The position numbers and the translations under genes were made by a program. Positions 1 through 64,000 of a DNA stretch of 64,000 nucleotides are shown here, piece after piece. The stretch is from Clostridia bacterium. GTDB lineage: Bacteria; Bacillota; Clostridia; Oscillospirales; CAG-272. Position 1 is the first letter of the stretch; every line of letters begins with the position of its first letter. The notes beneath the pieces are model-generated. The model saw only the letters and a list, made by a program, of their open reading frames with translations. It was not told the DNA's origin and did not search any database. The stretch spans positions 16,704 through 80,703 of the forward strand of contig JAFSRI010000045.1 of assembly GCA_017446155.1 (NCBI GenBank), given 5' to 3'.

Positions 1-1068
1 TATTGAGCCGTTTACATATCTGCCGGCGGAATATCCCTTGAAGTTTTCATACGGGGGATCGATACTGAACCATTCGGCAAACGCCGCCGTTGTTTTTCTG
101 CGATTCATATATTCTTCGATAATTGAACGGGATTGACTAAGGTCTGTTACGCCGCGGTTAATATCGTATCCGTTTGAAAGAGAAAGCCGCTCTGCTTCCC
201 TGTCGTCAATGCCGTTATGATTTATGTGGAGCTGATGAATAAAGAACTTACTGTTCCAAAGATATTTAAACATATTGTTTTTCAACGTTTCGGCGCGAGC
301 TCTCCATTCGTCGGCTTTTGTATGCTCCCCTGCTTTTTCATTGAAAAATGCAAGAATATTCATTGCTTCATAAACACCGGAATTATCGCCGTGCATGGCT
401 GACATAGGCTCATCGTCATGTATACGCCTGTCGGTCTGCGACTTTTGATCGTTTGTAAAATCCCATGTGTCTATCGTGAACGGGCGCACCACAAGGCCGT
501 ATTCGTCATTCCACCGTTTAGGAGATGATGTCATATAATTTATCGCTTTTTCAAGCCGAGGAAGTATTGATTTTACCCACTCAAAATCGCCCGTCGCACG
601 ATAATACTGCCAAACTCCTTCAACCACAATATATTCAACGTCGGCTTCAAGTTCAAGACGAACAAGGGCCACGTTGTCATCCGGGAAAATTTTTCTGCAT
701 TCCTGCCCTACGTATGACCAGTGCATATCGTCGAGTTGCTTTACAAGTTCAAAAAAGAACCCTTCGTCTGTCTGCATTTCAATTATATATTGCAAAAAAG
801 ACCTCAAATCGTATTCCCAGTGTCTGAACGCCTTCATCATATGAACGTAATCTCGTATCCAGTTGTTGCAGCAGGCAATGACGCGTCCGTCAACAAAAAG
901 CAAGCGGCGCTCGTCAGAAACTTGATTATGCAAAAGATGCAGAAATAGCCCCGGTCTCGGGCTGTCGGTCGTCAAAGCGCACGGCAAAACCATTTCATAA
1001 TTGTTATATGTTCCGTTATGAGTGTCGTTTATATTTCTTGAAGGCAGCTTGAAATCAAATTCGATCAT
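1..1068 (-). CDS. Glycoside hydrolase-like protein, (alpha/alpha)6 six-hairpin type; N-terminal 356 codons only, continues past the left window edge
   Basis: Missing from the ORF track because no stop lies inside the window. ATG at 1068-1066 (minus) lies 5 nt after AAGAGG. I checked every in-frame triplet down to base 1 and found no stop. My translation starts MIEFDFKLPSRNINDTHNGTYNNYEMVLPC and contains segments such as EADVEYIVVEGVWQYYRATGDFEWV and HGDNSGVYEAMN, typical of six-hairpin glycosidases. Family not resolved by eye. Confidence 0.6.
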   Translation of the reverse strand, partial: MIEFDFKLPSRNINDTHNGTYNNYEMVLPCALTTDSPRPGLFLHLLHNQVSDERRLLFVDGRVIACCNNWIRDYVHMMKAFRHWEYDLRSFLQYIIEMQTDEGFFFELVKQLDDMHWSYVGQECRKIFPDDNVALVRLELEADVEYIVVEGVWQYYRATGDFEWVKSILPRLEKAINYMTSSPKRWNDEYGLVVRPFTIDTWDFTNDQKSQTDRRIHDDEPMSAMHGDNSGVYEAMNILAFFNEKAGEHTKADEWRARAETLKNNMFKYLWNSKFFIHQLHINHNGIDDREAERLSLSNGYDINRGVTDLSQSRSIIEEYMNRRKTTAAFAEWFSIDPPYENFKGYSAGRYVNGSI

Positions 1069-1221
1069 AAAAACCTCTTATATTTTTTTAAAAAAGTTTA
1101 AAATTCACATTATCTGTTTTCAGTGTATCATAATAAATTCTTATATGCAACAAAAATTCAGCGGAAACGATAGTTTAAAACATCTCGTTTCCGCTGTTAA
1201 GGCTTAAATCTTATTTTTATA

Positions 1222-2358
1222 TCACGCCGCCTTGCCGGTTTCTTCAACGTACTGCACGTCGGCGGGTATATACTGTTGCGCCGCCTTCGTTATTCCGTCC
1301 GGATAAATTTGTGCAAAATCGTTTTTCATGGATATCGGCGTAAATCCCTTTGATATATAGTCCGCCGATTTTGTTTCCCAATTCTGCGTGCCCCATTCTC
1401 TCACGTTATCGTCGGCAACTATCATATACGCCTGCGCCTTATGGGGATTTCTCTCGTCTATGGCATAATTCATCATACTCGTGTCGCTTCCGCTGTTGCC
1501 GAACGCAAGAACCGGGCGCTTACCGATTTCGCGCTCGACCAAGATAGATTTGTTTGCATTGAGATTTTTTTGAATAAAGCCGCCGGTCAATACAAGCTCG
1601 TCGCCGTTTTCATATTTGAAGTTCATATTAGACGACTCATCCTCGTGTCCCTTTTGTTTTATTTCAAAATCTGTTCCGATCACGTGCTCCGGAGAAACAT
1701 AATCTTTTATCGGCGAGTTTGCAACAATCGCTCTTGTAGTCGTGCGTTCCGTGCCGCTGATGACATATATCGTAAAGTCGTTTTCATAAAGATATTTGAC
1801 AAGTTCCACCATCGGCAGATAAAAATTGTCGATATATCTCATGTTGTTGAAACTCGCCGTCTTTTTCTGTCCGAAACTTACGGCATAGTCATAAAATTCC
1901 TCGACGGTCATTCCTGCAAACGCTTTGGCGAAATTTCTTGCAAGCGTTTCGTCGGCAACATATCCGGGCTTTATTGACGCCGCTACTTCTTTCAGTTCAT
2001 CTGAAACGCGCTCAGGGTGATCGTTTAAGCAATATTCAATAAACATCATTGTGTCATAGTAAGTGTAGAACGTTTCGCAGGCAAGCGTTCCGTCCATATC
2101 GAACACGGCGATACGATCCTCAACGGGGATGAAATCATCGCCGCCCTCTTTGGTGACGGACGTGACAAAATCCACAAGCTGTTTCTTTGCGCCAGTGCCG
2201 TCGTTCCACAGCGACAGGCTTTCGGTTTTTTCAACATTTGGTTCTGCCGTCTTGTATCCCACGCCGAGCGCGTAAAGAAAGCTTACAACTATCAACGCGC
2301 ACAGAACCGTTATGGCTGTCAAACGCCATATTTTCATCTGTTTTGTTGTCTTATCCAT
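1222..2358 (-). CDS. Membrane-anchored HAD-superfamily phosphatase
   Basis: 378-aa ORF with an N-terminal hydrophobic anchor (WRLTAITVLCALIVVSFLYALGV). It has HAD motif I FDMDGTL and a later GNSGSD motif. GGAGAG RBS. Lies 27 nt downstream of the cstA-like gene on the same strand. Confidence 0.7.
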   Translation of the reverse strand: MDKTTKQMKIWRLTAITVLCALIVVSFLYALGVGYKTAEPNVEKTESLSLWNDGTGAKKQLVDFVTSVTKEGGDDFIPVEDRIAVFDMDGTLACETFYTYYDTMMFIEYCLNDHPERVSDELKEVAASIKPGYVADETLARNFAKAFAGMTVEEFYDYAVSFGQKKTASFNNMRYIDNFYLPMVELVKYLYENDFTIYVISGTERTTTRAIVANSPIKDYVSPEHVIGTDFEIKQKGHEDESSNMNFKYENGDELVLTGGFIQKNLNANKSILVEREIGKRPVLAFGNSGSDTSMMNYAIDERNPHKAQAYMIVADDNVREWGTQNWETKSADYISKGFTPISMKNDFAQIYPDGITKAAQQYIPADVQYVEETGKAA

Positions 2359-2385
2359 TTTGTTTCTTCTCTCCGTAATGTTATT

Positions 2386-3840
2386 TTATTTGTTTTGAAT
2401 TAATTGTTTTGATTTTTCTTTCCGTATCAAAGCGAACATATAAACCGCAAACAGCGTTACCGCCGCAAACGCCCCCGCAATGTAAGAGATTGTTTGGTTC
2501 AATCTAAACCCTTCCTTTGCCATGAGAATGTATGTAATGCTGACCGCTGTCATAAATGAAGCGGGAAGCGCCGTAAGAAGAGAGCCTAAGCGATATTTTC
2601 CTTCTTTGACCAAATATGCCGTCGACACCCAAAGTGCGATCATGGCAAGCGTTTGGTTGCTCCATGAAAAGTATCGCCATATTATCTGGAAGCCATTGTC
2701 GTTTGCAATCGCAAACCAAGTAAGTATTCCGCCGACAGCAAGCAAAGGAACGGTGATAAGCAAACGGTTTTTTATTTTTTTCTGATCCATGCGGAACGTT
2801 TCTGCCAAGATCAATCTTGCGCTTCTAAATGCGGTGTCCCCGGATGTTATCGGGCAAATGATAACGCCGGCGACAGCGAGTATGCCCCCGAAAACGCCGA
2901 GCACACCTGTTGAAATTTCATAAACAACGTTGGATGCGCCGCCTTTAAGCGCTTCGTTTAACAGTTCGGTCGTTCCGTAAAATGAAACTCCCGCGGCAGC
3001 CCATACGAGCGCTATCACCGACTCGCTTATCATCGCGCCGTAGAATACGCTTCTGCCTTCTTTTTCGGATTTTATGCATTTGGCTATCATCGGTGACTGC
3101 GTCGCGTGAAAACCCGACACGGCGCCGCACGCAACCGTGACAAACATATACGGCCAAACGGGTGTATTTTCCGGATGAAGGTTTTTTAATGACAATTCGG
3201 GAATTGTATATTTACCGCCGGAAAAGATTATTCCGCCCATGACAGCGACAGCCATAACGATTAGCAATACGCCGAAAACGGGGTAAAGTTTTCCGATAAG
3301 TTTGTCTATCGGAAGAAGCGTAGCCAGCAAATAGTAAACAAGAATTATAACAGACCAAAACGTGCCGTTCATCCAATCGGGCGTCAGCTTGTCGAGCAGT
3401 CCCGCCGGACTTGTTACGAACACTGTGCCGCAAAGCACCAAAAGGATGACTGAGAAAATACGCATTATCCATTTTGCCGCTTTGCCGAGATATGTACCCG
3501 ACAATTCCGCAATCGATGTGCCTTGATGCCGCGAACTTATCATTCCGCTCATATAATCGTGCACCGCGCCGCCCAAAATAGAACCGAACACTATCCACAA
3601 AAACACAACCGGGCCGAACACCGCGCCCATAAGCGCGCCGAAAATCGGGCCTGTACCCGCAATATTCAACAGTTGCACCAAAAACGCCTTCCATTTTTTC
3701 ATCGGCACACAGTCGACGCCGTCGTTTATGGCAATAGCCGGCGTCGGACGGTCGTCAGGAGAAAAAATTTTCTCGGTTACCTTGCCGTAAACGACGTAAC
3801 CTATGATTAAAACCAAAAAAGAGAGAACAAGCGAAATCAT
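2386..3840 (-). CDS. cstA: Carbon starvation protein A family transporter (peptide/pyruvate uptake family)
   Basis: 484-aa polytopic membrane ORF. The N-terminus MISLVLSFLVLIIGYVVYGKVTEKIFSPDDRPTPA and the segment LLNIAGTGPIFGALMGA match my memory of CstA-family proteins. AAGGAAAG RBS. Confidence 0.75.
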   Translation of the reverse strand: MISLVLSFLVLIIGYVVYGKVTEKIFSPDDRPTPAIAINDGVDCVPMKKWKAFLVQLLNIAGTGPIFGALMGAVFGPVVFLWIVFGSILGGAVHDYMSGMISSRHQGTSIAELSGTYLGKAAKWIMRIFSVILLVLCGTVFVTSPAGLLDKLTPDWMNGTFWSVIILVYYLLATLLPIDKLIGKLYPVFGVLLIVMAVAVMGGIIFSGGKYTIPELSLKNLHPENTPVWPYMFVTVACGAVSGFHATQSPMIAKCIKSEKEGRSVFYGAMISESVIALVWAAAGVSFYGTTELLNEALKGGASNVVYEISTGVLGVFGGILAVAGVIICPITSGDTAFRSARLILAETFRMDQKKIKNRLLITVPLLAVGGILTWFAIANDNGFQIIWRYFSWSNQTLAMIALWVSTAYLVKEGKYRLGSLLTALPASFMTAVSITYILMAKEGFRLNQTISYIAGAFAAVTLFAVYMFALIRKEKSKQLIQNK

Positions 3841-4189
3841 ATTATCTTTCCTTTATGTAATGTGTTTTCTTAAAGCGTTTTTATAATAGCACAAACACGC
3901 AAATATTTCAATCGTTTTTTGGCTGAAAACGGCTTTTATTTTCAGTCGAAAAAAGTTTTCGAAAACATGTCCGTATAAAGCGCCGTTTTTAATTTATCGG
4001 TTTATAATCCGGCGCAGATAATATCAAAAAAGAATATTTTAAAAATCGATTTTACTCATCAATAAATTTCTTTGTCACTTTTATTTTATTTGTGTTGCCA
4101 TGGGTCGCGTTTTAGTGTATAATTGACGTATAAATCATTTTTTCGACGGATTATATTTTTTCGTCGGGAACAGATAACAGGAGCTCAAT

Positions 4190-6016
4190 ATGCCGATACA
4201 TGAGATAAAATGCAATAGATTTTCTTTGAAAATCGACGCGGAGAACATTAAATATGCGGTCGTGCTCAAAAACAGCGAAACATGGACGATAACAAAAAAA
4301 CCGTACGTTTGCTTTTCTTCGGGCAAGATCGTTGAGTTCCCACAGCCGAAAGAAATAAAAATAACAAAAACGGGAACATATGACGGTGTGCGAGCGTATT
4401 ACGATATACCGCAAACCGAAATTTCCGTCATGACTCACGTTTATGTTGACGCAACAACCGAGGATATTATTTTCGAGCTGCGCGTCGACGGCGATAAAAA
4501 GGGCGAAATAGAAACCGTGTCGTATCCCGCCCCGTTTGATTTCGGCGCAAAAGCGGGAGAGGGGTATACCGTACTCCCGAGAATGCAGGGAACGCTCGTT
4601 CCCGCGGGGACGAGGATAAAAATAGCCATCGGCGACATTTTCGGCCGCGACGCATATATGCCGCTTTACGGGCAGGTGAGAAACGGCGCGGGATACGCCG
4701 CTATATTCGACACCCCGTATGATGCAAAATATCAGCTCGACGAGGACAGAGTCGTGCCCTTGTTCCGTCCGTCGCTTGGCAAAATGTCGTATATCAGAAA
4801 AATGATCTTCCGTTTCAGAGATCCGTGCGACTATAACGTCATTGCCAAATGCTACCGCGCATATGTTAAAGAAAACGGAAAGCTTGTGACACTAAAAGAA
4901 AAAGTTGCTAAAAATCCAAACGTTCAAAATTTGTTCGGCTGCCCGATAATCCACACCGGCATCTGCCGCAATGTTATGCCGACCTGCGATAAATACGATA
5001 AAGAGCATCCCGAAAACAATCACTCCTGCGTTCCGTTCTCGCAGCGCGCGGAAGAACTGAAGGCGCTGAAAGCGAAGGGACTTGAAAAGGCATATACACA
5101 TTTTGACGGGTGGGGCGTCCGCGGATATGACAATCTGCACCCGTCGCCGTTTCCGCCGAATGAAGAGGCGGGCGGCACGGAGGGGATGAGAAAGCTCAGC
5201 GAAACGACGCGAGAGCTTGGATATATTTTCGGCGTTCACGATCAATACAGAGATTACTATCTCGACGGCCCCGACTTTTCATATGACGAAGCCACGCTTA
5301 AAATAGACGGCACATATCCGCGCAAAACATATTGGGCGGGAGGCGTTCATTCATATCTATGCTCGACAAGAGCCGTCGATTACGTCAGGCGAAATTATGC
5401 TGAGTTTGACAAGCTCAAAATCAAGATCGACGCGGCGTATCTCGACGTTTTCTCCGTCGCGGATCTCGATGAAAACTTTTCCCCCGACCACCCGACGACG
5501 CGCGAGCAGTGCGCGAGGGACAGGATGCACTGTTTCGACATACTGACCGACAGGGGCATAATACCGTCGTCGGAGGAGATAATGGACTGCGTGCTTCCGT
5601 CGATGGTTTTGTGCCATCACGCGCCGTATTACACGTCGAGTCTGAGCGACAAGACTTCCGCCGAGTCGCGCGGCATACCGATACCGCTGACGAATCTCGT
5701 CTATCACGACTGCGTCGTGATACCGTGGATAGGACTGAAAGGTCAGTTCGGCGGCTTCGGCATTTCCGGAAAGGACGGCGCGTATACGCACGCGATACTG
5801 AACGGCGATCCCGTCTACTGTCCGATAGACGCGACGGCGGAGCAGCTCGAACAAGTCAAATTCGCGTGCGAGAGCGCCGAGAAGCTCGCGCTTTGCGAAA
5901 TGGTAAAGCACGAATTCCTCTCCGACGATTACCGCCGCCAGAGAACGACGTTTTCCGACGGAACGATGGTAGAAGTTAACTTCGATACAAACGAATATGT
6001 GATAAAACAAATATAA
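4190..6016 (+). CDS. Hypothetical cytoplasmic protein, probable TIM-barrel glycoside hydrolase of unresolved family
   Basis: 608-aa ORF with an AGGAGC RBS and no signal peptide. The N-terminal half is beta-rich. The central part (THFDGWGVRGYDNLHPS, GVHDQYRDYY, YLDVFS) resembles GH31/GH129-like catalytic barrels. Neighbours are sugar-related genes. Confidence 0.45.
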   Translation: MPIHEIKCNRFSLKIDAENIKYAVVLKNSETWTITKKPYVCFSSGKIVEFPQPKEIKITKTGTYDGVRAYYDIPQTEISVMTHVYVDATTEDIIFELRVDGDKKGEIETVSYPAPFDFGAKAGEGYTVLPRMQGTLVPAGTRIKIAIGDIFGRDAYMPLYGQVRNGAGYAAIFDTPYDAKYQLDEDRVVPLFRPSLGKMSYIRKMIFRFRDPCDYNVIAKCYRAYVKENGKLVTLKEKVAKNPNVQNLFGCPIIHTGICRNVMPTCDKYDKEHPENNHSCVPFSQRAEELKALKAKGLEKAYTHFDGWGVRGYDNLHPSPFPPNEEAGGTEGMRKLSETTRELGYIFGVHDQYRDYYLDGPDFSYDEATLKIDGTYPRKTYWAGGVHSYLCSTRAVDYVRRNYAEFDKLKIKIDAAYLDVFSVADLDENFSPDHPTTREQCARDRMHCFDILTDRGIIPSSEEIMDCVLPSMVLCHHAPYYTSSLSDKTSAESRGIPIPLTNLVYHDCVVIPWIGLKGQFGGFGISGKDGAYTHAILNGDPVYCPIDATAEQLEQVKFACESAEKLALCEMVKHEFLSDDYRRQRTTFSDGTMVEVNFDTNEYVIKQI

Positions 6017-6094
6017 CTTTTACACAGATCGGGCGTTCATAACTTTATTGTTATGAACGCCCGATTTTTTAGTCATAATAACAAATTTGCTTTT

Positions 6095-6964
6095 TTATGT
6101 TCCGTCAAACATTCTAATCAAATATTTACCCGTTTCATAAACGTATTTCGCCCAAACATCAGCGACGCCGTCCGGCAATTTGCCGTAAGCAAATTCAAAC
6201 GAGAGCTTGCCCGAATAGCCGAAAGATTTAAGACAAGCCATGTTTTTTTGCCAATCCGTGTCGCCGAGAAACGGCACAAGGTGCAAATCTTTTTCATAAT
6301 AATTATCATGAACATGGGTACAAACGACGTATTTTCCGATATGTTTTAAAGCGTCAACCATGCCGTCGCTGCCGAAAGCGCATTTTGCGTGGCCGAAATC
6401 CCAACAACATTTGACCGACGGCGCGTTGAATCTTTCGATAATGCCCTTCAATTCCTCTACGCGCGAGGTAAACCGCGATTTTCCGTCAACCTGCGGCCAA
6501 CGGCGCGAGTTGTCCTCAAAAACATTCTCAACAGCTAATATTAAACCGTTTTTATCAGCATATTCAACGTAAGGCGCAAGATATTCATAAGTAAAATCTT
6601 CAATTTCACGTTCGTCATATCTGCCGCTTACGCGGTATTCGTCGGCGTGAACTACAACATATTTTGCACCGATTATCTTTGAAGCCTCAAACACACGCCA
6701 AAAGTACGTCGGGAATATTTCATCGTCATACTTGCAATATCGGTTGAACGGCGCATGCGTCTGCTCGACCGTGATCCCCGCGCGCTCGAATATCTCACGA
6801 TCGCGGTATGCATTTCGCTCCCATTCGTCGCTTAAAAACTCCGGCGTATAGTCGACAAACTTAAATCCCGCTCTGCGGCATATATCCGCTATCTCTTCCG
6901 TGCTCCTCTGTTCATCTGCGTTCAAGCGCGGCTTTAAATAGTTTAAAGATATTGACAATTCCAT
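6095..6964 (-). CDS. Sugar phosphate isomerase/epimerase (xylose isomerase-like TIM barrel)
   Basis: 289-aa ORF with an AGGTGAG RBS. Typical family segments are VVVHADE, LAVENV, CWDFGHA and HVHDN (metal-binding His/Asp/Glu pattern). Confidence 0.75.
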   Translation of the reverse strand: MELSISLNYLKPRLNADEQRSTEEIADICRRAGFKFVDYTPEFLSDEWERNAYRDREIFERAGITVEQTHAPFNRYCKYDDEIFPTYFWRVFEASKIIGAKYVVVHADEYRVSGRYDEREIEDFTYEYLAPYVEYADKNGLILAVENVFEDNSRRWPQVDGKSRFTSRVEELKGIIERFNAPSVKCCWDFGHAKCAFGSDGMVDALKHIGKYVVCTHVHDNYYEKDLHLVPFLGDTDWQKNMACLKSFGYSGKLSFEFAYGKLPDGVADVWAKYVYETGKYLIRMFDGT

Positions 6965-7353
6965 GTTTTCTCACCTGTTTTATTTGTTTATTCGCATTGA
7001 CGTGGGGATAAAATAAAGTTTTTCCGATCTCCCTTTGTCCGCCTATAAGGACATTTTTCAGTCTTCGTGTTATTCCGGTTTAATCCTATCACACACAAAT
7101 TGTTTTGTCAACGAAAATCCTGACATCAACTCTATCTCAACATTTTGCCGCAAATAATATCCCGAATAAGCCGCAGGCATTTCACGTTTCGTTTTATAAA
7201 CAATTCTTGGAAAATCAAAGATTTCGGGAATTGAGGTTAAACGGATCTTTCTTGACAGAGTTGTAATAAACGCCGAAAAACGTCCTTTTCTATTGACAAA
7301 TTCCCCATAAAAGGTAAAATATAAATAAGAAAACCGCAACGGGAGGAATAACC

Positions 7354-8373
7354 ATGAAAGTATGTATTTACGGCGCGGGGTCGCTTGGAACCGTGCTCGG
7401 AGCGTATATTGCAAAGGCGGGGGACAACATTGACCTTGTCAACAGAAACGAAAAGCATGTTCAAGCGCTGAATGAAAACGGAGCGAAAATCATCGGCAAG
7501 GCGGATTTTACTCAAAAAGTCCATGCGCTAACGCCCGGCGAAATGACAGAAAAATACGACATTATTTTTTTGATGACAAAACAGCTCGACAACAGAAACG
7601 TTGTTGAATTTTTAAAAGAATATCTGACTGACGACGGCGTTATCTGCACTACGCAAAACGGACTCCCCGAGCCGCTTATCGGGGAAATTATCGGCGAAAA
7701 ACGCACGTTCGGCTGTGCTATCGGCTGGGGCGCGCAGATGGTGTCACCCGGTGTTGTGGAGCTGACAAGCGAAGCGGACTCTCTTGTGTTCGCGCTGGGC
7801 GCGCTTGACCGCGAAAGCCAAAACGGCGCTCATTTTGAAGAGATAAAACGACTTCTTTCGCTGATGGGCAAGGTGGAGCTCAACGACAACTTCATTGGAG
7901 TCAGATGGAGCAAACTTGTCGTCAACAGTGCGTTCAGCGGTCTTTCAACCGTTTGCGGTTGTGATTTCGGCGGTGTTGCCGACAACAAAACGTCGCGCCT
8001 TCTCGCGCAAAGAATTATAAAAGAGATAATCGACCTTTGCGCCAAGGGCGGAATAAAGATAGAACCGATACAAGGAAAGGACGTTGTTAAATTGCTCGAC
8101 TATCATTCGGCAATAAAACAAAAGATCAGCTTTTTCATAATTCCCATTGCCATAAAAAAGCACAGGCTCATCCGCGCGAGTATGCTTCAAGACATTGAAA
8201 AAGGCAAGAAGTGCGAGGTAGACGCCATAAACGGCGTCGTAAGTGACTTCGGCAGAAAATATAACAGCCCGACGCCGATCAACGACAAGACCGTGGAGCT
8301 GATAAAAGATATTGAGGCGGGCAAGCTCACGCCGAGCTTTGATAATCTAAAATATTACGCCGATTTGATTTGA
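7354..8373 (+). CDS. 2-dehydropantoate 2-reductase (ketopantoate reductase, ApbA/PanE) family oxidoreductase
   Basis: 339-aa ORF with a GGGAGGA RBS. N-terminal Rossmann motif MKVCIYGAGSLGTVLGAYIAKAG. Length and C-terminal helical domain fit the ApbA/PanE family. Substrate not assignable. Confidence 0.65.
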   Translation: MKVCIYGAGSLGTVLGAYIAKAGDNIDLVNRNEKHVQALNENGAKIIGKADFTQKVHALTPGEMTEKYDIIFLMTKQLDNRNVVEFLKEYLTDDGVICTTQNGLPEPLIGEIIGEKRTFGCAIGWGAQMVSPGVVELTSEADSLVFALGALDRESQNGAHFEEIKRLLSLMGKVELNDNFIGVRWSKLVVNSAFSGLSTVCGCDFGGVADNKTSRLLAQRIIKEIIDLCAKGGIKIEPIQGKDVVKLLDYHSAIKQKISFFIIPIAIKKHRLIRASMLQDIEKGKKCEVDAINGVVSDFGRKYNSPTPINDKTVELIKDIEAGKLTPSFDNLKYYADLI

Positions 8374-8390
8374 CCGTCATTTATAACTTG

Positions 8391-8444
8391 AAAAAAATTC
8401 TTCCCGTGATACGTTCATTTGTTGTACCGCGGGAAGATTTTTTC
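8391..8444. terminator. Bidirectional intrinsic terminator between convergent genes
   Basis: Stem TCTTCCCG (8399-8406) pairs with CGGGAAGA (8430-8437). It is flanked by an A-run upstream and TTTTTT downstream. The loop is long (about 23 nt), hence the moderate confidence. Confidence 0.45.
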
Positions 8445-8466
8445 AGTTTCATTTTTTAAACCTTAT

Positions 8467-8910
8467 TTATTGTTTAATTACTGCCGGATCTCCCGTATAT
8501 TCAAACACGGCGCCGTCAGGCAGGGTTGCAAACATAAACGAATCCGATTCGTTTGCAAGGAAGATGAGTTTACCGTTTTCATATTTGAATTTGAACTTTT
8601 TTAAAAGTGTTATATCTGAAATCGTTTTATCTGAAGAAATCGGTGTATATTCCTCCGTAAGTGTGATTACATTTCCGTCTATCGTGTATTTTCCAATGCC
8701 TAAATAACTGCTCAAAAGGGATGTGTGATAAGAAAATGTCCCGTCGCTGACAAGACTTATCGTAAAACTGTCTATTTCAAGTCCGTTGTCGTTCGGGTGA
8801 GTATAACGCCCGTTTAAAGCCTTTGCTGTCAACGGCTTATCTTCCCCGCACGATAAAAGCGTCAAAGAAATAAGGGTAATCATAAGAATAAATGCGATAG
8901 TTCTTTTCAT
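8467..8910 (-). CDS. Small lipoprotein of unknown function
   Basis: 147-aa ORF with a GGAGGG RBS. Signal peptide with lipobox MKRTIAFILMITLISLTLLSCG. No recognisable domain. Confidence 0.6.
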   Translation of the reverse strand: MKRTIAFILMITLISLTLLSCGEDKPLTAKALNGRYTHPNDNGLEIDSFTISLVSDGTFSYHTSLLSSYLGIGKYTIDGNVITLTEEYTPISSDKTISDITLLKKFKFKYENGKLIFLANESDSFMFATLPDGAVFEYTGDPAVIKQ

Positions 8911-9189
8911 GGTTTTCCCTCCTTTGGTTTTGATGAGTTTCTTCTTTTAATATTTAGTCGTTTTCGGATATGTTTTTTCTCGCTTGTTTTTAAATATTAA
9001 AGAAAAATATAAACGAAAGTCAATTTCGTCTGCAAGCCGTTTATAAGCCTGAACCGAATTTCCCAACCGATCCGAAATATGATATGCTTATAAGATCATA
9101 TTCAAATTCACAGCAAATAAAAAGCACATTTACAGACGGTTCAAAAGGCTATAAATCGGTTCAATATGGTAAAACAAATGCTTGCACCG

Positions 9190-9240
9190 AATAAAAACCC
9201 AAAAAGCTGTCAAGCGCTGATACGCCTGACAGCTTTTTTT
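9190..9240 (-). terminator. Intrinsic terminator of the G3E GTPase pair
   Basis: Stem AGCTGTCA (9205-9212) pairs with TGACAGCT (9227-9234). On the minus strand it is followed by TTTTTGGGTTTTT. The plus-strand side also has a T-run. Confidence 0.7.
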
Positions 9241-9241
9241 A

Positions 9242-10186
9242 TCAATAAAACGTAGCCACCATGTTTTCGGGTTCAGGCTTTTCGGTCGATTCGATAAGTT
9301 TCAGCACCGGCCCTTTTCTGCCGTAAACGTTGCTTGTTTTAACGTTTATCTTGGCTGTAAGTTCCACCCATTTTTCGGCGCTCACTTTATCGGCGCCGTT
9401 TTCGCAAAACAGCCCGCTGAAAGCGATGTCCTCGACGCAGCACGTCATTATCGGTCGCCCGATAACAAAACCGTTGCGCGGCAATCTGTCGGATTTGTTC
9501 ACCGTTCCGCAGAATTTTACGGTCTTGCCATTGTAACTGTTCATATTCTCCGAAAGGTCGCGGTAGAAAAGCGCATAGTCCCGATCGTCTATCTCTATCA
9601 CGGGGGCAGTAATATCGAACGGAAGCGGATCTTCTATATCGTCATATGCTATCTGCCCGTTCGTTCTTTCATAAAGGATCTGCCCGCGGCGATTCACACC
9701 TCGAACGATTTTGTGGAACAATTCAAGGTTAGTGTCCGTTTCACAGCGATTGAACACGATAAGGTCGGCGTTTGTAAACTTGTCAACGACGAGATTACGC
9801 ATGTTCGCGTTGTAAACTTCAAAAGTCGAAGCGTCAGAGAACGTTATCTCCTGATATATAAACCACTCATCCGGGAACGCCGCCACAAGATCTTTTAGCA
9901 GCCACATGCCGTTGTACTCGATTATGACCCTCGTCGCCTTATATTTTGTTTGAAGTGCGGCAAGCGTTCTTTTGTTCAGTTTTTCGGCGTCGTCTATTAT
10001 CTCACAGAATATGTCCCCGGGAGCAAACCCCGAAGGATCAAGCTCCTCCTCGCCCTCTTCAAACTGAATAACGAGCGTTTTGTCCTTTTTATCGTCAAAG
10101 AAGTTTTTGTCCGCCAGCGTTTCCTGCAAAAATTTTGTCTTGCCCGATTCAAGAAACCCTGTCATAAGATATACGGGTATATCCAT
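9242..10186 (-). CDS. G3E-family GTPase-like protein lacking the CxCC motif, with a Cys-containing C-terminal domain
   Basis: I moved the start to the ATG at 10186 (MDIPVYLMTGF), which follows AAGGAGAG. The track start at 10240 would overlap the upstream gene by 44 nt. Walker-A-like GFLESGKT is present. No CxCC motif. The C-terminal half carries GRPIMTCCVEDIAFSGLFCENG. Confidence 0.7.
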   Translation of the reverse strand: MDIPVYLMTGFLESGKTKFLQETLADKNFFDDKKDKTLVIQFEEGEEELDPSGFAPGDIFCEIIDDAEKLNKRTLAALQTKYKATRVIIEYNGMWLLKDLVAAFPDEWFIYQEITFSDASTFEVYNANMRNLVVDKFTNADLIVFNRCETDTNLELFHKIVRGVNRRGQILYERTNGQIAYDDIEDPLPFDITAPVIEIDDRDYALFYRDLSENMNSYNGKTVKFCGTVNKSDRLPRNGFVIGRPIMTCCVEDIAFSGLFCENGADKVSAEKWVELTAKINVKTSNVYGRKGPVLKLIESTEKPEPENMVATFY

Positions 10187-10196
10187 TTTTCTCTCC

Positions 10197-11387
10197 TTAT
10201 TTGCTCCTGCGGAAAAGCTCCGCCAATTCTTTCTTGTCAAGACCGGTGCCTATAACGCACAGTTTACCTATTACATCAGCCGAACCGCGACGAATATCCT
10301 TTTCGCCGGGAACATAGTCGAAATGTATCCAACTGCCGTCATCGCAAGGAATAATACCCTTTGCGCGGAGTATCATGCCGAAACGCCCCGTGATAAGCTC
10401 ATCGAGGCAGTCCTCGACAAATTCTTCCGTGAATTTATCGGACGTTTCAACGCCCCAGCTTGAAAACACTTCGTCGGCGTCGTGATCATGGTGATGATGC
10501 TCATGCTCGTCATCGTCGTCATCATGATGGTGGTGGCACTCGCAGTCCGGATCGTCGCATTCTTCATCGTCGTGGTGGTGATGGTGCTCATGCTCGTCAT
10601 CGTCATCGTCGTCATGGTGGTGGTGATGGTGCTCATGCTCGTCATCGTCATCGTCGTCGTCATGATGGTGGTGGCACTCGCAGTCCGGATCGTCGCATTC
10701 TTCATCGTCGTGGTGGTGATGGTGATGATGATGCTCGCTCGCCTCTTTTTTCTTCTGCTCTTCAAGCAGATGTTCAAGCTCGGCTTCAAGTGTGTTCTTC
10801 TTTTCCATCGTTTCAAGGATCGTCTTTCCGTCGATGTCGTCCCACGGGGTTGTAATAAGAGAAGCTGTGGTGTTTATTTCTCTTACGATGTTCACCGCGT
10901 CGTCAAGCTTATCCTGACGGATACCGTCTGTGTGCGAAAAAACGACAGACGACGCAAATTCTATCTGGTTGCGATAAAATTCCGCGAAGTTTTTCATATA
11001 CATCTTGCATTTCGATGCGTCGATAACGGTAGTAAAGGCGTTCAGCTCCATGTCGGCTATATTCGCGTCTTGAACGGCTCTTATAACGTCGCTCAGTTTT
11101 CCTACGCCCGAAGGCTCGATAACTATTCTGTCGGGGTTGTAATCCGCCTTTACTTTCGCCAGCGCTTTGCCGAAGTCACCCACAAGACTGCAACAAATGC
11201 AGCCGGAGTTCATCTCGGTTATTTGTATTCCCGCTTCTTTGAGAAAACCGCCGTCAATACCTATCTTGCCGAATTCGTTTTCAATAACGACGACCTGCTC
11301 GCCTCTGTACGCTTCTTTTATTAGTTTCTTTATAAGTGTCGTCTTACCGGCACCCAAGAATCCCGAAAATATATCAACCTTTGTCAT
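10197..11387 (-). CDS. CobW/COG0523-type G3E GTPase metallochaperone with a giant His/Asp/Cys-rich insertion
   Basis: 396-aa ORF with a GGAGGT RBS. It has Walker A GFLGAGKTT, the canonical metal-binding GCICCSL (CxCC), and EPSGVG. A CobW_C-like C-terminus is present (GMILRAKGIIPCDDGSWIHFDYV). The two domains are separated by a roughly 90-residue H/D/E/C tract. Confidence 0.85.
   Translation of the reverse strand: MTKVDIFSGFLGAGKTTLIKKLIKEAYRGEQVVVIENEFGKIGIDGGFLKEAGIQITEMNSGCICCSLVGDFGKALAKVKADYNPDRIVIEPSGVGKLSDVIRAVQDANIADMELNAFTTVIDASKCKMYMKNFAEFYRNQIEFASSVVFSHTDGIRQDKLDDAVNIVREINTTASLITTPWDDIDGKTILETMEKKNTLEAELEHLLEEQKKKEASEHHHHHHHHDDEECDDPDCECHHHHDDDDDDDEHEHHHHHHDDDDDDEHEHHHHHDDEECDDPDCECHHHHDDDDDEHEHHHHDHDADEVFSSWGVETSDKFTEEFVEDCLDELITGRFGMILRAKGIIPCDDGSWIHFDYVPGEKDIRRGSADVIGKLCVIGTGLDKKELAELFRRSK
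10470..10745 (-). repeat. Nested perfect in-frame tandem duplications encoding the His/Asp/Cys tract
   Basis: A 64-nt unit is identical at 10523-10586 and 10661-10724 (offset 138 nt, 46 codons). A 40-nt unit is identical at 10574-10613 and 10619-10658 (offset 45 nt, 15 codons). Both were read directly from the sequence. Confidence 0.9.
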
Positions 11388-11541
11388 ATAATACCTCCGT
11401 TAAGGTTTAAACATTTTTGTCCAATTAAATATAATTACACAAATTAAGGTAAAAATCAATATGAAAAGTGTTAATTTTTTATTATTTCTCCCTTTAAAAC
11501 CACATATAAACTGTTTTTTAAGATTATCTCACAAAATATAA

Positions 11542-11955
11542 TCACTCGACGTCGCCCGACCAAGTTATTATTCCTCCGAACTCATAAACGTTCGTGTAGC
11601 CGCCCGCCGCCAGCTTTGCCGCCGCTTCCTTGCTTCTCCGCCCGCTTCGGCAGTAAACAAGTATCGTTGCGTTTTTATCGGGCAACAACTCTATTTCACC
11701 TGAGCCTATCGTTTCGTTCGGAATACATATCGCACCCTTTATGTGTCCGCTGTCATACTCGCTTTGAGTTCTCACGTCAACGATAATATACCCCGTCTTT
11801 TCTTTCATTATTTTCATTGCCTCGTGCTGCGAGATCATATAATATCCGTCGGTGTTTTTTTCATATTCCATAGCCGCGCCGCCGCACGAAACAAGCATTA
11901 TCATCAAAACCGAAGCCGTCATTACCGCCGCTATTGCATTCAAAAATTTTTTCAT
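11542..11955 (-). CDS. Rhodanese-domain lipoprotein (sulfurtransferase-like)
   Basis: 137-aa ORF with lipobox signal peptide MKKFLNAIAAVMTASVLMIMLVSCGG. It has the rhodanese fold motifs IIVDVRT..EY..GHI.GA and the active-site loop CRSGRRS. Confidence 0.75.
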   Translation of the reverse strand: MKKFLNAIAAVMTASVLMIMLVSCGGAAMEYEKNTDGYYMISQHEAMKIMKEKTGYIIVDVRTQSEYDSGHIKGAICIPNETIGSGEIELLPDKNATILVYCRSGRRSKEAAAKLAAGGYTNVYEFGGIITWSGDVE

Positions 11956-11979
11956 ATCCGTTTTTCTCTTTTTTTCCCG

Positions 11980-12417
11980 TCAATCGTCGGCTTTTTCGCC
12001 GCTTTTCACAATTTCCACTCCATAAATATCGTCGATATATATTTTATCTCCACCGCGCATGGCTATCGTTCGCTCTATCTCGTCGACATATTTTATCCTG
12101 CCTGAAACGGTGATATATTTCCCGCCGGATTTCTTTTCGTCCGCGCTGAAATATACTATGTTTACCTCGGGGTTTACCTCGGGGTCTTCTTCGAGATTAT
12201 CGTATATTTTCTGCAATTTTCGCTCTATCGCCTCTCTGTATTCGTCGCTCAATTCCACCCTTTCGTCAGTCAGCCGTGCCGTCTCAGAGATAATATCCTC
12301 ATATCCGGTCAGCGCCGCAAACGGCGAAAACTGTGCCGCGCGCTCGTAATTTGACATATGCTTGCGCCTGCTTGACACATGATGAGGCAACTGTATTATA
12401 TCGTCATACTTTCCCAT
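11980..12417 (-). CDS. YolD-like protein (accessory partner of Y-family polymerases)
   Basis: 145-aa ORF that overlaps the polymerase stop by 14 nt. The motif ERAAQFSPFAALTGYE matches my memory of the YolD-like family. Its position directly downstream of a UmuC-like gene fits the yqjW-yqjX and uvrX-yolD arrangement. Confidence 0.6.
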   Translation of the reverse strand: MGKYDDIIQLPHHVSSRRKHMSNYERAAQFSPFAALTGYEDIISETARLTDERVELSDEYREAIERKLQKIYDNLEEDPEVNPEVNIVYFSADEKKSGGKYITVSGRIKYVDEIERTIAMRGGDKIYIDDIYGVEIVKSGEKADD

Positions 12418-13933
12418 CGCCCGCTTTATGCCCGCCGATCTGTCCGTTCCGGTCGCGCATTGTCGCTCCTTCCATAAAATTCGTTCCGCGAAGTATCGCG
12501 TTCTTGCCGTATCTGTGCTTAATACTTATAACAGCGTCCTGCAAGCGTCGCTCCTCTTTCTTTGCCGCTTCCGCCGTTTCTTCCCTGCGTTTCAGTTCCT
12601 CATAATCGGTGAACAGATCCGTCTGTTCATATTCCCGATTTTTTTGCGTCATGCTTTCGGGTATAACGTGATTTGCCACAACATACATTCGTCGCACAAG
12701 CAGTCCGCGGTCAACTATCCTGTCGTAAAGCTCCATAACCTTTTCGGTTATCAGTTTTGTAGACGAGGTCGCCTCGCCGAGGTTTATCGAACCGTGCGCC
12801 TCTTTGGGAACGTTTCGCCCGTATCTGTCGGTTTTAATTTCCCCGACATATGTGCTGCCCGCCGCAAGACTTTCAACGTCGTATCCCACAGTCAACACCA
12901 TTTGATCCGTCACGAGTTTCTTTTCTACAAGATCAAGCACGAGCGAATCGGTCATTTCCCACACTATAAGCCTGCCGCGGTCGAAATTATACGCATACGG
13001 CAACACCTGCCCCAAACTCAAACTGTTGTTTTCGGGCCTGTACGATTTTATATCGGCTATCGTGCATGGCTCCCAGCCCCACGCGTGATCTATCAAAAGT
13101 TCTGCGTTCACACCGAACAACTTATACAGCAACGCTTCGTTGAATCGACCGTTCTCATCGCCCACCGAGCATCGCGCCACGTCGCCCATGGTATACATGC
13201 CATACTCTTCGAGCTTTTTCGCATATCCGTGCCCTACGCGCCAAAAGTCGGTTATGGGCTTATGATCCCACAACTGCCGCCTATACGTCATCTCGTCAAG
13301 TTCCGCAATTCTTACCCCGTCTTTGTCGGCAGGAATGTGCTTTGCAACAATGTCCATCGCAATTTTGCATAGATACATATTGCTCCCTATCCCCGCTGTC
13401 GCGGTAATGCCCGTCTGTTCAAGCACATCGCGTATCATTTTTATCGCAAACTGCCGCGCCGTCATTTTATTTGCCCGCAGATATTGCGTAGCGTCGATAA
13501 ACACCTCGTCGACCGAGTAAACATGCATATCCTCCGGCGCCACGTATTTCATGTATATACCGAAGATCTCGGCGCTTTTTTCCATATATTTCGCCATTTG
13601 CGGCGGAGCTGTGATATAATCTACTTCCAGTGAAATATCACGTGACAGCGCTATCGCGTCAAAAGATTTTCCGGTAAATTCGCCGCCTTTGATTTTTGAC
13701 TTTCGTGCGGCGTTTATCTGCTTTACTTTCTGCACAACTTCAAACAGTCTTGGTCGACCGGGAATGCCGTATCTTTTAAGCGACGGCGACACTGCAAGGC
13801 AAATTGTTTTTTCCGTTCGACTTCTGTCCGCCACGACAAGATTCGTCGTCATCGGGTCAAGATTTCTTTCGCGGCATTCAACCGACGCATAGAATGATTT
13901 TAAATCTATCGCTATATATGTTTTCCCTTCCAC
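12404..13933 (-). CDS. Y-family (UmuC/DinB-like) translesion DNA polymerase
   Basis: The N-terminus has IAIDLKSFYASVECRERNLDP (catalytic Asp/Glu motif), and SVDEVFID follows later. I prefer the GTG start at 13933, 9 nt after AGGAGG (13948-13943). The track ATG at 13957 has no RBS and lies inside the LexA box. Confidence 0.85.
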   Translation of the reverse strand: MEGKTYIAIDLKSFYASVECRERNLDPMTTNLVVADRSRTEKTICLAVSPSLKRYGIPGRPRLFEVVQKVKQINAARKSKIKGGEFTGKSFDAIALSRDISLEVDYITAPPQMAKYMEKSAEIFGIYMKYVAPEDMHVYSVDEVFIDATQYLRANKMTARQFAIKMIRDVLEQTGITATAGIGSNMYLCKIAMDIVAKHIPADKDGVRIAELDEMTYRRQLWDHKPITDFWRVGHGYAKKLEEYGMYTMGDVARCSVGDENGRFNEALLYKLFGVNAELLIDHAWGWEPCTIADIKSYRPENNSLSLGQVLPYAYNFDRGRLIVWEMTDSLVLDLVEKKLVTDQMVLTVGYDVESLAAGSTYVGEIKTDRYGRNVPKEAHGSINLGEATSSTKLITEKVMELYDRIVDRGLLVRRMYVVANHVIPESMTQKNREYEQTDLFTDYEELKRREETAEAAKKEERRLQDAVISIKHRYGKNAILRGTNFMEGATMRDRNGQIGGHKAGDGKV

Positions 13934-13950
13934 TATCGTGCGCCTCCTGT

Positions 13951-13964
13951 CGAACATTTGTTTG
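13951..13964 (-). promoter_or_regulatory. Candidate LexA (Cheo/SOS) box
   Basis: CGAACATTTGTTTG compared with the Firmicute consensus CGAAC-N4-GTTCG has one core mismatch. It sits 5 nt downstream of the -10 element, covering the predicted transcription start of the polymerase operon. Confidence 0.55.
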
Positions 13965-13969
13965 AATAT

Positions 13970-13998
13970 ATTTTATCAAATATCACGCGCTTTGTCAA
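13970..13998 (-). promoter_or_regulatory. SigmaA-type promoter of the polymerase-yolD operon
   Basis: On the minus strand it reads TTGACA (13998-13993), a 17-nt spacer, then TAAAAT (13975-13970). Confidence 0.6.
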
Positions 13999-14116
13999 GC
14001 GGTATTAGGCAAGCCGCCTGAAACTCCCGCAATTCCCGGAATATTATCTGAAAATCCCGGCGAATAAAAATGCTTTTTTGCTTTGTGTATTTTTACGACT
14101 TCATGATAATCACCAC

Positions 14117-14144
14117 TTGATTTTACGCCGAAATGCTGTATAAT
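14117..14144 (+). promoter_or_regulatory. SigmaA-type promoter of the mmcQ/yjbR-like gene
   Basis: TTGATT (14117-14122), a 16-nt spacer, then TATAAT (14139-14144). Confidence 0.5.
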
Positions 14145-14163
14145 AAATATCGTAATTGAAAGT

Positions 14164-14181
14164 TTTTTCGACGTCGAAAAA
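14164..14181. repeat. Perfect 18-bp palindrome in the leader of the mmcQ/yjbR-like gene
   Basis: TTTTTCGACGTCGAAAAA is identical to its reverse complement. It lies about 20 nt downstream of the predicted -10 element. Confidence 0.8.
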
Positions 14182-14280
14182 CGCGGATTTTTTGACGGAT
14201 CGATTTAACGAAAAATATTCTTGCGAAAAGTTTTCATACGAAAGCACAAAGAGACAAAGATAAAAAGAGGATTCGATTAA

Positions 14281-15000
14281 ATGAGTTTGGAAAGCGACGT
14301 ATTCACCCGCAAAAGCCCGAAGTTTGAAACACTTGCTCCGTTCGGATTTAAATTTGACGGAGAAAAATACACATACGGCGAAGAGATAATGGGCGGTGAG
14401 TTTCGCGCCGATATATCGATAGACAAAAGCGGAACCGTCACGGGCAAAGTCACCGATATTGCGGCGGACGAGGAATATCTGCCGCTTCATATCGAAGCGC
14501 GCGTCGGAGCATTTGTAGGCGAAGTAAGAAAAGCGTATTCAAAGATACTTGAACGCATTTGCGCCGCCTGTTTTGAGGACAGTGAGTTTTCATTCCCTCA
14601 GTCAAACAGGATAGCGAGATTCATTTTTGAAGCATACGACGAAAAACCCGACTATCCGTTTGAAACGTTAAAAGAAGCGGCGGTGTTCAGGTATCCGAAT
14701 AACAGAAAATGGTATGCGCTGATCATGCCCGTAAAGCGAAACAGCGCAACAAAAGAGAAAAGCGACGACGAAGAAAAAATACCGGTGGTCGATGTGATGA
14801 ACGTAAAAGCGGGTGAGGATTTAACCCCCGAAGCACTGAAAACACCCGGGATATATCCGGCATATCACATGAATCATAAAAGCTGGGTGAGTATAATACT
14901 CGACGGCACCGTACCGGACGAAAAAATAATGGAATTGATAAACGTCAGCCGCGAATTTGCAATAAACGCAGGCAGATCGCGCAAGAAAATCGACAAATGA
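14281..15000 (+). CDS. MmcQ/YjbR family DNA-binding protein with an N-terminal extension
   Basis: 239-aa ORF with an AGAGGA RBS. The C-terminal part (FRYPNNRKWYALIMPV, VMNVK, PAYHMNHKSWVSIILDG) matches my memory of the YjbR/MmcQ fold family. Confidence 0.6.
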   Translation: MSLESDVFTRKSPKFETLAPFGFKFDGEKYTYGEEIMGGEFRADISIDKSGTVTGKVTDIAADEEYLPLHIEARVGAFVGEVRKAYSKILERICAACFEDSEFSFPQSNRIARFIFEAYDEKPDYPFETLKEAAVFRYPNNRKWYALIMPVKRNSATKEKSDDEEKIPVVDVMNVKAGEDLTPEALKTPGIYPAYHMNHKSWVSIILDGTVPDEKIMELINVSREFAINAGRSRKKIDK

Positions 15001-15186
15001 TCATTAACCAAAAAGCTTGCACGGTTAAAGAAAACTCAAATAATACGACGTGTTCCGATCGAACCGAAAACGGCTTTTCAGCACAAATAAAGCGATCGAA
15101 CAATAGAAAAATATCCTTAACCGTGATTTAATTTGCCCTTATACACGGCTTATTCGAGCCGGACGATTGAAAGGAGCCCCGCAGCC

Positions 15187-17946
15187 ATGACAGACAACTC
15201 AATATACGATTTCCCGCTCAAACTGAAATACACCGAGCCCGCCATTCATGATAAAGAGGGAATATTTGAAAATCTGGGCGACAGCATGAACAGCAGTCCG
15301 TCGAAGATAGAAAAAAACGCAAACGACGATTGGGAGCGTTGGTCGTTGCCGATCGGTAACGGATATTTCGGGGTGAACGTTTTCGGAAGAACAGAAATTG
15401 AAAAATTTACCGTTGCGGAAAAAACGATCGGCACGGCATATCTGAAATCGGATAATCACCTCTGCGGCGGGCTGAATACGTTTGCGGAGCTTTATATAGA
15501 CTTGTTTCACAAATATGAAAAGGTGACCGACTATGAGCGAGGGCTTGATCTCAAAACAGCGACAGCTTATGTAAAATACAAATACGACGGCGTAACTTTT
15601 ACACGCGAATGTTTTACTTCATATCCGGACCGCGCTCTTGTGATACGACTCGACGCTTCAAAAGAAGGCGCGCTTGATTTCACCTTCCGTCCCGTAGTCC
15701 CGTGGAAACAAGCCTATATGACGCACGAAGGCGATCGATGCAAAAAAACAGGCAAGGTAGTTTCGTGGATCGAAGAAAGCGCAGGTTGTATCGAACTTTC
15801 CGGAAATTACGAATATTACGGCACGGACTTCTGCGGGCTGTTCCGCATATATACAAACGGTGGCACGGTAACCGCTGCGACAGCCGTAGACGCCGCGGGA
15901 GACGACGAGGGTACTATCGTAGTAAAGGGGGCGACGTCAGCGTACATAATCCTTACACTTGACACCGACTATGAACTCGAAAGCGAAGTTTTCACCTCCC
16001 CTGCCACTGAAAAACCGACAGAATTCAGAGATTACGCCTACGCACGCAGAAAAGTGAGCGAGTATCTTGAAAAAATACTGAAAAAGCTATCATCTGAAAG
16101 TTTTGAAGAAGGCTATGCGACGCTGAAAGCCGAACACTTAAAAGATTATTCTTCGCTTTTCGACAATGTCCGCGCGGCGCTTGATTTTGACCGCGCAGAC
16201 CTGACGAAACCGACCGACCATCTGCTTGAAGAATATAAAAACGGTAAACTCAGTCGATACCTTGAACTTCTCTATTTTCAATACGGCAGGTATCTGCTAA
16301 TAGCCTCATCACGAAAAAATACATTGCCCGCACATCTTCAAGGCGCGTGGAATAAATATCGTCAGCCGCTGTGGATATCAGGCTATCATCATAATATAAA
16401 TGTTCAGATGAACTATTGGCCCGCGTTTTCGACAAACATCGCCGAAACGTTTGAAGCATATGTAGCGTTCAATCGTGCATATATGGCGGCGACGAAAAGT
16501 TATGCGGACGAATACGTCGAAAAATTTAACCCTTCTGTTTTCGGAAAAGACGGCGGCAACGGCTGGTGCATCGGCATAAGCAGCGGTCCGAACAAAGTGT
16601 CAGGGGACAGATCCGCCGGAAACGTCGGCTTTACAACGCAGCTTTTCTGGGAATATTACAGTTTCACACAAGATAAAGAACTGCTCAAAACCACCGTTTT
16701 CCCTCTGCTTGCGGACGCGGCAAGATATATAACGAAATGCGTAAAAGACGATGGAGAGGGGCATTTTCTCGTCGAATACTGCGACTCGCCGGAACAATAT
16801 GTAGACGGCGTATGGTATTACACAACAGGTACCACATACGCGCAAACATTTGCTTATTTGAATAACTATAATACGCTTCGCGCCGCAAAGGAACTCGGAA
16901 TAAATCTCGATGACGCTTCGCTTCTATCTACCGAAGAATACTCGATACTTAAAACCGTGATTGAGCAAATTGATAAATACGATCCGATAATCGTCGGACT
17001 ATCCGGACAGATAAAAGAATTCCGTCAGGAAAAGTATTACGGCGATCTCGGTGAATACACGCACAGACACATATCAAACCTCGTCGGGCTTTATCCCGGC
17101 GACCTGATAACCGCCGAGACGCCCGCGTGGCTCGACGCAGCGATCGTAACACTTACCGAACGCGGCGACAAGGCAACCGGTTGGGGTGTGGCGCACAGGC
17201 TCAACCTTTGGGCAAGGACAAAAAACGGCGACAGAACATATCTGCTTCTTCAACAGTTGCTCAACCGCAATACCGCGCCTAACCTATGGGATCTTCATCC
17301 GCCGTTTCAGATCGACGGCAACCTCGGCGGCACCGCCGGAATTGCGGAAATGCTTTTGCAAAGCCACGAAAACTACATCGAGCCGATACCTGCAATACCG
17401 CGGCAATGGTTCGACGGATCGTTTGACGGACTCCTTGCGCGAGGAAATTTCACGGTGGGTGCAACATGGAAAAACGGATGCTTAACCGAGGTAAGGGTAA
17501 AATCCGGCAGTGGCAAAAAAGCCCGGATAAAATGCCGGAATACGATCGGCGTCACCGTCACCGACGAGAACGGTAAAACCGTTGACTGCAAAACCGAAAA
17601 CGGTGTGCTCGTCTTTGATACCGTTGCCGGAAAAGCCTATATACTTTCGGAATTTTCTCGGTTTGTAAAACCGGACAGCGTAACAGCGTTAAGCCTAAAA
17701 GCATTAAACGAACGGGAGATAGAACTCAGCTGGAAAAACGCCTCGCCTAACGCGTCGTTTAACGTTTATAAAGCGGTTGAAAGCGAGCCTCGATATACGC
17801 TCGTCGACAGAACCGAAAAAACATGTTTTTTATACCGACTCACATCCGAAGAACTCGAAAAACGCATTACTTTCGCCGTGACGGCGATCGGTCAGGATAT
17901 GGCGGAATCGTCGCGTACAACGGCGTATTATATCGGAAAAAAATAA
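15187..17946 (+). CDS. GH95 alpha-L-fucosidase (alpha-1,2-fucosidase family) with a C-terminal Fn3-like domain
   Basis: I moved the start to the ATG at 15187, which follows AAAGGAG. The track start at 15133 is a TTG. Family-typical segments are WSLPIGNGYFGVNVFG, GYHHNINVQMNYWP, GWGVAHRLNLWAR and FQIDGNLGGTAGIAEML. No signal peptide. Confidence 0.85.
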   Translation: MTDNSIYDFPLKLKYTEPAIHDKEGIFENLGDSMNSSPSKIEKNANDDWERWSLPIGNGYFGVNVFGRTEIEKFTVAEKTIGTAYLKSDNHLCGGLNTFAELYIDLFHKYEKVTDYERGLDLKTATAYVKYKYDGVTFTRECFTSYPDRALVIRLDASKEGALDFTFRPVVPWKQAYMTHEGDRCKKTGKVVSWIEESAGCIELSGNYEYYGTDFCGLFRIYTNGGTVTAATAVDAAGDDEGTIVVKGATSAYIILTLDTDYELESEVFTSPATEKPTEFRDYAYARRKVSEYLEKILKKLSSESFEEGYATLKAEHLKDYSSLFDNVRAALDFDRADLTKPTDHLLEEYKNGKLSRYLELLYFQYGRYLLIASSRKNTLPAHLQGAWNKYRQPLWISGYHHNINVQMNYWPAFSTNIAETFEAYVAFNRAYMAATKSYADEYVEKFNPSVFGKDGGNGWCIGISSGPNKVSGDRSAGNVGFTTQLFWEYYSFTQDKELLKTTVFPLLADAARYITKCVKDDGEGHFLVEYCDSPEQYVDGVWYYTTGTTYAQTFAYLNNYNTLRAAKELGINLDDASLLSTEEYSILKTVIEQIDKYDPIIVGLSGQIKEFRQEKYYGDLGEYTHRHISNLVGLYPGDLITAETPAWLDAAIVTLTERGDKATGWGVAHRLNLWARTKNGDRTYLLLQQLLNRNTAPNLWDLHPPFQIDGNLGGTAGIAEMLLQSHENYIEPIPAIPRQWFDGSFDGLLARGNFTVGATWKNGCLTEVRVKSGSGKKARIKCRNTIGVTVTDENGKTVDCKTENGVLVFDTVAGKAYILSEFSRFVKPDSVTALSLKALNEREIELSWKNASPNASFNVYKAVESEPRYTLVDRTEKTCFLYRLTSEELEKRITFAVTAIGQDMAESSRTTAYYIGKK

Positions 17947-18018
17947 AATCGCCGAGCGCCAACGGAAACTTTCGGAAAAACATTTTAAAAAACATAACAA
18001 ATATAACAGAGGTGAAAA

Positions 18019-18870
18019 ATGAACCTTAACATAACGCACACAACGCTTGAAATAGGTGCAATAGCTCCAATTAAGTTATTGCACATAACCGACGCGCACA
18101 CTTGCTTGGCTTATGACGACGAGGGCGAAAAACTGACAAATCTTGCTCGCAGGCGCGCGGTGAACGCTTTCGGCGGTGTGGGAAATCCTGAAAAAAATTT
18201 TATGGCGTCAATAGAATATGCAAAAAAGCAAGCGGAGCTTGTCGCATGTTCGGGCGATATGTACGATTTTCTTTCCCGCGCGAATTTTGATTTTCTTGAC
18301 GATGCGCTGTCGCAGGTAGACTACATCTATGCCGCCGGAAATCACGATTTTTGTACGGCGCCCGGAGCCGACGTCGAGGACGGACCGTTTAAGGCGAGGC
18401 AGATGAAGCTTGTCGCTCCGCATATTAAAAACGATATGATATTTTATTCAAGGATAATAAACGGGATAAACCTCATTTGTCTTGACGATTCATATTATCA
18501 GTTTTACGGCGGACAGCTCGAAATGCTGAAAAAAGAAGCGGAGAAAGGGTTGCCGATCGTGCTTTTCATGCATAACCCCATATATACAAAAGAGCTTGCG
18601 GAAGAACAAATGAAAAAAGGCGATTGCGCATACGTCGTCGAGCCGCCCAAAGAACTTCGCGCACGTTATCCGAAAGACCGCGCCGATTATCAGCGCGCCA
18701 CGGAAGAAACCGAAAAAACCGTGGAATACATAAAAAATCAACCGCTTATAAAGGCGATATTTGCCGGACACCTGCACTGCAATTTTGAAACTGCAATCGA
18801 CGGTGGCGTCATGCAATATATCACAGGCGGGCTGTTTTTCGGCGACGCGAGAGAAATTACAATAAAATAA
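18019..18870 (+). CDS. Calcineurin-like metallophosphoesterase
   Basis: 283-aa ORF with an AGAGGTG RBS. Motifs in canonical order are LHITDAH, GDMYD, GNHD, and FMHNP/GHLH. Confidence 0.75.
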   Translation: MNLNITHTTLEIGAIAPIKLLHITDAHTCLAYDDEGEKLTNLARRRAVNAFGGVGNPEKNFMASIEYAKKQAELVACSGDMYDFLSRANFDFLDDALSQVDYIYAAGNHDFCTAPGADVEDGPFKARQMKLVAPHIKNDMIFYSRIINGINLICLDDSYYQFYGGQLEMLKKEAEKGLPIVLFMHNPIYTKELAEEQMKKGDCAYVVEPPKELRARYPKDRADYQRATEETEKTVEYIKNQPLIKAIFAGHLHCNFETAIDGGVMQYITGGLFFGDAREITIK

Positions 18871-18891
18871 AAAGGGGCGCGAAGCCCTTTT

Positions 18892-20109
18892 TTATTTTAT
18901 TTCTTTTCCGAGCAGGAAAAACTTTCTGTCCGGGTACCACAGGATGTTTTTCCCATTTTGATGCGTCATTGTGCCGTAAATTGCAAGTTGAATATCCGTG
19001 CCGAATCCGTCCGCGTCTTTTTGAAGTTTCATATACAAACTGCAATCTTCCGTTTTGAATTTGATCGGTTGCGGTGAATCGATCTCGAAATACCCTATGG
19101 CGCAGTAAACCGAGTCGCGCGGCAAATACGGCTTTTGGGGGTCGAAAGCATTGTGATAAAGCTGCATATATCGCCCGTCGCGCAGGTCATATATCGGGCA
19201 AGGCGAAAGCGGGTGAGTAAAAGGCGCACCGCCGTCGAATCGCAAAGGCGACGCCTGCGTCCAGCTTACGCCACCGTCGGAAGAAACCGCATAAAATACA
19301 CTCCCGAGGTTCGTCCTCATCGAGCAAAACAGCCTGCCGTCCGGCAATATTACCCACGCCGGTTCTTCTATGCGCCCTATATTTCCGCTTGGCAGGTAAA
19401 CGTGTATTCCACGTTCATCATCAGGCAGCGTTGTGATTTTCAATTCTTCTATCTCCGGGTCGTCGTCGATATTGTCAAATCGATAAAAATATACGCGGCA
19501 TCCGCCCCGAAAAGCCTCGTCAACACGACGGCTTACATATTTTGTAAAACCTGCAAGATACCGCCCGTCGGGGCCTCGCATCGGAAGTTCATATACAATG
19601 TTATCCTGAATAAATTCATCGCTGTCATACGATGTTTTTCTCTGCGGAATATCGACGCTTTCGCTCCAATTCTCGCCGCAATCGTCGGAATACATCGCGG
19701 CAAAAGCGCCTGTCAGCTGTCTTGAATTATCCTTTACGCCGAGTATCTCGCGGTAATAAAACAGATATATCCTGCCGGATAGCGTTACAATCGGAAATCC
19801 CCACGACGCCTGCGCCACACCCAGCCCTTCCTCACGCGAAACGGCGCGGCTTCCGCAGATGAATTTCGGCTCGGACCACGTTTTTCCGCCGTCGCGGCTT
19901 CCGGCAAAAACAATGTGATTGTTCCCCGTTCCCTCGAATGTGCTCTGCGTCCAGAATGCGAGAAGCCCGCCGTATTTTTCGTGTTCAACAACATACAAAT
20001 GCACGTTGTCGCTCTCGCCTTCAAGCTGCTTCGGAACAAACATCACATAATCGGGCTTTGTCAGTTGTTTCTGCGCCTCGATATACTTTCCGTCATAAAT
20101 CATAGCCAT
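18892..20109 (-). CDS. Asp-box (BNR) beta-propeller protein, sialidase-like glycoside hydrolase candidate
   Basis: Three Asp-boxes are present: SRDGGKTW, SDDCGENW and SSDGGVSW. No signal peptide, and I could not find an N-terminal FRIP motif. I prefer the ATG at 20109 (MAMIYDG), which follows GGGAGA. The track start at 20124 has no RBS. Confidence 0.65.
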   Translation of the reverse strand: MAMIYDGKYIEAQKQLTKPDYVMFVPKQLEGESDNVHLYVVEHEKYGGLLAFWTQSTFEGTGNNHIVFAGSRDGGKTWSEPKFICGSRAVSREEGLGVAQASWGFPIVTLSGRIYLFYYREILGVKDNSRQLTGAFAAMYSDDCGENWSESVDIPQRKTSYDSDEFIQDNIVYELPMRGPDGRYLAGFTKYVSRRVDEAFRGGCRVYFYRFDNIDDDPEIEELKITTLPDDERGIHVYLPSGNIGRIEEPAWVILPDGRLFCSMRTNLGSVFYAVSSDGGVSWTQASPLRFDGGAPFTHPLSPCPIYDLRDGRYMQLYHNAFDPQKPYLPRDSVYCAIGYFEIDSPQPIKFKTEDCSLYMKLQKDADGFGTDIQLAIYGTMTHQNGKNILWYPDRKFFLLGKEIK

Positions 20110-20233
20110 ATTTTTTTCTCCCATGTAAATACTGTTTGACTGTCAAAATTTTTATTAAAGTATTCTCTTTTTTATAAAAACATCGGCAAAAGCAAATTCT
20201 ATCCGCTTATCAAAAAGCAAAGTCGCGCGCTTT

Positions 20234-21853
20234 TTATGTATTGTTCGACGACACAATCTCGCTCCAAGAGGTGATATACGTGTCGTCCATAGGAAGAATT
20301 CCCTCGTCAAGCTCGGCAATATTTGTTATTTTTCCTTCTGTAAAGTCCAAAATACGCTCTCTGCAACTTTCAAGGCGCAGCACGAGTCCGCCGAGGCGCG
20401 CTTCCTGTATTTCAAATCCATACGTTTTGTTTATCTTATACCATTGGAATTTAAAAGCGTCGTAAAAACGGTTTATTCGCTCTATACATTGCGCGTAATC
20501 GTTTTCCGCAAGATTTTTAAGCCCCGCCATATCGCGCGCCGAATAAAGCGCCCTCGTTTTCTTTGCCAAAAGCAGCTTTTTGTTCATCACATCGCACAGA
20601 CGCGCAAGCGTTTCATACATAAAACCGTATCTTTCGCTCTTTCCGGCATGCGAATAAAGCCGCTTGGCATAGTCTGTATACACGTCGGCGTCGGGCGAGG
20701 CAAGATTTGCGCTCATCGCGCCGAAGAATGGATCGTCATAGAGATGGATCTTTGCATAGTTGCATGCGCTGTGCTGAAAATACGGCGACTCGACGGGGAC
20801 GTCATCGCCGTAAATATAGTTGGGCAAGTCCATATCGCAAAAATCGTCGAAATCCTCGCCTGTAATTGCGCGGAATTTTGCCTTCATCTCGGTTTCACTC
20901 ATTCCCTCCGCCGTCGCCGCCGCGTGCATAAGCGCCGGAAGTACAGCCTCGTAAGCGCACTCTCCTCCGTCGTCGCCCCACAACGTGAAAAACGCTTGAC
21001 GAACTCCGTTTTCAACGCACGACGCTATCGCCGTTTCGTTGCGTTTCATGCTGTAACGGTTGTGAGGGGAAAACGTGTTCCAAGTCCACGCGCCACCCGA
21101 AAACCAAACGTCTTTTGAAAGTTTTTTTGCCGAAAGCAACATAGCGTCATATCTTTGCTTGTCAGTGCCGAAATAATCCCAGTGGACGACGCCGCAGTTT
21201 TTCGGCACGTTTTCGGTTATTTCAGGCGGGAAATCTTTTACTTCCGTCGAGCAGAACACCCCCGGAGCAAGACTGAAAAACAGATCTGCCGCCATCATCG
21301 TTTTTTCATAGCCGTATTTTTCGGCTATCTCGCACACGCGCCCAAGGTGTTTCATCAACAGTTCGTATTTATCGGTATATCCGTGCTTGTCGAGGTATTT
21401 TCCAAGCCCGACGTGATGCGCCTCGTCCATTCCTATATGAACGCGCTTTGACGAAAATGTTTTTGAAAGCGTTTTGAATATGTTTTCGATCAGTTCATAC
21501 GTCCTTGGCTCATCTATAAGCAGTATATCGTCTATATCAAAAACGATATTTCTGTATGCTCTCCATTTTTTAAGCGTCCTCAAATGCGCCAGCGTCTGTA
21601 TGCACGGAATTAGTTCTATTCCGACAGAGGCGGCATACCGGTCTATCTCTTTTATCTCTTCTATCGAATATCTGCCGCGTTTATAGCCGAAGTACGGCTC
21701 GTTTTCAACCTCATACGTATCCTCGGTATAAAGCATGGCGGTATTATATCCCATTTTTGATATTGCGCAAAAAAACCGTTTCAGCCCATCAACGTTCGGC
21801 ACAGCGTTGCGCGAGCAATCTATCAATACTCCGAAAGAGTCAAAATTTTTCAT
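20234..21853 (-). CDS. GH20 beta-N-acetylhexosaminidase family protein
   Basis: Typical GH20 catalytic-barrel segments are FGVLIDCSRNAV, ELIPCIQTLAHL and RVHIGMDEAHHVG. I prefer the ATG at 21853 (MKNFDSFG), which follows GGGGGAA. No signal peptide. Confidence 0.75.
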   Translation of the reverse strand: MKNFDSFGVLIDCSRNAVPNVDGLKRFFCAISKMGYNTAMLYTEDTYEVENEPYFGYKRGRYSIEEIKEIDRYAASVGIELIPCIQTLAHLRTLKKWRAYRNIVFDIDDILLIDEPRTYELIENIFKTLSKTFSSKRVHIGMDEAHHVGLGKYLDKHGYTDKYELLMKHLGRVCEIAEKYGYEKTMMAADLFFSLAPGVFCSTEVKDFPPEITENVPKNCGVVHWDYFGTDKQRYDAMLLSAKKLSKDVWFSGGAWTWNTFSPHNRYSMKRNETAIASCVENGVRQAFFTLWGDDGGECAYEAVLPALMHAAATAEGMSETEMKAKFRAITGEDFDDFCDMDLPNYIYGDDVPVESPYFQHSACNYAKIHLYDDPFFGAMSANLASPDADVYTDYAKRLYSHAGKSERYGFMYETLARLCDVMNKKLLLAKKTRALYSARDMAGLKNLAENDYAQCIERINRFYDAFKFQWYKINKTYGFEIQEARLGGLVLRLESCRERILDFTEGKITNIAELDEGILPMDDTYITSWSEIVSSNNT

Positions 21854-21882
21854 TGTGTTCCCCCAGAAAAGCAATATGTCTT

Positions 21883-23334
21883 TTACTCGAATTTAATCGA
21901 GAAGAGTTTTGCGTCCCTCATTCTGAATTTAAGTCTTACGGGCGTCGAAGCAAAGCGCGAAAAATCCTCTCCGTCGGCGAAATAAACCGCCCTGTCTATA
22001 TTGTCACCGTAAATCTCAAAACTCTCGCCGGAAATTTCTCGTCCGTCCTCGTCGAGCACGCTCATAAAAATATATCCGTAAGCCGATGTTGAAAAGTTTA
22101 TATGCGGAATTTTGCCGTCAAACACAATCGGTTTAGTCACAAGCGTCGCCTCATCGCCGCCTGCCATATAGCAGGCAAAACCGTCTTTTCTTATTTCATA
22201 TCTGTTGAGCGGTTTTGAATATCCGAATGAAAAATGGCGGTCTATCGTATAAAGATTATAGTATTCCCTGCCTGAATCTATAAGACCGTATGCGAGGTAG
22301 CAATCGCCGTATATCCAGTTGTGCTCTTCCTCATAACCCGGCGTCAAAAACGCTTCGTTGAATCTATGCCACATCTTTGAATCGCGCGAGCAAATGAAGA
22401 TACAGTCCGTGGCGACGCGCCCGGTGCGGTCTTCAATCGTTTCCGTCGCTTTCTTTTTCGTCAGGTAACTCGTCATCTGCTCCACGTTTTTCGTCCATTC
22501 CTTGCGCTCGCAATATCTTACCGGAAAGCCGATCTTCATTTGCGGGGCGCGGTCGTATATCTGAATATTGTTCGTATACAACGGATAGTCCTTTCCGTCG
22601 TCGAATTCAACAAGTTCAGGCAACGACCAATGCCTGAAATCATCGGAATACATCACGCGGATGTCGCGTGTAGCATAGCTCCACATTTTGCTGTGGCTGT
22701 ATATTTGACTTATATCGAGTATTTCACTGTTGTCAACGCCTATAATATTGTGAAAGCTGCGGTAAAAACAAACGTATTTTTCGCCGTCCCACATGGCGGT
22801 GTTGAGCGAATCGAACGTGCCGAAACGAGTCATCGGGTGAGAAAGCGTAAAACGATAGCCGTCCGAGGAAATATAACAGCAAAGCGCCGTTTTTTCTTCA
22901 CCGTCGGAATATTGAATTTTTGCCACTCCCACCGCTTTGTATTTTTCTTCTTTCGGGCAGGCGGGGTTTGTATCGTAAAAGACAAAAACCCCGTCTTTTA
23001 CTTGATCTATCACAACGTTGTTTTCCGCGAGGTCATTATCAAAAATGTCGAGATGCGGTCTGTGCCAATGAATGCCGTCAACGCTTTCGATCACGCACAC
23101 GCATGGTTTGAACCCTTCCTTTATCCACGGCTGATAGTACATTTTATATCCCGCCTCGTCTTTTACGACGCACGGGTAGCTTATGCTGAACGTTTCGTTT
23201 TTTTGATCGAATTCAAAAACACATTCTTTCTTCGTCGGTTGGATCATACGTGCCGACGCTGTGGTTTTTTCGGTATCCACAAGATAATCGTCCCAGAAAA
23301 CCTGTCTGGTTTTACCTATGTTTACAGCCGCCAT
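21883..23334 (-). CDS. Hypothetical beta-propeller protein, unclassified glycoside hydrolase candidate
   Basis: I moved the start to the ATG at 23334 (MAAVNIGKTRQVFWDDYLV), which follows GAGGT. The track extension to 23466 is AT-rich leader. The protein is beta-strand rich and ends in a beta-sandwich-like tail (VRLKFRMRDAKLFSIKFE), as seen in many GH32/43/130-type enzymes. No family-defining motif recognised. Confidence 0.5.
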   Translation of the reverse strand: MAAVNIGKTRQVFWDDYLVDTEKTTASARMIQPTKKECVFEFDQKNETFSISYPCVVKDEAGYKMYYQPWIKEGFKPCVCVIESVDGIHWHRPHLDIFDNDLAENNVVIDQVKDGVFVFYDTNPACPKEEKYKAVGVAKIQYSDGEEKTALCCYISSDGYRFTLSHPMTRFGTFDSLNTAMWDGEKYVCFYRSFHNIIGVDNSEILDISQIYSHSKMWSYATRDIRVMYSDDFRHWSLPELVEFDDGKDYPLYTNNIQIYDRAPQMKIGFPVRYCERKEWTKNVEQMTSYLTKKKATETIEDRTGRVATDCIFICSRDSKMWHRFNEAFLTPGYEEEHNWIYGDCYLAYGLIDSGREYYNLYTIDRHFSFGYSKPLNRYEIRKDGFACYMAGGDEATLVTKPIVFDGKIPHINFSTSAYGYIFMSVLDEDGREISGESFEIYGDNIDRAVYFADGEDFSRFASTPVRLKFRMRDAKLFSIKFE

Positions 23335-23508
23335 GATATTTACCTCACTTATGCAAATTTTACATATTAAAAATATCATATATCTTCGGATTTTGCAAGC
23401 ATAACGTTCGCGTTGCGGCGATATTTTTGTTTTTATGTTGATTTCGCGGCGTTTCCGTGATATCATTTTATCGGATCATAAACCGATACATCGGAGGATT
23501 ATATTATA

Positions 23509-24819
23509 ATGGAATACATAAGCAGATACGAATATGAAAAATTTGTCGAAAGCACGCGCGAGCAAAGAATGAAATGGTTCAAAGAAGCGCGGCTCGGGAT
23601 GTTCATCCATTACGGGCTTTATTCTCAGCTCGGAACGGGGGAATGGTCGCAGGCAAACGAAAATTACACGGTAAAAGAATATGAGCGGCTGGCAGGATCT
23701 TTTGCTCCGAAAGAAAACTGCTGCGACGAATGGTGCGCTTTGGCAAAAGCGATGGGGGCGAAATACGCCGTTTTCACGACTCGCCATCACGAGGGGTTTT
23801 CCCTTTGGGATTCAAAGGCAAACCCGTATAATTCCGTGAATTTCATCGGGCGCGATCTCGTGAGAGAATTCGTTGACGCGTGCAGAAAGTACGGACTTAA
23901 AATCGGGCTTTACTCTTCGCTTATGGATTGGCATCACCCCGATTCGTGGAAGTGCGCGAACGACGCCGAAGCGCGAAAAAGATTCACCGATTATATTGAG
24001 GCGCTCAACGTCGAGCTTTTGTCGAATTACGGCAAGATCGACGTGCTTTGGTATGACGTTTCCTGCCCGATAACGAGCGCGGAGGGTTGGGATTCGATAA
24101 ACCGCAACTACCGATTGCGCAAGCTCCAGCCGCATATTATTATAAACAATCGCAGTATGCTCGACGAAGATTTCGGCACTCCCGAGGGATATATCTCCGC
24201 CGACGGAAATCACTATTTCGAGTCGTGCCTGACGCTTACCAATCTCGCGTGGGGATACGTCGACGCCGAACAGGCTCATCCTTTCATGAAAACGCCGAAG
24301 CAAATATTGCGCGATCTGCACCTGTGCACCTGCAAGGGCGGCAATCTGCTTCTCAATATTTCTCCCGCGCAAGACGGAAGCGTTCCCGCCGATACGGTCG
24401 AAACGCTGACGACGGTGGGAAACTGGCTGAACGTAAACGGAGCTGCCGCGTACGGGGAAAAATATCCCACGGCGCCCGTTTACAGCGCGAACACGCTTAC
24501 CGCCGTTTCAGCCGATAAAGACCTTAAAACGTTTTATCTGTGGAACTGGGTATGGCCGAAAAACGGCGAGATGCGCTTCGGCGGATATATGGAAGCACCA
24601 AGGAAAATATCTTATCTTTCCAGCGGAAAAGAGATAGATTTCACGTTCGACGGACACAGGATACTTCTCCACGGGCTGCCTCCCTCGCCGCCGGACAAAA
24701 TTTGCGGCGTAACGGTGCTTAAAATGGAATTCGACGCGCCGCCGAAACACAAATTCAGAAGCTATTATCCGCAAATGTGGAGCGGAAACGATTTTTCCGA
24801 CGGGAACAACGAATGGTAA
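23509..24819 (+). CDS. GH29 alpha-L-fucosidase
   Basis: 436-aa ORF with a GGAGG RBS. Family-typical segments are WFKEARLGMFIHYGLYS, AKYAVFTTRHHEGFSLWDS and VLWYD. No signal peptide. Confidence 0.85.
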   Translation: MEYISRYEYEKFVESTREQRMKWFKEARLGMFIHYGLYSQLGTGEWSQANENYTVKEYERLAGSFAPKENCCDEWCALAKAMGAKYAVFTTRHHEGFSLWDSKANPYNSVNFIGRDLVREFVDACRKYGLKIGLYSSLMDWHHPDSWKCANDAEARKRFTDYIEALNVELLSNYGKIDVLWYDVSCPITSAEGWDSINRNYRLRKLQPHIIINNRSMLDEDFGTPEGYISADGNHYFESCLTLTNLAWGYVDAEQAHPFMKTPKQILRDLHLCTCKGGNLLLNISPAQDGSVPADTVETLTTVGNWLNVNGAAAYGEKYPTAPVYSANTLTAVSADKDLKTFYLWNWVWPKNGEMRFGGYMEAPRKISYLSSGKEIDFTFDGHRILLHGLPPSPPDKICGVTVLKMEFDAPPKHKFRSYYPQMWSGNDFSDGNNEW

Positions 24820-24822
24820 ATC

Positions 24823-24864
24823 AAAAAAGCGACGCGTGAAAAACGCGTCGCTTTTTATTTTTTT
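24823..24864 (+). terminator. Intrinsic terminator after the GH29 gene
   Basis: Stem AGCGACGCG (24828-24836) pairs with CGCGTCGCT (24844-24852). It is followed by TTTTTATTTTTTT and preceded by an A-run. Confidence 0.8.
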
Positions 24865-25026
24865 ACGCAAGGTTTTTGCGCGGCTTTCGCTTTCGGGGCT
24901 TTGCCGAAACGGCCCGCCGCGGCATATATTTCAATGCCGCCGAATACGTTAACGATTTTTATGATCACGCACAGCGCTCCCTTCCGACCGTTTCCGTATT
25001 CGGAAAAACGGACGCGGCTAACGCCG

Positions 25027-26091
25027 TCAAATAAAGCTGTTGAATATGATAAGTATTATCAAAAATGCAAAGTTAAAAGCGGAAAATTCAAGAATGTATT
25101 TTAACGCCTTGCCCTTGTTGTGCCTTGTATATTCCCTGAACGTAATAAGGCTTGCAAGCGACGCTATAAGCGTTCCCGTGCCGCCTATGTTGACGCCGAC
25201 AAGCAGTTTTGCGTAGTTTTGTGTAAACTGCGAAAGAAGTATTGCCGACGGAACGTTGCTTATGACCTGACACGACAGCGCGCTGAACACAAGCGTGTTC
25301 TTTTCGAGCACAGCGGAAAATAATCCGCGAACGGCGTCAATTCTGCCCATGTTTCCGGCGAAAATAAAGAAAAATACAAATGTTAAAAGTAACGGATAAT
25401 CAACTTTTTTCAGCGCGTCACGGTCGAGTATCAAAAGTGCCCCGAACACAACAGCAACGCCTATCCAATAAGGTATCACGCGGAAAACGATGATGATCGA
25501 CAATGCGAAAAGCGCTATGTATATAGCCGTTTTCACGGGGGGCAAGGTTATTTTTTCCTCTGCTATCGCAAGTGGCTCGCGCTTAATAAAAATAAAGCAG
25601 CAAACGGTGATAAGCGCCACCGACAGTGCAAACGACGGTGCCATAATGCCGATAAATTCTCCGTCGGGAATATTGAATTTACTGTAAAGATATAAGTTTT
25701 GCGGGTTTCCGAACGGGGTAAGCATTCCGCCGAGATTTGCGGCAATATTTTGCAAAATAAACGTTTTTGCCATGTATTTTTCTTTGCCCGTGGTAGAAAG
25801 AACGATATATCCCAGCGGCAAAAACGTAAGCAGCGCCATGTCGTTTGCAATAAGCATAGAGCCGATAAACGTTATGTAAACGAGGGCAAGGACGCTTGCG
25901 CGCGTGTTTTTGAACAAGCGCACAACGTTATATGAAAGCATATAAAAGAACCTGACGTTTCTCAGCGCGCAAACGACCGCCAACACGCAAAACAAACATG
26001 AAAGCGTTTTAAAATCAAAATAGTTTAAATAGTTTTTGTCCGGCGGAACGATTATCGCCGTAATACACGCCGCCGCAAGCGCGATGAACAT
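25027..26091 (-). CDS. Anion permease of the ArsB/NhaD (citrate transporter-like) superfamily
   Basis: Polytopic membrane ORF. The track start at 26253 lies inside the htpG terminator hairpin, so I use the ATG at 26091 (MFIALAAACITAIIV). No strong RBS, so the start is uncertain. Confidence 0.6.
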   Translation of the reverse strand: MFIALAAACITAIIVPPDKNYLNYFDFKTLSCLFCVLAVVCALRNVRFFYMLSYNVVRLFKNTRASVLALVYITFIGSMLIANDMALLTFLPLGYIVLSTTGKEKYMAKTFILQNIAANLGGMLTPFGNPQNLYLYSKFNIPDGEFIGIMAPSFALSVALITVCCFIFIKREPLAIAEEKITLPPVKTAIYIALFALSIIIVFRVIPYWIGVAVVFGALLILDRDALKKVDYPLLLTFVFFFIFAGNMGRIDAVRGLFSAVLEKNTLVFSALSCQVISNVPSAILLSQFTQNYAKLLVGVNIGGTGTLIASLASLITFREYTRHNKGKALKYILEFSAFNFAFLIILIIFNSFI

Positions 26092-26237
26092 CACCGCATT
26101 CTTTTTTACGAACGCCGCGACGGCTGTGCCCTTATTCTTTGTTTCCGTAAAATTGCCTCCGAAAAAAATGATTTCCGCATTATTATAATACCGTCGGCGA
26201 ATAAATGCAACAATGTTTTGCAAAAAACGACGTGTAA

Positions 26238-26276
26238 CCGAAAAAACCGTCATCCTCGAAAACAGATGACGGTTTT
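26238..26276 (-). terminator. Intrinsic terminator of htpG
   Basis: Stem AAACCGTCATC (26244-26254) pairs with GATGACGGTTT (26265-26275). On the minus strand it is followed by TTTTTTCGG. Confidence 0.75.
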
Positions 26277-26290
26277 TATGTCGTTTTGTC

Positions 26291-28174
26291 TTAAATCATC
26301 AACCCGCAGATAAGGTCGCTTATCTCAGCGGGATCGTCAAGCGCAAGTCCGCTTACAAGCCGCGCCTGAGCGTAAAGTATCTTGCTGTAAGACGCCAGCT
26401 TTTCTTTATCACTTTCGAGTAGCTCCGAAAGTTTTGCCGCTATCGGGTGATCCTTGTTTATTTCAAGCACTGTTTCCGCCTTGATGCCGCTGCCATCGAC
26501 GCCCGGCATTTTCTTCAATACCTTCTCCATACCGAGCGAAAGCTCGCCCTCGCTCGAAAGGCAAACAGCATGACCCGAAAGCGCGTTTGTAAATCTCACT
26601 TTCGCCACTTCGTCGCCAATGCTCTCTTTCATAAATTTGAACAATTCTTCCGAGCTTACGTTTTTCTCTTCAAGTTCTTTCTTTTCTTCATCACTTGAAA
26701 GGTCAAGTTCTTCCCTGCAAACGTTGATAAACTCTTTCCCGTCATAGGTGCGCATTATCTGCAATGCAAACTCATCTATGTCCTCCGTCAGATACAACAC
26801 CTCATATCCTTTGCCCACGACAGCCTCTACCTGCGGAAGAGTTGCGATCTTCGATTGAGTTTCGCCCGAAGCGTAGTAAATCTTATCCTGCCCGTCTTTC
26901 ATGCGCGAAACGTATTCTTTAAGCGTGACGTACTTTCTTTCATTTGAGGAAATGAACAAGAGCATATCCTGCAAAAGTTCCTTATTTACGCCGAAACCGC
27001 TGTATACGCCCCATTTGAGCTGGGCGCCGAAAGCCTTGAAAAACTTTTCATAGTTTTCTCTGTCGTTTTCAAGCATTTTGCCAAGCTCCGACGCAATCTT
27101 TTTTTCTATCGCCTTTGCAATCACTTTCAGTTGTCTGTCGTGTTGAAGCATTTCTCTTGAAATGTTAAGCGAAAGATCGGCGCTGTCGACAAGTCCGCGC
27201 ACAAAGCTGAAATAATCGGGCAACAGATCTTTGCATTTTTCCATTATCATAACGCCGCTCGAATAAAGCTGCAAGCCTTTTTCAAAATCCTTGCTGTAAT
27301 AGTCATACGGTGCGTGTGACGGAATGAACATAAGCGCTTCGTAGTTTGACGTGCCCTCCGTTTTTTGACGGATAACTTTCAGCGGAGCTTCATAATCGTA
27401 GAACTTATCTCTGTAAAACTCGGCATATTCTTCGTCGCTGACGTCGCTCTGCGCTTTTTTCCAAATCGGTATCATGCTGTTTAGCGTTTCGTCTTCATAT
27501 ACCGTTTCATATTCGTCGCTGCCCTCTTTTTTATTTTCGTGCGCGACAGACATCTTTATCGGATAGCGAATATAATCGCTGTACTTTTTGACGAGCGAAC
27601 GTATCTTATATTCTTCGAGATACTCCCCGTATTTTTCATCGTCTGCGTCCGGCTTGATATGAAGCGTTATCACCGTTCCTGCCGTGTCTTTTTCACATTC
27701 CGTCACGGTATATCCGTCAGCCCCGCTCGATTCCCAGCGGTAAGCGCCGTCTGCGCCGTAAACACGGCTTTCGACCGTGATATTGTCCGCCACCATGAAC
27801 GCCGAATAAAAACCGACGCCGAACTGACCGATAATATCGATGTTTTCCTTTCCGCCGTTCTCGGTTTTAAAGTCGAGCGAGCCGCTTTTGGCAATCGTGC
27901 CGAGATTGTTTTCAAGCTCGTCTTTTGTCATTCCGCAGCCGTTGTCCGAAACCGTAAGCGTTCTCGCTTCTTTGTCGGCGGATATGCGTATCTCATAATC
28001 CTCCTTTTTCAGAAGAACGCTGTCGTCGGTGAGCGAGCGGAAATATAGTTTATCTATCGCGTCGCTCGCATTTGAAATCAGCTCGCGCAGAAAAATTTCT
28101 TTGTGCGTATAGATGGAGTTTACCATCATATCAAGTAGCTTTTTCGACTCTGTCTTAAACTGTTTTTTTGCCAT
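26291..28174 (-). CDS. htpG: Molecular chaperone HtpG (Hsp90 family)
   Basis: 627-aa ORF. The N-terminus LLDMMVNSIYTHKEIFLRELISNASDAIDKL and the segment IGQFGVGFYSAFMVA are hallmark Hsp90 ATPase-domain motifs. Confidence 0.95.
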   Translation of the reverse strand: MAKKQFKTESKKLLDMMVNSIYTHKEIFLRELISNASDAIDKLYFRSLTDDSVLLKKEDYEIRISADKEARTLTVSDNGCGMTKDELENNLGTIAKSGSLDFKTENGGKENIDIIGQFGVGFYSAFMVADNITVESRVYGADGAYRWESSGADGYTVTECEKDTAGTVITLHIKPDADDEKYGEYLEEYKIRSLVKKYSDYIRYPIKMSVAHENKKEGSDEYETVYEDETLNSMIPIWKKAQSDVSDEEYAEFYRDKFYDYEAPLKVIRQKTEGTSNYEALMFIPSHAPYDYYSKDFEKGLQLYSSGVMIMEKCKDLLPDYFSFVRGLVDSADLSLNISREMLQHDRQLKVIAKAIEKKIASELGKMLENDRENYEKFFKAFGAQLKWGVYSGFGVNKELLQDMLLFISSNERKYVTLKEYVSRMKDGQDKIYYASGETQSKIATLPQVEAVVGKGYEVLYLTEDIDEFALQIMRTYDGKEFINVCREELDLSSDEEKKELEEKNVSSEELFKFMKESIGDEVAKVRFTNALSGHAVCLSSEGELSLGMEKVLKKMPGVDGSGIKAETVLEINKDHPIAAKLSELLESDKEKLASYSKILYAQARLVSGLALDDPAEISDLICGLMI

Positions 28175-28456
28175 TTTTTATACACCTCTGTTTGTTTTGC
28201 GATATTTCATATCGCGTTATATCTTTTATGCGTGTTTTGCAAAAGCGAAAAGCACGCTTTTTGAAAGCGGATTTGTTTTTTCTGTCGAATAAACGCCGTT
28301 TCTTACATAAATAAATTGAAAATATGCCCGTTTGTTTTTTTACCCGTAAATTTCGCTCGATATATTATCCTCATTTACGCATTATTCACGGTTTTGAGGT
28401 TGAATATTGCTTTTTCGGACGAAAAGAAAATCGTCGGGCAAAAGCGTAATAAACGC

Positions 28457-30103
28457 TTATTTGCTTTTTAAATGCGCTTTTACGGCATTTGCAACATTGA
28501 GATAATCGTTTGAAAGGATTGTATCGATGCCCATATCGATATATCTGCACGCCTCATCCGGATCGTCCGCCCAGAAAACGTTGCACAGTATTCCGTGCTC
28601 GTGCGCCAAATCTACCGAGCTTTGGTCGAAATAAGGTTTGAACAGCTGTATTTTTTCGGCTCCGAGCGCAATCGCGCGACGAGGCATGGAGAGCGGATCC
28701 TTGTTGCCGTCCCAGCCGACGCAGCGGTGAATATCGGGGGCTATTTCGTGAAATTCTCTGTGACACTTGTCTGAGACAGTCATCGTATAGCAGTGATGCT
28801 CGCAGTCGTATTTATGAAGGAGCGCCGCAATCTTTTCATACTGCGGATCGGGCGGATTGCCGTCTTTTCTGTATACTTCCTCATCCCAAATTTTAACGTG
28901 GATATTCATTATCGTCGTGCAGGCGAATTTCTTTAAAATATCCTCGAATTTAACGATTTTCAGCCCCTTGAAATGATCCCCGTGCTTTACGCCGAAGTCA
29001 TAATTCAACAGTTCTTCATATGTGTGTTCCCATATAAAGCCGCTTCCGGTTGAAACGCGGCTGAGGCTGGAATCGTGAATGGAAACAAGCTCTCCGTCCT
29101 TCGTTGACCATATGTCAAATTCTATTTCATCCGCGCCAAGCGCCACCGCCGCGCCGAAAGCGGGCATACTGTTTTCGGGCGCTATCGTTGAAAAGCCCCT
29201 GTGAGCACATATGCGCGGATAAGGCAGGTATGCGTCATTCGGTATCATCATACTGCCGCCCGGACGGTAAAGCCACGGACGACGGCCCTCGTCGATGTAA
29301 TCATAATGAGATTTCGGCTTGCCGAGATACCCCGCGGGCTTATAATACTTGTCGTGCGGATCAAACTCAACGGTCGCCACGCCGACGTCGTTTTTCATGT
29401 TTACAATCATCTCACCCTTGGGAGACACCGCCATGCTGCATCCGCAAATCTCGGAATTTTCACCGAGCGACACCGACGAGCGAAGCAGATATGCGTTTGT
29501 GTTATAGCAAAGGAACCTGCCGATGAGGTCGAGAGCATTGTGCGTATCGGTTCTTTGATGTGAACAGCCTATTATCACGTCTACGTTCTTTCTCGCAAGC
29601 GAGGCAAACCCTTCGTACATATAAAAATCGTAGCACGTCATAAAGCCGAATCGTATCCCCTCCATCTCGACGGTATACGGTTCCTCATAATGATAGCTGT
29701 ACGTACAGTCCATACCGTTGCCGCCCTGCTCGGCGGTCTTTACCTCCGAGGGCGCCGGGTGAGCTTTAAAATACTTGCCCGTTATATTGCCATCTCTGTC
29801 AAAAGCATACGTCGTGTTGCGCCAGCCGTTCTCTGTCTTAAATCCGAAATTGGCAAATACCATCGCATGACAGCGACGCGCCGTTTCGACGGCTTTTTTC
29901 ATCACAACATCGTTGTATTTTTCAATCGATGCGTTGAACTGCGCCGCATTTTCGGTAGCCGCGGGAATATCACAATATTCCGGCAAGACGATTATATCCG
30001 CGCTGTCGTCGCACGAGTCGATGAGCTTCATCATACCGTCAAAGCAACGGTCGATGTCTTTTGGGTCAAACGAATAGTATGGCTGTATTATACACGCTTT
30101 CAT
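28457..30103 (-). CDS. Fusion protein: N-terminal carbon-nitrogen hydrolase (nitrilase superfamily) plus C-terminal glycerophosphodiester phosphodiesterase (GDPD)
   Basis: 548-aa uninterrupted ORF with a GAGGAG RBS. The N-terminal half has the Glu/Lys/Cys contexts VLPEYCD, YFKAHP and FMTCYDF. The C-terminal half has CAHRGFSTIAPENSMPAF and EIEFDIWSTKDGELVSIHD. Confidence 0.75.
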   Translation of the reverse strand: MKACIIQPYYSFDPKDIDRCFDGMMKLIDSCDDSADIIVLPEYCDIPAATENAAQFNASIEKYNDVVMKKAVETARRCHAMVFANFGFKTENGWRNTTYAFDRDGNITGKYFKAHPAPSEVKTAEQGGNGMDCTYSYHYEEPYTVEMEGIRFGFMTCYDFYMYEGFASLARKNVDVIIGCSHQRTDTHNALDLIGRFLCYNTNAYLLRSSVSLGENSEICGCSMAVSPKGEMIVNMKNDVGVATVEFDPHDKYYKPAGYLGKPKSHYDYIDEGRRPWLYRPGGSMMIPNDAYLPYPRICAHRGFSTIAPENSMPAFGAAVALGADEIEFDIWSTKDGELVSIHDSSLSRVSTGSGFIWEHTYEELLNYDFGVKHGDHFKGLKIVKFEDILKKFACTTIMNIHVKIWDEEVYRKDGNPPDPQYEKIAALLHKYDCEHHCYTMTVSDKCHREFHEIAPDIHRCVGWDGNKDPLSMPRRAIALGAEKIQLFKPYFDQSSVDLAHEHGILCNVFWADDPDEACRYIDMGIDTILSNDYLNVANAVKAHLKSK

Positions 30104-30463
30104 TTATTTTCTCCTCGGTGTTTTTCTTGCGGAACGGTTTTCTTTCCCGCGCCGCTTTCCACACGTAATTATATATCAATTAAATTACAAATTCAACAAT
30201 TAAACAAAATTATAAATATTTTTTAACAAAATCGTCAAACGTTTCCCTTTTCATTTTTTCTTTTCTTTATACGCCAAAGCAATAGCGGCTAAGCGAGAGC
30301 ACCGCTCTTTATGGCGTCTTATTCACAGCCGAAAGCCTCGTTTTGACAGCCAAAAACAACAGTTTCGTGCTTGCGTTTTTCCGACTTTCAGAAAACCGCT
30401 GACGCACAGCTGAAACAGATTGAAACAATGGCGAATGAAGTGCCGCCGTCTTTTCCATTCGTG

Positions 30464-30492
30464 TTGACACCCGAGGAAAGATGTGATAATAT
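30464..30492 (+). promoter_or_regulatory. SigmaA-type promoter of the msrC-like gene
   Basis: TTGACA (30464-30469), a 17-nt spacer, then TAATAT (30487-30492), with TG two bases upstream of the -10 element. Confidence 0.5.
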
Positions 30493-30523
30493 AATCCTGT
30501 AAAAAGAAACGGGAGGGCTGACA

Positions 30524-30979
30524 ATGAATTACACCGACCTTTGCGCTGACCTGCGCGCGCTGATCCGAGAGGTGCCGCATCTGACGGCAAATTTGGCAAA
30601 CGCCGCGGCGATTATATGGCAAAGAACCGAACAAATAAACTGGGCGGGGTTTTATTTGCGCGAGGGGAACAAACTCGTGCTCGGGCCGTTTCAAGGCAAA
30701 CCCGCGTGCATCGAGATACCTCTCGGGCGAGGGGTATGCGGAACGGCTGCCGAAAAAAACGAAACTCAGCTCGTGCCCGACGTGCATAAATTTCCGGGAC
30801 ATATCGCCTGCGACAGCGAATCAAGATCGGAGATTGTTGTTCCGATAAGAAAAAACGGAGAGGCGATAGGTGTGCTTGACATAGACAGCCCCATGCTTTC
30901 GCGCTTTTCCGCCACGGACAAGGCGGGATTTGAAGCGGTAGCGGCAGTGATTGAAGAAGAACTTTGGGATCTGCTTTAA
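30524..30979 (+). CDS. msrC: GAF-domain free methionine-(R)-sulfoxide reductase (MsrC/YebR family)
   Basis: 151-aa ORF with a GGGAGGG RBS. WAGFYL, LGPFQGKPACIEIPLGRGVCGTAA and FPGHIACDSESRSEIVVPI match the fRMsr GAF family. Confidence 0.75.
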   Translation: MNYTDLCADLRALIREVPHLTANLANAAAIIWQRTEQINWAGFYLREGNKLVLGPFQGKPACIEIPLGRGVCGTAAEKNETQLVPDVHKFPGHIACDSESRSEIVVPIRKNGEAIGVLDIDSPMLSRFSATDKAGFEAVAAVIEEELWDLL

Positions 30980-31024
30980 GCCTCAGCAAAAATATAGAAA
31001 ACAACATCTTGAAGCGAGGAAAAA

Positions 31025-31501
31025 ATGAAAAAAGTTGAAAAAACAAATGCTGTAAGAATACTTGAACAACACAAAGCCGTCTTTTCCACTCACGACTATT
31101 CGGCAACGGAAGCCATAAGTGCAACGGAAGTGGCACACGTTCTGGGGCTTGATCCGGATAAAGTATTCAAAACGCTCGTCACCGTCGGAAAATCAAACGA
31201 GCACTACGTATTCGTCGTACCGGCCGAAAGCGAACTCGATTTAAAAAAGGCAGCCGCCGCCGTAGCGGAAAAGAACGTTGCAATGGTAAAATCAAAAGAG
31301 CTTTTGCCGCTTACGGGCTACATTCACGGGGGCTGTTCACCTGTGGGAATGAAAAAATTTTTTAAAACCGTTTTTGATATATCGGCTAAAAGTTTTGACA
31401 CGGTGGTTTTCAGCGGGGGCAAAATTGGATTGCAGGTTGAAATGCCGATAAGTGAACTTGAAAAGGTTATCCCGTTGATTTTCGCAGATTTAAAACAATA
31501 A
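31025..31501 (+). CDS. ybaK: Cys-tRNA(Pro)/Cys-tRNA(Cys) deacylase YbaK
   Basis: 158-aa ORF with a GAGGAAAA RBS. TNAVRILEQHK, FKTLV and GYIHGGCSPVGMKK are typical of the YbaK/EbsC editing domain. Confidence 0.75.
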   Translation: MKKVEKTNAVRILEQHKAVFSTHDYSATEAISATEVAHVLGLDPDKVFKTLVTVGKSNEHYVFVVPAESELDLKKAAAAVAEKNVAMVKSKELLPLTGYIHGGCSPVGMKKFFKTVFDISAKSFDTVVFSGGKIGLQVEMPISELEKVIPLIFADLKQ

Positions 31502-31546
31502 AAAAACAAGGACTTGAAACAAAAACGGTTTTCAAGTCCTTTATTT

Positions 31547-32287
31547 TCATCCTATCAGTTTTTTAATATTCGTTTCAAGCTCCGATTCTGTTATCATACC
31601 GGTATGTTGGCTCATCACATTCCCGTCGGAATATATGAACACCGTCCTCGGAATCGACCTCACGGAATAAGCGGTCTGTGCGCTCGAATCAACGTCAAAA
31701 TATACGGGAAAAGAATATCCGTTTGACGCGATAAAGCTCTTTGCGGCGGAAACTGTTTCTCTGTATCCGTCGGCAAGGTTTACCATCATAATATCCACTT
31801 CCCCGCCGTATTTTTTATATATACTGTCAAAAGCCGGCAACTCGTTTTTACACGGCCCGCACCAGCTCGCCCAAAAGTTTACGATAACAGGCCTGCCGAG
31901 ATGACTCGATAAGCTAACGCTGTTGCCGCCCGCGTCCGTCACGGTAAAGTCAGGCGCGTCGCCCCACTTTGCGTTGTTCTCTGACCTTTGACTCGGCGCG
32001 GCACGCTTCGCCTCGCTTTCCGCGTCGTTTTGCATTTCCGCGCGAGTCGTGGCTTTTGAAGTCGTCGTCTGCTCCGTCACGACGGAAGATGACGTCGTTT
32101 CTTTTTTCGCCTTTGCGGTTGTCGATGACGTCTCCGGTATCAACGTCATTTCTTCCGTCAACGTTTCCGTGCTGTTCTCAGCCGCATTTTCCGCTCTCTT
32201 TATCGCGGCGTTATACGCTATCGACGCGCCCGCGATAACAGCCGTTAGCGCCAGCGCTATTATAAGCGTTTTTGCATATTTGTTCAT
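31547..32287 (-). CDS. Membrane-anchored TlpA/ResA-like thiol-disulfide oxidoreductase with a long low-complexity stalk
   Basis: 246-aa ORF with an N-terminal TM anchor. A roughly 90-residue Ser/Thr/Glu/Ala-rich linker follows, then a thioredoxin fold with WASWCGPCKNELP. The start abuts the ccdA stop (32287/32288). Confidence 0.8.
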   Translation of the reverse strand: MNKYAKTLIIALALTAVIAGASIAYNAAIKRAENAAENSTETLTEEMTLIPETSSTTAKAKKETTSSSVVTEQTTTSKATTRAEMQNDAESEAKRAAPSQRSENNAKWGDAPDFTVTDAGGNSVSLSSHLGRPVIVNFWASWCGPCKNELPAFDSIYKKYGGEVDIMMVNLADGYRETVSAAKSFIASNGYSFPVYFDVDSSAQTAYSVRSIPRTVFIYSDGNVMSQHTGMITESELETNIKKLIG

Positions 32288-32950
32288 TTAACTACCTCCT
32301 GAAAAAACGGAGAGGAAACGGTCAAGCGAACCGGTTGCGATAAATATTCCCACAACGATTAAAAACACCCCGCTTACGATATTTATCGTTTTATAATGTT
32401 TTTTTACAAATCCGAATAATCCCCCCAGCTTTTCCATAAGCCACGCCGACAGCACAAACGGTATTCCGAGTCCCAGCGAATATACGAAAAGCAACAACGC
32501 TCCGTAAGGCGCGCTGGCAGACGTGGACGCGAGCATCAGCGCCGAGCCGAGAAACGCTCCCACGCAAGGCGTCAAGCTGACAGAATATACCATACCGAAA
32601 ACGAACGCGGAAAATATCCCGGTTATTTTCGCGCCTTTTTTCAGTCCGCGGAAAAACGGCAACGGGATTATATCAAGATACGACAGCCCCAATATTATCA
32701 CTACCACGCCGCAAACTATATTTACCGTCACGCTGTATCTTGTAAGAAAAGACCCTATCGTTCCCGCAAAAACGCCCATCACGCAAAAAACCGCGGTAAA
32801 TCCGCAAACAAATGCGACGGCGTCAGCCACCGTTTTTCGCTTGCCCTTGCCGTCAGAGGCGAAATATGATATATAAACGGGCAACATTGGCAGCATACAC
32901 GGCGAAACAAAGGAAATTATTCCCTCCAAAAAAGTTATAAATATCTGCAT
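32288..32950 (-). CDS. ccdA: Cytochrome c biogenesis protein CcdA (DsbD-family transmembrane electron carrier)
   Basis: 220-aa, 6-TM ORF with a GGAGGGG RBS. It has the conserved N-terminal SPCMLPMLPVYISY and a second Cys in SLTPCVGAFLG. Confidence 0.8.
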   Translation of the reverse strand: MQIFITFLEGIISFVSPCMLPMLPVYISYFASDGKGKRKTVADAVAFVCGFTAVFCVMGVFAGTIGSFLTRYSVTVNIVCGVVVIILGLSYLDIIPLPFFRGLKKGAKITGIFSAFVFGMVYSVSLTPCVGAFLGSALMLASTSASAPYGALLLFVYSLGLGIPFVLSAWLMEKLGGLFGFVKKHYKTINIVSGVFLIVVGIFIATGSLDRFLSVFSGGS

Positions 32951-33104
32951 ATCCCCTCCTTGATATTTATTATGTCAGCTTTTTTCATTTTTACACTTTC
33001 AATAAATTATTCGTCCGAAAATCAGCATGAAGAATAATTATCTGCGCTAAAAATTCATTAACCGACGGGATTATAAATTTAACAGTTTATTTTTTTCCGT
33101 TTTG

Positions 33105-33133
33105 TTGACTTTTCGCGGGTTAAGTGATATGCT
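33105..33133 (+). promoter_or_regulatory. SigmaA-type promoter upstream of the GH78-like gene
   Basis: TTGACT (33105-33110), a 17-nt spacer, then TATGCT (33128-33133), with a TG extension. Confidence 0.45.
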
Positions 33134-33229
33134 GAAAAAAACCGTTTTCGGTTTTTAAATAATCGATAAATACAAATCTAAACATGTTCGTCTGAATATT
33201 ACGGCACGGCAAAAACCGGGGGAGGGTTT

Positions 33230-35455
33230 ATGAACGGATATTGGATAACGACGCGTCAAACGCCTCAAAAGAGCGCATACTACTATTTTACAAAACAGTT
33301 TTCACTCGAAAAACTGCCCGAAAGTTTTTCGGTAAATATTTGCGCCGACAGAAGATATATTTTATATATAAACGGCGTGGAAATTGCTCATGGGCCGTGT
33401 CAAAGCGGTGAGGAAATGCGCTATTTTGAAACGGTAAACGCCGCGCACGCGCTGAAAAAAGGCGAAAATGAAATTGCGGTAAGGGTTTTTCACGTCGTCG
33501 GCGACAGTTTTATCGCCGTTTACGGCAAAGAAAAACCGGCGCTGTGGTTTTGCGGAAAACTGCGCTCGGGCTATGAAGAAACGTTGCTCTTTTCCGACTC
33601 CTCGTGGCAATGCAAGCGTTCGGACGCCGTATCGTTCCGCCGCGGAGAACGCATACACAACTCCGTCGCGCCTTTTGAGGACGTGGCAAAAGACGAGATT
33701 TTGACAGACGAGGAGATAATCGAAGATTATGAGCCTCGCCCGGAAAGAGCATCCACGACATGCTACGGGCTAAATGAAAAATACATTCTTACCCCACGCC
33801 CGATACCGGTTTTCACGTCGGACAAAAGCGAAAAACTGAAAGAAATAAGACGTTACACTGACAAGGACGGAAAAACTTGCGTCGAGTTTGACGCAGGCAG
33901 ATACACAACGTCGTTTGTCGACGTTGTCTTTAAGGCGAAAACCGAAGCGGAAATCAAAATAACATATGCAGAATGTTACGCATTTCCGGACGGAGAAAAC
34001 AAGCCTAAAAAATTCCGGCGCGACGACACCTCCGGTTGCTTGTTCGGCGCGTATGACAGCGTAATCTCCGACGGTAACAAAAAAACGTTCACGCCGTTCT
34101 GGTACAGGGCGTTTCGGTTTATCAAGATCGAAACCGACGACGCGGGAATCGATGTTGAAATATTCCACAGACGTTACGTTTATCCGTTTGAAAAAGCCGC
34201 CGAAAACGGTGGCGTCGGAAGTTTTTTATGCTCTGACGAAACGCTGAACAAAATGTGGGATGTGTCGCTTAACACCGTAGAATGTTCAACTCACGAGATA
34301 TTCGTCGACTGTCCGTATTACGAACAGCAACAATACTGCATGGACGGAGCGCTTGAATCGCTGTTCGCTTTCAGAATGTCAAACGATCGTTCAATGCAGA
34401 AAAAAATCATCTTCGATATGGCGCAATCGCAACAGACGGACGGCATGATTCAGGCAAACTACCCGTCAACTCACAGGCAAATAATACCGGGGTTCACGCT
34501 TTTTTGGGTGTTGATGAGCAGAGAATATCTGCGTTATACCGGCGACACGGAGTTTGTTCGCTCGATGAGCGGCGTAGTTGACCGTGCGCTTGAAGGGTTT
34601 GAGGCAATGCTGAACGAGCGGGGCATTGTCGGCGGGAGCAAGTATTGGATGTTCACCGATTGGGTTGACAGCTGGAAGTTAGGCGTGCCGACGGGCGGAA
34701 TTGAGAGAGAACCCGTTACCGTTTACAGTATGATGTACGCGGCGGCACTTGAAAGTCAGGCTCAGGTATGCGAAAAATGCGGCAGACGCGGCCTTGCCGA
34801 AGAATACCGTGAGCGCAAATCGCGTATTATCCAAAACATAAACAAATACTGCTTCGACGCGGAAAAGCAAATGTATGTCGACGTTCCCGGCAGGCGTGAT
34901 TTCAGCCGACATACAGCCGTGTGGGCGGTGCTTTCCGACACGGTCACGGGCGATGACGCGCGCGAACTTATCATACGTGCGTTTGGCGATGAAAGCGTTT
35001 CAAAATGCTCGTTTTCGATGAATTATTACACTTTCCGCGCGCTTGAAAAAGCGGGACTTTACGACGATTATTCCGACGAGCTTTTCGACGGCTGGCGATA
35101 TATGCTCGATATGCACTGCACGACGTGGTGTGAGAACCCCGGACAACCGCGAAGCGAATGTCACGGTTGGAGCAGTGTGCCGATATATGAATTTTCGGAA
35201 CACATCCTCGGCGTTTATCCCGAGGACGACGGATACAAGGTGGTGCGCATTACTCCGCACACATTCGGGCTTGAAAACGCTCAAGGAAGAGTTCCCGTGC
35301 CCGGCGGATATATCGACGTTTCGTTTAAAAAGCATGGCGACGGCTATATTTTGCACATATCATCATCGAAGCGGAGAACGCTTCACATTATCCTGCCGGG
35401 CGGCGACGAAATATTGACCGACGAAAGCGAGATCTCGCTTGAATTTACCGAATAA
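33230..35455 (+). CDS. GH78-like alpha-L-rhamnosidase family protein (six-hairpin glycosidase)
   Basis: 741-aa ORF with a GGGGGAGGG RBS. The N-terminal rhamnosidase-type beta-sandwich has YYYFTKQF, ADRRYILYINGVEIAHGP and VRVFH. The catalytic (alpha/alpha)6 domain has FVDCPYYEQQQYCMDG. No signal peptide. Confidence 0.7.
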   Translation: MNGYWITTRQTPQKSAYYYFTKQFSLEKLPESFSVNICADRRYILYINGVEIAHGPCQSGEEMRYFETVNAAHALKKGENEIAVRVFHVVGDSFIAVYGKEKPALWFCGKLRSGYEETLLFSDSSWQCKRSDAVSFRRGERIHNSVAPFEDVAKDEILTDEEIIEDYEPRPERASTTCYGLNEKYILTPRPIPVFTSDKSEKLKEIRRYTDKDGKTCVEFDAGRYTTSFVDVVFKAKTEAEIKITYAECYAFPDGENKPKKFRRDDTSGCLFGAYDSVISDGNKKTFTPFWYRAFRFIKIETDDAGIDVEIFHRRYVYPFEKAAENGGVGSFLCSDETLNKMWDVSLNTVECSTHEIFVDCPYYEQQQYCMDGALESLFAFRMSNDRSMQKKIIFDMAQSQQTDGMIQANYPSTHRQIIPGFTLFWVLMSREYLRYTGDTEFVRSMSGVVDRALEGFEAMLNERGIVGGSKYWMFTDWVDSWKLGVPTGGIEREPVTVYSMMYAAALESQAQVCEKCGRRGLAEEYRERKSRIIQNINKYCFDAEKQMYVDVPGRRDFSRHTAVWAVLSDTVTGDDARELIIRAFGDESVSKCSFSMNYYTFRALEKAGLYDDYSDELFDGWRYMLDMHCTTWCENPGQPRSECHGWSSVPIYEFSEHILGVYPEDDGYKVVRITPHTFGLENAQGRVPVPGGYIDVSFKKHGDGYILHISSSKRRTLHIILPGGDEILTDESEISLEFTE

Positions 35456-35490
35456 AAAAACGCGGCTCAATTGAGCCGCGTATTTTTATT
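35454..35490 (+). terminator. Intrinsic terminator after the GH78-like gene
   Basis: Perfect 20-nt palindrome CGCGGCTCAATTGAGCCGCG (35461-35480). It is preceded by AAAAAAA and followed by TATTTTTATTTT. Confidence 0.85.
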
Positions 35491-35765
35491 TTCGGGATAA
35501 TCTATGATACCGCATTATTTGTGATGCGAAACAACACTTAAAGGTTTTACGCTTTGCCCGACAAATAGGTGATCAAACGCATGTTTTTAAATCAACCCAC
35601 ATCGCTTTTCACACTTGTTGTTCGTGTTCGATTTATGATGAAAAGTAACGATGAGGTTAAATTGAATCGATTAATTTGGGTATATTATGCTGTTTTTGTA
35701 TAAAGCACCGACTTTTATAGGCATTTTTTATGTTTGCGGCAGTATTTTTTTGTTCATTTTGCCCA

Positions 35766-35794
35766 TTGGCTTTATTGTTATTTAATATTATAAT
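35766..35794 (+). promoter_or_regulatory. Candidate sigmaA promoter for the fakA operon (implies a leader of about 225 nt)
   Basis: TTGGCT (35766-35771), a 17-nt spacer, then TATAAT (35789-35794). The context is AT-rich, so a chance match is possible. Confidence 0.35.
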
Positions 35795-36028
35795 ACTTTA
35801 TATAGGGAATTTAAAATGCTAAATGGCAAAAATCAACCGCAGCTCTCTCGGTGCGGTTTAACGTTTATCTATCAAACGTATAAAGTAAACGCTTTGAAGA
35901 AACAAATTTAAAATGCACGGCACTTATTCCCCCGAAAACAGAATTTACCGAAACGGAATTTCACTGAAAAGATGATTTTTTGTTCCAGGAGATAAAACAA
36001 AGTTATTACAACAGCGAGGAAATGCAGA

Positions 36029-37690
36029 ATGGGATATACTGTAATTGACGGAAATCTTTTCGCCGAAATGGTGCGCGAGGGCGCGGCAAATCTTAAAGCA
36101 AACAAGCAGATCGTAAACGACCTTAACGTCTTCCCTATTCCGGACGGTGACACGGGCGATAATATGTTTATGACGATCGATTCCGGCGCGACGGCGGTCG
36201 GCTCGGAACACGGCGGCTCGCTCGGTTCTGCCGCGGCGAAAGTCGCACAGGGGATGCTGCTCGGCGCAAGAGGCAATTCCGGCGTTATTCTTTCCAGATT
36301 TTTCGCGGGTATATCAAAAAGCCTTGAAAACGTAGAGTCGGCAGACGTTAAAACGCTTCACCGCGCGTTTGAAAAAGGTGTGGGCGAGGCATACGGCGCG
36401 GTATCTGTTCCGGTAGAGGGAACGATACTTACCGTGTTCAAAGACGCCGTCCGTTTTGCGGGGCTGAACATAAATGACAAAAGCACGTATGAAACATATT
36501 TTGCAGATTTTCTCGATGAACTGAGAAAATCGCTTGACAGAACGCCCGACCTGTTGCCCGTTCTTAAAAACGCGGGCGTCGTTGACAGCGGCGGCGCGGG
36601 ATTTGTCTATATTGCTGAAGGAATGAAAAACGTAATAGACGGAACGTCCATCGGAGAGAAACATCCGGAAGAGGCGGCGACAACGACAAAAAAATCGGTT
36701 GACGTTTCAAAATTCACCGAGGACAGTGTTTTGGAATTCGGCTATTGCACGGAATTTTTGCTCCGCTTGCAAAATGCGAAAATCGACGTTTCGTCGTTCA
36801 ATATAGGTGAACTTACAGACTATCTCAACAGCGTGGGTAACTCCGTCGTCGCGTTCAAAGACGGGACGATCGTTAAAGTTCACGTACATACGATGACCCC
36901 GGGCGAGGTGCTCAATCACTGCCAGCAATACGGCGAATTTCTGACGCTGAAAATAGAAAACATGACCTTGCAGCACAGCGAGGTAAAAATAGAAAACAGA
37001 TACACCCCGGCAGTTTCAAAACCGCGCAAAAAATACGGCGTGGTGAGCGTCGCCGCAGGCAAAGGAATAAAAGAGACGTTTCTCTCTCTCGGTTGCGACG
37101 AGGTCGTTGACGGCGGGCAAAGCATGAACCCGTCGGCTGAGGATTTTATACATGCGTTCGACAACATAAACGCCGAAACGATATTTGTTTTCCCGAACAA
37201 CGGCAATATCATAATGACGGCAAATCAGGCGGCGTCGATTTATGAAAAAGCGGAGGTAGTCGTTATACCAAGCAAGACGATAGGCGAAGGATACGCCGCT
37301 ATATCGATGTTCGACGGTACGACCGAAACAAAAGAGCAGATAACCGACGAGATGAACGAAATAATCGCGGGGGTAGTAACCGGCATCGTATCAAAAGCCG
37401 TACGCGACACCGAAAAAGACGGGGTAAACGTCCGTCAGGGCGATTATATCGGTTTTGTAGGCAGCAAGATATACCTCGACGAACCGGATAAAAACACTGC
37501 GGCGATAGATCTTGCTCGGGCACTCGGCGCGGGGACATACGACATTGCAATCGTCGTTTGCGGCGAGGACGTTACAGAAGAAGAGGCAGGCGCGCTTTAC
37601 GCCGCGATGGGCGAAACGTTCAAACGCACGGAAACGATAATGATAGACGGCGGCCAGCCGATCTACGATTATATAATAATTCTCGAATAA
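36029..37690 (+). CDS. fakA: DAK2-domain protein YloV/FakA (fatty acid kinase catalytic subunit family)
   Basis: 553-aa ORF with a GAGGAAA RBS. The N-terminus IDGNLFAEMVREGAANL, LNVFPIPDGDTGDNM and GARGNSGVILS is the hallmark of YloV/FakA proteins. Confidence 0.85.
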   Translation: MGYTVIDGNLFAEMVREGAANLKANKQIVNDLNVFPIPDGDTGDNMFMTIDSGATAVGSEHGGSLGSAAAKVAQGMLLGARGNSGVILSRFFAGISKSLENVESADVKTLHRAFEKGVGEAYGAVSVPVEGTILTVFKDAVRFAGLNINDKSTYETYFADFLDELRKSLDRTPDLLPVLKNAGVVDSGGAGFVYIAEGMKNVIDGTSIGEKHPEEAATTTKKSVDVSKFTEDSVLEFGYCTEFLLRLQNAKIDVSSFNIGELTDYLNSVGNSVVAFKDGTIVKVHVHTMTPGEVLNHCQQYGEFLTLKIENMTLQHSEVKIENRYTPAVSKPRKKYGVVSVAAGKGIKETFLSLGCDEVVDGGQSMNPSAEDFIHAFDNINAETIFVFPNNGNIIMTANQAASIYEKAEVVVIPSKTIGEGYAAISMFDGTTETKEQITDEMNEIIAGVVTGIVSKAVRDTEKDGVNVRQGDYIGFVGSKIYLDEPDKNTAAIDLARALGAGTYDIAIVVCGEDVTEEEAGALYAAMGETFKRTETIMIDGGQPIYDYIIILE

Positions 37691-37709
37691 TTTTCAGGAG
37701 GAACAAAAT

Positions 37710-38579
37710 ATGCTCGTTTTATTTGCAGACACAGACAGTGACATCACCCAGAAAGTAGCCGAAGAGCTTGGTTACAAAATAATAAGCATGCCGTACAGTA
37801 TTGACGGCAAAACAATATATCCTTACGAGGATTTCACCGAATTTGACGAAAAGCCGTTCTATAATATGCTTCGCGGCGGAACAATTCCCACCACAAGCGC
37901 AATAAGCGTTGAAAGATATAAACAATACTTCGAGCCCGTTTTCGCCAACGGAGACGACATATTCTATGTTCATTTTTCAAGAGCAATGTCGGCAAGTTTT
38001 GAAGTTATGGATAAAGCGGTGGCGGAGCTCAAAGAGAAATATCCCGAAAGAAATTTCTATGAGATAGACACAAAGGGTATATCGATCCTCACTCTTTCAA
38101 TTATTTACGAGGTAAGCGACCTTGTAAAAGCCGGTAAAACACCGGATGAGATTCTCGAATGGGCAAAGACGGAAGTTGATAAATTTGCGGTTTATTTCTT
38201 TGCCGACGATCTCAAATTCTTCAAGCGCAGCGGAAGAGTCAGCGGTCTTGCGGCTACAATGGGAACGATGCTCGGCATCCGTCCGATAATCTATATGAAC
38301 GCCGAGGGCAAGATGGTCAGCATCGGCAAAGAAAAAGGCAGAACAAAAGCGTTCGAGCGCCTGCTCAGTTACGTTGAACAGCTCGGTGACGACGTAAAAG
38401 GTCACCGCGTATTTATCGCGCACGCCGACGCCCCCGATTTTGCACAAGAGATGGAATCTCTTCTCAAAGCGAAGTTCGGCGACGACCTTGAAGTTATAAC
38501 GGTCATTGTCAATCCGACGATCGGCTGTCATTGCGGCCCGAACTCAATGGGCGTATGCTTCCATGCAATTCACAGATAA
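37710..38579 (+). CDS. DegV family fatty-acid-binding protein (FakB-type)
   Basis: 289-aa ORF with an AGGAGGA RBS, 19 nt after fakA. DTDSDI, TTSAISV and RSGRVSG segments are typical of the DegV family. Confidence 0.85.
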   Translation: MLVLFADTDSDITQKVAEELGYKIISMPYSIDGKTIYPYEDFTEFDEKPFYNMLRGGTIPTTSAISVERYKQYFEPVFANGDDIFYVHFSRAMSASFEVMDKAVAELKEKYPERNFYEIDTKGISILTLSIIYEVSDLVKAGKTPDEILEWAKTEVDKFAVYFFADDLKFFKRSGRVSGLAATMGTMLGIRPIIYMNAEGKMVSIGKEKGRTKAFERLLSYVEQLGDDVKGHRVFIAHADAPDFAQEMESLLKAKFGDDLEVITVIVNPTIGCHCGPNSMGVCFHAIHR

Positions 38580-38591
38580 ACGGTGTAAAAT

Positions 38592-39743
38592 ATGATAAAA
38601 GTCTGCAAAGTAACGACAAAAAAACAACAACGGGAATTCTTGCAATTCCCGCTTAAAATGTATAAAGACAATCCGTATTTCGTGCCGCCGCTTTACGGCG
38701 ACGAAAAGAAGATGTTCCGCGATGATTTCGTGTATAACGACACGTGCAAATCGATATATTTCAACGCTTATGACGACGGCGTCATGGTTGGAAGAATATC
38801 GGGGATTATTCAAAGCGCGTCAAACGAAAAGAACAATGAAAAACGCGTAAGATTCACAAGATTTGATTCGATAGACGATCAGCGGGTGGCGGACGCGCTT
38901 TTCGCCGCGGTTGAAAAATGGGCAGTCGGGCAAGGTATGGACACCGCCTGCGGCCCGCTCGGTTTTTCGGACCTTGAACGCGAGGGGTTACTCGTTGAAG
39001 GGTTTGATCAACTTTCAACGTTTGAAGAGCAGTATAACGCCGAATACTATGGCAGGCTCATCGAAAATTGCGGCTATGAAAAAGAAGTCGATTGGGTGGA
39101 AAGCAAAATATATCTGCCGGACGAGCCGGACGAGCAGCTTGAAAAAATGGCGAATTATATCATGAGCAGATATAATCTCCATTTCGGGAAAGCGAAAAAC
39201 GTCCGCGATTTCGTAAAGAAATACGGCGACGAGTTTTTTGAATTGCTCGACGTTGCATACGCCGACCTTTACGGCACGGTGCCGTTTACCGACGGAATGA
39301 AAAAAATGATGATAGCAAATTTCTATCTCATAATCGACTTAAAACATGTTGCTGTCATTCTTGACGAAAACGAAAAAGTCGTTTGCCTCGGCATTTGTTT
39401 CCCGTCGATAGCAAAAGCGGTGCAAAAATCCGGCGGAAAACTTACGCCCGCGGCGATTATAAAACTTTTTCGCGCAATAAAACACCCGAAGATACTCGAT
39501 CTGGGGCTTGTTGCTGTGTTGCCGGAATACATGAATCGCGGTATCAGCACGGCAATATCGGCAGGACTTATGAATATGTTAAAAGAGGACGGCATAGAAT
39601 ATGCGGAAACGAACCTCAATCTTGAAACAAACTTTTCCATTCAAAACCAGTGGAAGAGATTTAAGGCAATTCAGCATAAACGCCGCCGTTCATACATAAA
39701 AAAACTGACGGAAGGAGATACAAGCGATGAAAGTATTGGTTGA
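38592..39743 (+). CDS. GNAT-fold acyltransferase-like protein of unknown substrate
   Basis: 383-aa ORF, 12 nt after degV. Its end overlaps the plsX start by 17 nt. A GNAT motif-A-like segment LGLVAVLPEYMNRGISTAISAGL lies in the C-terminal lobe. Its length suggests a two-lobed GNAT architecture. Confidence 0.6.
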   Translation: MIKVCKVTTKKQQREFLQFPLKMYKDNPYFVPPLYGDEKKMFRDDFVYNDTCKSIYFNAYDDGVMVGRISGIIQSASNEKNNEKRVRFTRFDSIDDQRVADALFAAVEKWAVGQGMDTACGPLGFSDLEREGLLVEGFDQLSTFEEQYNAEYYGRLIENCGYEKEVDWVESKIYLPDEPDEQLEKMANYIMSRYNLHFGKAKNVRDFVKKYGDEFFELLDVAYADLYGTVPFTDGMKKMMIANFYLIIDLKHVAVILDENEKVVCLGICFPSIAKAVQKSGGKLTPAAIIKLFRAIKHPKILDLGLVAVLPEYMNRGISTAISAGLMNMLKEDGIEYAETNLNLETNFSIQNQWKRFKAIQHKRRRSYIKKLTEGDTSDESIG

Positions 39744-40755
39744 TTGCGCCGGCGGCGATAAAAGCCCGCAGGCAAACGTCGAGGGTGCTCTCATAGCGCT
39801 CGGCAACTTCGACGATCTTTCGGTCATTCTCGTCGGCGACGAACAGCTGATAAAAACAGAGCTTGAAAGGCTCGGCTGTGCGGTAAACGAAAGAATAGAA
39901 ATCGTTCACGCGCCGGGCGTCATCACGGGTGAAGACATTCCTACCGACGCCATAAGACTGAAAAAAGATAGCTCGATGATAAAGTCAATCTCCATGCTTC
40001 GTGAAAACGACGATATAGCCGGTCTGGTTTCAACGGGCGCCACGGGTTCTCTTGTTGCCGCCGCGACGATGAGAATAGGTCGCATACGCGGCATAAGACG
40101 TCCGGCATTCTGCCCGATACTCCCCACGATGAACGGCGGCATCGTCGGCATTTGCGACAGCGGCGCAAACGTCGATATAACACCCGAACAGCTTGTACAG
40201 TTTGCCGTAATGGGAAGCAGATTTCTTGAAAGTGTGTACGGTATAGAAAACCCACGCGTGGCAATGCTCAACATAGGAGTTGAAACCGAAAAGGGCGACG
40301 ATCTGCGAAGAACGGCATATCCTATGCTCAAAGAAACCCCAACTATAAATTTCGTCGGCAATATGGAAAGCCGCGATCTTCTCACCGGCAAATACGATCT
40401 TGTCGTCTGCGACGGCTTTTCGGGCAACGTCTTAGCAAAAACCACCGAAGGAACGGCTATGGAAATGCTGAAAATGATAAAGCGGGATATTTATTCAAAA
40501 GCCATATATAAATTCGGCGCGCTTTTCATGAAGAAAATGTTTAAAAAAGAAAAGGACTTCATGAATTATCAGAATTACGGCGGCAGCGTCCTTATCGGAG
40601 CCGAGAAAGTTGTTGTCAAAGGTCACGGCAGCAGTAATGCGACAGCCGTTTCAAAGTGCATAGAGCAGGCATACAGAATGACGCTCGGCGGAATGAACGA
40701 AAAAATATCCGAGTCGCTGGCCGCGATAGAGGCGGCAAAGCACCCGGCTGAATAA
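39727..40755 (+). CDS. plsX: Phosphate acyltransferase PlsX
   Basis: 342-aa ORF with a GGAGA RBS. MKVLVDCAGGDKSP, LVSTGATGSL, VCDGFSGNVLAKT and GHGSSNA are family hallmarks. Confidence 0.9.
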   Translation: MKVLVDCAGGDKSPQANVEGALIALGNFDDLSVILVGDEQLIKTELERLGCAVNERIEIVHAPGVITGEDIPTDAIRLKKDSSMIKSISMLRENDDIAGLVSTGATGSLVAAATMRIGRIRGIRRPAFCPILPTMNGGIVGICDSGANVDITPEQLVQFAVMGSRFLESVYGIENPRVAMLNIGVETEKGDDLRRTAYPMLKETPTINFVGNMESRDLLTGKYDLVVCDGFSGNVLAKTTEGTAMEMLKMIKRDIYSKAIYKFGALFMKKMFKKEKDFMNYQNYGGSVLIGAEKVVVKGHGSSNATAVSKCIEQAYRMTLGGMNEKISESLAAIEAAKHPAE

Positions 40756-40772
40756 AGAAAGGAACACACGCA

Positions 40773-41006
40773 ATGTTTGAATCCGTAAAGAAAATACTTA
40801 TTGAACAGCTCAAACTCGAAGACGGAGTTGAAGTTACTCCCTCGTCAAGAATCAAAGCCGATCTCGGCGCCGATTCGCTCGACATTCTTCAACTGCTTAT
40901 GACTATCGAAGACGAATACAACGTAAGAATACCCGACGAGGCGCTCGCAAAATTCGACACTGTTGAGGACGTTTGCAATTATCTTGAAACACTTGAAAAG
41001 AAATAA
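40773..41006 (+). CDS. acpP: Acyl carrier protein
   Basis: 77-aa ORF with an AAGGAACA RBS. The phosphopantetheine attachment motif is LGADSLDILQLLMTIEDEY. Confidence 0.9.
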   Translation: MFESVKKILIEQLKLEDGVEVTPSSRIKADLGADSLDILQLLMTIEDEYNVRIPDEALAKFDTVEDVCNYLETLEKK

Positions 41007-41014
41007 AAAGCAAT

Positions 41015-41049
41015 AAAACGGCAGGGGCAAATTCCCCCGCCGTTTTTTC
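41015..41049 (+). terminator. Intrinsic terminator after acpP
   Basis: GC-rich stem ACGGC(A)GGGG pairs with CCCCGCCGT (41018-41043, one bulge). It is followed by TTTTTT. Confidence 0.75.
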
Positions 41050-41249
41050 ATAAGGACGCTTTATAATAAAATGTGCTTTTGCATATCAAGCGCAAAGTCT
41101 TTTCCTCTTAAATTGCGAAAAATAAAGCTCGTCGGTTGATTTTCAGGGTTTTAAAAACTTAATTATTCTTATATTTATAATACAATCCGCATCAAAAACC
41201 TATTTTCCGCGCGCTTTGTTTTCGTCGTTTTAATAATTTGGCAACAAAG

Positions 41250-41291
41250 CAAAGATCCGAGAGTTGTTCTCTCTCGGATCGCTTTTTTATT
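41250..41291. terminator. Hairpin terminator downstream of the minus-strand ydcF-isomerase pair
   Basis: Perfect 10-bp stem GATCCGAGAG (41254-41263) pairs with CTCTCGGATC (41271-41280). T-rich runs lie on both sides. Confidence 0.65.
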
Positions 41292-42219
41292 ATTTTTCTT
41301 CCCACAAGCCGTACATCTGCATCATATATTTGCAAATTTCAAACAGCATTTCATCAGCCATTTTTCTTATTTTAAACGGTATTGGTTTTAAATTCAGCGT
41401 CGGCTCTCCGTTAAGACTGAAATCGCGGTGTCCGCGGCGGTTTGGGGTGTCGGTTTCGGTTGAAAACGTTCCCTTATAGTCAATATCGATTAGCGCCTGA
41501 ATGAAAGCGTCAAAATTCACGTTGCCGAAAAGCGGAAAGTTGTGTCCGTCAGGTGTAAAAAGTCCGTCCGGCTCGCTTATAGGATAGAGATTGTCATGAA
41601 TATGTACCGCGCGCAGATGATCGCCGAGCTTTACAACGTTTTCATATTGATTGAGGCGTGTAAGATTTGCATGGCCTGTATCCCAACAGGCGTGAATATG
41701 CGGGTGAGAGAAAGCGTTTATAACTTTAAGCAGGTCGTCGGCGTCAAAGCAGTAAGAATCTTTTTCGGTATATCCGCCGAGGTTTTCAAAACAAAGGTCA
41801 ACGCCATATTCTTCGAGCAACGGCAAAAATCGGCTGAAATACTTAACGTTTTCTTCCACGTAACTTTCTCTTGTGCACCCTTTTATATGGAACAAATGCA
41901 CGACAAGCGACGGTATCCCGAAATATCCGCAAAGAATAATACATTGTTTGAGTTGCCTATCGAACTCATCGCCGGCTTGGTCAATATATGCCACTATCGG
42001 CGCGTGAGCCTGCCCGAATATCATGCCACGTTGCGTCATTTTTGCCTTTACGCGCTTTGCGGGCATTTTCCAATTTTCCGAAAGAAGCGCCGCGTCGTAT
42101 TTGCTGTCGAGCGAAAGATCGAGCGCGGTATATCCCATATCGGCGTAATAGTCGATAAGGTCGCACAAATCTTGTATGAAAAAGTGCGTGTATCCGCCTG
42201 TACCTACCGAAATTCTCAT
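41290..42219 (-). CDS. Sugar phosphate isomerase/epimerase (xylose isomerase-like TIM barrel)
   Basis: 309-aa ORF. Its AAGGAGG RBS overlaps the end of the upstream ydcF-like gene. VVHLF, CFENLGG, CWDTGHANL and HIHDN follow the family pattern. Confidence 0.75.
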   Translation of the reverse strand: MRISVGTGGYTHFFIQDLCDLIDYYADMGYTALDLSLDSKYDAALLSENWKMPAKRVKAKMTQRGMIFGQAHAPIVAYIDQAGDEFDRQLKQCIILCGYFGIPSLVVHLFHIKGCTRESYVEENVKYFSRFLPLLEEYGVDLCFENLGGYTEKDSYCFDADDLLKVINAFSHPHIHACWDTGHANLTRLNQYENVVKLGDHLRAVHIHDNLYPISEPDGLFTPDGHNFPLFGNVNFDAFIQALIDIDYKGTFSTETDTPNRRGHRDFSLNGEPTLNLKPIPFKIRKMADEMLFEICKYMMQMYGLWEEK

Positions 42220-42232
42220 GTTTTGTCCTCCT

Positions 42233-42844
42233 TTATTTTATAAACAACGTTACAATAAAATCTTTTGTTCGTGCAATCACTTCGCGCACATCGCGGAACG
42301 TCTGCCCCGCATATGTGTGCAAGTCCGCCCCCACGCCGTATGCGTCAACGCCAAGCCTTTGCGCGATGAACATCGCCCGATAAAGATGATATTTTTGCGT
42401 TACTATCAATATTCTTTTCGCGCCGAACTCTTCTCTTGCGCGCCTGACGCTTTCATAGGTGGAAACGCCGTATCTGTCGCCGATTATATCCTCTTCTCTT
42501 ACCCCATGTTCAAGGCAAAAGTTTATCATGGGCGTTATCTCGTCATATCCGTCACGAGCGCCGTCGCCGCTGAGAAGAATTTTTACGCCGTCACATTCGC
42601 CGTATACCTCGCAGCCGCGCCTTAGTCTGTCGCGCAGCATATCGCTCGGCGTACCGTCCGGTTTTACACCGCAACCGAGGATCAGTATATAATCTACGTT
42701 TTCGATATTTGACGCTTCCTCGACAAATATTATGCGCTCTCTCACCGCATTAACAGTGAATACGTTCGCCGCAAGCACGACGCCGCCGCACACAAGAGCA
42801 ATGCACAGCGCGAATATCAAAATGATTTTTGTGTGTTTTTTCAT
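42233..42844 (-). CDS. ElyC/SanA/YdcF (DUF218) family membrane-anchored protein
   Basis: 203-aa ORF with an AGAGGTG RBS and an N-terminal TM anchor. The DUF218-type core has YILILGCGVKPDGTPSDML, ILLSGDG and VTQKYHLYRA. Confidence 0.7.
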   Translation of the reverse strand: MKKHTKIILIFALCIALVCGGVVLAANVFTVNAVRERIIFVEEASNIENVDYILILGCGVKPDGTPSDMLRDRLRRGCEVYGECDGVKILLSGDGARDGYDEITPMINFCLEHGVREEDIIGDRYGVSTYESVRRAREEFGAKRILIVTQKYHLYRAMFIAQRLGVDAYGVGADLHTYAGQTFRDVREVIARTKDFIVTLFIK

Positions 42845-42951
42845 TTTGCACCTCTGCTTTTATTTTATATTATGCGCGGCAAAGTGTCAATACATCTTGA
42901 CGGTAATATTTTTTTGTGATAAAGTATTTTTTGTTATCGGAGGAATTAAAG

Positions 42952-43740
42952 ATGCTTAAAAAATATGATCTTCACACGCATACGTTTTTCAGCGACGGGA
43001 AATTTTCGCCCGAGGAGATGATCCTCTCCGCTATCGACCACGGCTTTGCCGCTATCGGCATCACCGACCACGCCTACGCCGGGGATGAGGTAAGCTGGTG
43101 GATGTCAAAAGAAAAAACGAAAGAGTATATTTCCCTCATTCCGCAACTGAAAGAAAAATATAAAGATAAAATAACCGTTCTTCTCGGCACTGAATTTGAC
43201 GCGTTCTCACTCGGTTCTCTCGACCCTTACGATTATGTAATAGGCTCGGTGCATTTTGTCGAAAAGAACGGCAAGTGGTGGCCCATCGACAGCACAAAGG
43301 AAGAACAGGCTGAGGGCATTAACGCATTCGGCGGCGATCCATACGCTTTTTGTAAAGAATACTATCGGTTGCTCAAAAAGTTTGCCGATGTACCAAAAAT
43401 AAAAATCGTAGGACACTTTGATCTCCTTGAAAAATTCAACGAAAACAACGACGTTTTCGACAGAACGGACACGCGCTATCTCGATTGTGCCCTCGACGCG
43501 CTTCATACGCTCAACGCCGCCGGCAAAGCGTTTGAAATAAACACCGGCGCCATGTTCCGCGTCGGGCGCTCCACGCCGTATCCAAACGAAATAATACTGA
43601 AAGAACTCGCCCGCATCGGCGGCAGAATTTGCTTCGGCAGCGACGCACATTCGACTAAGGCTGTCGGTTTTAATTTTGACGTTGCGGCGGCGCTTTGTGA
43701 AAAATACGGGCTGAAAACGTTGGAATTGCCGATAGAATAA
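42952..43740 (+). CDS. Histidinol-phosphatase-like PHP family hydrolase (HisJ family)
   Basis: I moved the start to the ATG at 42952, which follows GGAGG. The track start at 42916 has no RBS. YDLHTHTFFSDG, ITDHA, GSVHF, GHFDL and GSDAH form the PHP metal-binding His/Asp pattern. Confidence 0.75.
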   Translation: MLKKYDLHTHTFFSDGKFSPEEMILSAIDHGFAAIGITDHAYAGDEVSWWMSKEKTKEYISLIPQLKEKYKDKITVLLGTEFDAFSLGSLDPYDYVIGSVHFVEKNGKWWPIDSTKEEQAEGINAFGGDPYAFCKEYYRLLKKFADVPKIKIVGHFDLLEKFNENNDVFDRTDTRYLDCALDALHTLNAAGKAFEINTGAMFRVGRSTPYPNEIILKELARIGGRICFGSDAHSTKAVGFNFDVAAALCEKYGLKTLELPIE

Positions 43741-43895
43741 AAACACTATCGTTACCGCTAGCCCGATTGTTTTATAACCTTTCAAGCAAGTGGATTTGAC
43801 GGTTTTCCGAATTACGCTTTTCATTTCAAAATATTTCAAACTCCGCGTGTTATACTAAAAACCAAATAATAAATAACATATTTTCTTAGTTTACA

Positions 43896-43940
43896 AGACA
43901 AAAAGCCCCTGTTACGATAGTTATTTATCATAACAGGGGA
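43896..43940 (-). terminator. Intrinsic terminator of the rplI-dnaB-tilS-hpt string
   Basis: Stem CCCCTGTTA (43906-43914) pairs with TAACAGGGG (43931-43939). On the minus strand it is followed by CTTTTTGTC. Confidence 0.7.
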
Positions 43941-43989
43941 TTATTTACGTTTGCCTTTTACATTTTATAATAGTAACGATTGATCCGGC

Positions 43990-44538
43990 TTATTTTTCAT
44001 AAATTTCGCGTTTCAGTATCCCGACAAACGGCAAAGCGCGGAATTTTTCATCATAATCGAGGCCGTAGCCGATAACAAACTCATCGGGAATTTCAAAGCC
44101 CGAATAGTCGGGCTGAAATTCAACCTCGCGGCGAGAGGGTTTATCGAGCATGGTACAAGTGCGGACGCTTCTCGCGCCTTTTTCTTTGAGATATTTTGCG
44201 AGATACGACAAAGTTTTGCCCGAGTCGATAATATCCTCTATAATCAATATATCGCAGTTGCCCAGGTCCTTGCGGCGAATGTCGAGAATGATGTCAACGA
44301 GTCCCTTCGACGTTGTGCCCGAGCCATATGAGGATACTTTCATAAAGTCGATCTGAACGGGAATCGACAATCGTTTCATAAGATCGCCCATAAACACGAC
44401 CGATCCTTTCAGAATTCCGAGAAGCACAAGATTTTTCCCCTCATAGTCGCGGCTTATATCATCCGCCATGCGGCGCACCGCCGTTTGAATTTCTTCTTCC
44501 GTAATCAAAACTCTTTCAATGCTGTCATTCATTTGCAT
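43990..44538 (-). CDS. hpt: Hypoxanthine phosphoribosyltransferase
   Basis: 182-aa ORF with an AGAGGT RBS. LLGILKGSVVFMGDL and the PRPP loop ILIIEDIIDSGKTL, followed by YGLDYDE, are typical of the enzyme. Confidence 0.9.
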   Translation of the reverse strand: MQMNDSIERVLITEEEIQTAVRRMADDISRDYEGKNLVLLGILKGSVVFMGDLMKRLSIPVQIDFMKVSSYGSGTTSKGLVDIILDIRRKDLGNCDILIIEDIIDSGKTLSYLAKYLKEKGARSVRTCTMLDKPSRREVEFQPDYSGFEIPDEFVIGYGLDYDEKFRALPFVGILKREIYEK

Positions 44539-45874
44539 TTCGGTTTACCTCTGTTGTTTTTTCGTAATATTTGATTTTTATTTCTCTTTCCATGTATTTG
44601 CCGAACGGCGCCGCGGGAAAACCGGGATACCATATAACGTCCTCGCCCGCACAGAACACCGGGCGTATTCTTTTTGCAATATCCGGCAAATTTCCTATCA
44701 TCTTTTTTATCGTGCGCGTCATTTTCCAAAAGAAATATTTATCCCCTGCGCGACGGCTTCTGATGTTCAGCGTTTCAAGCGTTTGCCGCGGAATGTCGGT
44801 TTCGGCTACCAATGTATAGCCATCGGGAGCTTTTCCGTCGCCGACGCAGATATAAAATCCGTCCGGGCTCTCATATGCGCCCTCATTAAGTTTAAATGAA
44901 AACTCCGGTCGCGGAGCGTTTTTTTGCTCGGTAGAAAAGTAAAATTTGCCGTTTTGCGCCGTCGCATATACGCCGCCGGGCATTATCTCACGCCCGTCGC
45001 CTGCGCGCAAAATAAGCGCTTCCGCCGTCTTTATGTGGCTTAACTCCAACGTGCCGCCGTAAAGCAGGCAGATAACGCGGCGTCTGAGCGCCGTATGTGC
45101 GTCGGCGAGTTTTTCTCTGTCGGCTTTGCCATCCGAAACATTCTCTTTTATGAACGTTTCGGCGCATTGATTGATAAAATCAAGGTCGAGCGCCGCCGAG
45201 TCGCTCATATTCCCTACCGATTTTTCGGCATTCGGGAATATTTCCTTTATTCTCGGCACAATGTTAGCCCTGATAAAATTTCGCGTGTAATGTGTGTCGG
45301 CGTTCGTTGAGTCTGTAACATATTCCAAGTTATTTTCACCGACATACCCCATTATCTCATCTCGCGTGCAGTCGATAAGCGGACGAATGACCGTCGCCTC
45401 ACCGCATTTGCGTGAATACGGTATTCCGCGCATACCCGAAAGTCCGCTTCCGCGAAACAGATTGAACAGCACGGTTTCAAGGTTGTCGCTTTGCGTATGG
45501 GCAAGCGCTATATATTTTGCGCCCGTCTTGTTTGCCGCCTCTTCAAACGCGGAATATCTGACGTTGCGCGCCGTTTCTTCAACGGCGCTTTCGCCGCAAA
45601 TCGCGCGCACGTCTATTTTTCGGCAAATAAACTTAACGCCGCGGTCACGGCAGAAATCCGCACAAAACTTTTCGTCCCTGTCGGCGTCCTCTCCGCGCAA
45701 CATGTGGTTTATGTGCACCGCCGTTATCTTTTCTGCTCCGAGCAGTTTTATCATCGCCGACAAAAGTGTCGTCGAATCCGCACCGCCGGAAAAACCGATA
45801 ATAATTTCACCTTTTATGTCTTTTATTCTTTCCCCCGCCTTTTTTAAGACGGAGATTGTATATCTTTTATCCAT
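44525..45874 (-). CDS. tilS: tRNA(Ile)-lysidine synthetase
   Basis: 449-aa ORF with the PP-loop GFSGGADSTTLL. It has LAHTQSDNLETVLFNLFRGSG and a C-terminal TilS substrate domain. It overlaps hpt by 14 nt and starts 3 nt after dnaB. Confidence 0.9.
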   Translation of the reverse strand: MDKRYTISVLKKAGERIKDIKGEIIIGFSGGADSTTLLSAMIKLLGAEKITAVHINHMLRGEDADRDEKFCADFCRDRGVKFICRKIDVRAICGESAVEETARNVRYSAFEEAANKTGAKYIALAHTQSDNLETVLFNLFRGSGLSGMRGIPYSRKCGEATVIRPLIDCTRDEIMGYVGENNLEYVTDSTNADTHYTRNFIRANIVPRIKEIFPNAEKSVGNMSDSAALDLDFINQCAETFIKENVSDGKADREKLADAHTALRRRVICLLYGGTLELSHIKTAEALILRAGDGREIMPGGVYATAQNGKFYFSTEQKNAPRPEFSFKLNEGAYESPDGFYICVGDGKAPDGYTLVAETDIPRQTLETLNIRSRRAGDKYFFWKMTRTIKKMIGNLPDIAKRIRPVFCAGEDVIWYPGFPAAPFGKYMEREIKIKYYEKTTEVNRNANE

Positions 45875-45877
45875 AGA

Positions 45878-47212
45878 TCACTCAGGCATATCTCTGTTCG
45901 TTTCAAGAGAAAGGAACTTTGTGTATTTGCCAAGCCAGCTCAGTTTTACAACGTCGCATGATCCGTGACGGTTCTTGGCTATAACGCATTCCGCCTCGTT
46001 TGATGTCTGCTCGCCTTTGGCGTAATCGCCGTGGAGGAACATAACGATGTCGGCGTCCTGTTCTATCGCGCCCGAATCTCTCAGGTCTGAAAGAGTCGGC
46101 CTTCTCGATTCTCCGTTCTTTTCCGTCGCGCGCGAAAGCTGCGCACAGCAGATTATCGGAACGCCCAAGTCCTTTGCCATAAGTTTCAGCCCTCGCGAAA
46201 TATCGCCCACTTCAAGTACGCGGTTGCCGTCCTTGCGATTTATGTCGCTGTGCATAAGCTGCAAATAATCCACCACTACAAGCCCGAGGTTTTTCTGACG
46301 GCGGAGTTTGGCTTTCATTTGAGTGACGGTGACGTTGGATGTGTCGTCGAGCATTATATTGCATTCCGAAAGTTCCGACGCCGCCTTTGCGAGCTGGTCA
46401 TAGTCGCCCGTGCTTATCTTGCCGGAGCGGATCGACATACTGTCCACAAGCGCCTCGGACGAAAGCATCCTCGACGCGAGCTGAGATACCGTCATTTCAA
46501 GTGAAAACACGCACACCGTCTTTTTAGAGCGTTTTGCAATGTTTGTAGCTATATTCATGGCAAAACTCGTCTTACCCATACCGGGGCGCGCGCCAATTAT
46601 GACAAGATCTCCCGGAACAAGCCCGACAAGGTACTTATCAAGATCTCCGTAACCGGTTCTTTCACCTGCCGCGGCATCCGGGTTCTTTCTGAGTTCGTCA
46701 AGCTGACTTATCGCCTGATAGAGTGCTTCGCGTATCGTGACAAACTGTTTTGTGTCCGACGTGCGCGAAAGGTCAAATATTTTCTGTTCAGCGTCGTCGA
46801 GTATCATTTGCACATCGCCGCGTGCGGAATATGCATTTTCGGATATTTCATCCGACGCGTCGATAAGCGAACGGAGCACCGCCTTATCGCGCACAATTTT
46901 GGCATAGTCCATCACGTTTGCCGCCGACGGCACAGTTTCCGCTATAACTTTAACGTATCTCACGCAGTCCTCTTTGGAATATATCCCGCGGGAAACGAGC
47001 GTTTCAACAAGCGTCACCATATCGATGGCTTTATCTTTTATAAAAATCTCGTTCATCGCGTCGAATATCTCGCCGTGCTCCGGAATGTAAAAATCCGAGC
47101 CGTGCAAAACCGCGCTCACTTTGGATATAGCCTCGGGGTCTATCAGCACGGCGCCCAGCACCGACTGTTCCGCCTCGACGGAAAACGGCTTTGTCCTTTG
47201 AGTTTCAGCCAT
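45878..47212 (-). CDS. dnaB: Replicative DNA helicase (DnaB family; DnaC in Bacillus nomenclature)
   Basis: 444-aa ORF. It has EAEQSVLGAVLIDPEAI, Walker A GARPGMGKTSFAMN, VVVDYLQLM and AQLSRATE. Confidence 0.95.
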   Translation of the reverse strand: MAETQRTKPFSVEAEQSVLGAVLIDPEAISKVSAVLHGSDFYIPEHGEIFDAMNEIFIKDKAIDMVTLVETLVSRGIYSKEDCVRYVKVIAETVPSAANVMDYAKIVRDKAVLRSLIDASDEISENAYSARGDVQMILDDAEQKIFDLSRTSDTKQFVTIREALYQAISQLDELRKNPDAAAGERTGYGDLDKYLVGLVPGDLVIIGARPGMGKTSFAMNIATNIAKRSKKTVCVFSLEMTVSQLASRMLSSEALVDSMSIRSGKISTGDYDQLAKAASELSECNIMLDDTSNVTVTQMKAKLRRQKNLGLVVVDYLQLMHSDINRKDGNRVLEVGDISRGLKLMAKDLGVPIICCAQLSRATEKNGESRRPTLSDLRDSGAIEQDADIVMFLHGDYAKGEQTSNEAECVIAKNRHGSCDVVKLSWLGKYTKFLSLETNRDMPE

Positions 47213-47233
47213 TTTGTTTTTCTCCTTTGGATT

Positions 47234-47683
47234 TTATTTCGTCGCTCTTTTTACGTCTATTGTGAGTTTAGCCGTTATTTCCGTATAGAGTTTTACCTCT
47301 GCCGTATATGTGCCGTATGTCTTTATCTGCTCCGAAAGGTTTATCTTTCTCTTATCAAGCTCAACGCCGTATTGTTCGGATACCGCGTCGGCTATATCTT
47401 TTGCCGTCACAGCCCCGTAAAGGCGATCGTCGCTTCCCGCAACTTCCATCACCACGGTTATCTTTTCCAGCTTTTCTTTCGCTTCGGCGGCGGCTTTGCG
47501 TTCCACTTCTTTCTGATGAGCTATCGACTCTTCTTTTCCTTTTATCTCATTTAATATTTTGTTGTCGGCTTCTACCGCGAGTTTTTTCGGCAAAAGGAAA
47601 TTTCTTGCATATCCTTCGGAAACGTTTAACACGTCTCCTTTCTTTCCCTGCCCTCTTACATCGGCTATAAGTACAACTTTCAT
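47234..47683 (-). CDS. rplI: 50S ribosomal protein L9
   Basis: 149-aa ORF with a GGAGGT RBS. MKVVLIADVRGQGKKGDVLNVSEGYARNFLLPKKLA is the classic L9 N-terminus. Confidence 0.95.
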   Translation of the reverse strand: MKVVLIADVRGQGKKGDVLNVSEGYARNFLLPKKLAVEADNKILNEIKGKEESIAHQKEVERKAAAEAKEKLEKITVVMEVAGSDDRLYGAVTAKDIADAVSEQYGVELDKRKINLSEQIKTYGTYTAEVKLYTEITAKLTIDVKRATK

Positions 47684-47911
47684 ATATATTACCTCCTAAG
47701 AAAATTTTCTCCCTTATAATGTTTTAATAATATCATAATTGCGGTTTTTCGTCAAGTGTCATTGATTTTATTATTCAAAAAACGTTTTGCCTCAAAAAAT
47801 CACATACGGTTGATCTCGCTTTTCGGCATACCGGTTTTCTTTGATTTCTATTTTTCGTTACGCCTGAAAAAATTATTGTTTAATAACGCAAAAGCGGTTT
47901 ATTAAAACCAC

Positions 47912-47940
47912 TTGCAAAAAATGCGCTTATGATTTATAAT
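47912..47940 (+). promoter_or_regulatory. SigmaA-type promoter of the esterase gene
   Basis: TTGCAA (47912-47917), a 17-nt spacer, then TATAAT (47935-47940). Confidence 0.55.
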
Positions 47941-47993
47941 TTTAAACGTAAAGCCACCATCCGCACAAATGCGGAAAAACATACGGAGAAAAA

Positions 47994-48671
47994 ATGAAAA
48001 AAGAAATATATCTTGCAAAAGACGGATATAAAATGAATTTTGAAATATTTTATCCCGATGCAAAAATCCCCGAGCCGCCGCTCGTCGTGTTTCTTCACGG
48101 CGCGGGAGAGAGAGGCGAAAAAATCGACCATCTCGCGCGGCACGCTCTGCCGAAACTCCTCGAAGAAGGCGCGGAGTATCCTACGGTGATACTCGTTCCG
48201 CAATGCCCTGAAAACTGCGTTTGGGATAATATCGTGTTCGACGTAAAAACGCTTATCGACTTTACCGTCGCAAAATTCAACTGCGACAAAAGCCGCGTTT
48301 ACGTTACGGGCGGTAGCATGGGCGGTTTCGGGACGTGGGCTATGGGACAGACGTTCCCTGATTTTTTCGCTGCGATGGCTCCCATCGCGAGCGGAGGGAT
48401 GACGTGGCGATGCCGCAATCTCATATCGACGCCCGTGTTCGCATATCACGGCGAGTTTGACGAGGCCGTTCCCGTCGTTTGCGCGGAAGTAATGGTAGAC
48501 GCGACGAACAGCTTCGGCGGGCGCGCGACGCTGACTTTGCTTAAAGAGCTGAGGCATAACGACGGCATCGACACGGCGTATGAAAAATTCGGCGTGATCG
48601 AAACGCTACTCAAAGAAAAAAGGACGGATTTTACCCCCGTTCCAGAAGCGTTCTCCAAATATTTCAACTAA
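47994..48671 (+). CDS. Alpha/beta-hydrolase fold esterase (phospholipase/carboxylesterase-like)
   Basis: 225-aa ORF with a GGAGAAAA RBS. It has an oxyanion region VVFLHGAGERG, a nucleophile elbow GGSMGGFG, and a late HGEFDEAVP/H pattern. Confidence 0.7.
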   Translation: MKKEIYLAKDGYKMNFEIFYPDAKIPEPPLVVFLHGAGERGEKIDHLARHALPKLLEEGAEYPTVILVPQCPENCVWDNIVFDVKTLIDFTVAKFNCDKSRVYVTGGSMGGFGTWAMGQTFPDFFAAMAPIASGGMTWRCRNLISTPVFAYHGEFDEAVPVVCAEVMVDATNSFGGRATLTLLKELRHNDGIDTAYEKFGVIETLLKEKRTDFTPVPEAFSKYFN

Positions 48672-48707
48672 GACCTCCGCGGGCTTTTTCCGAACGTTTT
48701 ATAATAT

Positions 48708-48745
48708 AAAAGCGGCGCCGCTCTAAATGAACGGCGCCCGTTTTG
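48708..48745. terminator. Bidirectional terminator between convergent genes
   Basis: GC stem GGCGCCG (48714-48720) pairs with CGGCGCC (48732-48738). AAAA lies upstream and CGTTTTGTT downstream. Confidence 0.6.
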
Positions 48746-49786
48746 TTATTTTTCAAAAGTGAACTTATCCCACGGAATGTTTACTTCCGTCTTGTTTTGA
48801 AGAATATCGTCTATATGCAATAGCAACGGGAAATCGTCAAGCGACAGAATTCCTCGCTCGGCACTTTTCCTCACGGCTTTCGCCACTCGGCGAGCTACAA
48901 CAAGAGATTCAAGCGTCACGCCTTTCAGCTCCGCCTGCGCCTCGTCTATGTTAAATCCGCGACCGAGCAAAATACCCACAAGCCGCGTTCTTCCGCCGTA
49001 AACGGTGACGTAAAGATCTCCCGCGCCGACACTGAGATTTTCAAGCGTTCCCGCGCCCTGAAAATCGAGAAGTTTCGCAATCTCTTTGATACTTTGTCCG
49101 AACACCGCCGCCTGAGAATTGAAATGCAACTCGCTTTCAAGGCCGAATGTCCTTTGGTTAAGCCCTATCGTCAAGGCGATGCCGAGCGCATATCCGTTTT
49201 TCAGCGCGACGGCGCTTTCAATGCCGGTGACGTCTGTTGAAAGGCTGATATGATAATAGTCCGTCTGCATATACGAACGGAGTTTTCTCAAAACTTCAAT
49301 ATCTTCCCCGCAGAAAGCAACCTCCGTTTGATCGTGCGCCACAAGTTCATAGCTCGTGCACGGACCGCCGATAGCGTTGAGCGACAGACATTTGTCGCCG
49401 AGCTTTTCTTTCCAATATGCCGGATATGTGATAAGTTTGCCGTCCGCTGTATCAACAAGTCCCTTTGTCACCGTGAGAACAGGGATATTTTCGGGGATTA
49501 TAGGCAAGATTTTTTCGGCAAACCAATCCACGCCGAAGCTGCTCACTCCTCCTATTATCATATCGGCGCCGTCTATGGCGTTCTTTACCTGCTCTATTTG
49601 ATAATACTTCACCCCGTCGGGAAAATCCTTTGTAAACTTCGGGTGTCTGCCGGTATTTGACGACGTTTCAATTATTTCCCTGTCGAGATGTGTACCGACA
49701 AGGCACACCTCGTGACCGTTTTCTCTCGCCGGAAACGCAAGCGCAGAGCCCATCATTCCCGCGCCGATTATCGTTATTTTTGCCAT
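48746..49786 (-). CDS. NAD(P)H-dependent glycerol-3-phosphate dehydrogenase family protein
   Basis: I moved the start to the ATG at 49786 (MAKITIIGAGMMGSALA), which follows GGAGAGGGGAA. It has a Rossmann N-terminus, and GGPCTSYEL and GIESAVALKNGYALG resemble GpsA-family motifs. It looks divergent from canonical GpsA. Confidence 0.6.
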   Translation of the reverse strand: MAKITIIGAGMMGSALAFPARENGHEVCLVGTHLDREIIETSSNTGRHPKFTKDFPDGVKYYQIEQVKNAIDGADMIIGGVSSFGVDWFAEKILPIIPENIPVLTVTKGLVDTADGKLITYPAYWKEKLGDKCLSLNAIGGPCTSYELVAHDQTEVAFCGEDIEVLRKLRSYMQTDYYHISLSTDVTGIESAVALKNGYALGIALTIGLNQRTFGLESELHFNSQAAVFGQSIKEIAKLLDFQGAGTLENLSVGAGDLYVTVYGGRTRLVGILLGRGFNIDEAQAELKGVTLESLVVARRVAKAVRKSAERGILSLDDFPLLLHIDDILQNKTEVNIPWDKFTFEK

Positions 49787-49974
49787 GTTTTCCCCTCTCC
49801 TCAACACTTTGTTTCTAAAAAAAACAGCTTGCCTGTCGTTAAAATGATTATTCTGTTTCAGTTCATTGACGTATCAGTTATTTTCGACCGGCATGGATAA
49901 ATATTTCTTCAAGACGATCCGAATCGTTTGCCGTTCAAACAGTTCTGTACGGCTTTTTTAACAAGCGCAACCGT

Positions 49975-50748
49975 TTAAAACCTTATCTTTATCGGCTCAG
50001 TCGGCTCTGTTATTTCCACGCCGAATCTGTCCGCCCACCTTAGTGACTGCTCTACGTTTTCCGGCTGAGCTATGTGTTGTGGGTCATGCGCGTCACAGCC
50101 GAGTATCGCCTTGTTGCCGACATTTGCGGCTACCTTCCAAAATCTTTCGTCGGGGTATGACCTGTGCTCGCGCAAGCCAAGCATATTTATTTCGAGCGGT
50201 ATATCGAGCTTCTTTGCCTCTTGGCAGAGAAGCGTCATTTTTTCTTCATAATAATCGCCGTCGCAGCTGATGTTCAGCACATCAGGGTGCGCCAGATAGA
50301 AAAACCTGCCCGTTCTCATGCCCTCTATCACTTGATTTACATATGCGTCAAGCGCACCTGCGTCGTCCGTCGGCTTTGCCGTGTGCTGTTCGCCTATCTC
50401 GTTGCCGATAAAATGTTGCCCCAATATAAGATAATCATATGGGGCCTGATTCAATATATCAAGGGTTTTGTCAAAAAATTCCGGGTAATATTCCGTTTCA
50501 TAGCCGATATATATTTTTATACTGTCTTTAAATTCTTCCCTCAGCTTTATTATCTCCCCCGCGTATTCGGCAACTTCCTCCGGGCTCATTCTGAAATGCG
50601 AATAATATCCGTCCGGAAAATAATAGGGCGAATGGTCTGAGAAACCGAGATACTTTATACCGGCATTTATCGCCGCAAGCACATAATCGCGCTCGGTTCC
50701 TTTCGCGTGGTGACATCTGTATGTGTGTGTGTGAAAGTTTGCTATCAT
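49975..50748 (-). CDS. Histidinol-phosphatase-like PHP family hydrolase (HisJ family), second paralogue
   Basis: I moved the start to the ATG at 50748 (MIANFHTHTYRCHHA), which follows AAAGAGGAAAA. FSDHSP, LILGQHF, AHPDV and GCDAH form the PHP pattern. Confidence 0.75.
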   Translation of the reverse strand: MIANFHTHTYRCHHAKGTERDYVLAAINAGIKYLGFSDHSPYYFPDGYYSHFRMSPEEVAEYAGEIIKLREEFKDSIKIYIGYETEYYPEFFDKTLDILNQAPYDYLILGQHFIGNEIGEQHTAKPTDDAGALDAYVNQVIEGMRTGRFFYLAHPDVLNISCDGDYYEEKMTLLCQEAKKLDIPLEINMLGLREHRSYPDERFWKVAANVGNKAILGCDAHDPQHIAQPENVEQSLRWADRFGVEITEPTEPIKIRF

Positions 50749-51041
50749 TTTTTCCTCTTTATATATACTTGTGCGGCATTTTCGTTTTTGACTAAGCCTG
50801 TTTCTGTCCGTTATGTTCGCGCGCGCTCTCTCTTGCAACGGTAAAAATCTCAACCGCGATTATAAAAGCACAAAAACCGTCAAAAAAAGAATAATCCGTA
50901 ATTTTATGCCGTAATACCGAGTATTATGAAATTTCAAAAACAATTTTATCACAAAAAAATATGTGTGTCAACGCAAAATGCTTTGACAATTCGATAAATG
51001 AGTGATATACTTTGATATACTGTTTTGGAGGCGATTTTAAT

Positions 51042-51545
51042 ATGCATGACGAATTAACAAAAGTAGACATACAAAAAATGCAAGAGGAGATAGATTATCG
51101 CAAGAATGTTTTGGGACCCAAATTGCGCGCAGAGGTCGGCGCGGCGAGGGAGCTTGGAGATTTGAGCGAAAACTATGAATATCACGCGGCAAAGCGAGAA
51201 CTTGGTAAAAACAACGGCAGGATACGCTATCTTGAAAATATGATAAAGACAGCAAAGGTAATAGAAACAGGCTCTGCCGACGGCGTTGTGGGGTTATTTG
51301 ACAAGGTGACGGTTTATATTGAAGAAGACGGAGAGGATATGACGTTTACGCTTGTCACGACATTAAGACAAAACTCGCTCAAAGGGCTGATAAGCAAAGA
51401 ATCTCCGCTCGGAAAAGCCGTCATCGGCCGCAAAGTCGGCGAGCGCGTGGCGGTTGAAGTAAACCCGACCTACACATATTACGTTGTAATTAAATCCACC
51501 GAAAAAGGCGAGGACGACGCTTCGCTTGATATAAGCAAATATTAA
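51042..51545 (+). CDS. greA: Transcription elongation factor GreA
   Basis: I moved the start to the ATG at 51042, which lies 10 nt after GGAGG. AARELGDLSENYEYHAAKRE is the GreA coiled-coil hallmark. The C-terminal segment SKESPLGKAVIGRKVGE fits too. Confidence 0.9.
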   Translation: MHDELTKVDIQKMQEEIDYRKNVLGPKLRAEVGAARELGDLSENYEYHAAKRELGKNNGRIRYLENMIKTAKVIETGSADGVVGLFDKVTVYIEEDGEDMTFTLVTTLRQNSLKGLISKESPLGKAVIGRKVGERVAVEVNPTYTYYVVIKSTEKGEDDASLDISKY

Positions 51546-51793
51546 AATAACACGGGGCGCTTTTTTCACGAAAACGTCCCGTTTTTCTTTTTGATAAATT
51601 CACTCGCGGTTTTAGCGCGAAAAAATATCAAAATTTTTCTCGTCGGCACCGTTTTTTATCCTTCATATCATAAAATCACCGCGATTTATCGGGAAGAAAA
51701 ATTAACTTCCAGATTTTTTATTATTCGCTTTACTTTTCAACATTTTTATGATAAACTGAACTTAACTCAAATTTTGTTTTATGAGGTGGATAT

Positions 51794-53749
51794 ATGATAG
51801 ACGTAAAAAAACTCAGCGGAGAAGAAAAGCTCCGTTTGGTTATGGCAAGAAACAGTTGGAGCAACTATTCGCTTGACGGCAAGATCTATTCTTTCGCCGT
51901 ATCGGACGCGACATGCGGTCTTCGCACAAAAGAGTCGCTTGAAGACGACGGCAGCCCCACATTGCCTTCGATAGCTTACCCTTCGTCGCAAATGCTGGCA
52001 AACAGCTGGGATGTGAAATTGGCGGAAGAATACGGTCGCGCTATTGCAAACGATTGTATTGAAAAAGGCATAGATATAGTGCTCGGCCCCGGCGTAAATA
52101 TAAAGAGGCTTCCCATCTGCGGACGAAATTTCGAGTATTACAGCGAAGACCCCATACTTGCAGGATATATCGCCAAAGGGTTCGTCACCGGACTTCAAAA
52201 AGAACATATCGGCGCTTGCGTAAAACATTATTGTGCCAACAACATAGAATACGGCCGTCTTTTCAACTCATCTGAGGTAGATGAAAGAACTCTGCGCGAA
52301 ATATACCTGCGCGTGTTCCAAATAGCCATGGAAGCAAAACCTTGGACGGTTATGTGCTCATATAACCTTCTCAACGGCACGCTTATGTCGGAAAACGGCA
52401 AAATGTTCGACCTTCTCCGCGATGAGTTCGGTTTTGACGGGCTCGTCATGTCCGACTGGTCGGCAGTCAGGCGTTCGTCACGTTCAATCAACGGCGGTCT
52501 TGACATCGAAATGCCGCACAACACGCCGAGAGAAACAGAGATGAGAGAAGATTATGCGGCGGGGCTCGTTGACGAAAAGATGCTCGACCGAGCCGCCGGC
52601 AGAGTTATTGCGCTCGCCGAAAAATGCGGCGAAGAGAGCAAAAAGAGAAAACTGACGATGACGACGGAAGAACGTGAAGAATTTGTTGTAAAAGCCGCAA
52701 GAGAGAGCATCGTTCTTCTTAAAAACAAAAATAACACCTTGCCGCTTACAAACGAAAAAGTAATGATAACAGGAGCCCCAGAACGCAGCTTCTACGAAGG
52801 CGGCGGTTCGGCAAAAGTTGAACCGTCAAAGCCGCTGCTTCGCCTCGGCGCGGCGCTGAGAGAACTCGGCATCGACACTTCGTACCGCGAAAGCGTAAGA
52901 GAGGTTTTGGGCGGGCAGGCTTGCATGAACGGCAGCGCAGTAAGCTGCCGGGAAGAGCTGCAAGTTCGCGACGCCGCGATAATTGAGGTGGGCAATTCGT
53001 CGACAACCGAAACGGAATGTCGCGACAGACAGACGATAAAACTCTGCTTTGAAGAGATAAGCGTAATAAAATATCTCGCCGAAAAATGCCCCGACAAAAA
53101 GATAATCGTAGTTATATACGCCGGCTCAGCCGTCGATATGTCCGATTGGATAGACGACGTTGACGCCGTCGTTTGGGCGGGCTATTGCGGACAGGGCGGA
53201 AACCGCGCGGTAGCGGAGATCATCACGGGCAAAGCAAACCCGTGCGGCAAACTTTCCGAAACGTTCCCGCTTCATCTTGAAGACGTCAAGGCAATGCATT
53301 CGCACATCGACCCCGAAACCGTTGTATATGAAGAAGAACTCGACGTCGGTTACAGATATTTTGAAACGCACAACGTTGACGTTCTCTTCCCGTTCGGCTA
53401 CGGACTTTCATATTCAAATTATGAATATTCCTCGCTTTCCGTTTCGCAGAATGAAAACACGCTCACCGCAACGTTTGACATTTCAAACACGTCCGACGTC
53501 GACGGTAAGGAAACGGCGCAGCTTTACGTTTCGTTCGATACGCCCGACCGCGGCCGTCCGAGCATAGAGCTTAAAGGCTTTACAAAAGTATTCGTTCCGG
53601 CACATAAAAAGGTAAAAGCGACGATCACAGTAGACAAGAAATATCTCAATTATTTCTCGCTTGAACAAAACAAGTTTGTTGATATAGAGAAGTTGACGGT
53701 AAAGATCGGTCGAAACTGCCACGACATCGTTCTTGAAAAAGAAGTTTGA
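51794..53749 (+). CDS. GH3 family glycoside hydrolase (beta-glucosidase/beta-hexosaminidase type)
   Basis: 651-aa ORF with a GAGGTGG RBS. GPGVNIKRLPICGRNFEYYSEDP, KHYCANN and the nucleophile region GLVMSDW are GH3 hallmarks. A C-terminal Fn3-like domain is present. No signal peptide. Confidence 0.85.
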   Translation: MIDVKKLSGEEKLRLVMARNSWSNYSLDGKIYSFAVSDATCGLRTKESLEDDGSPTLPSIAYPSSQMLANSWDVKLAEEYGRAIANDCIEKGIDIVLGPGVNIKRLPICGRNFEYYSEDPILAGYIAKGFVTGLQKEHIGACVKHYCANNIEYGRLFNSSEVDERTLREIYLRVFQIAMEAKPWTVMCSYNLLNGTLMSENGKMFDLLRDEFGFDGLVMSDWSAVRRSSRSINGGLDIEMPHNTPRETEMREDYAAGLVDEKMLDRAAGRVIALAEKCGEESKKRKLTMTTEEREEFVVKAARESIVLLKNKNNTLPLTNEKVMITGAPERSFYEGGGSAKVEPSKPLLRLGAALRELGIDTSYRESVREVLGGQACMNGSAVSCREELQVRDAAIIEVGNSSTTETECRDRQTIKLCFEEISVIKYLAEKCPDKKIIVVIYAGSAVDMSDWIDDVDAVVWAGYCGQGGNRAVAEIITGKANPCGKLSETFPLHLEDVKAMHSHIDPETVVYEEELDVGYRYFETHNVDVLFPFGYGLSYSNYEYSSLSVSQNENTLTATFDISNTSDVDGKETAQLYVSFDTPDRGRPSIELKGFTKVFVPAHKKVKATITVDKKYLNYFSLEQNKFVDIEKLTVKIGRNCHDIVLEKEV

Positions 53750-53761
53750 TATTTAAAATTT

Positions 53762-53794
53762 AAAACCGACAGGCGCTCGCCTGTCGGTTTTTTC
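53762..53794 (+). terminator. Intrinsic terminator after the GH3 gene
   Basis: Stem CCGACAGGCG pairs with CGCCTGTCGG (53766-53787). It is followed by TTTTTT and preceded by AAAA. Confidence 0.85.
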
Positions 53795-54007
53795 AACGCT
53801 TAAAATTTGTCAGCAAGTTTTAATGCAATTCCTTTTCTTATATATGAATTTTGTGAATATCAAAAAACTTTTCAATTCGTCAAAACATTTGCTTTTTCTC
53901 AAAAGAGTTTTACCGCATCGTTTAAAACCCTTTCATATCATTTTCGGTAGTTTTTTTCAACATCTTTAATGTGTACACCGAAAAATAACGTTTTACGACG
54001 GCGAAAG

Positions 54008-54409
54008 TCATTTCATAAGATCGGCCACGGTCAAGGAGTCAAAGAAATCGTTTATCAATACGTTCAGTTTATCCCACATCGGACGTGTGCGGCATTCTTC
54101 CGCACGCTGACAAGGCTCGGCGTTACATTCAAGACAAGATACCGGCGCAAGCTCGCCTTCGGTCAGCCGCAATATCTCACCTATTTTATATTCCTCTGCC
54201 TTTCGCAAAAGTTTATATCCGCCGCCCTTGCCGTGAACACCCTCGATAAGGCCGTTTGCCACAAGCGACGGCAATATCTTTTCAAGATATTTAAGTGAAA
54301 TTTCCTGTCTCTGCGCCACGTCCCTCATCGGAACATATCCTCCGTCGGTATGCTCGGCGAGATCTATCATCACACGAAGAGCATACCTGCCCTTTGTCGA
54401 AATCATCAT
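54008..54409 (-). CDS. Rrf2 family transcriptional regulator (CymR/IscR-like)
   Basis: I prefer the start at the ATG-ATG pair at 54409/54406 (MMISTKGRYALRVMIDLA), which follows AGAAGGGA. It has a winged-helix N-terminus and three C-terminal Cys (CLECNAEPCQRAEEC), suggesting Fe-S ligation. Confidence 0.8.
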   Translation of the reverse strand: MMISTKGRYALRVMIDLAEHTDGGYVPMRDVAQRQEISLKYLEKILPSLVANGLIEGVHGKGGGYKLLRKAEEYKIGEILRLTEGELAPVSCLECNAEPCQRAEECRTRPMWDKLNVLINDFFDSLTVADLMK

Positions 54410-54518
54410 TTTACGTTTTTTCCCTTCTCTCAAATGCGATAAGTCGTTTTTGTTTTATCAAACATTTTTTAAATACTTAAAAAGCCGATATTTGATGTCT
54501 TTTTTCATTTATTCGGTA

Positions 54519-55451
54519 TCAGTCCGCAAATAACGGCGTTGAAAGGTATCTGTCGCCCGTGTCGGGGAGCAAAACGACTATGTTCTTTCCTTTGTTTTCC
54601 GGGCGTTTGGCAAGTTCTATCGCCGCCCACGTTGCCGCACCGGCTGAAATTCCGACAAGAACCCCCTCTTTTTTGCCGATGAGTTTTCCCGTCGCAAACG
54701 CGTCCTCGTTCGTTACGGTTATTATTTCATCGTATACCGAGGTATTGAGCACGTCCGGAACAAATCCCGCGCCGATGCCCTGAATCTTGTGCGCTCCCGC
54801 GACGCCTGTTGATAAAACAGCCGACGACGCCGGCTCTACCGCCACCACTTTCACCGCCGGATTTTGGGCTTTAAGATACTCTCCCACACCCGTCACCGTG
54901 CCGCCCGTGCCGACACCCGCGACAAAAATATCAACTTTGCCGTCGGTGTCGTCCCAAATTTCAGGTCCCGTCGTTTCTCTGTGCGCTTTCGGATTTGCCT
55001 GGTTTACAAACTGACCCGGAATAAAGCTGTTCGGCGTAGAGTCGGCGATTTCCTGCGCCTTTGCTATGGCGCCCTTCATTCCTTTTGCGCCGTCCGTCAG
55101 CACAAGTTCCGCACCGTATGCTTTCATTATTTGTCTGCGCTCAACCGACATCGTTTCCGGCATAACTATGATTATTCTGTATCCCTTTGCCGCCGCAACG
55201 GACGCCAGCCCTATGCCCGTGTTTCCGGACGTCGGCTCGACTATCACCGCCCCCTCTTTCAGCTTGCCGCTTTTTTCGGCGTCCTCTATCATTGCTTTTG
55301 CAATTCTGTCCTTCACCGAACCCGCCGGGTTAAAATATTCGAGCTTTGCCAAAATTTTTGCGTCGAGTTTTTCCGATTTTTCAATATGCGTAAGTTCCAA
55401 AAGCGGCGTCTTTCCTATAAGTTGATCAGCCGATGTATATATTTTTGACAT
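54519..55451 (-). CDS. cysK: Cysteine synthase A (O-acetylserine sulfhydrylase)
   Basis: 310-aa ORF with an [30 protein letters not shown] (PLP lysine), [12 protein letters not shown] and [10 protein letters not shown] are hallmarks. Confidence 0.95.
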
Positions 55452-56029
55452 AATAATTATCTCCTTTTTATAAATTGTATGTTGTGTATAAAATATGTTT
55501 TCGCCGTTCTTCGACAGTATTTATCGAAAATTGCCTTTCCGACAGCTCTCGCGATCATTCCATGACACGTATACAAAATATGCTTGTGCGGTGGAAAAAC
55601 GGCGTTATCGTGTAAAAGTCTGTTCGATACATTGTTTTATTTATTACTTAATCATTTATTTATGATAGTTTAGCAAATTATAACTCATTTCCGACATCGA
55701 AACCAAGCTGTGTATGTTGAAATATTTTCTTTGACAAAAACATCAAAAAGAATCATTGTTGCCTCCGTTTGTTCGAGCATTTAACTACCGTTTAAGTGGG
55801 TTATTATGATTATATTGCATAACATGGGTTTTGTCAACCGTTTTTTCAATTCCCCATTTTTGAAAACTTGTTTTTAAAAAGGCAATAGGTTGCGGAAACA
55901 ATTTTAAAAAAATCGTATTTTAAGAAGATGCGCCGCGGCGAAGCGACTTTTCAGACAAGTTTTTGTATGGTTTACACGATAGGAAATAAAAAAGTTTGTA
56001 AAAAATGCACGGAAAAATCGCATTTGATG

Positions 56030-56057
56030 TTGACAATCCGTTTTTTTCTGTTATTAT
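56030..56057 (+). promoter_or_regulatory. SigmaA-type promoter of the ABC-DUF1854-darA operon
   Basis: TTGACA (56030-56035), a 16-nt spacer, then TATTAT (56052-56057). Confidence 0.55.
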
Positions 56058-56125
56058 ATAGAAAACCCAACAGAAAACATTACTCTTATTTCAAAAAGCG
56101 GCTTAAAGCCCATAAGGAAAAATTT

Positions 56126-58381
56126 ATGGAATACTCCTTACCGATTTTCAATAAGACGATCCAAAGCAAAGTTATAGAAGAAAAATTATCTCAGGCAGTA
56201 GGCGGCAGAGAGGAACTCTTCCGTATCGTGTGCGACCTGCAACTTAACGGCAATTACGGCGAAAGCACGGTGTCGTTTCTCGACGACGAAATAATAGGCG
56301 TTGACAGCACGGGCGCCGTCATTGATGTGAAAATTGATGAAGTCGAGCGGTTGTATATAAAGCGTATGTATGGCAACGCCGTATTTATAGCGGCAAAAAA
56401 GAACGGCGAGAAAGTTGAGCTTGCGCGCTCGACCCATTCCGTGACGGCGCTTATGAATACCGCAGTGCTTTATTTTGAAAAAATATTGTCCGGCATACCG
56501 CGCGAACAAGCGTTGGAAGCCGTCAAAGTATCGTTTGACAGTCTTGTATGCTCATGCCCCAAATGCGGCAGACCGCTGATACATCCCGGTGCCGACTGCA
56601 TCAACTGCGCTTCAAAGGGAAAACTTGTTCACAAGCTCGTAAAGTATGTTAAGCCCGAAACCAAACGGTTGGCAATATCGGTCATACTGTCGATGATAAC
56701 AACCGTTGTATCGCTTCTTCCGCCTTATATAACAAAAATGCTGGTTGATGACGTCATACCTTCAAAAAACGAAAAGACGCTTATCATGATCGTTATTTTC
56801 CTGCTAAGCGCATATATCGTTCAATATACGGCGTCCGCCGTGCGCGGAATACTTCTTAAAATATGCGGCGACAGAATAGTGGAACATCTGAGAAACGACG
56901 TTTTCGACAAAGCCCAGCACCTGCCGATGAAGTTTTATGACAAAACCTCGACGGGCTCCGTCATAAACCGTATCAGCAACGACACAAACAACCTCCAACA
57001 GTTCATCATGCGTATAACGCAGGACGTTATAACCCAACTGTTTTTGCTTGTCGGCATCGTCATTATAATGATTTCAATGAACTGGAAGCTGACGCTGCTA
57101 TCGCTTATTCCCGTGCCGTTTGTCGTTTTTGCCTCGCGCAAATTCGGGCGTAAAATACGTCCGTTTTACCGCAGGATATGGCGAAAATGGACAGCGGTAT
57201 CGTCGATACTCACCGACAGCATTCCGTGCATAAGAGTCGTAAAGGCGTTTGCAAACGAAAAACGATCGGCTAAAAGATTTACAAAACAGAACGCCGAATG
57301 GCGCAGAGTAAGCACCGTAGCCGGAAAAATATCGAGCGTATTCCCCAATGTGGTGTCGTTTGTCATCACCTGCGGATCTCTTCTCATCTGGTACATAGGC
57401 GGCAAAAACGTTATCGCGGGCAGCTCCACAATCTCCGCCGGTCTTCTCGTTTCTTTCATTTCATACACTACAATGTTCTATGGCCCCGTCAACTTCTTTG
57501 CGGGACTCAACGACGCATATCAAAACGCCTTAACAAGCACCGAAAGGATAATGGACATCCTCGACGCCGAGTCCGAGCATGATGACGGCGCGGGCAACTG
57601 TCCGGACTTTATTCGCGGCAAGGTGGAATTTCGTCACGTCAGCTTTTCGTTTGACAAGAGCAAAAACGTCCTTTCCGACATAAACCTGACAATAGAACCC
57701 GGCGAGTCGGTCGGCATTGTCGGCACGACAGGTTCCGGCAAGACAACGCTTGTAAACCTGTTCATGCGGTTTTATGACAACTACGACGGCACAATCCTCC
57801 TCGACGGAAAAGACATAAAAACGATAGATTTAAGCTATCTCAGATCAAAAATCGGCTATGTTCAACAGGAAGCAATGATGTTTTCCGACACGATCTTCAA
57901 CAATATCGCATACGGAAAACCAAACGCCACGATAGAAGAAGTCATTTCCGCCGCTGACGTTGCAAACGCGCATTCGTTTATTATAAAACACCCTGACGCA
58001 TACGATACGATCCTCGGCGAGCGCGGCGTCGGACTTTCAGGCGGCGAGCGTCAGAGAATCTCCATTGCGCGCGCAATTCTCAACAACCCGCGTGTAATGA
58101 TACTTGACGAGGCGACGAGCGCCGTTGACTCCGAAACGGAAAAACTCATTCAAGACGCGATAAACAACCTTATCAAAGGCAGAACGACACTTATGATAGC
58201 ACACCGTCTTTCTACCTTGCGGCAAGCGGACAAAATTCTTGTAATCGACCAAGGACGCATCGCCGAATACGGCACTCCCGCCGAGCTTATGGCGAAAAAG
58301 GGCAAGTATTACAAGTTGGTAACGATTCAGTCCATGGCAGACCAAGTCCGCCTTGACAAAGAAAAAGAACACTTTGAATAA
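56126..58381 (+). CDS. ABC exporter half-transporter (TMD-NBD) with a cytoplasmic N-terminal extension of about 180 aa containing a zinc ribbon
   Basis: I moved the start to the ATG at 56126 (MEYSLPIF), which follows TAAGGAAAA. The track extension from 55928 covers the promoter. A CPKC-x10-CINC ribbon lies just before TM1. It has a six-TM exporter domain, Walker A GTTGSGKTT, signature LSGGERQR, and Walker B MILDEATSAVD. Confidence 0.85.
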   Translation: MEYSLPIFNKTIQSKVIEEKLSQAVGGREELFRIVCDLQLNGNYGESTVSFLDDEIIGVDSTGAVIDVKIDEVERLYIKRMYGNAVFIAAKKNGEKVELARSTHSVTALMNTAVLYFEKILSGIPREQALEAVKVSFDSLVCSCPKCGRPLIHPGADCINCASKGKLVHKLVKYVKPETKRLAISVILSMITTVVSLLPPYITKMLVDDVIPSKNEKTLIMIVIFLLSAYIVQYTASAVRGILLKICGDRIVEHLRNDVFDKAQHLPMKFYDKTSTGSVINRISNDTNNLQQFIMRITQDVITQLFLLVGIVIIMISMNWKLTLLSLIPVPFVVFASRKFGRKIRPFYRRIWRKWTAVSSILTDSIPCIRVVKAFANEKRSAKRFTKQNAEWRRVSTVAGKISSVFPNVVSFVITCGSLLIWYIGGKNVIAGSSTISAGLLVSFISYTTMFYGPVNFFAGLNDAYQNALTSTERIMDILDAESEHDDGAGNCPDFIRGKVEFRHVSFSFDKSKNVLSDINLTIEPGESVGIVGTTGSGKTTLVNLFMRFYDNYDGTILLDGKDIKTIDLSYLRSKIGYVQQEAMMFSDTIFNNIAYGKPNATIEEVISAADVANAHSFIIKHPDAYDTILGERGVGLSGGERQRISIARAILNNPRVMILDEATSAVDSETEKLIQDAINNLIKGRTTLMIAHRLSTLRQADKILVIDQGRIAEYGTPAELMAKKGKYYKLVTIQSMADQVRLDKEKEHFE

Positions 58382-58395
58382 AGGAGGGCGGCAGA

Positions 58396-58884
58396 ATGAA
58401 AGGATTTTATATCGACGGCGACGAAGCGCGCATGACGCGCACGGGACTTACGTCGCTGACGCTTGAAATTTACGGCGGCAAAACGTATGAACGTCTTGAA
58501 CCCATACGGTTGTTTCCATCGTCCGGCATTACGAAATATATTTCACTCATCGATGAAACAGGCGCCGAAGTGGCGATAATACGCGATCTTGAAAAGCTGC
58601 TGCCCGGCTCAAAAGAGGCGGTGGAGGCTTGCCTTGACGAATATTATATAGTTCCCAAAATAAAACGTATCGTCGCACGCAAAGAAAAATACGGCAACAT
58701 AACGTGGACTGTCGAAACGAACCGCGGACTTCATTCGTTTGACATATTAAACACCTCGACCGATATTAAAACGTTGTATGACGGGCGAATACTGATAAAA
58801 GACGCAAACGACAACAGATATGAAATATCAAACGTCGACAATCTCGACAAGGGCTCTTTGAATTTATTAAAATATGATATGTAG
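58396..58884 (+). CDS. DUF1854 family protein
   Basis: 162-aa ORF, 14 nt after the ABC stop, with an AGGAGGG RBS. Its size, sequence character (LEPIRLFPSS, YISLIDETGAEVAIIRDL, ITWTVETNRG) and position after an ABC exporter fit my memory of DUF1854. Confidence 0.6.
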   Translation: MKGFYIDGDEARMTRTGLTSLTLEIYGGKTYERLEPIRLFPSSGITKYISLIDETGAEVAIIRDLEKLLPGSKEAVEACLDEYYIVPKIKRIVARKEKYGNITWTVETNRGLHSFDILNTSTDIKTLYDGRILIKDANDNRYEISNVDNLDKGSLNLLKYDM

Positions 58885-58896
58885 GAGGAAAAGGAT

Positions 58897-59223
58897 TTGA
58901 AACTTGTATTGGCAGTAATAAATAACGACGACAGCCGCGCGGCGATCACAGCGCTGACCGGGCAGGATTTCTTCGTAACACAGCTTTCCACCACCGGCGG
59001 ATTTTTGCTTGTCGGCAACACTACGCTTCTTATAGGTACGAGCGAGGAACGATTGGGGGAACTCAAAGAAATTCTCAAACAATACTGCAAAACGAGGACA
59101 AAAACCGGCCCCTCAGCGAGCGCCCTCGGAAGAAGTATGTTAAACCACTCGGTTGAAGAAGAAGTCACCGTAGGCGGAGCCGTAATTTTCGTTTTGTCGG
59201 TTGACGAATTTGACAGAATCTGA
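58897..59223 (+). CDS. darA: PII-like cyclic-di-AMP receptor DarA/PstA (DUF970 family)
   Basis: 108-aa ORF with a TTG start 8 nt after AGGAGG. It aligns end to end with my recollection of B. subtilis YaaQ/DarA. Matching segments are MKLVLAVINNDDS, LTGQDFFVTQLSTTGGFLLVGNTTLLIG and VGGAVIFVLSVDEF. Confidence 0.8.
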   Translation: MKLVLAVINNDDSRAAITALTGQDFFVTQLSTTGGFLLVGNTTLLIGTSEERLGELKEILKQYCKTRTKTGPSASALGRSMLNHSVEEEVTVGGAVIFVLSVDEFDRI

Positions 59224-59329
59224 CGCTTTTTACAATCGTCGGTTTTATCACGCATTTATGCTTGTCGGAAATTAAAACGCGTTCGTCAAAATCAAAACCG
59301 GCGCACGAACACACGCGTAAATATGTATA

Positions 59330-59378
59330 AAAATAAATTCTCCCGTGACGAAAGATTTCGCCACGGGAGAATTTTTAA
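59330..59378. terminator. Bidirectional terminator between darA and the SLH gene
   Basis: Stem TTCTCCCGTG (59338-59347) pairs with CACGGGAGAA (59362-59371). It is followed by TTTTT and preceded by an A-rich run. Confidence 0.8.
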
Positions 59379-59379
59379 T

Positions 59380-60603
59380 TTATGAGATAAGTTTGCAGAT
59401 GATCATAGCGGCCGACGCTCTGTTCACCGTATCGGTTGCACTCATGCCGTAAAAGAACCCGAGTTTCGCCATTGCATACAGTCCCTCGTCCGTAATCTCC
59501 TCGCCGCCGCTCGCCCCGACGGGCACCTCGGTTTGCGCGTCCGCCGTAATTGAAATTATCCTTGAAACTATCGTTGCCGCCTGCGAAACGGTTATCGCCT
59601 CATCACCCATAAAGTATCTTCCGCCGTCGTCCTCAACCCCAAAAATAATCCCCAATCTTTCAGCCGCGCACACATATCCGCGCACTCCGTCGGAAATTAA
59701 AGCGTCGTCGTTAAACGACGTCTGTTTCGGCAAGTCAGCCGGAATCTCCGCCGCATTCATAGCCATTACAAGAAATTCCCCGCGCGATACCGCCTTTTCG
59801 GGATAATAAAACCGCTTACCGCCTACAACCTCTCCTACAAGTATTCCCTTTTCACCTACATTTACCGCCGCCGTATATGCGTCATTACCCGCCATATCGG
59901 CGTAAACTATGCCGCTTTTGTTCTTTGCCACGTTTATCGTAACGGTGGCTTCATCCGAAACATTGCCGTATTCATCGAGCGCAACGTATGAAAATTTATC
60001 CTTACCCGAAAAGTTTTCGTCGGGAGAATAGATATATTTTCCCGTTTCATCATCGAGCGTCACCGCCCCATGTCTTGCCTGCTTCACTATTTTATACTTC
60101 ATCGCATCACCGTCGGGATCCTTTGCGTCAAGCAAACCCGTATACGTCACGTTTTCCATTGCCGACACGGTCATGCTCGCAACCTGAGGCGAAAAGTCAA
60201 GCGACGGAAGCATCGCTATCGCACAAACAAATTTTTCGTCGTTATCTCCGGTTGTAAAATCAAATACTGCGCGGCTTCCCTCGCCCGCCGGAACAAACCT
60301 CATCGCCGCAATCATTTCCGCCGAGATATTTTCCCCCGCCGTGATGTCCTCTGTCCCGAGCATCAGTTTTCCCTGTTCCGCGTCGGGAAGCGTGAGCACC
60401 TTTACGTTTCTCACCGTCGCGCCGACGAAATTCTCAAAATCAGCCGATGTGAACGCCACCGAGTTTTGTCCCACGCCTGTCTTTATCATCGTCATTGACG
60501 CGCGAATAACGTCAAACGCGGGCGAAAGACTTGCCGCGCCTACCGTCAGCGACAAGCACATGAACATACATAAAATAAATATGGGAATAATTATTTTTTT
60601 CAT
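59380..60603 (-). CDS. Secreted cell-wall protein with an Ig/cadherin-like domain and C-terminal S-layer-homology (SLH) repeats
   Basis: I moved the start to the ATG at 60603 (MKKIIIPIFILCMFMCLSLTVGAAS signal peptide), which follows GGGGGAGGAAA. The central segment DPDGDAMKYKIV..HGAVTLDDETGKYIYSPDENFSGKDKFSYVALDEYGN is cadherin-like. Three SLH-like repeats follow at the C-terminus. Confidence 0.75.
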   Translation of the reverse strand: MKKIIIPIFILCMFMCLSLTVGAASLSPAFDVIRASMTMIKTGVGQNSVAFTSADFENFVGATVRNVKVLTLPDAEQGKLMLGTEDITAGENISAEMIAAMRFVPAGEGSRAVFDFTTGDNDEKFVCAIAMLPSLDFSPQVASMTVSAMENVTYTGLLDAKDPDGDAMKYKIVKQARHGAVTLDDETGKYIYSPDENFSGKDKFSYVALDEYGNVSDEATVTINVAKNKSGIVYADMAGNDAYTAAVNVGEKGILVGEVVGGKRFYYPEKAVSRGEFLVMAMNAAEIPADLPKQTSFNDDALISDGVRGYVCAAERLGIIFGVEDDGGRYFMGDEAITVSQAATIVSRIISITADAQTEVPVGASGGEEITDEGLYAMAKLGFFYGMSATDTVNRASAAMIICKLIS

Positions 60604-60754
60604 TTTGTTTCCTCCCCCTTTTCCCATTTGCCATGAGTTTTTCCAAACGTTTGGAAAGTTATTCATTTTTGCGGGAGAGGTTTTTTAATATTTTGTTTCG
60701 GATGTTTTTTTTCAGTCGGATTTACAAAAGACTTTATTTGACACAATCAAACTC

Positions 60755-60792
60755 TTTTTAAAAATATAACGAGGGCTTTTTCTGCCCTCGTT
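60755..60792 (-). terminator. Intrinsic terminator after the GNAT gene
   Basis: Stem ACGAGGGC (60769-60776) pairs with GCCCTCGT (60784-60791). On the minus strand it is followed by TTATATTTTTAAAAA. Confidence 0.6.
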
Positions 60793-60815
60793 GTATCTCA
60801 AAACCGGTAAATTTG

Positions 60816-61361
60816 TCACACTGATTCCGTTAAGTCTATCCAATATCTCTCCAAATAAATGTCGCGCTCTTTTAAATACACGGTCGATTCATATTTTCCG
60901 CCGTTATTCAAAATGGTCTTTTTGCTTCCTTCGTTTCCCCGAACACAGCACACCAATACTTTGTCGATCCCAAGTCTTTTGCATTCCGGCAGGACAAGTT
61001 TAAGCATCTGTGTGGCATAGCCCTTTCTTCGCTCGCTCGGGCAAACGGAGTAGCCGATATGTCCCGCGTATTTTTCAAGAAATTCATTGAAATAGTGGCG
61101 GATTTGAATAACACCGACAATTTTGTTGTCAGATTCCCGCACATAAATATATTGCGTCATCGGAACGAGGTTCGGGGGCGTAGTCTCGGCGCGCGAGAGC
61201 GATTCAACCTGATCCAGCCAGTCTTGCGTCTTGTCAAAACGGCGCAATGATCCGCAACCGTCCATAGAGCCTCCGTGTGCAAAAAACTCTTGGCGATACG
61301 CCTGTATCTGTTCGTCGTATTCAATAGAAGGTGGAATTAGCTTCATTCGTGACTTCTCCAT
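60816..61361 (-). CDS. GNAT family N-acetyltransferase
   Basis: 181-aa ORF. Motif A region is IGYSVCPSERRKGYATQMLKLVL. Size is typical of a single GNAT domain. Confidence 0.75.
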   Translation of the reverse strand: MEKSRMKLIPPSIEYDEQIQAYRQEFFAHGGSMDGCGSLRRFDKTQDWLDQVESLSRAETTPPNLVPMTQYIYVRESDNKIVGVIQIRHYFNEFLEKYAGHIGYSVCPSERRKGYATQMLKLVLPECKRLGIDKVLVCCVRGNEGSKKTILNNGGKYESTVYLKERDIYLERYWIDLTESV

Positions 61362-61473
61362 TTTTTGTGTGTTGAAAAAAGTATACCGTAGATAAACGGT
61401 TATTCATTTTTCCGCTTTCAAACGCGAGATATGCGCCTCATCTCATACGTGCGGCGCCTCTGCGGCATTTTGT

Positions 61474-63147
61474 TTACATTCCCAAAACCATGGGCAATAT
61501 CATCGGGCGACGTTTCATATGCGAGAAAATATATTTTGAAAGATCGTCTTTGATTTTGTTTCTCAGCATCGGGAAATCGCAGTTTTTCAGTTCCAGCGCG
61601 TCGTAGATGGAATCCTTTACAACGTCTTTTATTTCGTCGAGCAATTCCGCCGAATCTTTTTCATATACGAAGCCGCGCGAAACGACCTCCGGTCCCGAGA
61701 TTATATCTCTTATATCGAGCGCGACGGCGACGGAAACAACTATAAGCCCGTCCTGCGAGAGGTGCTTGCGGTCGCTGAGCACTACGTTTCCCACGTCTCC
61801 TACGCCGCTGCCGTCAACCATTGTAATGCCGCTGGGAACGGTGCCGGCAAATCGCGCGCCGTCAGCGTCTATTTCAATGACGCGTCCCACCTCCGAAACA
61901 AATATGTGCGACGGCTCCATGCCCATTTGCTCGGCAAGTTCCTTGTGATGATACAAATGGCGCGCCTCGCCGTGGATCGGTATAAAATATTCGGGCTTTG
62001 TCAGCGCGTGCATAATTTTTATCTCTTCGGCGCACGCATGCCCCGAAACGTGAACCTCAGCCACGCTTTCGTTAAGCACCGTTACACCGCGGCGGAACAG
62101 TTCGTTTATTATGTTGCCGACGAGCTTTTCATTTCCGGGGATAGCGGAAGCTGAAATAATTACAAGATCCGAAGGACCGAGATCTACTTTATCGTGTATG
62201 CCAAACGCCATGCGGTAAAGCGCCGACATCGGCTCGCCTTGGCTGCCTGTCGATACTATCGTCATTTTTTCGGGCGGATATTTCTTTATTTCGGAAATAT
62301 CGACGAGCACCCCGTCGGGGAACGTCATATATCCGAGCTCCTTTGCCGCGCCGACAATATTTATCATACTGCGCCCGGTTATCGCAACTTTGCGCCCGTG
62401 TTTTGCGGCTATATCAACTATTTGCTGAACGCGGTGAACGTTTGACGAGAACGTAGAAATTATTATTCGTTTGTTTTTATACTCGTCAAAAAATCTTATA
62501 AGCGACTGCCCCACCTTCGTTTCCGACGGCGTAAAACCGGGACGTTCGACGTTTGTCGATTCGCACATAAGCAGTTTCACCCCTTCGCGTCCGAGCTCAC
62601 CCAAACGCGTAAGATCTGTCATCTCGCCGTCAACCGGCATAGAGTCGATTTTGAAATCTCCCGTATGAATAACCGTGCCTACCGGCGTTTTTACCGCAAG
62701 ACATACAGCGCCTGCGATTGAGTGGTTAACGTGAATAAACTCAATGTCGAAAACGCCGAGTTTTATCTTTTCTCCCGCTGAAACGCAGTGAAGCTCAGGC
62801 TTGAAACCGAGCGAAAATTCTTTGAATTTATATTCAAGTATACCGAGCGTAAGACGTGTGGCGTATATCGGCACGTTGATTTTTTGCAGCAGATACGGTA
62901 TGCCGCCTATGTGATCTTCGTGACCGTGAGTCACCACCACGCCCTTGATTTTTTCCGCATTATTAACAAGATATGTGAAATCAGGCACTACAAGGTCTAC
63001 ACCGAGCATATCGTCGCTCGGGAAGCCTAATCCGCAGTCGATAATAATAATGTTATCGCTGTATTCGAGCACCGTGAGATTCTTCGCTATCTCGCCAAGT
63101 CCCCCCAGTGAAAACACTTTCAACTTTTTTAATTTGGTTTTTGCCAT
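61474..63147 (-). CDS. rnj: Ribonuclease J
   Basis: The N-terminus VFSLGGLGEIAKNLTVLEY..IIIDCGLGFP, the MBL motif THGHEDHIGG, and the beta-CASP and C-terminal domains all fit. The ATG at 63147 (MAKTKLKK) or the track TTG at 63156 could be the start. Neither has an adjacent SD. Confidence 0.9.
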   Translation of the reverse strand: MAKTKLKKLKVFSLGGLGEIAKNLTVLEYSDNIIIIDCGLGFPSDDMLGVDLVVPDFTYLVNNAEKIKGVVVTHGHEDHIGGIPYLLQKINVPIYATRLTLGILEYKFKEFSLGFKPELHCVSAGEKIKLGVFDIEFIHVNHSIAGAVCLAVKTPVGTVIHTGDFKIDSMPVDGEMTDLTRLGELGREGVKLLMCESTNVERPGFTPSETKVGQSLIRFFDEYKNKRIIISTFSSNVHRVQQIVDIAAKHGRKVAITGRSMINIVGAAKELGYMTFPDGVLVDISEIKKYPPEKMTIVSTGSQGEPMSALYRMAFGIHDKVDLGPSDLVIISASAIPGNEKLVGNIINELFRRGVTVLNESVAEVHVSGHACAEEIKIMHALTKPEYFIPIHGEARHLYHHKELAEQMGMEPSHIFVSEVGRVIEIDADGARFAGTVPSGITMVDGSGVGDVGNVVLSDRKHLSQDGLIVVSVAVALDIRDIISGPEVVSRGFVYEKDSAELLDEIKDVVKDSIYDALELKNCDFPMLRNKIKDDLSKYIFSHMKRRPMILPMVLGM

Positions 63148-63376
63148 AATGACCAAAGAACCGTTTGAAAAAACGGTTTTCCTTTCCTGAATATTTATGT
63201 AACTTGCGCCGTCAAAACGAGAAAGTCCGCATCACTCCCCGTCTTTAACGACTGTTTGAAAATCGGTTTTCTCACGCACCCGAAAACTCCGCATCAGTTT
63301 CTGCACGTATTGAGAAAATATATATAAATAAAAATTACATACAAAATGATAACGAGCGTTGCGCTCTGCATGCGTT

Positions 63377-63405
63377 ATTATATCACAATTAACATTTTAT
63401 GGCAA
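63377..63405 (-). promoter_or_regulatory. SigmaA-type extended -10 promoter of rnj (implies a leader of about 220 nt)
   Basis: On the minus strand it reads TTGCCA (63405-63400), a 17-nt spacer, then TGATATAAT (-10 at 63382-63377). Confidence 0.55.
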
Positions 63406-63573
63406 GTGTTTTTCAAAAATTCAAAAAATATGCGTCTTTTTATATTTTGCATAAATTTTTTTGACAAGGTAAATAATCCTATGCGCATAAATCCGCCGTA
63501 ATACACTGCGCCATGCTGCAACGCTTTTTTCAGTGTGCGGGGTAAAACGGTCAGTATATAAACGAGGTAAAAG

Positions 63574-63834
63574 ATGATAACAAGAGCATATAAAAAGAAT
63601 ATGGTGATTGTAAGCGATATAGACAGCGACACGGTAGAGCAGGCGTATTTGTTTTTAAAAGACAACACTCCCGAGCCCACCGAAAGCGCACTCCTCAAAG
63701 AAGCCGACAGACTGGTTAGGCTTTGCGGTGCCGAGAAAAAACGGCGCATAAACATTCCGTCTGCTTTGATATGGTTCTTTTCAGGTGCGCTTATAAGCGC
63801 GCTGACGGCCCTTGTATTAACACTTGTTATATAA
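63574..63834 (+). CDS. Small hypothetical protein with a C-terminal transmembrane anchor
   Basis: 86-aa ORF with a GAGGTAAAAG RBS. The N-terminal part is soluble and acidic. The C-terminal hydrophobic helix is ALIWFFSGALISALTALVLTLVI. No family recognised. Confidence 0.45.
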   Translation: MITRAYKKNMVIVSDIDSDTVEQAYLFLKDNTPEPTESALLKEADRLVRLCGAEKKRRINIPSALIWFFSGALISALTALVLTLVI

Positions 63835-64000
63835 TTTTAACAATCAATCAACGTTTGTTCTGTTTGAATATTTTGATATTTTATCATGCAAATTGACGTA
63901 TGCACGCGTTTAAAAATATGCTTTTTTACTGTTGCAAAATAATCCGTCAACGTTTTTTAACTTTCCGCTCAACAAATCGCGCCTGCTTTACGGCGCAGTT

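Follow-up and report, generated by a model that had tools for sequence, protein, structure and literature searches.

A conserved operon of Clostridia linking a DarA/PstA-type c-di-AMP receptor to a DUF1854-type ABC exporter

Our analysis of a 64,000-nucleotide stretch of Clostridia DNA (hereafter the window) reveals an operon in which the gene of a DarA-type protein directly follows those of an ABC half-transporter and of a DUF1854 protein. Across related genomes, only this triad, with its promoter and its terminator, is retained while the flanks scramble. The triad might be a single transcription unit whose products make up an export module responsive to c-di-AMP, a reading to which we give about even odds (probability roughly 0.5).

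Layout of the operon

All the elements claimed by the original prediction were found where it had placed them, and the unit can be described as follows.

56030..56057, + strand: TG-extended sigma-70-type promoter TTGACA-16-TATTAT (promoter scan, 11/12 matches)
56126..58381, + strand: ABC gene, 751 aa (Pfam ABC_membrane and ABC_tran)
56126..56545, + strand: N-terminal cytoplasmic domain of the ABC protein, residues 1 to ~140 (weak bPH_3 matches, invariant KRMYGN)
56555..56608, + strand: four-cysteine zinc ribbon CPKC-x10-CINC (C144, C147, C158, C161)
56669..57490, + strand: transmembrane domain, residues 182-455 (PF00664)
57671..58120, + strand: nucleotide-binding domain, residues 516-665 (PF00005)
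58396..58884, + strand: DUF1854 gene, 162 aa (PF08909)
58897..59223, + strand: darA-type gene, 108 aa, TTG start (PF06153)
59335..59374, both strands: bidirectional intrinsic terminator (hairpin folding, with a U-run on either side)

The sigmaA promoter is thus as had been claimed, and so are the three same-strand genes, with gaps of 14 nt between ABC and DUF1854 and of 12 nt between DUF1854 and darA. An AGGAGG-type ribosome-binding site had been announced for each gene; it is present ahead of the DUF1854 gene and of darA, but the ABC gene has AAGGAA. The terminator had been called strong and bidirectional, and its hairpin indeed reaches -26.1 kcal/mol on the + strand and -29.6 kcal/mol on the - strand, with z-scores of -7.4 and -10.2 (0 shuffles fold as well) and a U-run after the hairpin on each strand. 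It is common to the triad and to the convergent gene at 59380-60666.

Similar signals surround the triad elsewhere. Of 68 related loci, 81% have a promoter of at least 10/12 in the 210 nt that precede the ABC gene, compared with 2% of the coding windows that served as control, and a hairpin of -15 kcal/mol or lower occurs within 220 nt after darA in 58/67 related loci. The promoter scan also gave two promoter-like matches inside the operon, ahead of darA; an internal promoter at this place is not conserved, since only 11% of related loci score at least 10/12 there. RNA data consist of one run with just two small contigs, both within the ABC gene. We infer that the three genes are co-transcribed as one transcription unit.

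The three encoded proteins

The first gene encodes a complete TMD-NBD half-transporter, in agreement with the original prediction. In the HMM search, Pfam ABC_membrane (PF00664) scored 187 bits over profile positions 1-274 of 274, and ABC_tran (PF00005) 116 bits over positions 1-137 of 137. Walker A, Q-loop, signature, Walker B (with its Glu) and H-loop are all legible in the translation, which contains GTTGSGKT, LSGGERQR, ILDEATS and IAHRL. The protein therefore has what defines an ABCB-type (type IV fold) exporter, namely a complete six-helix TMD fused to a motif-intact NBD, and its closest solved structures are TM288, Sav1866, BmrA and MsbA, the alignment starting at about residue 163. The original prediction had mentioned RefSeq names that tie ABC and DUF1854 pairs to cyanophycin; they do exist (NF052233 and NF052234), but both proteins of the window fall below the cut-offs, the ABC protein with 582.8 bits against 880 and the DUF1854 protein with 89.2 bits against 150. 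Profile positions 31-752 of 766 of NF052233 align to ABC residues 29-744, which places the ABC protein as a remote member in the family named 'cyanophycin metabolism-associated ABC transporter'.

An N-terminal module of ~180 aa precedes the ABC fold. Its first part contains the motif KRMYGN, invariant at residues 79-84, and gave weak bPH_3 matches in 7/14 ABC homologues (best 8.5e-5); the model of this domain, of low confidence (pLDDT 47), shows seven strands and then a long helix, and the domain is probably a bacterial PH-like one. The zinc ribbon expected before TM1 is also there, about 20 residues ahead of it, with its four cysteines invariant in 14 homologues and with weak matches to DZR, zf-ChsH2 and Zn_Ribbon_1 in 4 to 6 of 14 members. 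The idea that this module is an extra specific to the locus did not hold. Because NF052233 aligns from residue 29, and because DarA-less relatives have the module as well (locus L006), the combination of bPH-like domain and zinc ribbon is a hallmark of the entire cyanophycin-associated ABC family.

The second gene had rightly been attributed to DUF1854 (PF08909, 134.4 bits, cut-off 26.8). Its AF2 model (pLDDT 87.7) consists of two beta-rich halves with a helix capping each, and no relative was found in the PDB, whether sought by sequence or by fold. DUF1854 has been proposed from cofitness data to be an ABC-exporter subunit (bioRxiv 10.1101/072470), and we presume that the protein acts here as a cytoplasmic accessory subunit of the exporter.

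The third protein matches PF06153 (CdAMP_rec) with 105.3 bits (cut-off 27) over profile positions 1-108 of 109, and it also matches LmPstA 4rww (2e-20), BsDarA 4rle and SaPstA 4d3g. Its naming as DarA is thus upheld for the family, but not for the DarA equivalog NF058593, against which it reaches 97.5 bits for a cut-off of 140. Since the ABC, DUF1854 and DarA proteins all score under their NCBIfam equivalog cut-offs, they should be seen not as equivalogs but as relatives, of DarA in one case and of the CphA-associated pair in the others. Judged by these matches, the third protein is a PII-like c-di-AMP receptor of the DarA/PstA type. The window DarA contains every residue identified from crystal structures as touching c-di-AMP (LmPstA numbering: T28, G34-G35-F36-L37, N41, G47, G94 and F99; PMC4475381), and these make up a predicted c-di-AMP site; in the triad DarAs, T28, G34-G35-F36-L37, N41, G47, G93-G94 and F98 are kept in 77 to 79 of 79, and T, V or I takes the place of Lm T97.

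The known proteins of Bacillus subtilis (BsDarA, or YaaQ), Staphylococcus aureus (SaPstA) and Listeria monocytogenes (LmPstA) belong to PF06153 (4rle, 4d3g/4wk1, 4rww), have the same length, align over the full length with E of 1e-17 to 2e-20, and share with triad DarA the contact residues (PMC4475381) as well as a short T-loop and a long B-loop. However, triad DarA is just ~45-50% identical to them. Arg26, found in most PstA proteins, is replaced in the triad clade, mostly by Phe, and the C-terminal His by Glu/Asp then Lys, while the B-loop tip F77-G78-R79-G80 (F-G-R-G) shows a conservation specific to the triad clade. Listeria PstA likewise has no Arg26, yet it binds c-di-AMP (PMC4475381). 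Moreover, the B-loop of PstA shifts on c-di-AMP binding (PMC12802241).

Conservation of the triad across genomes

Conservation was approached from both ends of the operon. Starting from DUF1854, we took the best 80 loci among at least 585 GTDB species genomes with this DUF1854 clade: DarA was in the locus in 78/80 of these closest species-level genomes and directly downstream on the same strand in 74/80, so that the adjacency is conserved in related genomes. Starting from DarA, in metagenomes, DUF1854 adjoined it in 76/79 evaluable loci, and the DarA homologues checked one by one (53-63% identity) were in triads in 5/5 cases. Sensor and transporter are thus linked in a conserved operon, as in PII-type regulatory pairs. 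Spacing is tight, with a median gap of 12 nt between ABC and DUF1854 (79 species) and of 17 nt between DUF1854 and darA.

In Bacillus, Listeria and Staphylococcus, darA belongs to a tmk context (PMC4475381), whereas the window has no tmk and its darA follows ABC-DUF1854. The gene was therefore correctly described as lying outside its usual context relative to these genera, but not within this large Clostridia clade, where the triad is the usual context of DarA.

It might be argued that darA was inserted once behind ABC-DUF1854 in an ancestor and has simply never been separated since, so that the gene order would be inherited without function. All carriers found come indeed from one broad Clostridia group (Eubacteriales/Oscillospirales-type MAGs), which is compatible with a single origin. 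However, both flanks have been almost wholly replaced: 653 ORFs from the flanks formed 447 clusters, the commonest cluster occurs in just 7/80 loci, and at least 8 distinct genomic contexts of the triad were observed directly. The triad persists through this turnover at DUF1854 identities of 47-72% and DarA identities of 48-86%, and DarA stays close by even in rearranged loci, being inverted yet adjacent in L036, separated by one inserted gene in L043 and L075, and 2.8 kb from an ABC gene of opposite orientation in L114. Purely inherited order is thus very improbable in our view. The adjacency of DarA and exporter, found in ~96% of loci from either sampling side with reshuffled surroundings, is supported as a meaningful one. 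A few relatives (loci L006, L007 and L037) keep ABC and DUF1854 and have no DarA nearby, so the exporter can function without an adjacent DarA.

A meaningful adjacency does not need contact between the proteins. DarA could be the general c-di-AMP receptor of the clade, acting on targets of its own and merely co-expressed with the transporter. GlnR-type regulators or metabolic enzymes would be possible targets, and osmotic, potassium or nitrogen stress the shared conditions. The sole target of DarA/PstA published to date is the transcription factor GlnR (PMC13484208, a July 2026 preprint); the phenotypes of PstA and DarA are pleiotropic (PMC12802241, PMC7857571); the DarA family is elsewhere linked to tmk and to an Orn/Lys/Arg decarboxylase (PMC4475381; fusion P0293), and to ktrBA in L114. 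No second darA was seen within the window, so the copy found there may be the housekeeping one. On the other hand, co-regulation alone seldom holds a spacing of 9-40 nt in ~96% of loci, with DUF1854 down to 47% identity and flanks turning over, and the clade-specific B-loop tip fits a conserved, clade-specific partner. This explanation deserves to be taken seriously, but we find it rather unlikely.

A putative c-di-AMP-responsive exporter

Being encoded in one tight operon with the DarA sensor, the exporter is its obvious candidate target, and PII-family proteins often regulate transporters (PMC12802241). From the order of the genes and the conservation of the residues that bind the ligand, we infer c-di-AMP-gated efflux, and consider it well motivated; a physical interaction between DarA and the exporter, and a direction of regulation, would be implied. 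The ABC protein would form a homodimeric ABCB-type exporter carrying, in each subunit, a bPH-like domain and a zinc ribbon before TM1, with DUF1854 as soluble accessory subunit, as proposed for the proteobacterial relatives. A DarA-type trimer would sense c-di-AMP in its inter-subunit clefts and, according to its ligand load, might dock via the long B-loop onto DUF1854, the N-terminal module or the NBD, switching transport on or off as GlnK does on AmtB and SbtB on SbtA.

This proposal is a functional analogy with GlnK-AmtB and SbtB-SbtA, where a conserved operon likewise encodes a transporter together with a small sensor, a trimer of PII fold. One of these sensors, SbtB, is itself able to bind c-di-AMP (PMC8654305). 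The likeness is one of gene linkage, and binding of sensor to transporter is here a prediction. In contrast to the trimeric channel or symporter of the AmtB/SbtA type, the partner in the triad would be an ABC exporter, dimeric, driven by ATP and supplemented by a soluble subunit, and DarA-type proteins have a long B-loop instead of a long T-loop (PMC4475381, PMC12802241). The mismatch in symmetry between a trimeric PII-like DarA and a dimeric exporter counts against gating, as do a published target, GlnR, that is no transporter, the replaced Arg26, the score of DarA under the equivalog cut-off and the existence of DarA-less relatives. c-di-AMP is already known to act on an ABC transporter of osmolyte balance, OpuC, whose subunit OpuCA has the CBS domains that mediate this control (PMC6108528 gives Kd values for OpuCA); however, OpuC is an importer in which the nucleotide binds directly to the ATPase subunit, whereas the triad would encode an exporter with a separate receptor as mediator.

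The cargo could also be c-di-AMP itself or a related nucleotide, with DarA as cytoplasmic level sensor or substrate donor that turns the pump on at high c-di-AMP. The conservation of the triad speaks for such a homeostasis pump too, a receptor encoded with its pump is a simple feedback design, and Firmicutes actively export c-di-AMP, which rescues cells with high levels of it (PMC6108528). Nevertheless, the c-di-AMP exporters known so far belong to the MFS/EmrB-type MDR pumps, not to the ABC exporters (PMC6108528), the beta-proteobacterial ABC and DUF1854 pair is tied to cphA/cphA' and not to c-di-AMP (bioRxiv 10.1101/072470; NF052233 naming), and the DarA-less relatives possess the N-terminal module and DUF1854 too. 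Taken together, these points make a nucleotide pump quite improbable.

That beta-proteobacterial pair (NF052233/NF052234; Price et al., bioRxiv 10.1101/072470) is among the closest described systems, with the same two-gene core, the same domain layout including the N-terminal module, and a DUF1854 gene likewise directly downstream, proposed to encode an exporter subunit. The window proteins score far under its equivalog cut-offs, and an attached DarA gene distinguishes the triad from the described proteobacterial ABC/DUF1854 systems. A linkage of the triad to cphA/cphA' was not apparent: the 20 largest ORFs of the window include no CphA, in line with the original statement that the window has no cyanophycin synthetase gene, and no neighbouring family occurs in more than 7/80 related loci. 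As to the substrate, the cyanophycin link of the family lets us guess at a compound derived from amino acids and either rich in nitrogen or cationic, which is the weakest step of the proposal.

In its most specific form, the hypothesis would make DarA/PstA the dedicated, operon-encoded gate of a DUF1854-type exporter in a clade of more than 500 gut and rumen Clostridia species-level genomes. The cargo would be cationic and rich in nitrogen, for instance a peptide that contains Arg or resembles cyanophycin, or a molecule similar to a polyamine, with c-di-AMP coupling potassium and osmotic status to organic-cation export. The recurrent links of DarA to an Orn/Lys/Arg decarboxylase and to KtrAB would then make sense. 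We hold this full version to be speculative and, as it stands, unlikely; if it is true, the DarA/PstA family would have its first conserved target in membrane transport.

To conclude, the targets of DarA/PstA proteins have been sought since 2015, and a paper of December 2025 still lists their partners as unknown (PMC12802241). A near-obligatory operon link to one specific exporter in hundreds of species gives DarA a concrete, clonable partner candidate, while DUF1854 and the bPH/zinc-ribbon module, both of unknown role, enter the same question. If the link is physical, the principle by which a PII protein gates the neighbouring transporter would reach ABC exporters and c-di-AMP, the cargo of the cyanophycin-associated ABC/DUF1854 family could be approached from a new angle, and a defined output of c-di-AMP would be available for Clostridia that are abundant in gut and rumen but uncultured.

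The operon and its products

The ABC, DUF1854 and darA genes form the three-gene unit that was originally predicted: the promoter, the common strand, the gaps of 14 nt (genes 1-2) and 12 nt (genes 2-3), the TTG start of darA and the bidirectional terminator were all confirmed. The prediction of an AGGAGG-type ribosome-binding site for each gene held for genes 2 and 3 and failed for gene 1, which is preceded by AAGGAA.

Features of the operon and its surroundings
15133-24819, 33230-35455 and 51794-53749: glycan-degrading genes (GH95 fucosidase, GH20, alpha-L-fucosidase, BNR sialidase-like, rhamnosidase-like, GH3)
54008-54433, - strand: Rrf2-family regulator, beside cysK
54519-55451, - strand: cysK, divergent, just upstream of the operon
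55837-55809, - strand: promoter TTGACA-17-TATAAT, perfect 12/12, directed at cysK and the Rrf2 regulator
56030-56057, + strand: promoter TTGACA-16-TATTAT with TG extension, 11/12 positions matching
56126-58381, + strand: gene 1, ABC half-transporter, 751 aa
58396-58884, + strand: gene 2, DUF1854 protein, 162 aa
58897-59223, + strand: gene 3, darA, 108 aa, TTG start
59335-59374, both strands: bidirectional terminator hairpin, -26.1 kcal/mol on + and -29.6 on -

The terminator hairpin, whose folding was equalled by 0 shuffles, is followed by U-runs on both strands and also serves a convergent gene (59380-60666, - strand), whose product, of 428 aa, is secreted and has Big_9 and cadherin-like domains. 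Rfam gave 0 matches to a riboswitch or other RNA leader across the whole window, the leader of about 360 nt ahead of cysK included. A separate darA promoter was considered on the basis of two 10-of-12 matches in the window, but was rejected since promoter-like sites ahead of darA occur in 11% of loci and are not conserved. In one RNA run, 9% of words were present and two short contigs were obtained, both inside the ABC gene. The source organism is uncultured, and the locus occurs in gut metagenomes of sheep and goats. The window is ordinary chromosome, made up of glycan-degrading and housekeeping genes (among the latter HtpG, DnaB, TilS-like, FakA, DinB and RNase J), and the dense glycan-degrading set suggests a forager on host or plant glycans.

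Gene 1 encodes a complete ABCB-type half-transporter (PF00664 at residues 182-455, PF00005 at residues 516-665) in which all ATPase motifs are intact. The nearest solved structures are TM288, Sav1866, BmrA and MsbA, and their alignment starts only at about residue 163; the N-terminal 180 residues or so are cytoplasmic. This N-terminal module had been regarded as an addition of this locus, a view that we abandon: the NCBIfam model NF052233 ("cyanophycin metabolism-associated ABC transporter") aligns to residues 29-744 (583 bits, below its cut-off of 880), so that the module is not peculiar to the locus. Weak matches to bPH_3 (bacterial PH domain; best 8.5e-5) and to zinc-ribbon families were obtained in about half of 14 ABC homologues, and the module has four invariant cysteines (C144, C147, C158, C161) and an invariant KRMYGN motif. 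Its AF2 model, built from 3 sequences (2 homologues were retrieved), reached a pLDDT of 47 and was therefore left out of the fold search. An origin of the module as a DUF1854 duplicate was ruled out (hhalign probability 0.4%), and so was an anti-phage defence system, PADLOC showing merely generic ATPase similarity of the nucleotide-binding domain.

HMM searches bore out the predicted identities of the two smaller products. Gene 2 encodes a DUF1854 protein (PF08909, 134 bits; NF052234, 89 bits, below the NCBIfam cut-off of 150), and a relaxed Pfam scan returned PF08909 only. Its AF2 model (pLDDT 87.7) shows two beta-rich halves with a helix at the end of each; a Foldseek comparison of the model with the PDB yielded nothing credible (best E 0.07, TM <0.3), and a PDB sequence search of the protein yielded no match. 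Gene 3 encodes a DarA/PstA-type PII-like protein (PF06153, 105 bits), which scores 97.5 on the NCBIfam DarA equivalog model, under the cut-off of 140, and matches Listeria PstA (4rww, 2e-20), B. subtilis DarA (4rle) and S. aureus PstA (4d3g).

Conservation of the triad among related loci

Starting from DUF1854, we scanned GTDB with each species represented by one genome; at least 585 genomes carry a relative, and the best 80 loci were used for the counts. All of these 80 are Clostridia (Eubacteriales/Oscillospirales-type), mostly gut and rumen MAGs, and include Eubacterium sp. CAG:841, Candidatus Apopatosoma, Acutalibacteraceae and Ruminococcaceae UBA bins and one isolate, Acutalibacteraceae SVS042. 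The adjacency of darA to the ABC and DUF1854 genes, first remarked in the window, recurs in both directions: a DarA homologue is present at 78 of the best 80 loci (directly downstream and on the same strand in 74), and DUF1854 adjoins DarA at 76/79 evaluable loci of a DarA-side sample of JGI/ENA metagenome contigs. Moreover, the five DarA homologues that we examined individually (53-63% identity) all lie in triads (5/5). Median gaps are 12 nt between the ABC and DUF1854 genes and 17 nt between the DUF1854 and darA genes.

The ends of the unit are conserved as well. In 81% of loci, the 210 nt ahead of the ABC gene contain a sigma-70-type promoter (at least 10/12), in contrast to 2% of coding control windows, and in 58/67 loci darA is followed by a hairpin that folds at -15 kcal/mol or below. 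The triad thus looks like a single operon throughout the related loci, as judged from these sequence features, and we infer that its genes are co-transcribed. The flanks are scrambled, since 653 flanking ORFs fell into 447 clusters and the most widespread cluster occurs at 7/80 loci. Scrambled flanks together with conserved boundaries indicate that the triad is the only unit that selection keeps together; that it should be inherited synteny devoid of functional meaning is, in our opinion, very improbable.

A few of the related loci (L-numbers, from other genomes or metagenome contigs) depart from this arrangement. At L036, DarA is directly downstream of DUF1854 but inverted (10547-10909, - strand), so that closeness is kept without co-transcription. 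In two species (L043, 10538-11998, and L075, same position), DUF1854 and darA are separated by one inserted gene, whose 486-aa product is a polytopic membrane protein of the DUF6056 family (354 bits); this gene may point to a cell-envelope role or be a passenger. At L066 the contig end is too close to judge the presence of DarA, and at L037 there is no DarA within 3.9 kb. The more distant L006 and L007 (44% DUF1854 identity) have the ABC and DUF1854 genes, with the same N-terminal module, and lack DarA.

The 3 exceptions among the 79 DarA-side loci (L112-L114) probably come from one organism. In them, darA stands immediately ahead of ktrB (TrkH family) and ktrA (TrkA_N and TrkA_C; L114, 4998-7404), and a strong homologue of the window ABC gene lies 2.8 kb upstream of darA on the opposite strand. 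KtrAB takes up potassium, and its RCK_C domain is a classic target of c-di-AMP. At L011 (6378-7202, - strand), tmk is found 3 kb from the triad, followed by a gpmI-type phosphoglycerate mutase gene (Metalloenzyme and iPGM_N), and this triad-bearing contig has no darA beside tmk, which hints from gene order that the canonical tmk-darA link may be absent in that organism. PstA genes were always with tmk in the species examined previously (Lm, Sa, Bs, Ef, C. botulinum and L. brevis; PMC4475381).

The c-di-AMP site of DarA and a possible control of export

The c-di-AMP contact residues of the Listeria PstA complex (PMC4475381) were compared in 79 triad DarAs. T28, G34, G35, N41, G94 and F98 are each present in 79/79, L37 and G93 in 78/79, and F36 and G47 in 77/79; the position of Lm T97 is occupied by T, V or I. 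Arg26 is substituted, mostly by Phe; Listeria PstA is also without Arg26 and retains c-di-AMP binding (PMC4475381). Compared with 81 other family representatives, the tip of the B-loop (F77-G78-R79-G80) is unusually conserved in the triad clade, and likewise K57, N10, S13 and S31. The B-loop is the element of PstA that moves upon c-di-AMP binding (PMC4475381, PMC12802241), and the clade-specific conservation of its tip is what would be expected from a conserved, clade-specific partner.

Other architectures were seen among the representative proteins of the CdAMP_rec family (P-numbers). Tandem CdAMP_rec-CdAMP_rec proteins of 206-260 aa, in which a single chain contains both DarA domains (P0182, P0184, P0185 and many others), are common, and no description of them was found in the literature examined. 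P0293 (569 aa, single-member cluster) fuses an Orn/Lys/Arg decarboxylase to a C-terminal CdAMP_rec and echoes the decarboxylase-tmk-pstA operons (PMC4475381). The P0275 cluster (7 members) consists of apparent fusions of a half-MATE efflux pump (MatE) with CdAMP_rec; one of them, a DnaB+MatE+partial-DarA chimera, is implausible, so that gene calling may have read through from one gene into its neighbour, and we gave the cluster no weight as independent support.

In the searchable literature, DUF1854 is treated in one paper: its mutants show cofitness with those of cphA/cphA' and of the ABC gene in Acidovorax and Cupriavidus, and it was proposed as a subunit of an amino-acid-polymer exporter (bioRxiv 10.1101/072470). 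A cyanophycin locus was ruled out here: the window has no CphA, as originally noted, and the 80 loci share no recurrent neighbour. Nor does the window hold a tmk, a second darA or a second ABC-gene homologue. An efflux pump for c-di-AMP with DarA as its sensor seems improbable, because known c-di-AMP exporters are MFS-type (PMC6108528).

We propose that the exporter would be a homodimer with a bPH-like/zinc-ribbon cytoplasmic module and with DUF1854 as a soluble accessory subunit. A DarA trimer might dock via its B-loop onto a cytoplasmic component of this complex and gate transport according to its c-di-AMP load, by analogy with GlnK-AmtB and SbtB-SbtA. We infer the physical contact, the sign of the regulation and the substrate of the module. 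We give a probability of about 0.5 to the possibility that DarA regulates the exporter directly. PstA partners were still called unknown in December 2025 (PMC12802241), and a July 2026 preprint reported GlnR as the first PstA target, in S. aureus (PMC13484208). That DarA is co-expressed with the exporter and acts on independent targets is also conceivable, if rather unlikely in our view.

The family of each part is already known, as is the principle of a PII-type sensor encoded with the transporter that it controls. Searches of the available literature found no link between DarA/PstA and either DUF1854 or this ABC family. So far as that literature shows, the near-obligatory association between DUF1854-type ABC exporters and a DarA-type c-di-AMP receptor, which gene neighbourhoods point to in hundreds of species, would be new.
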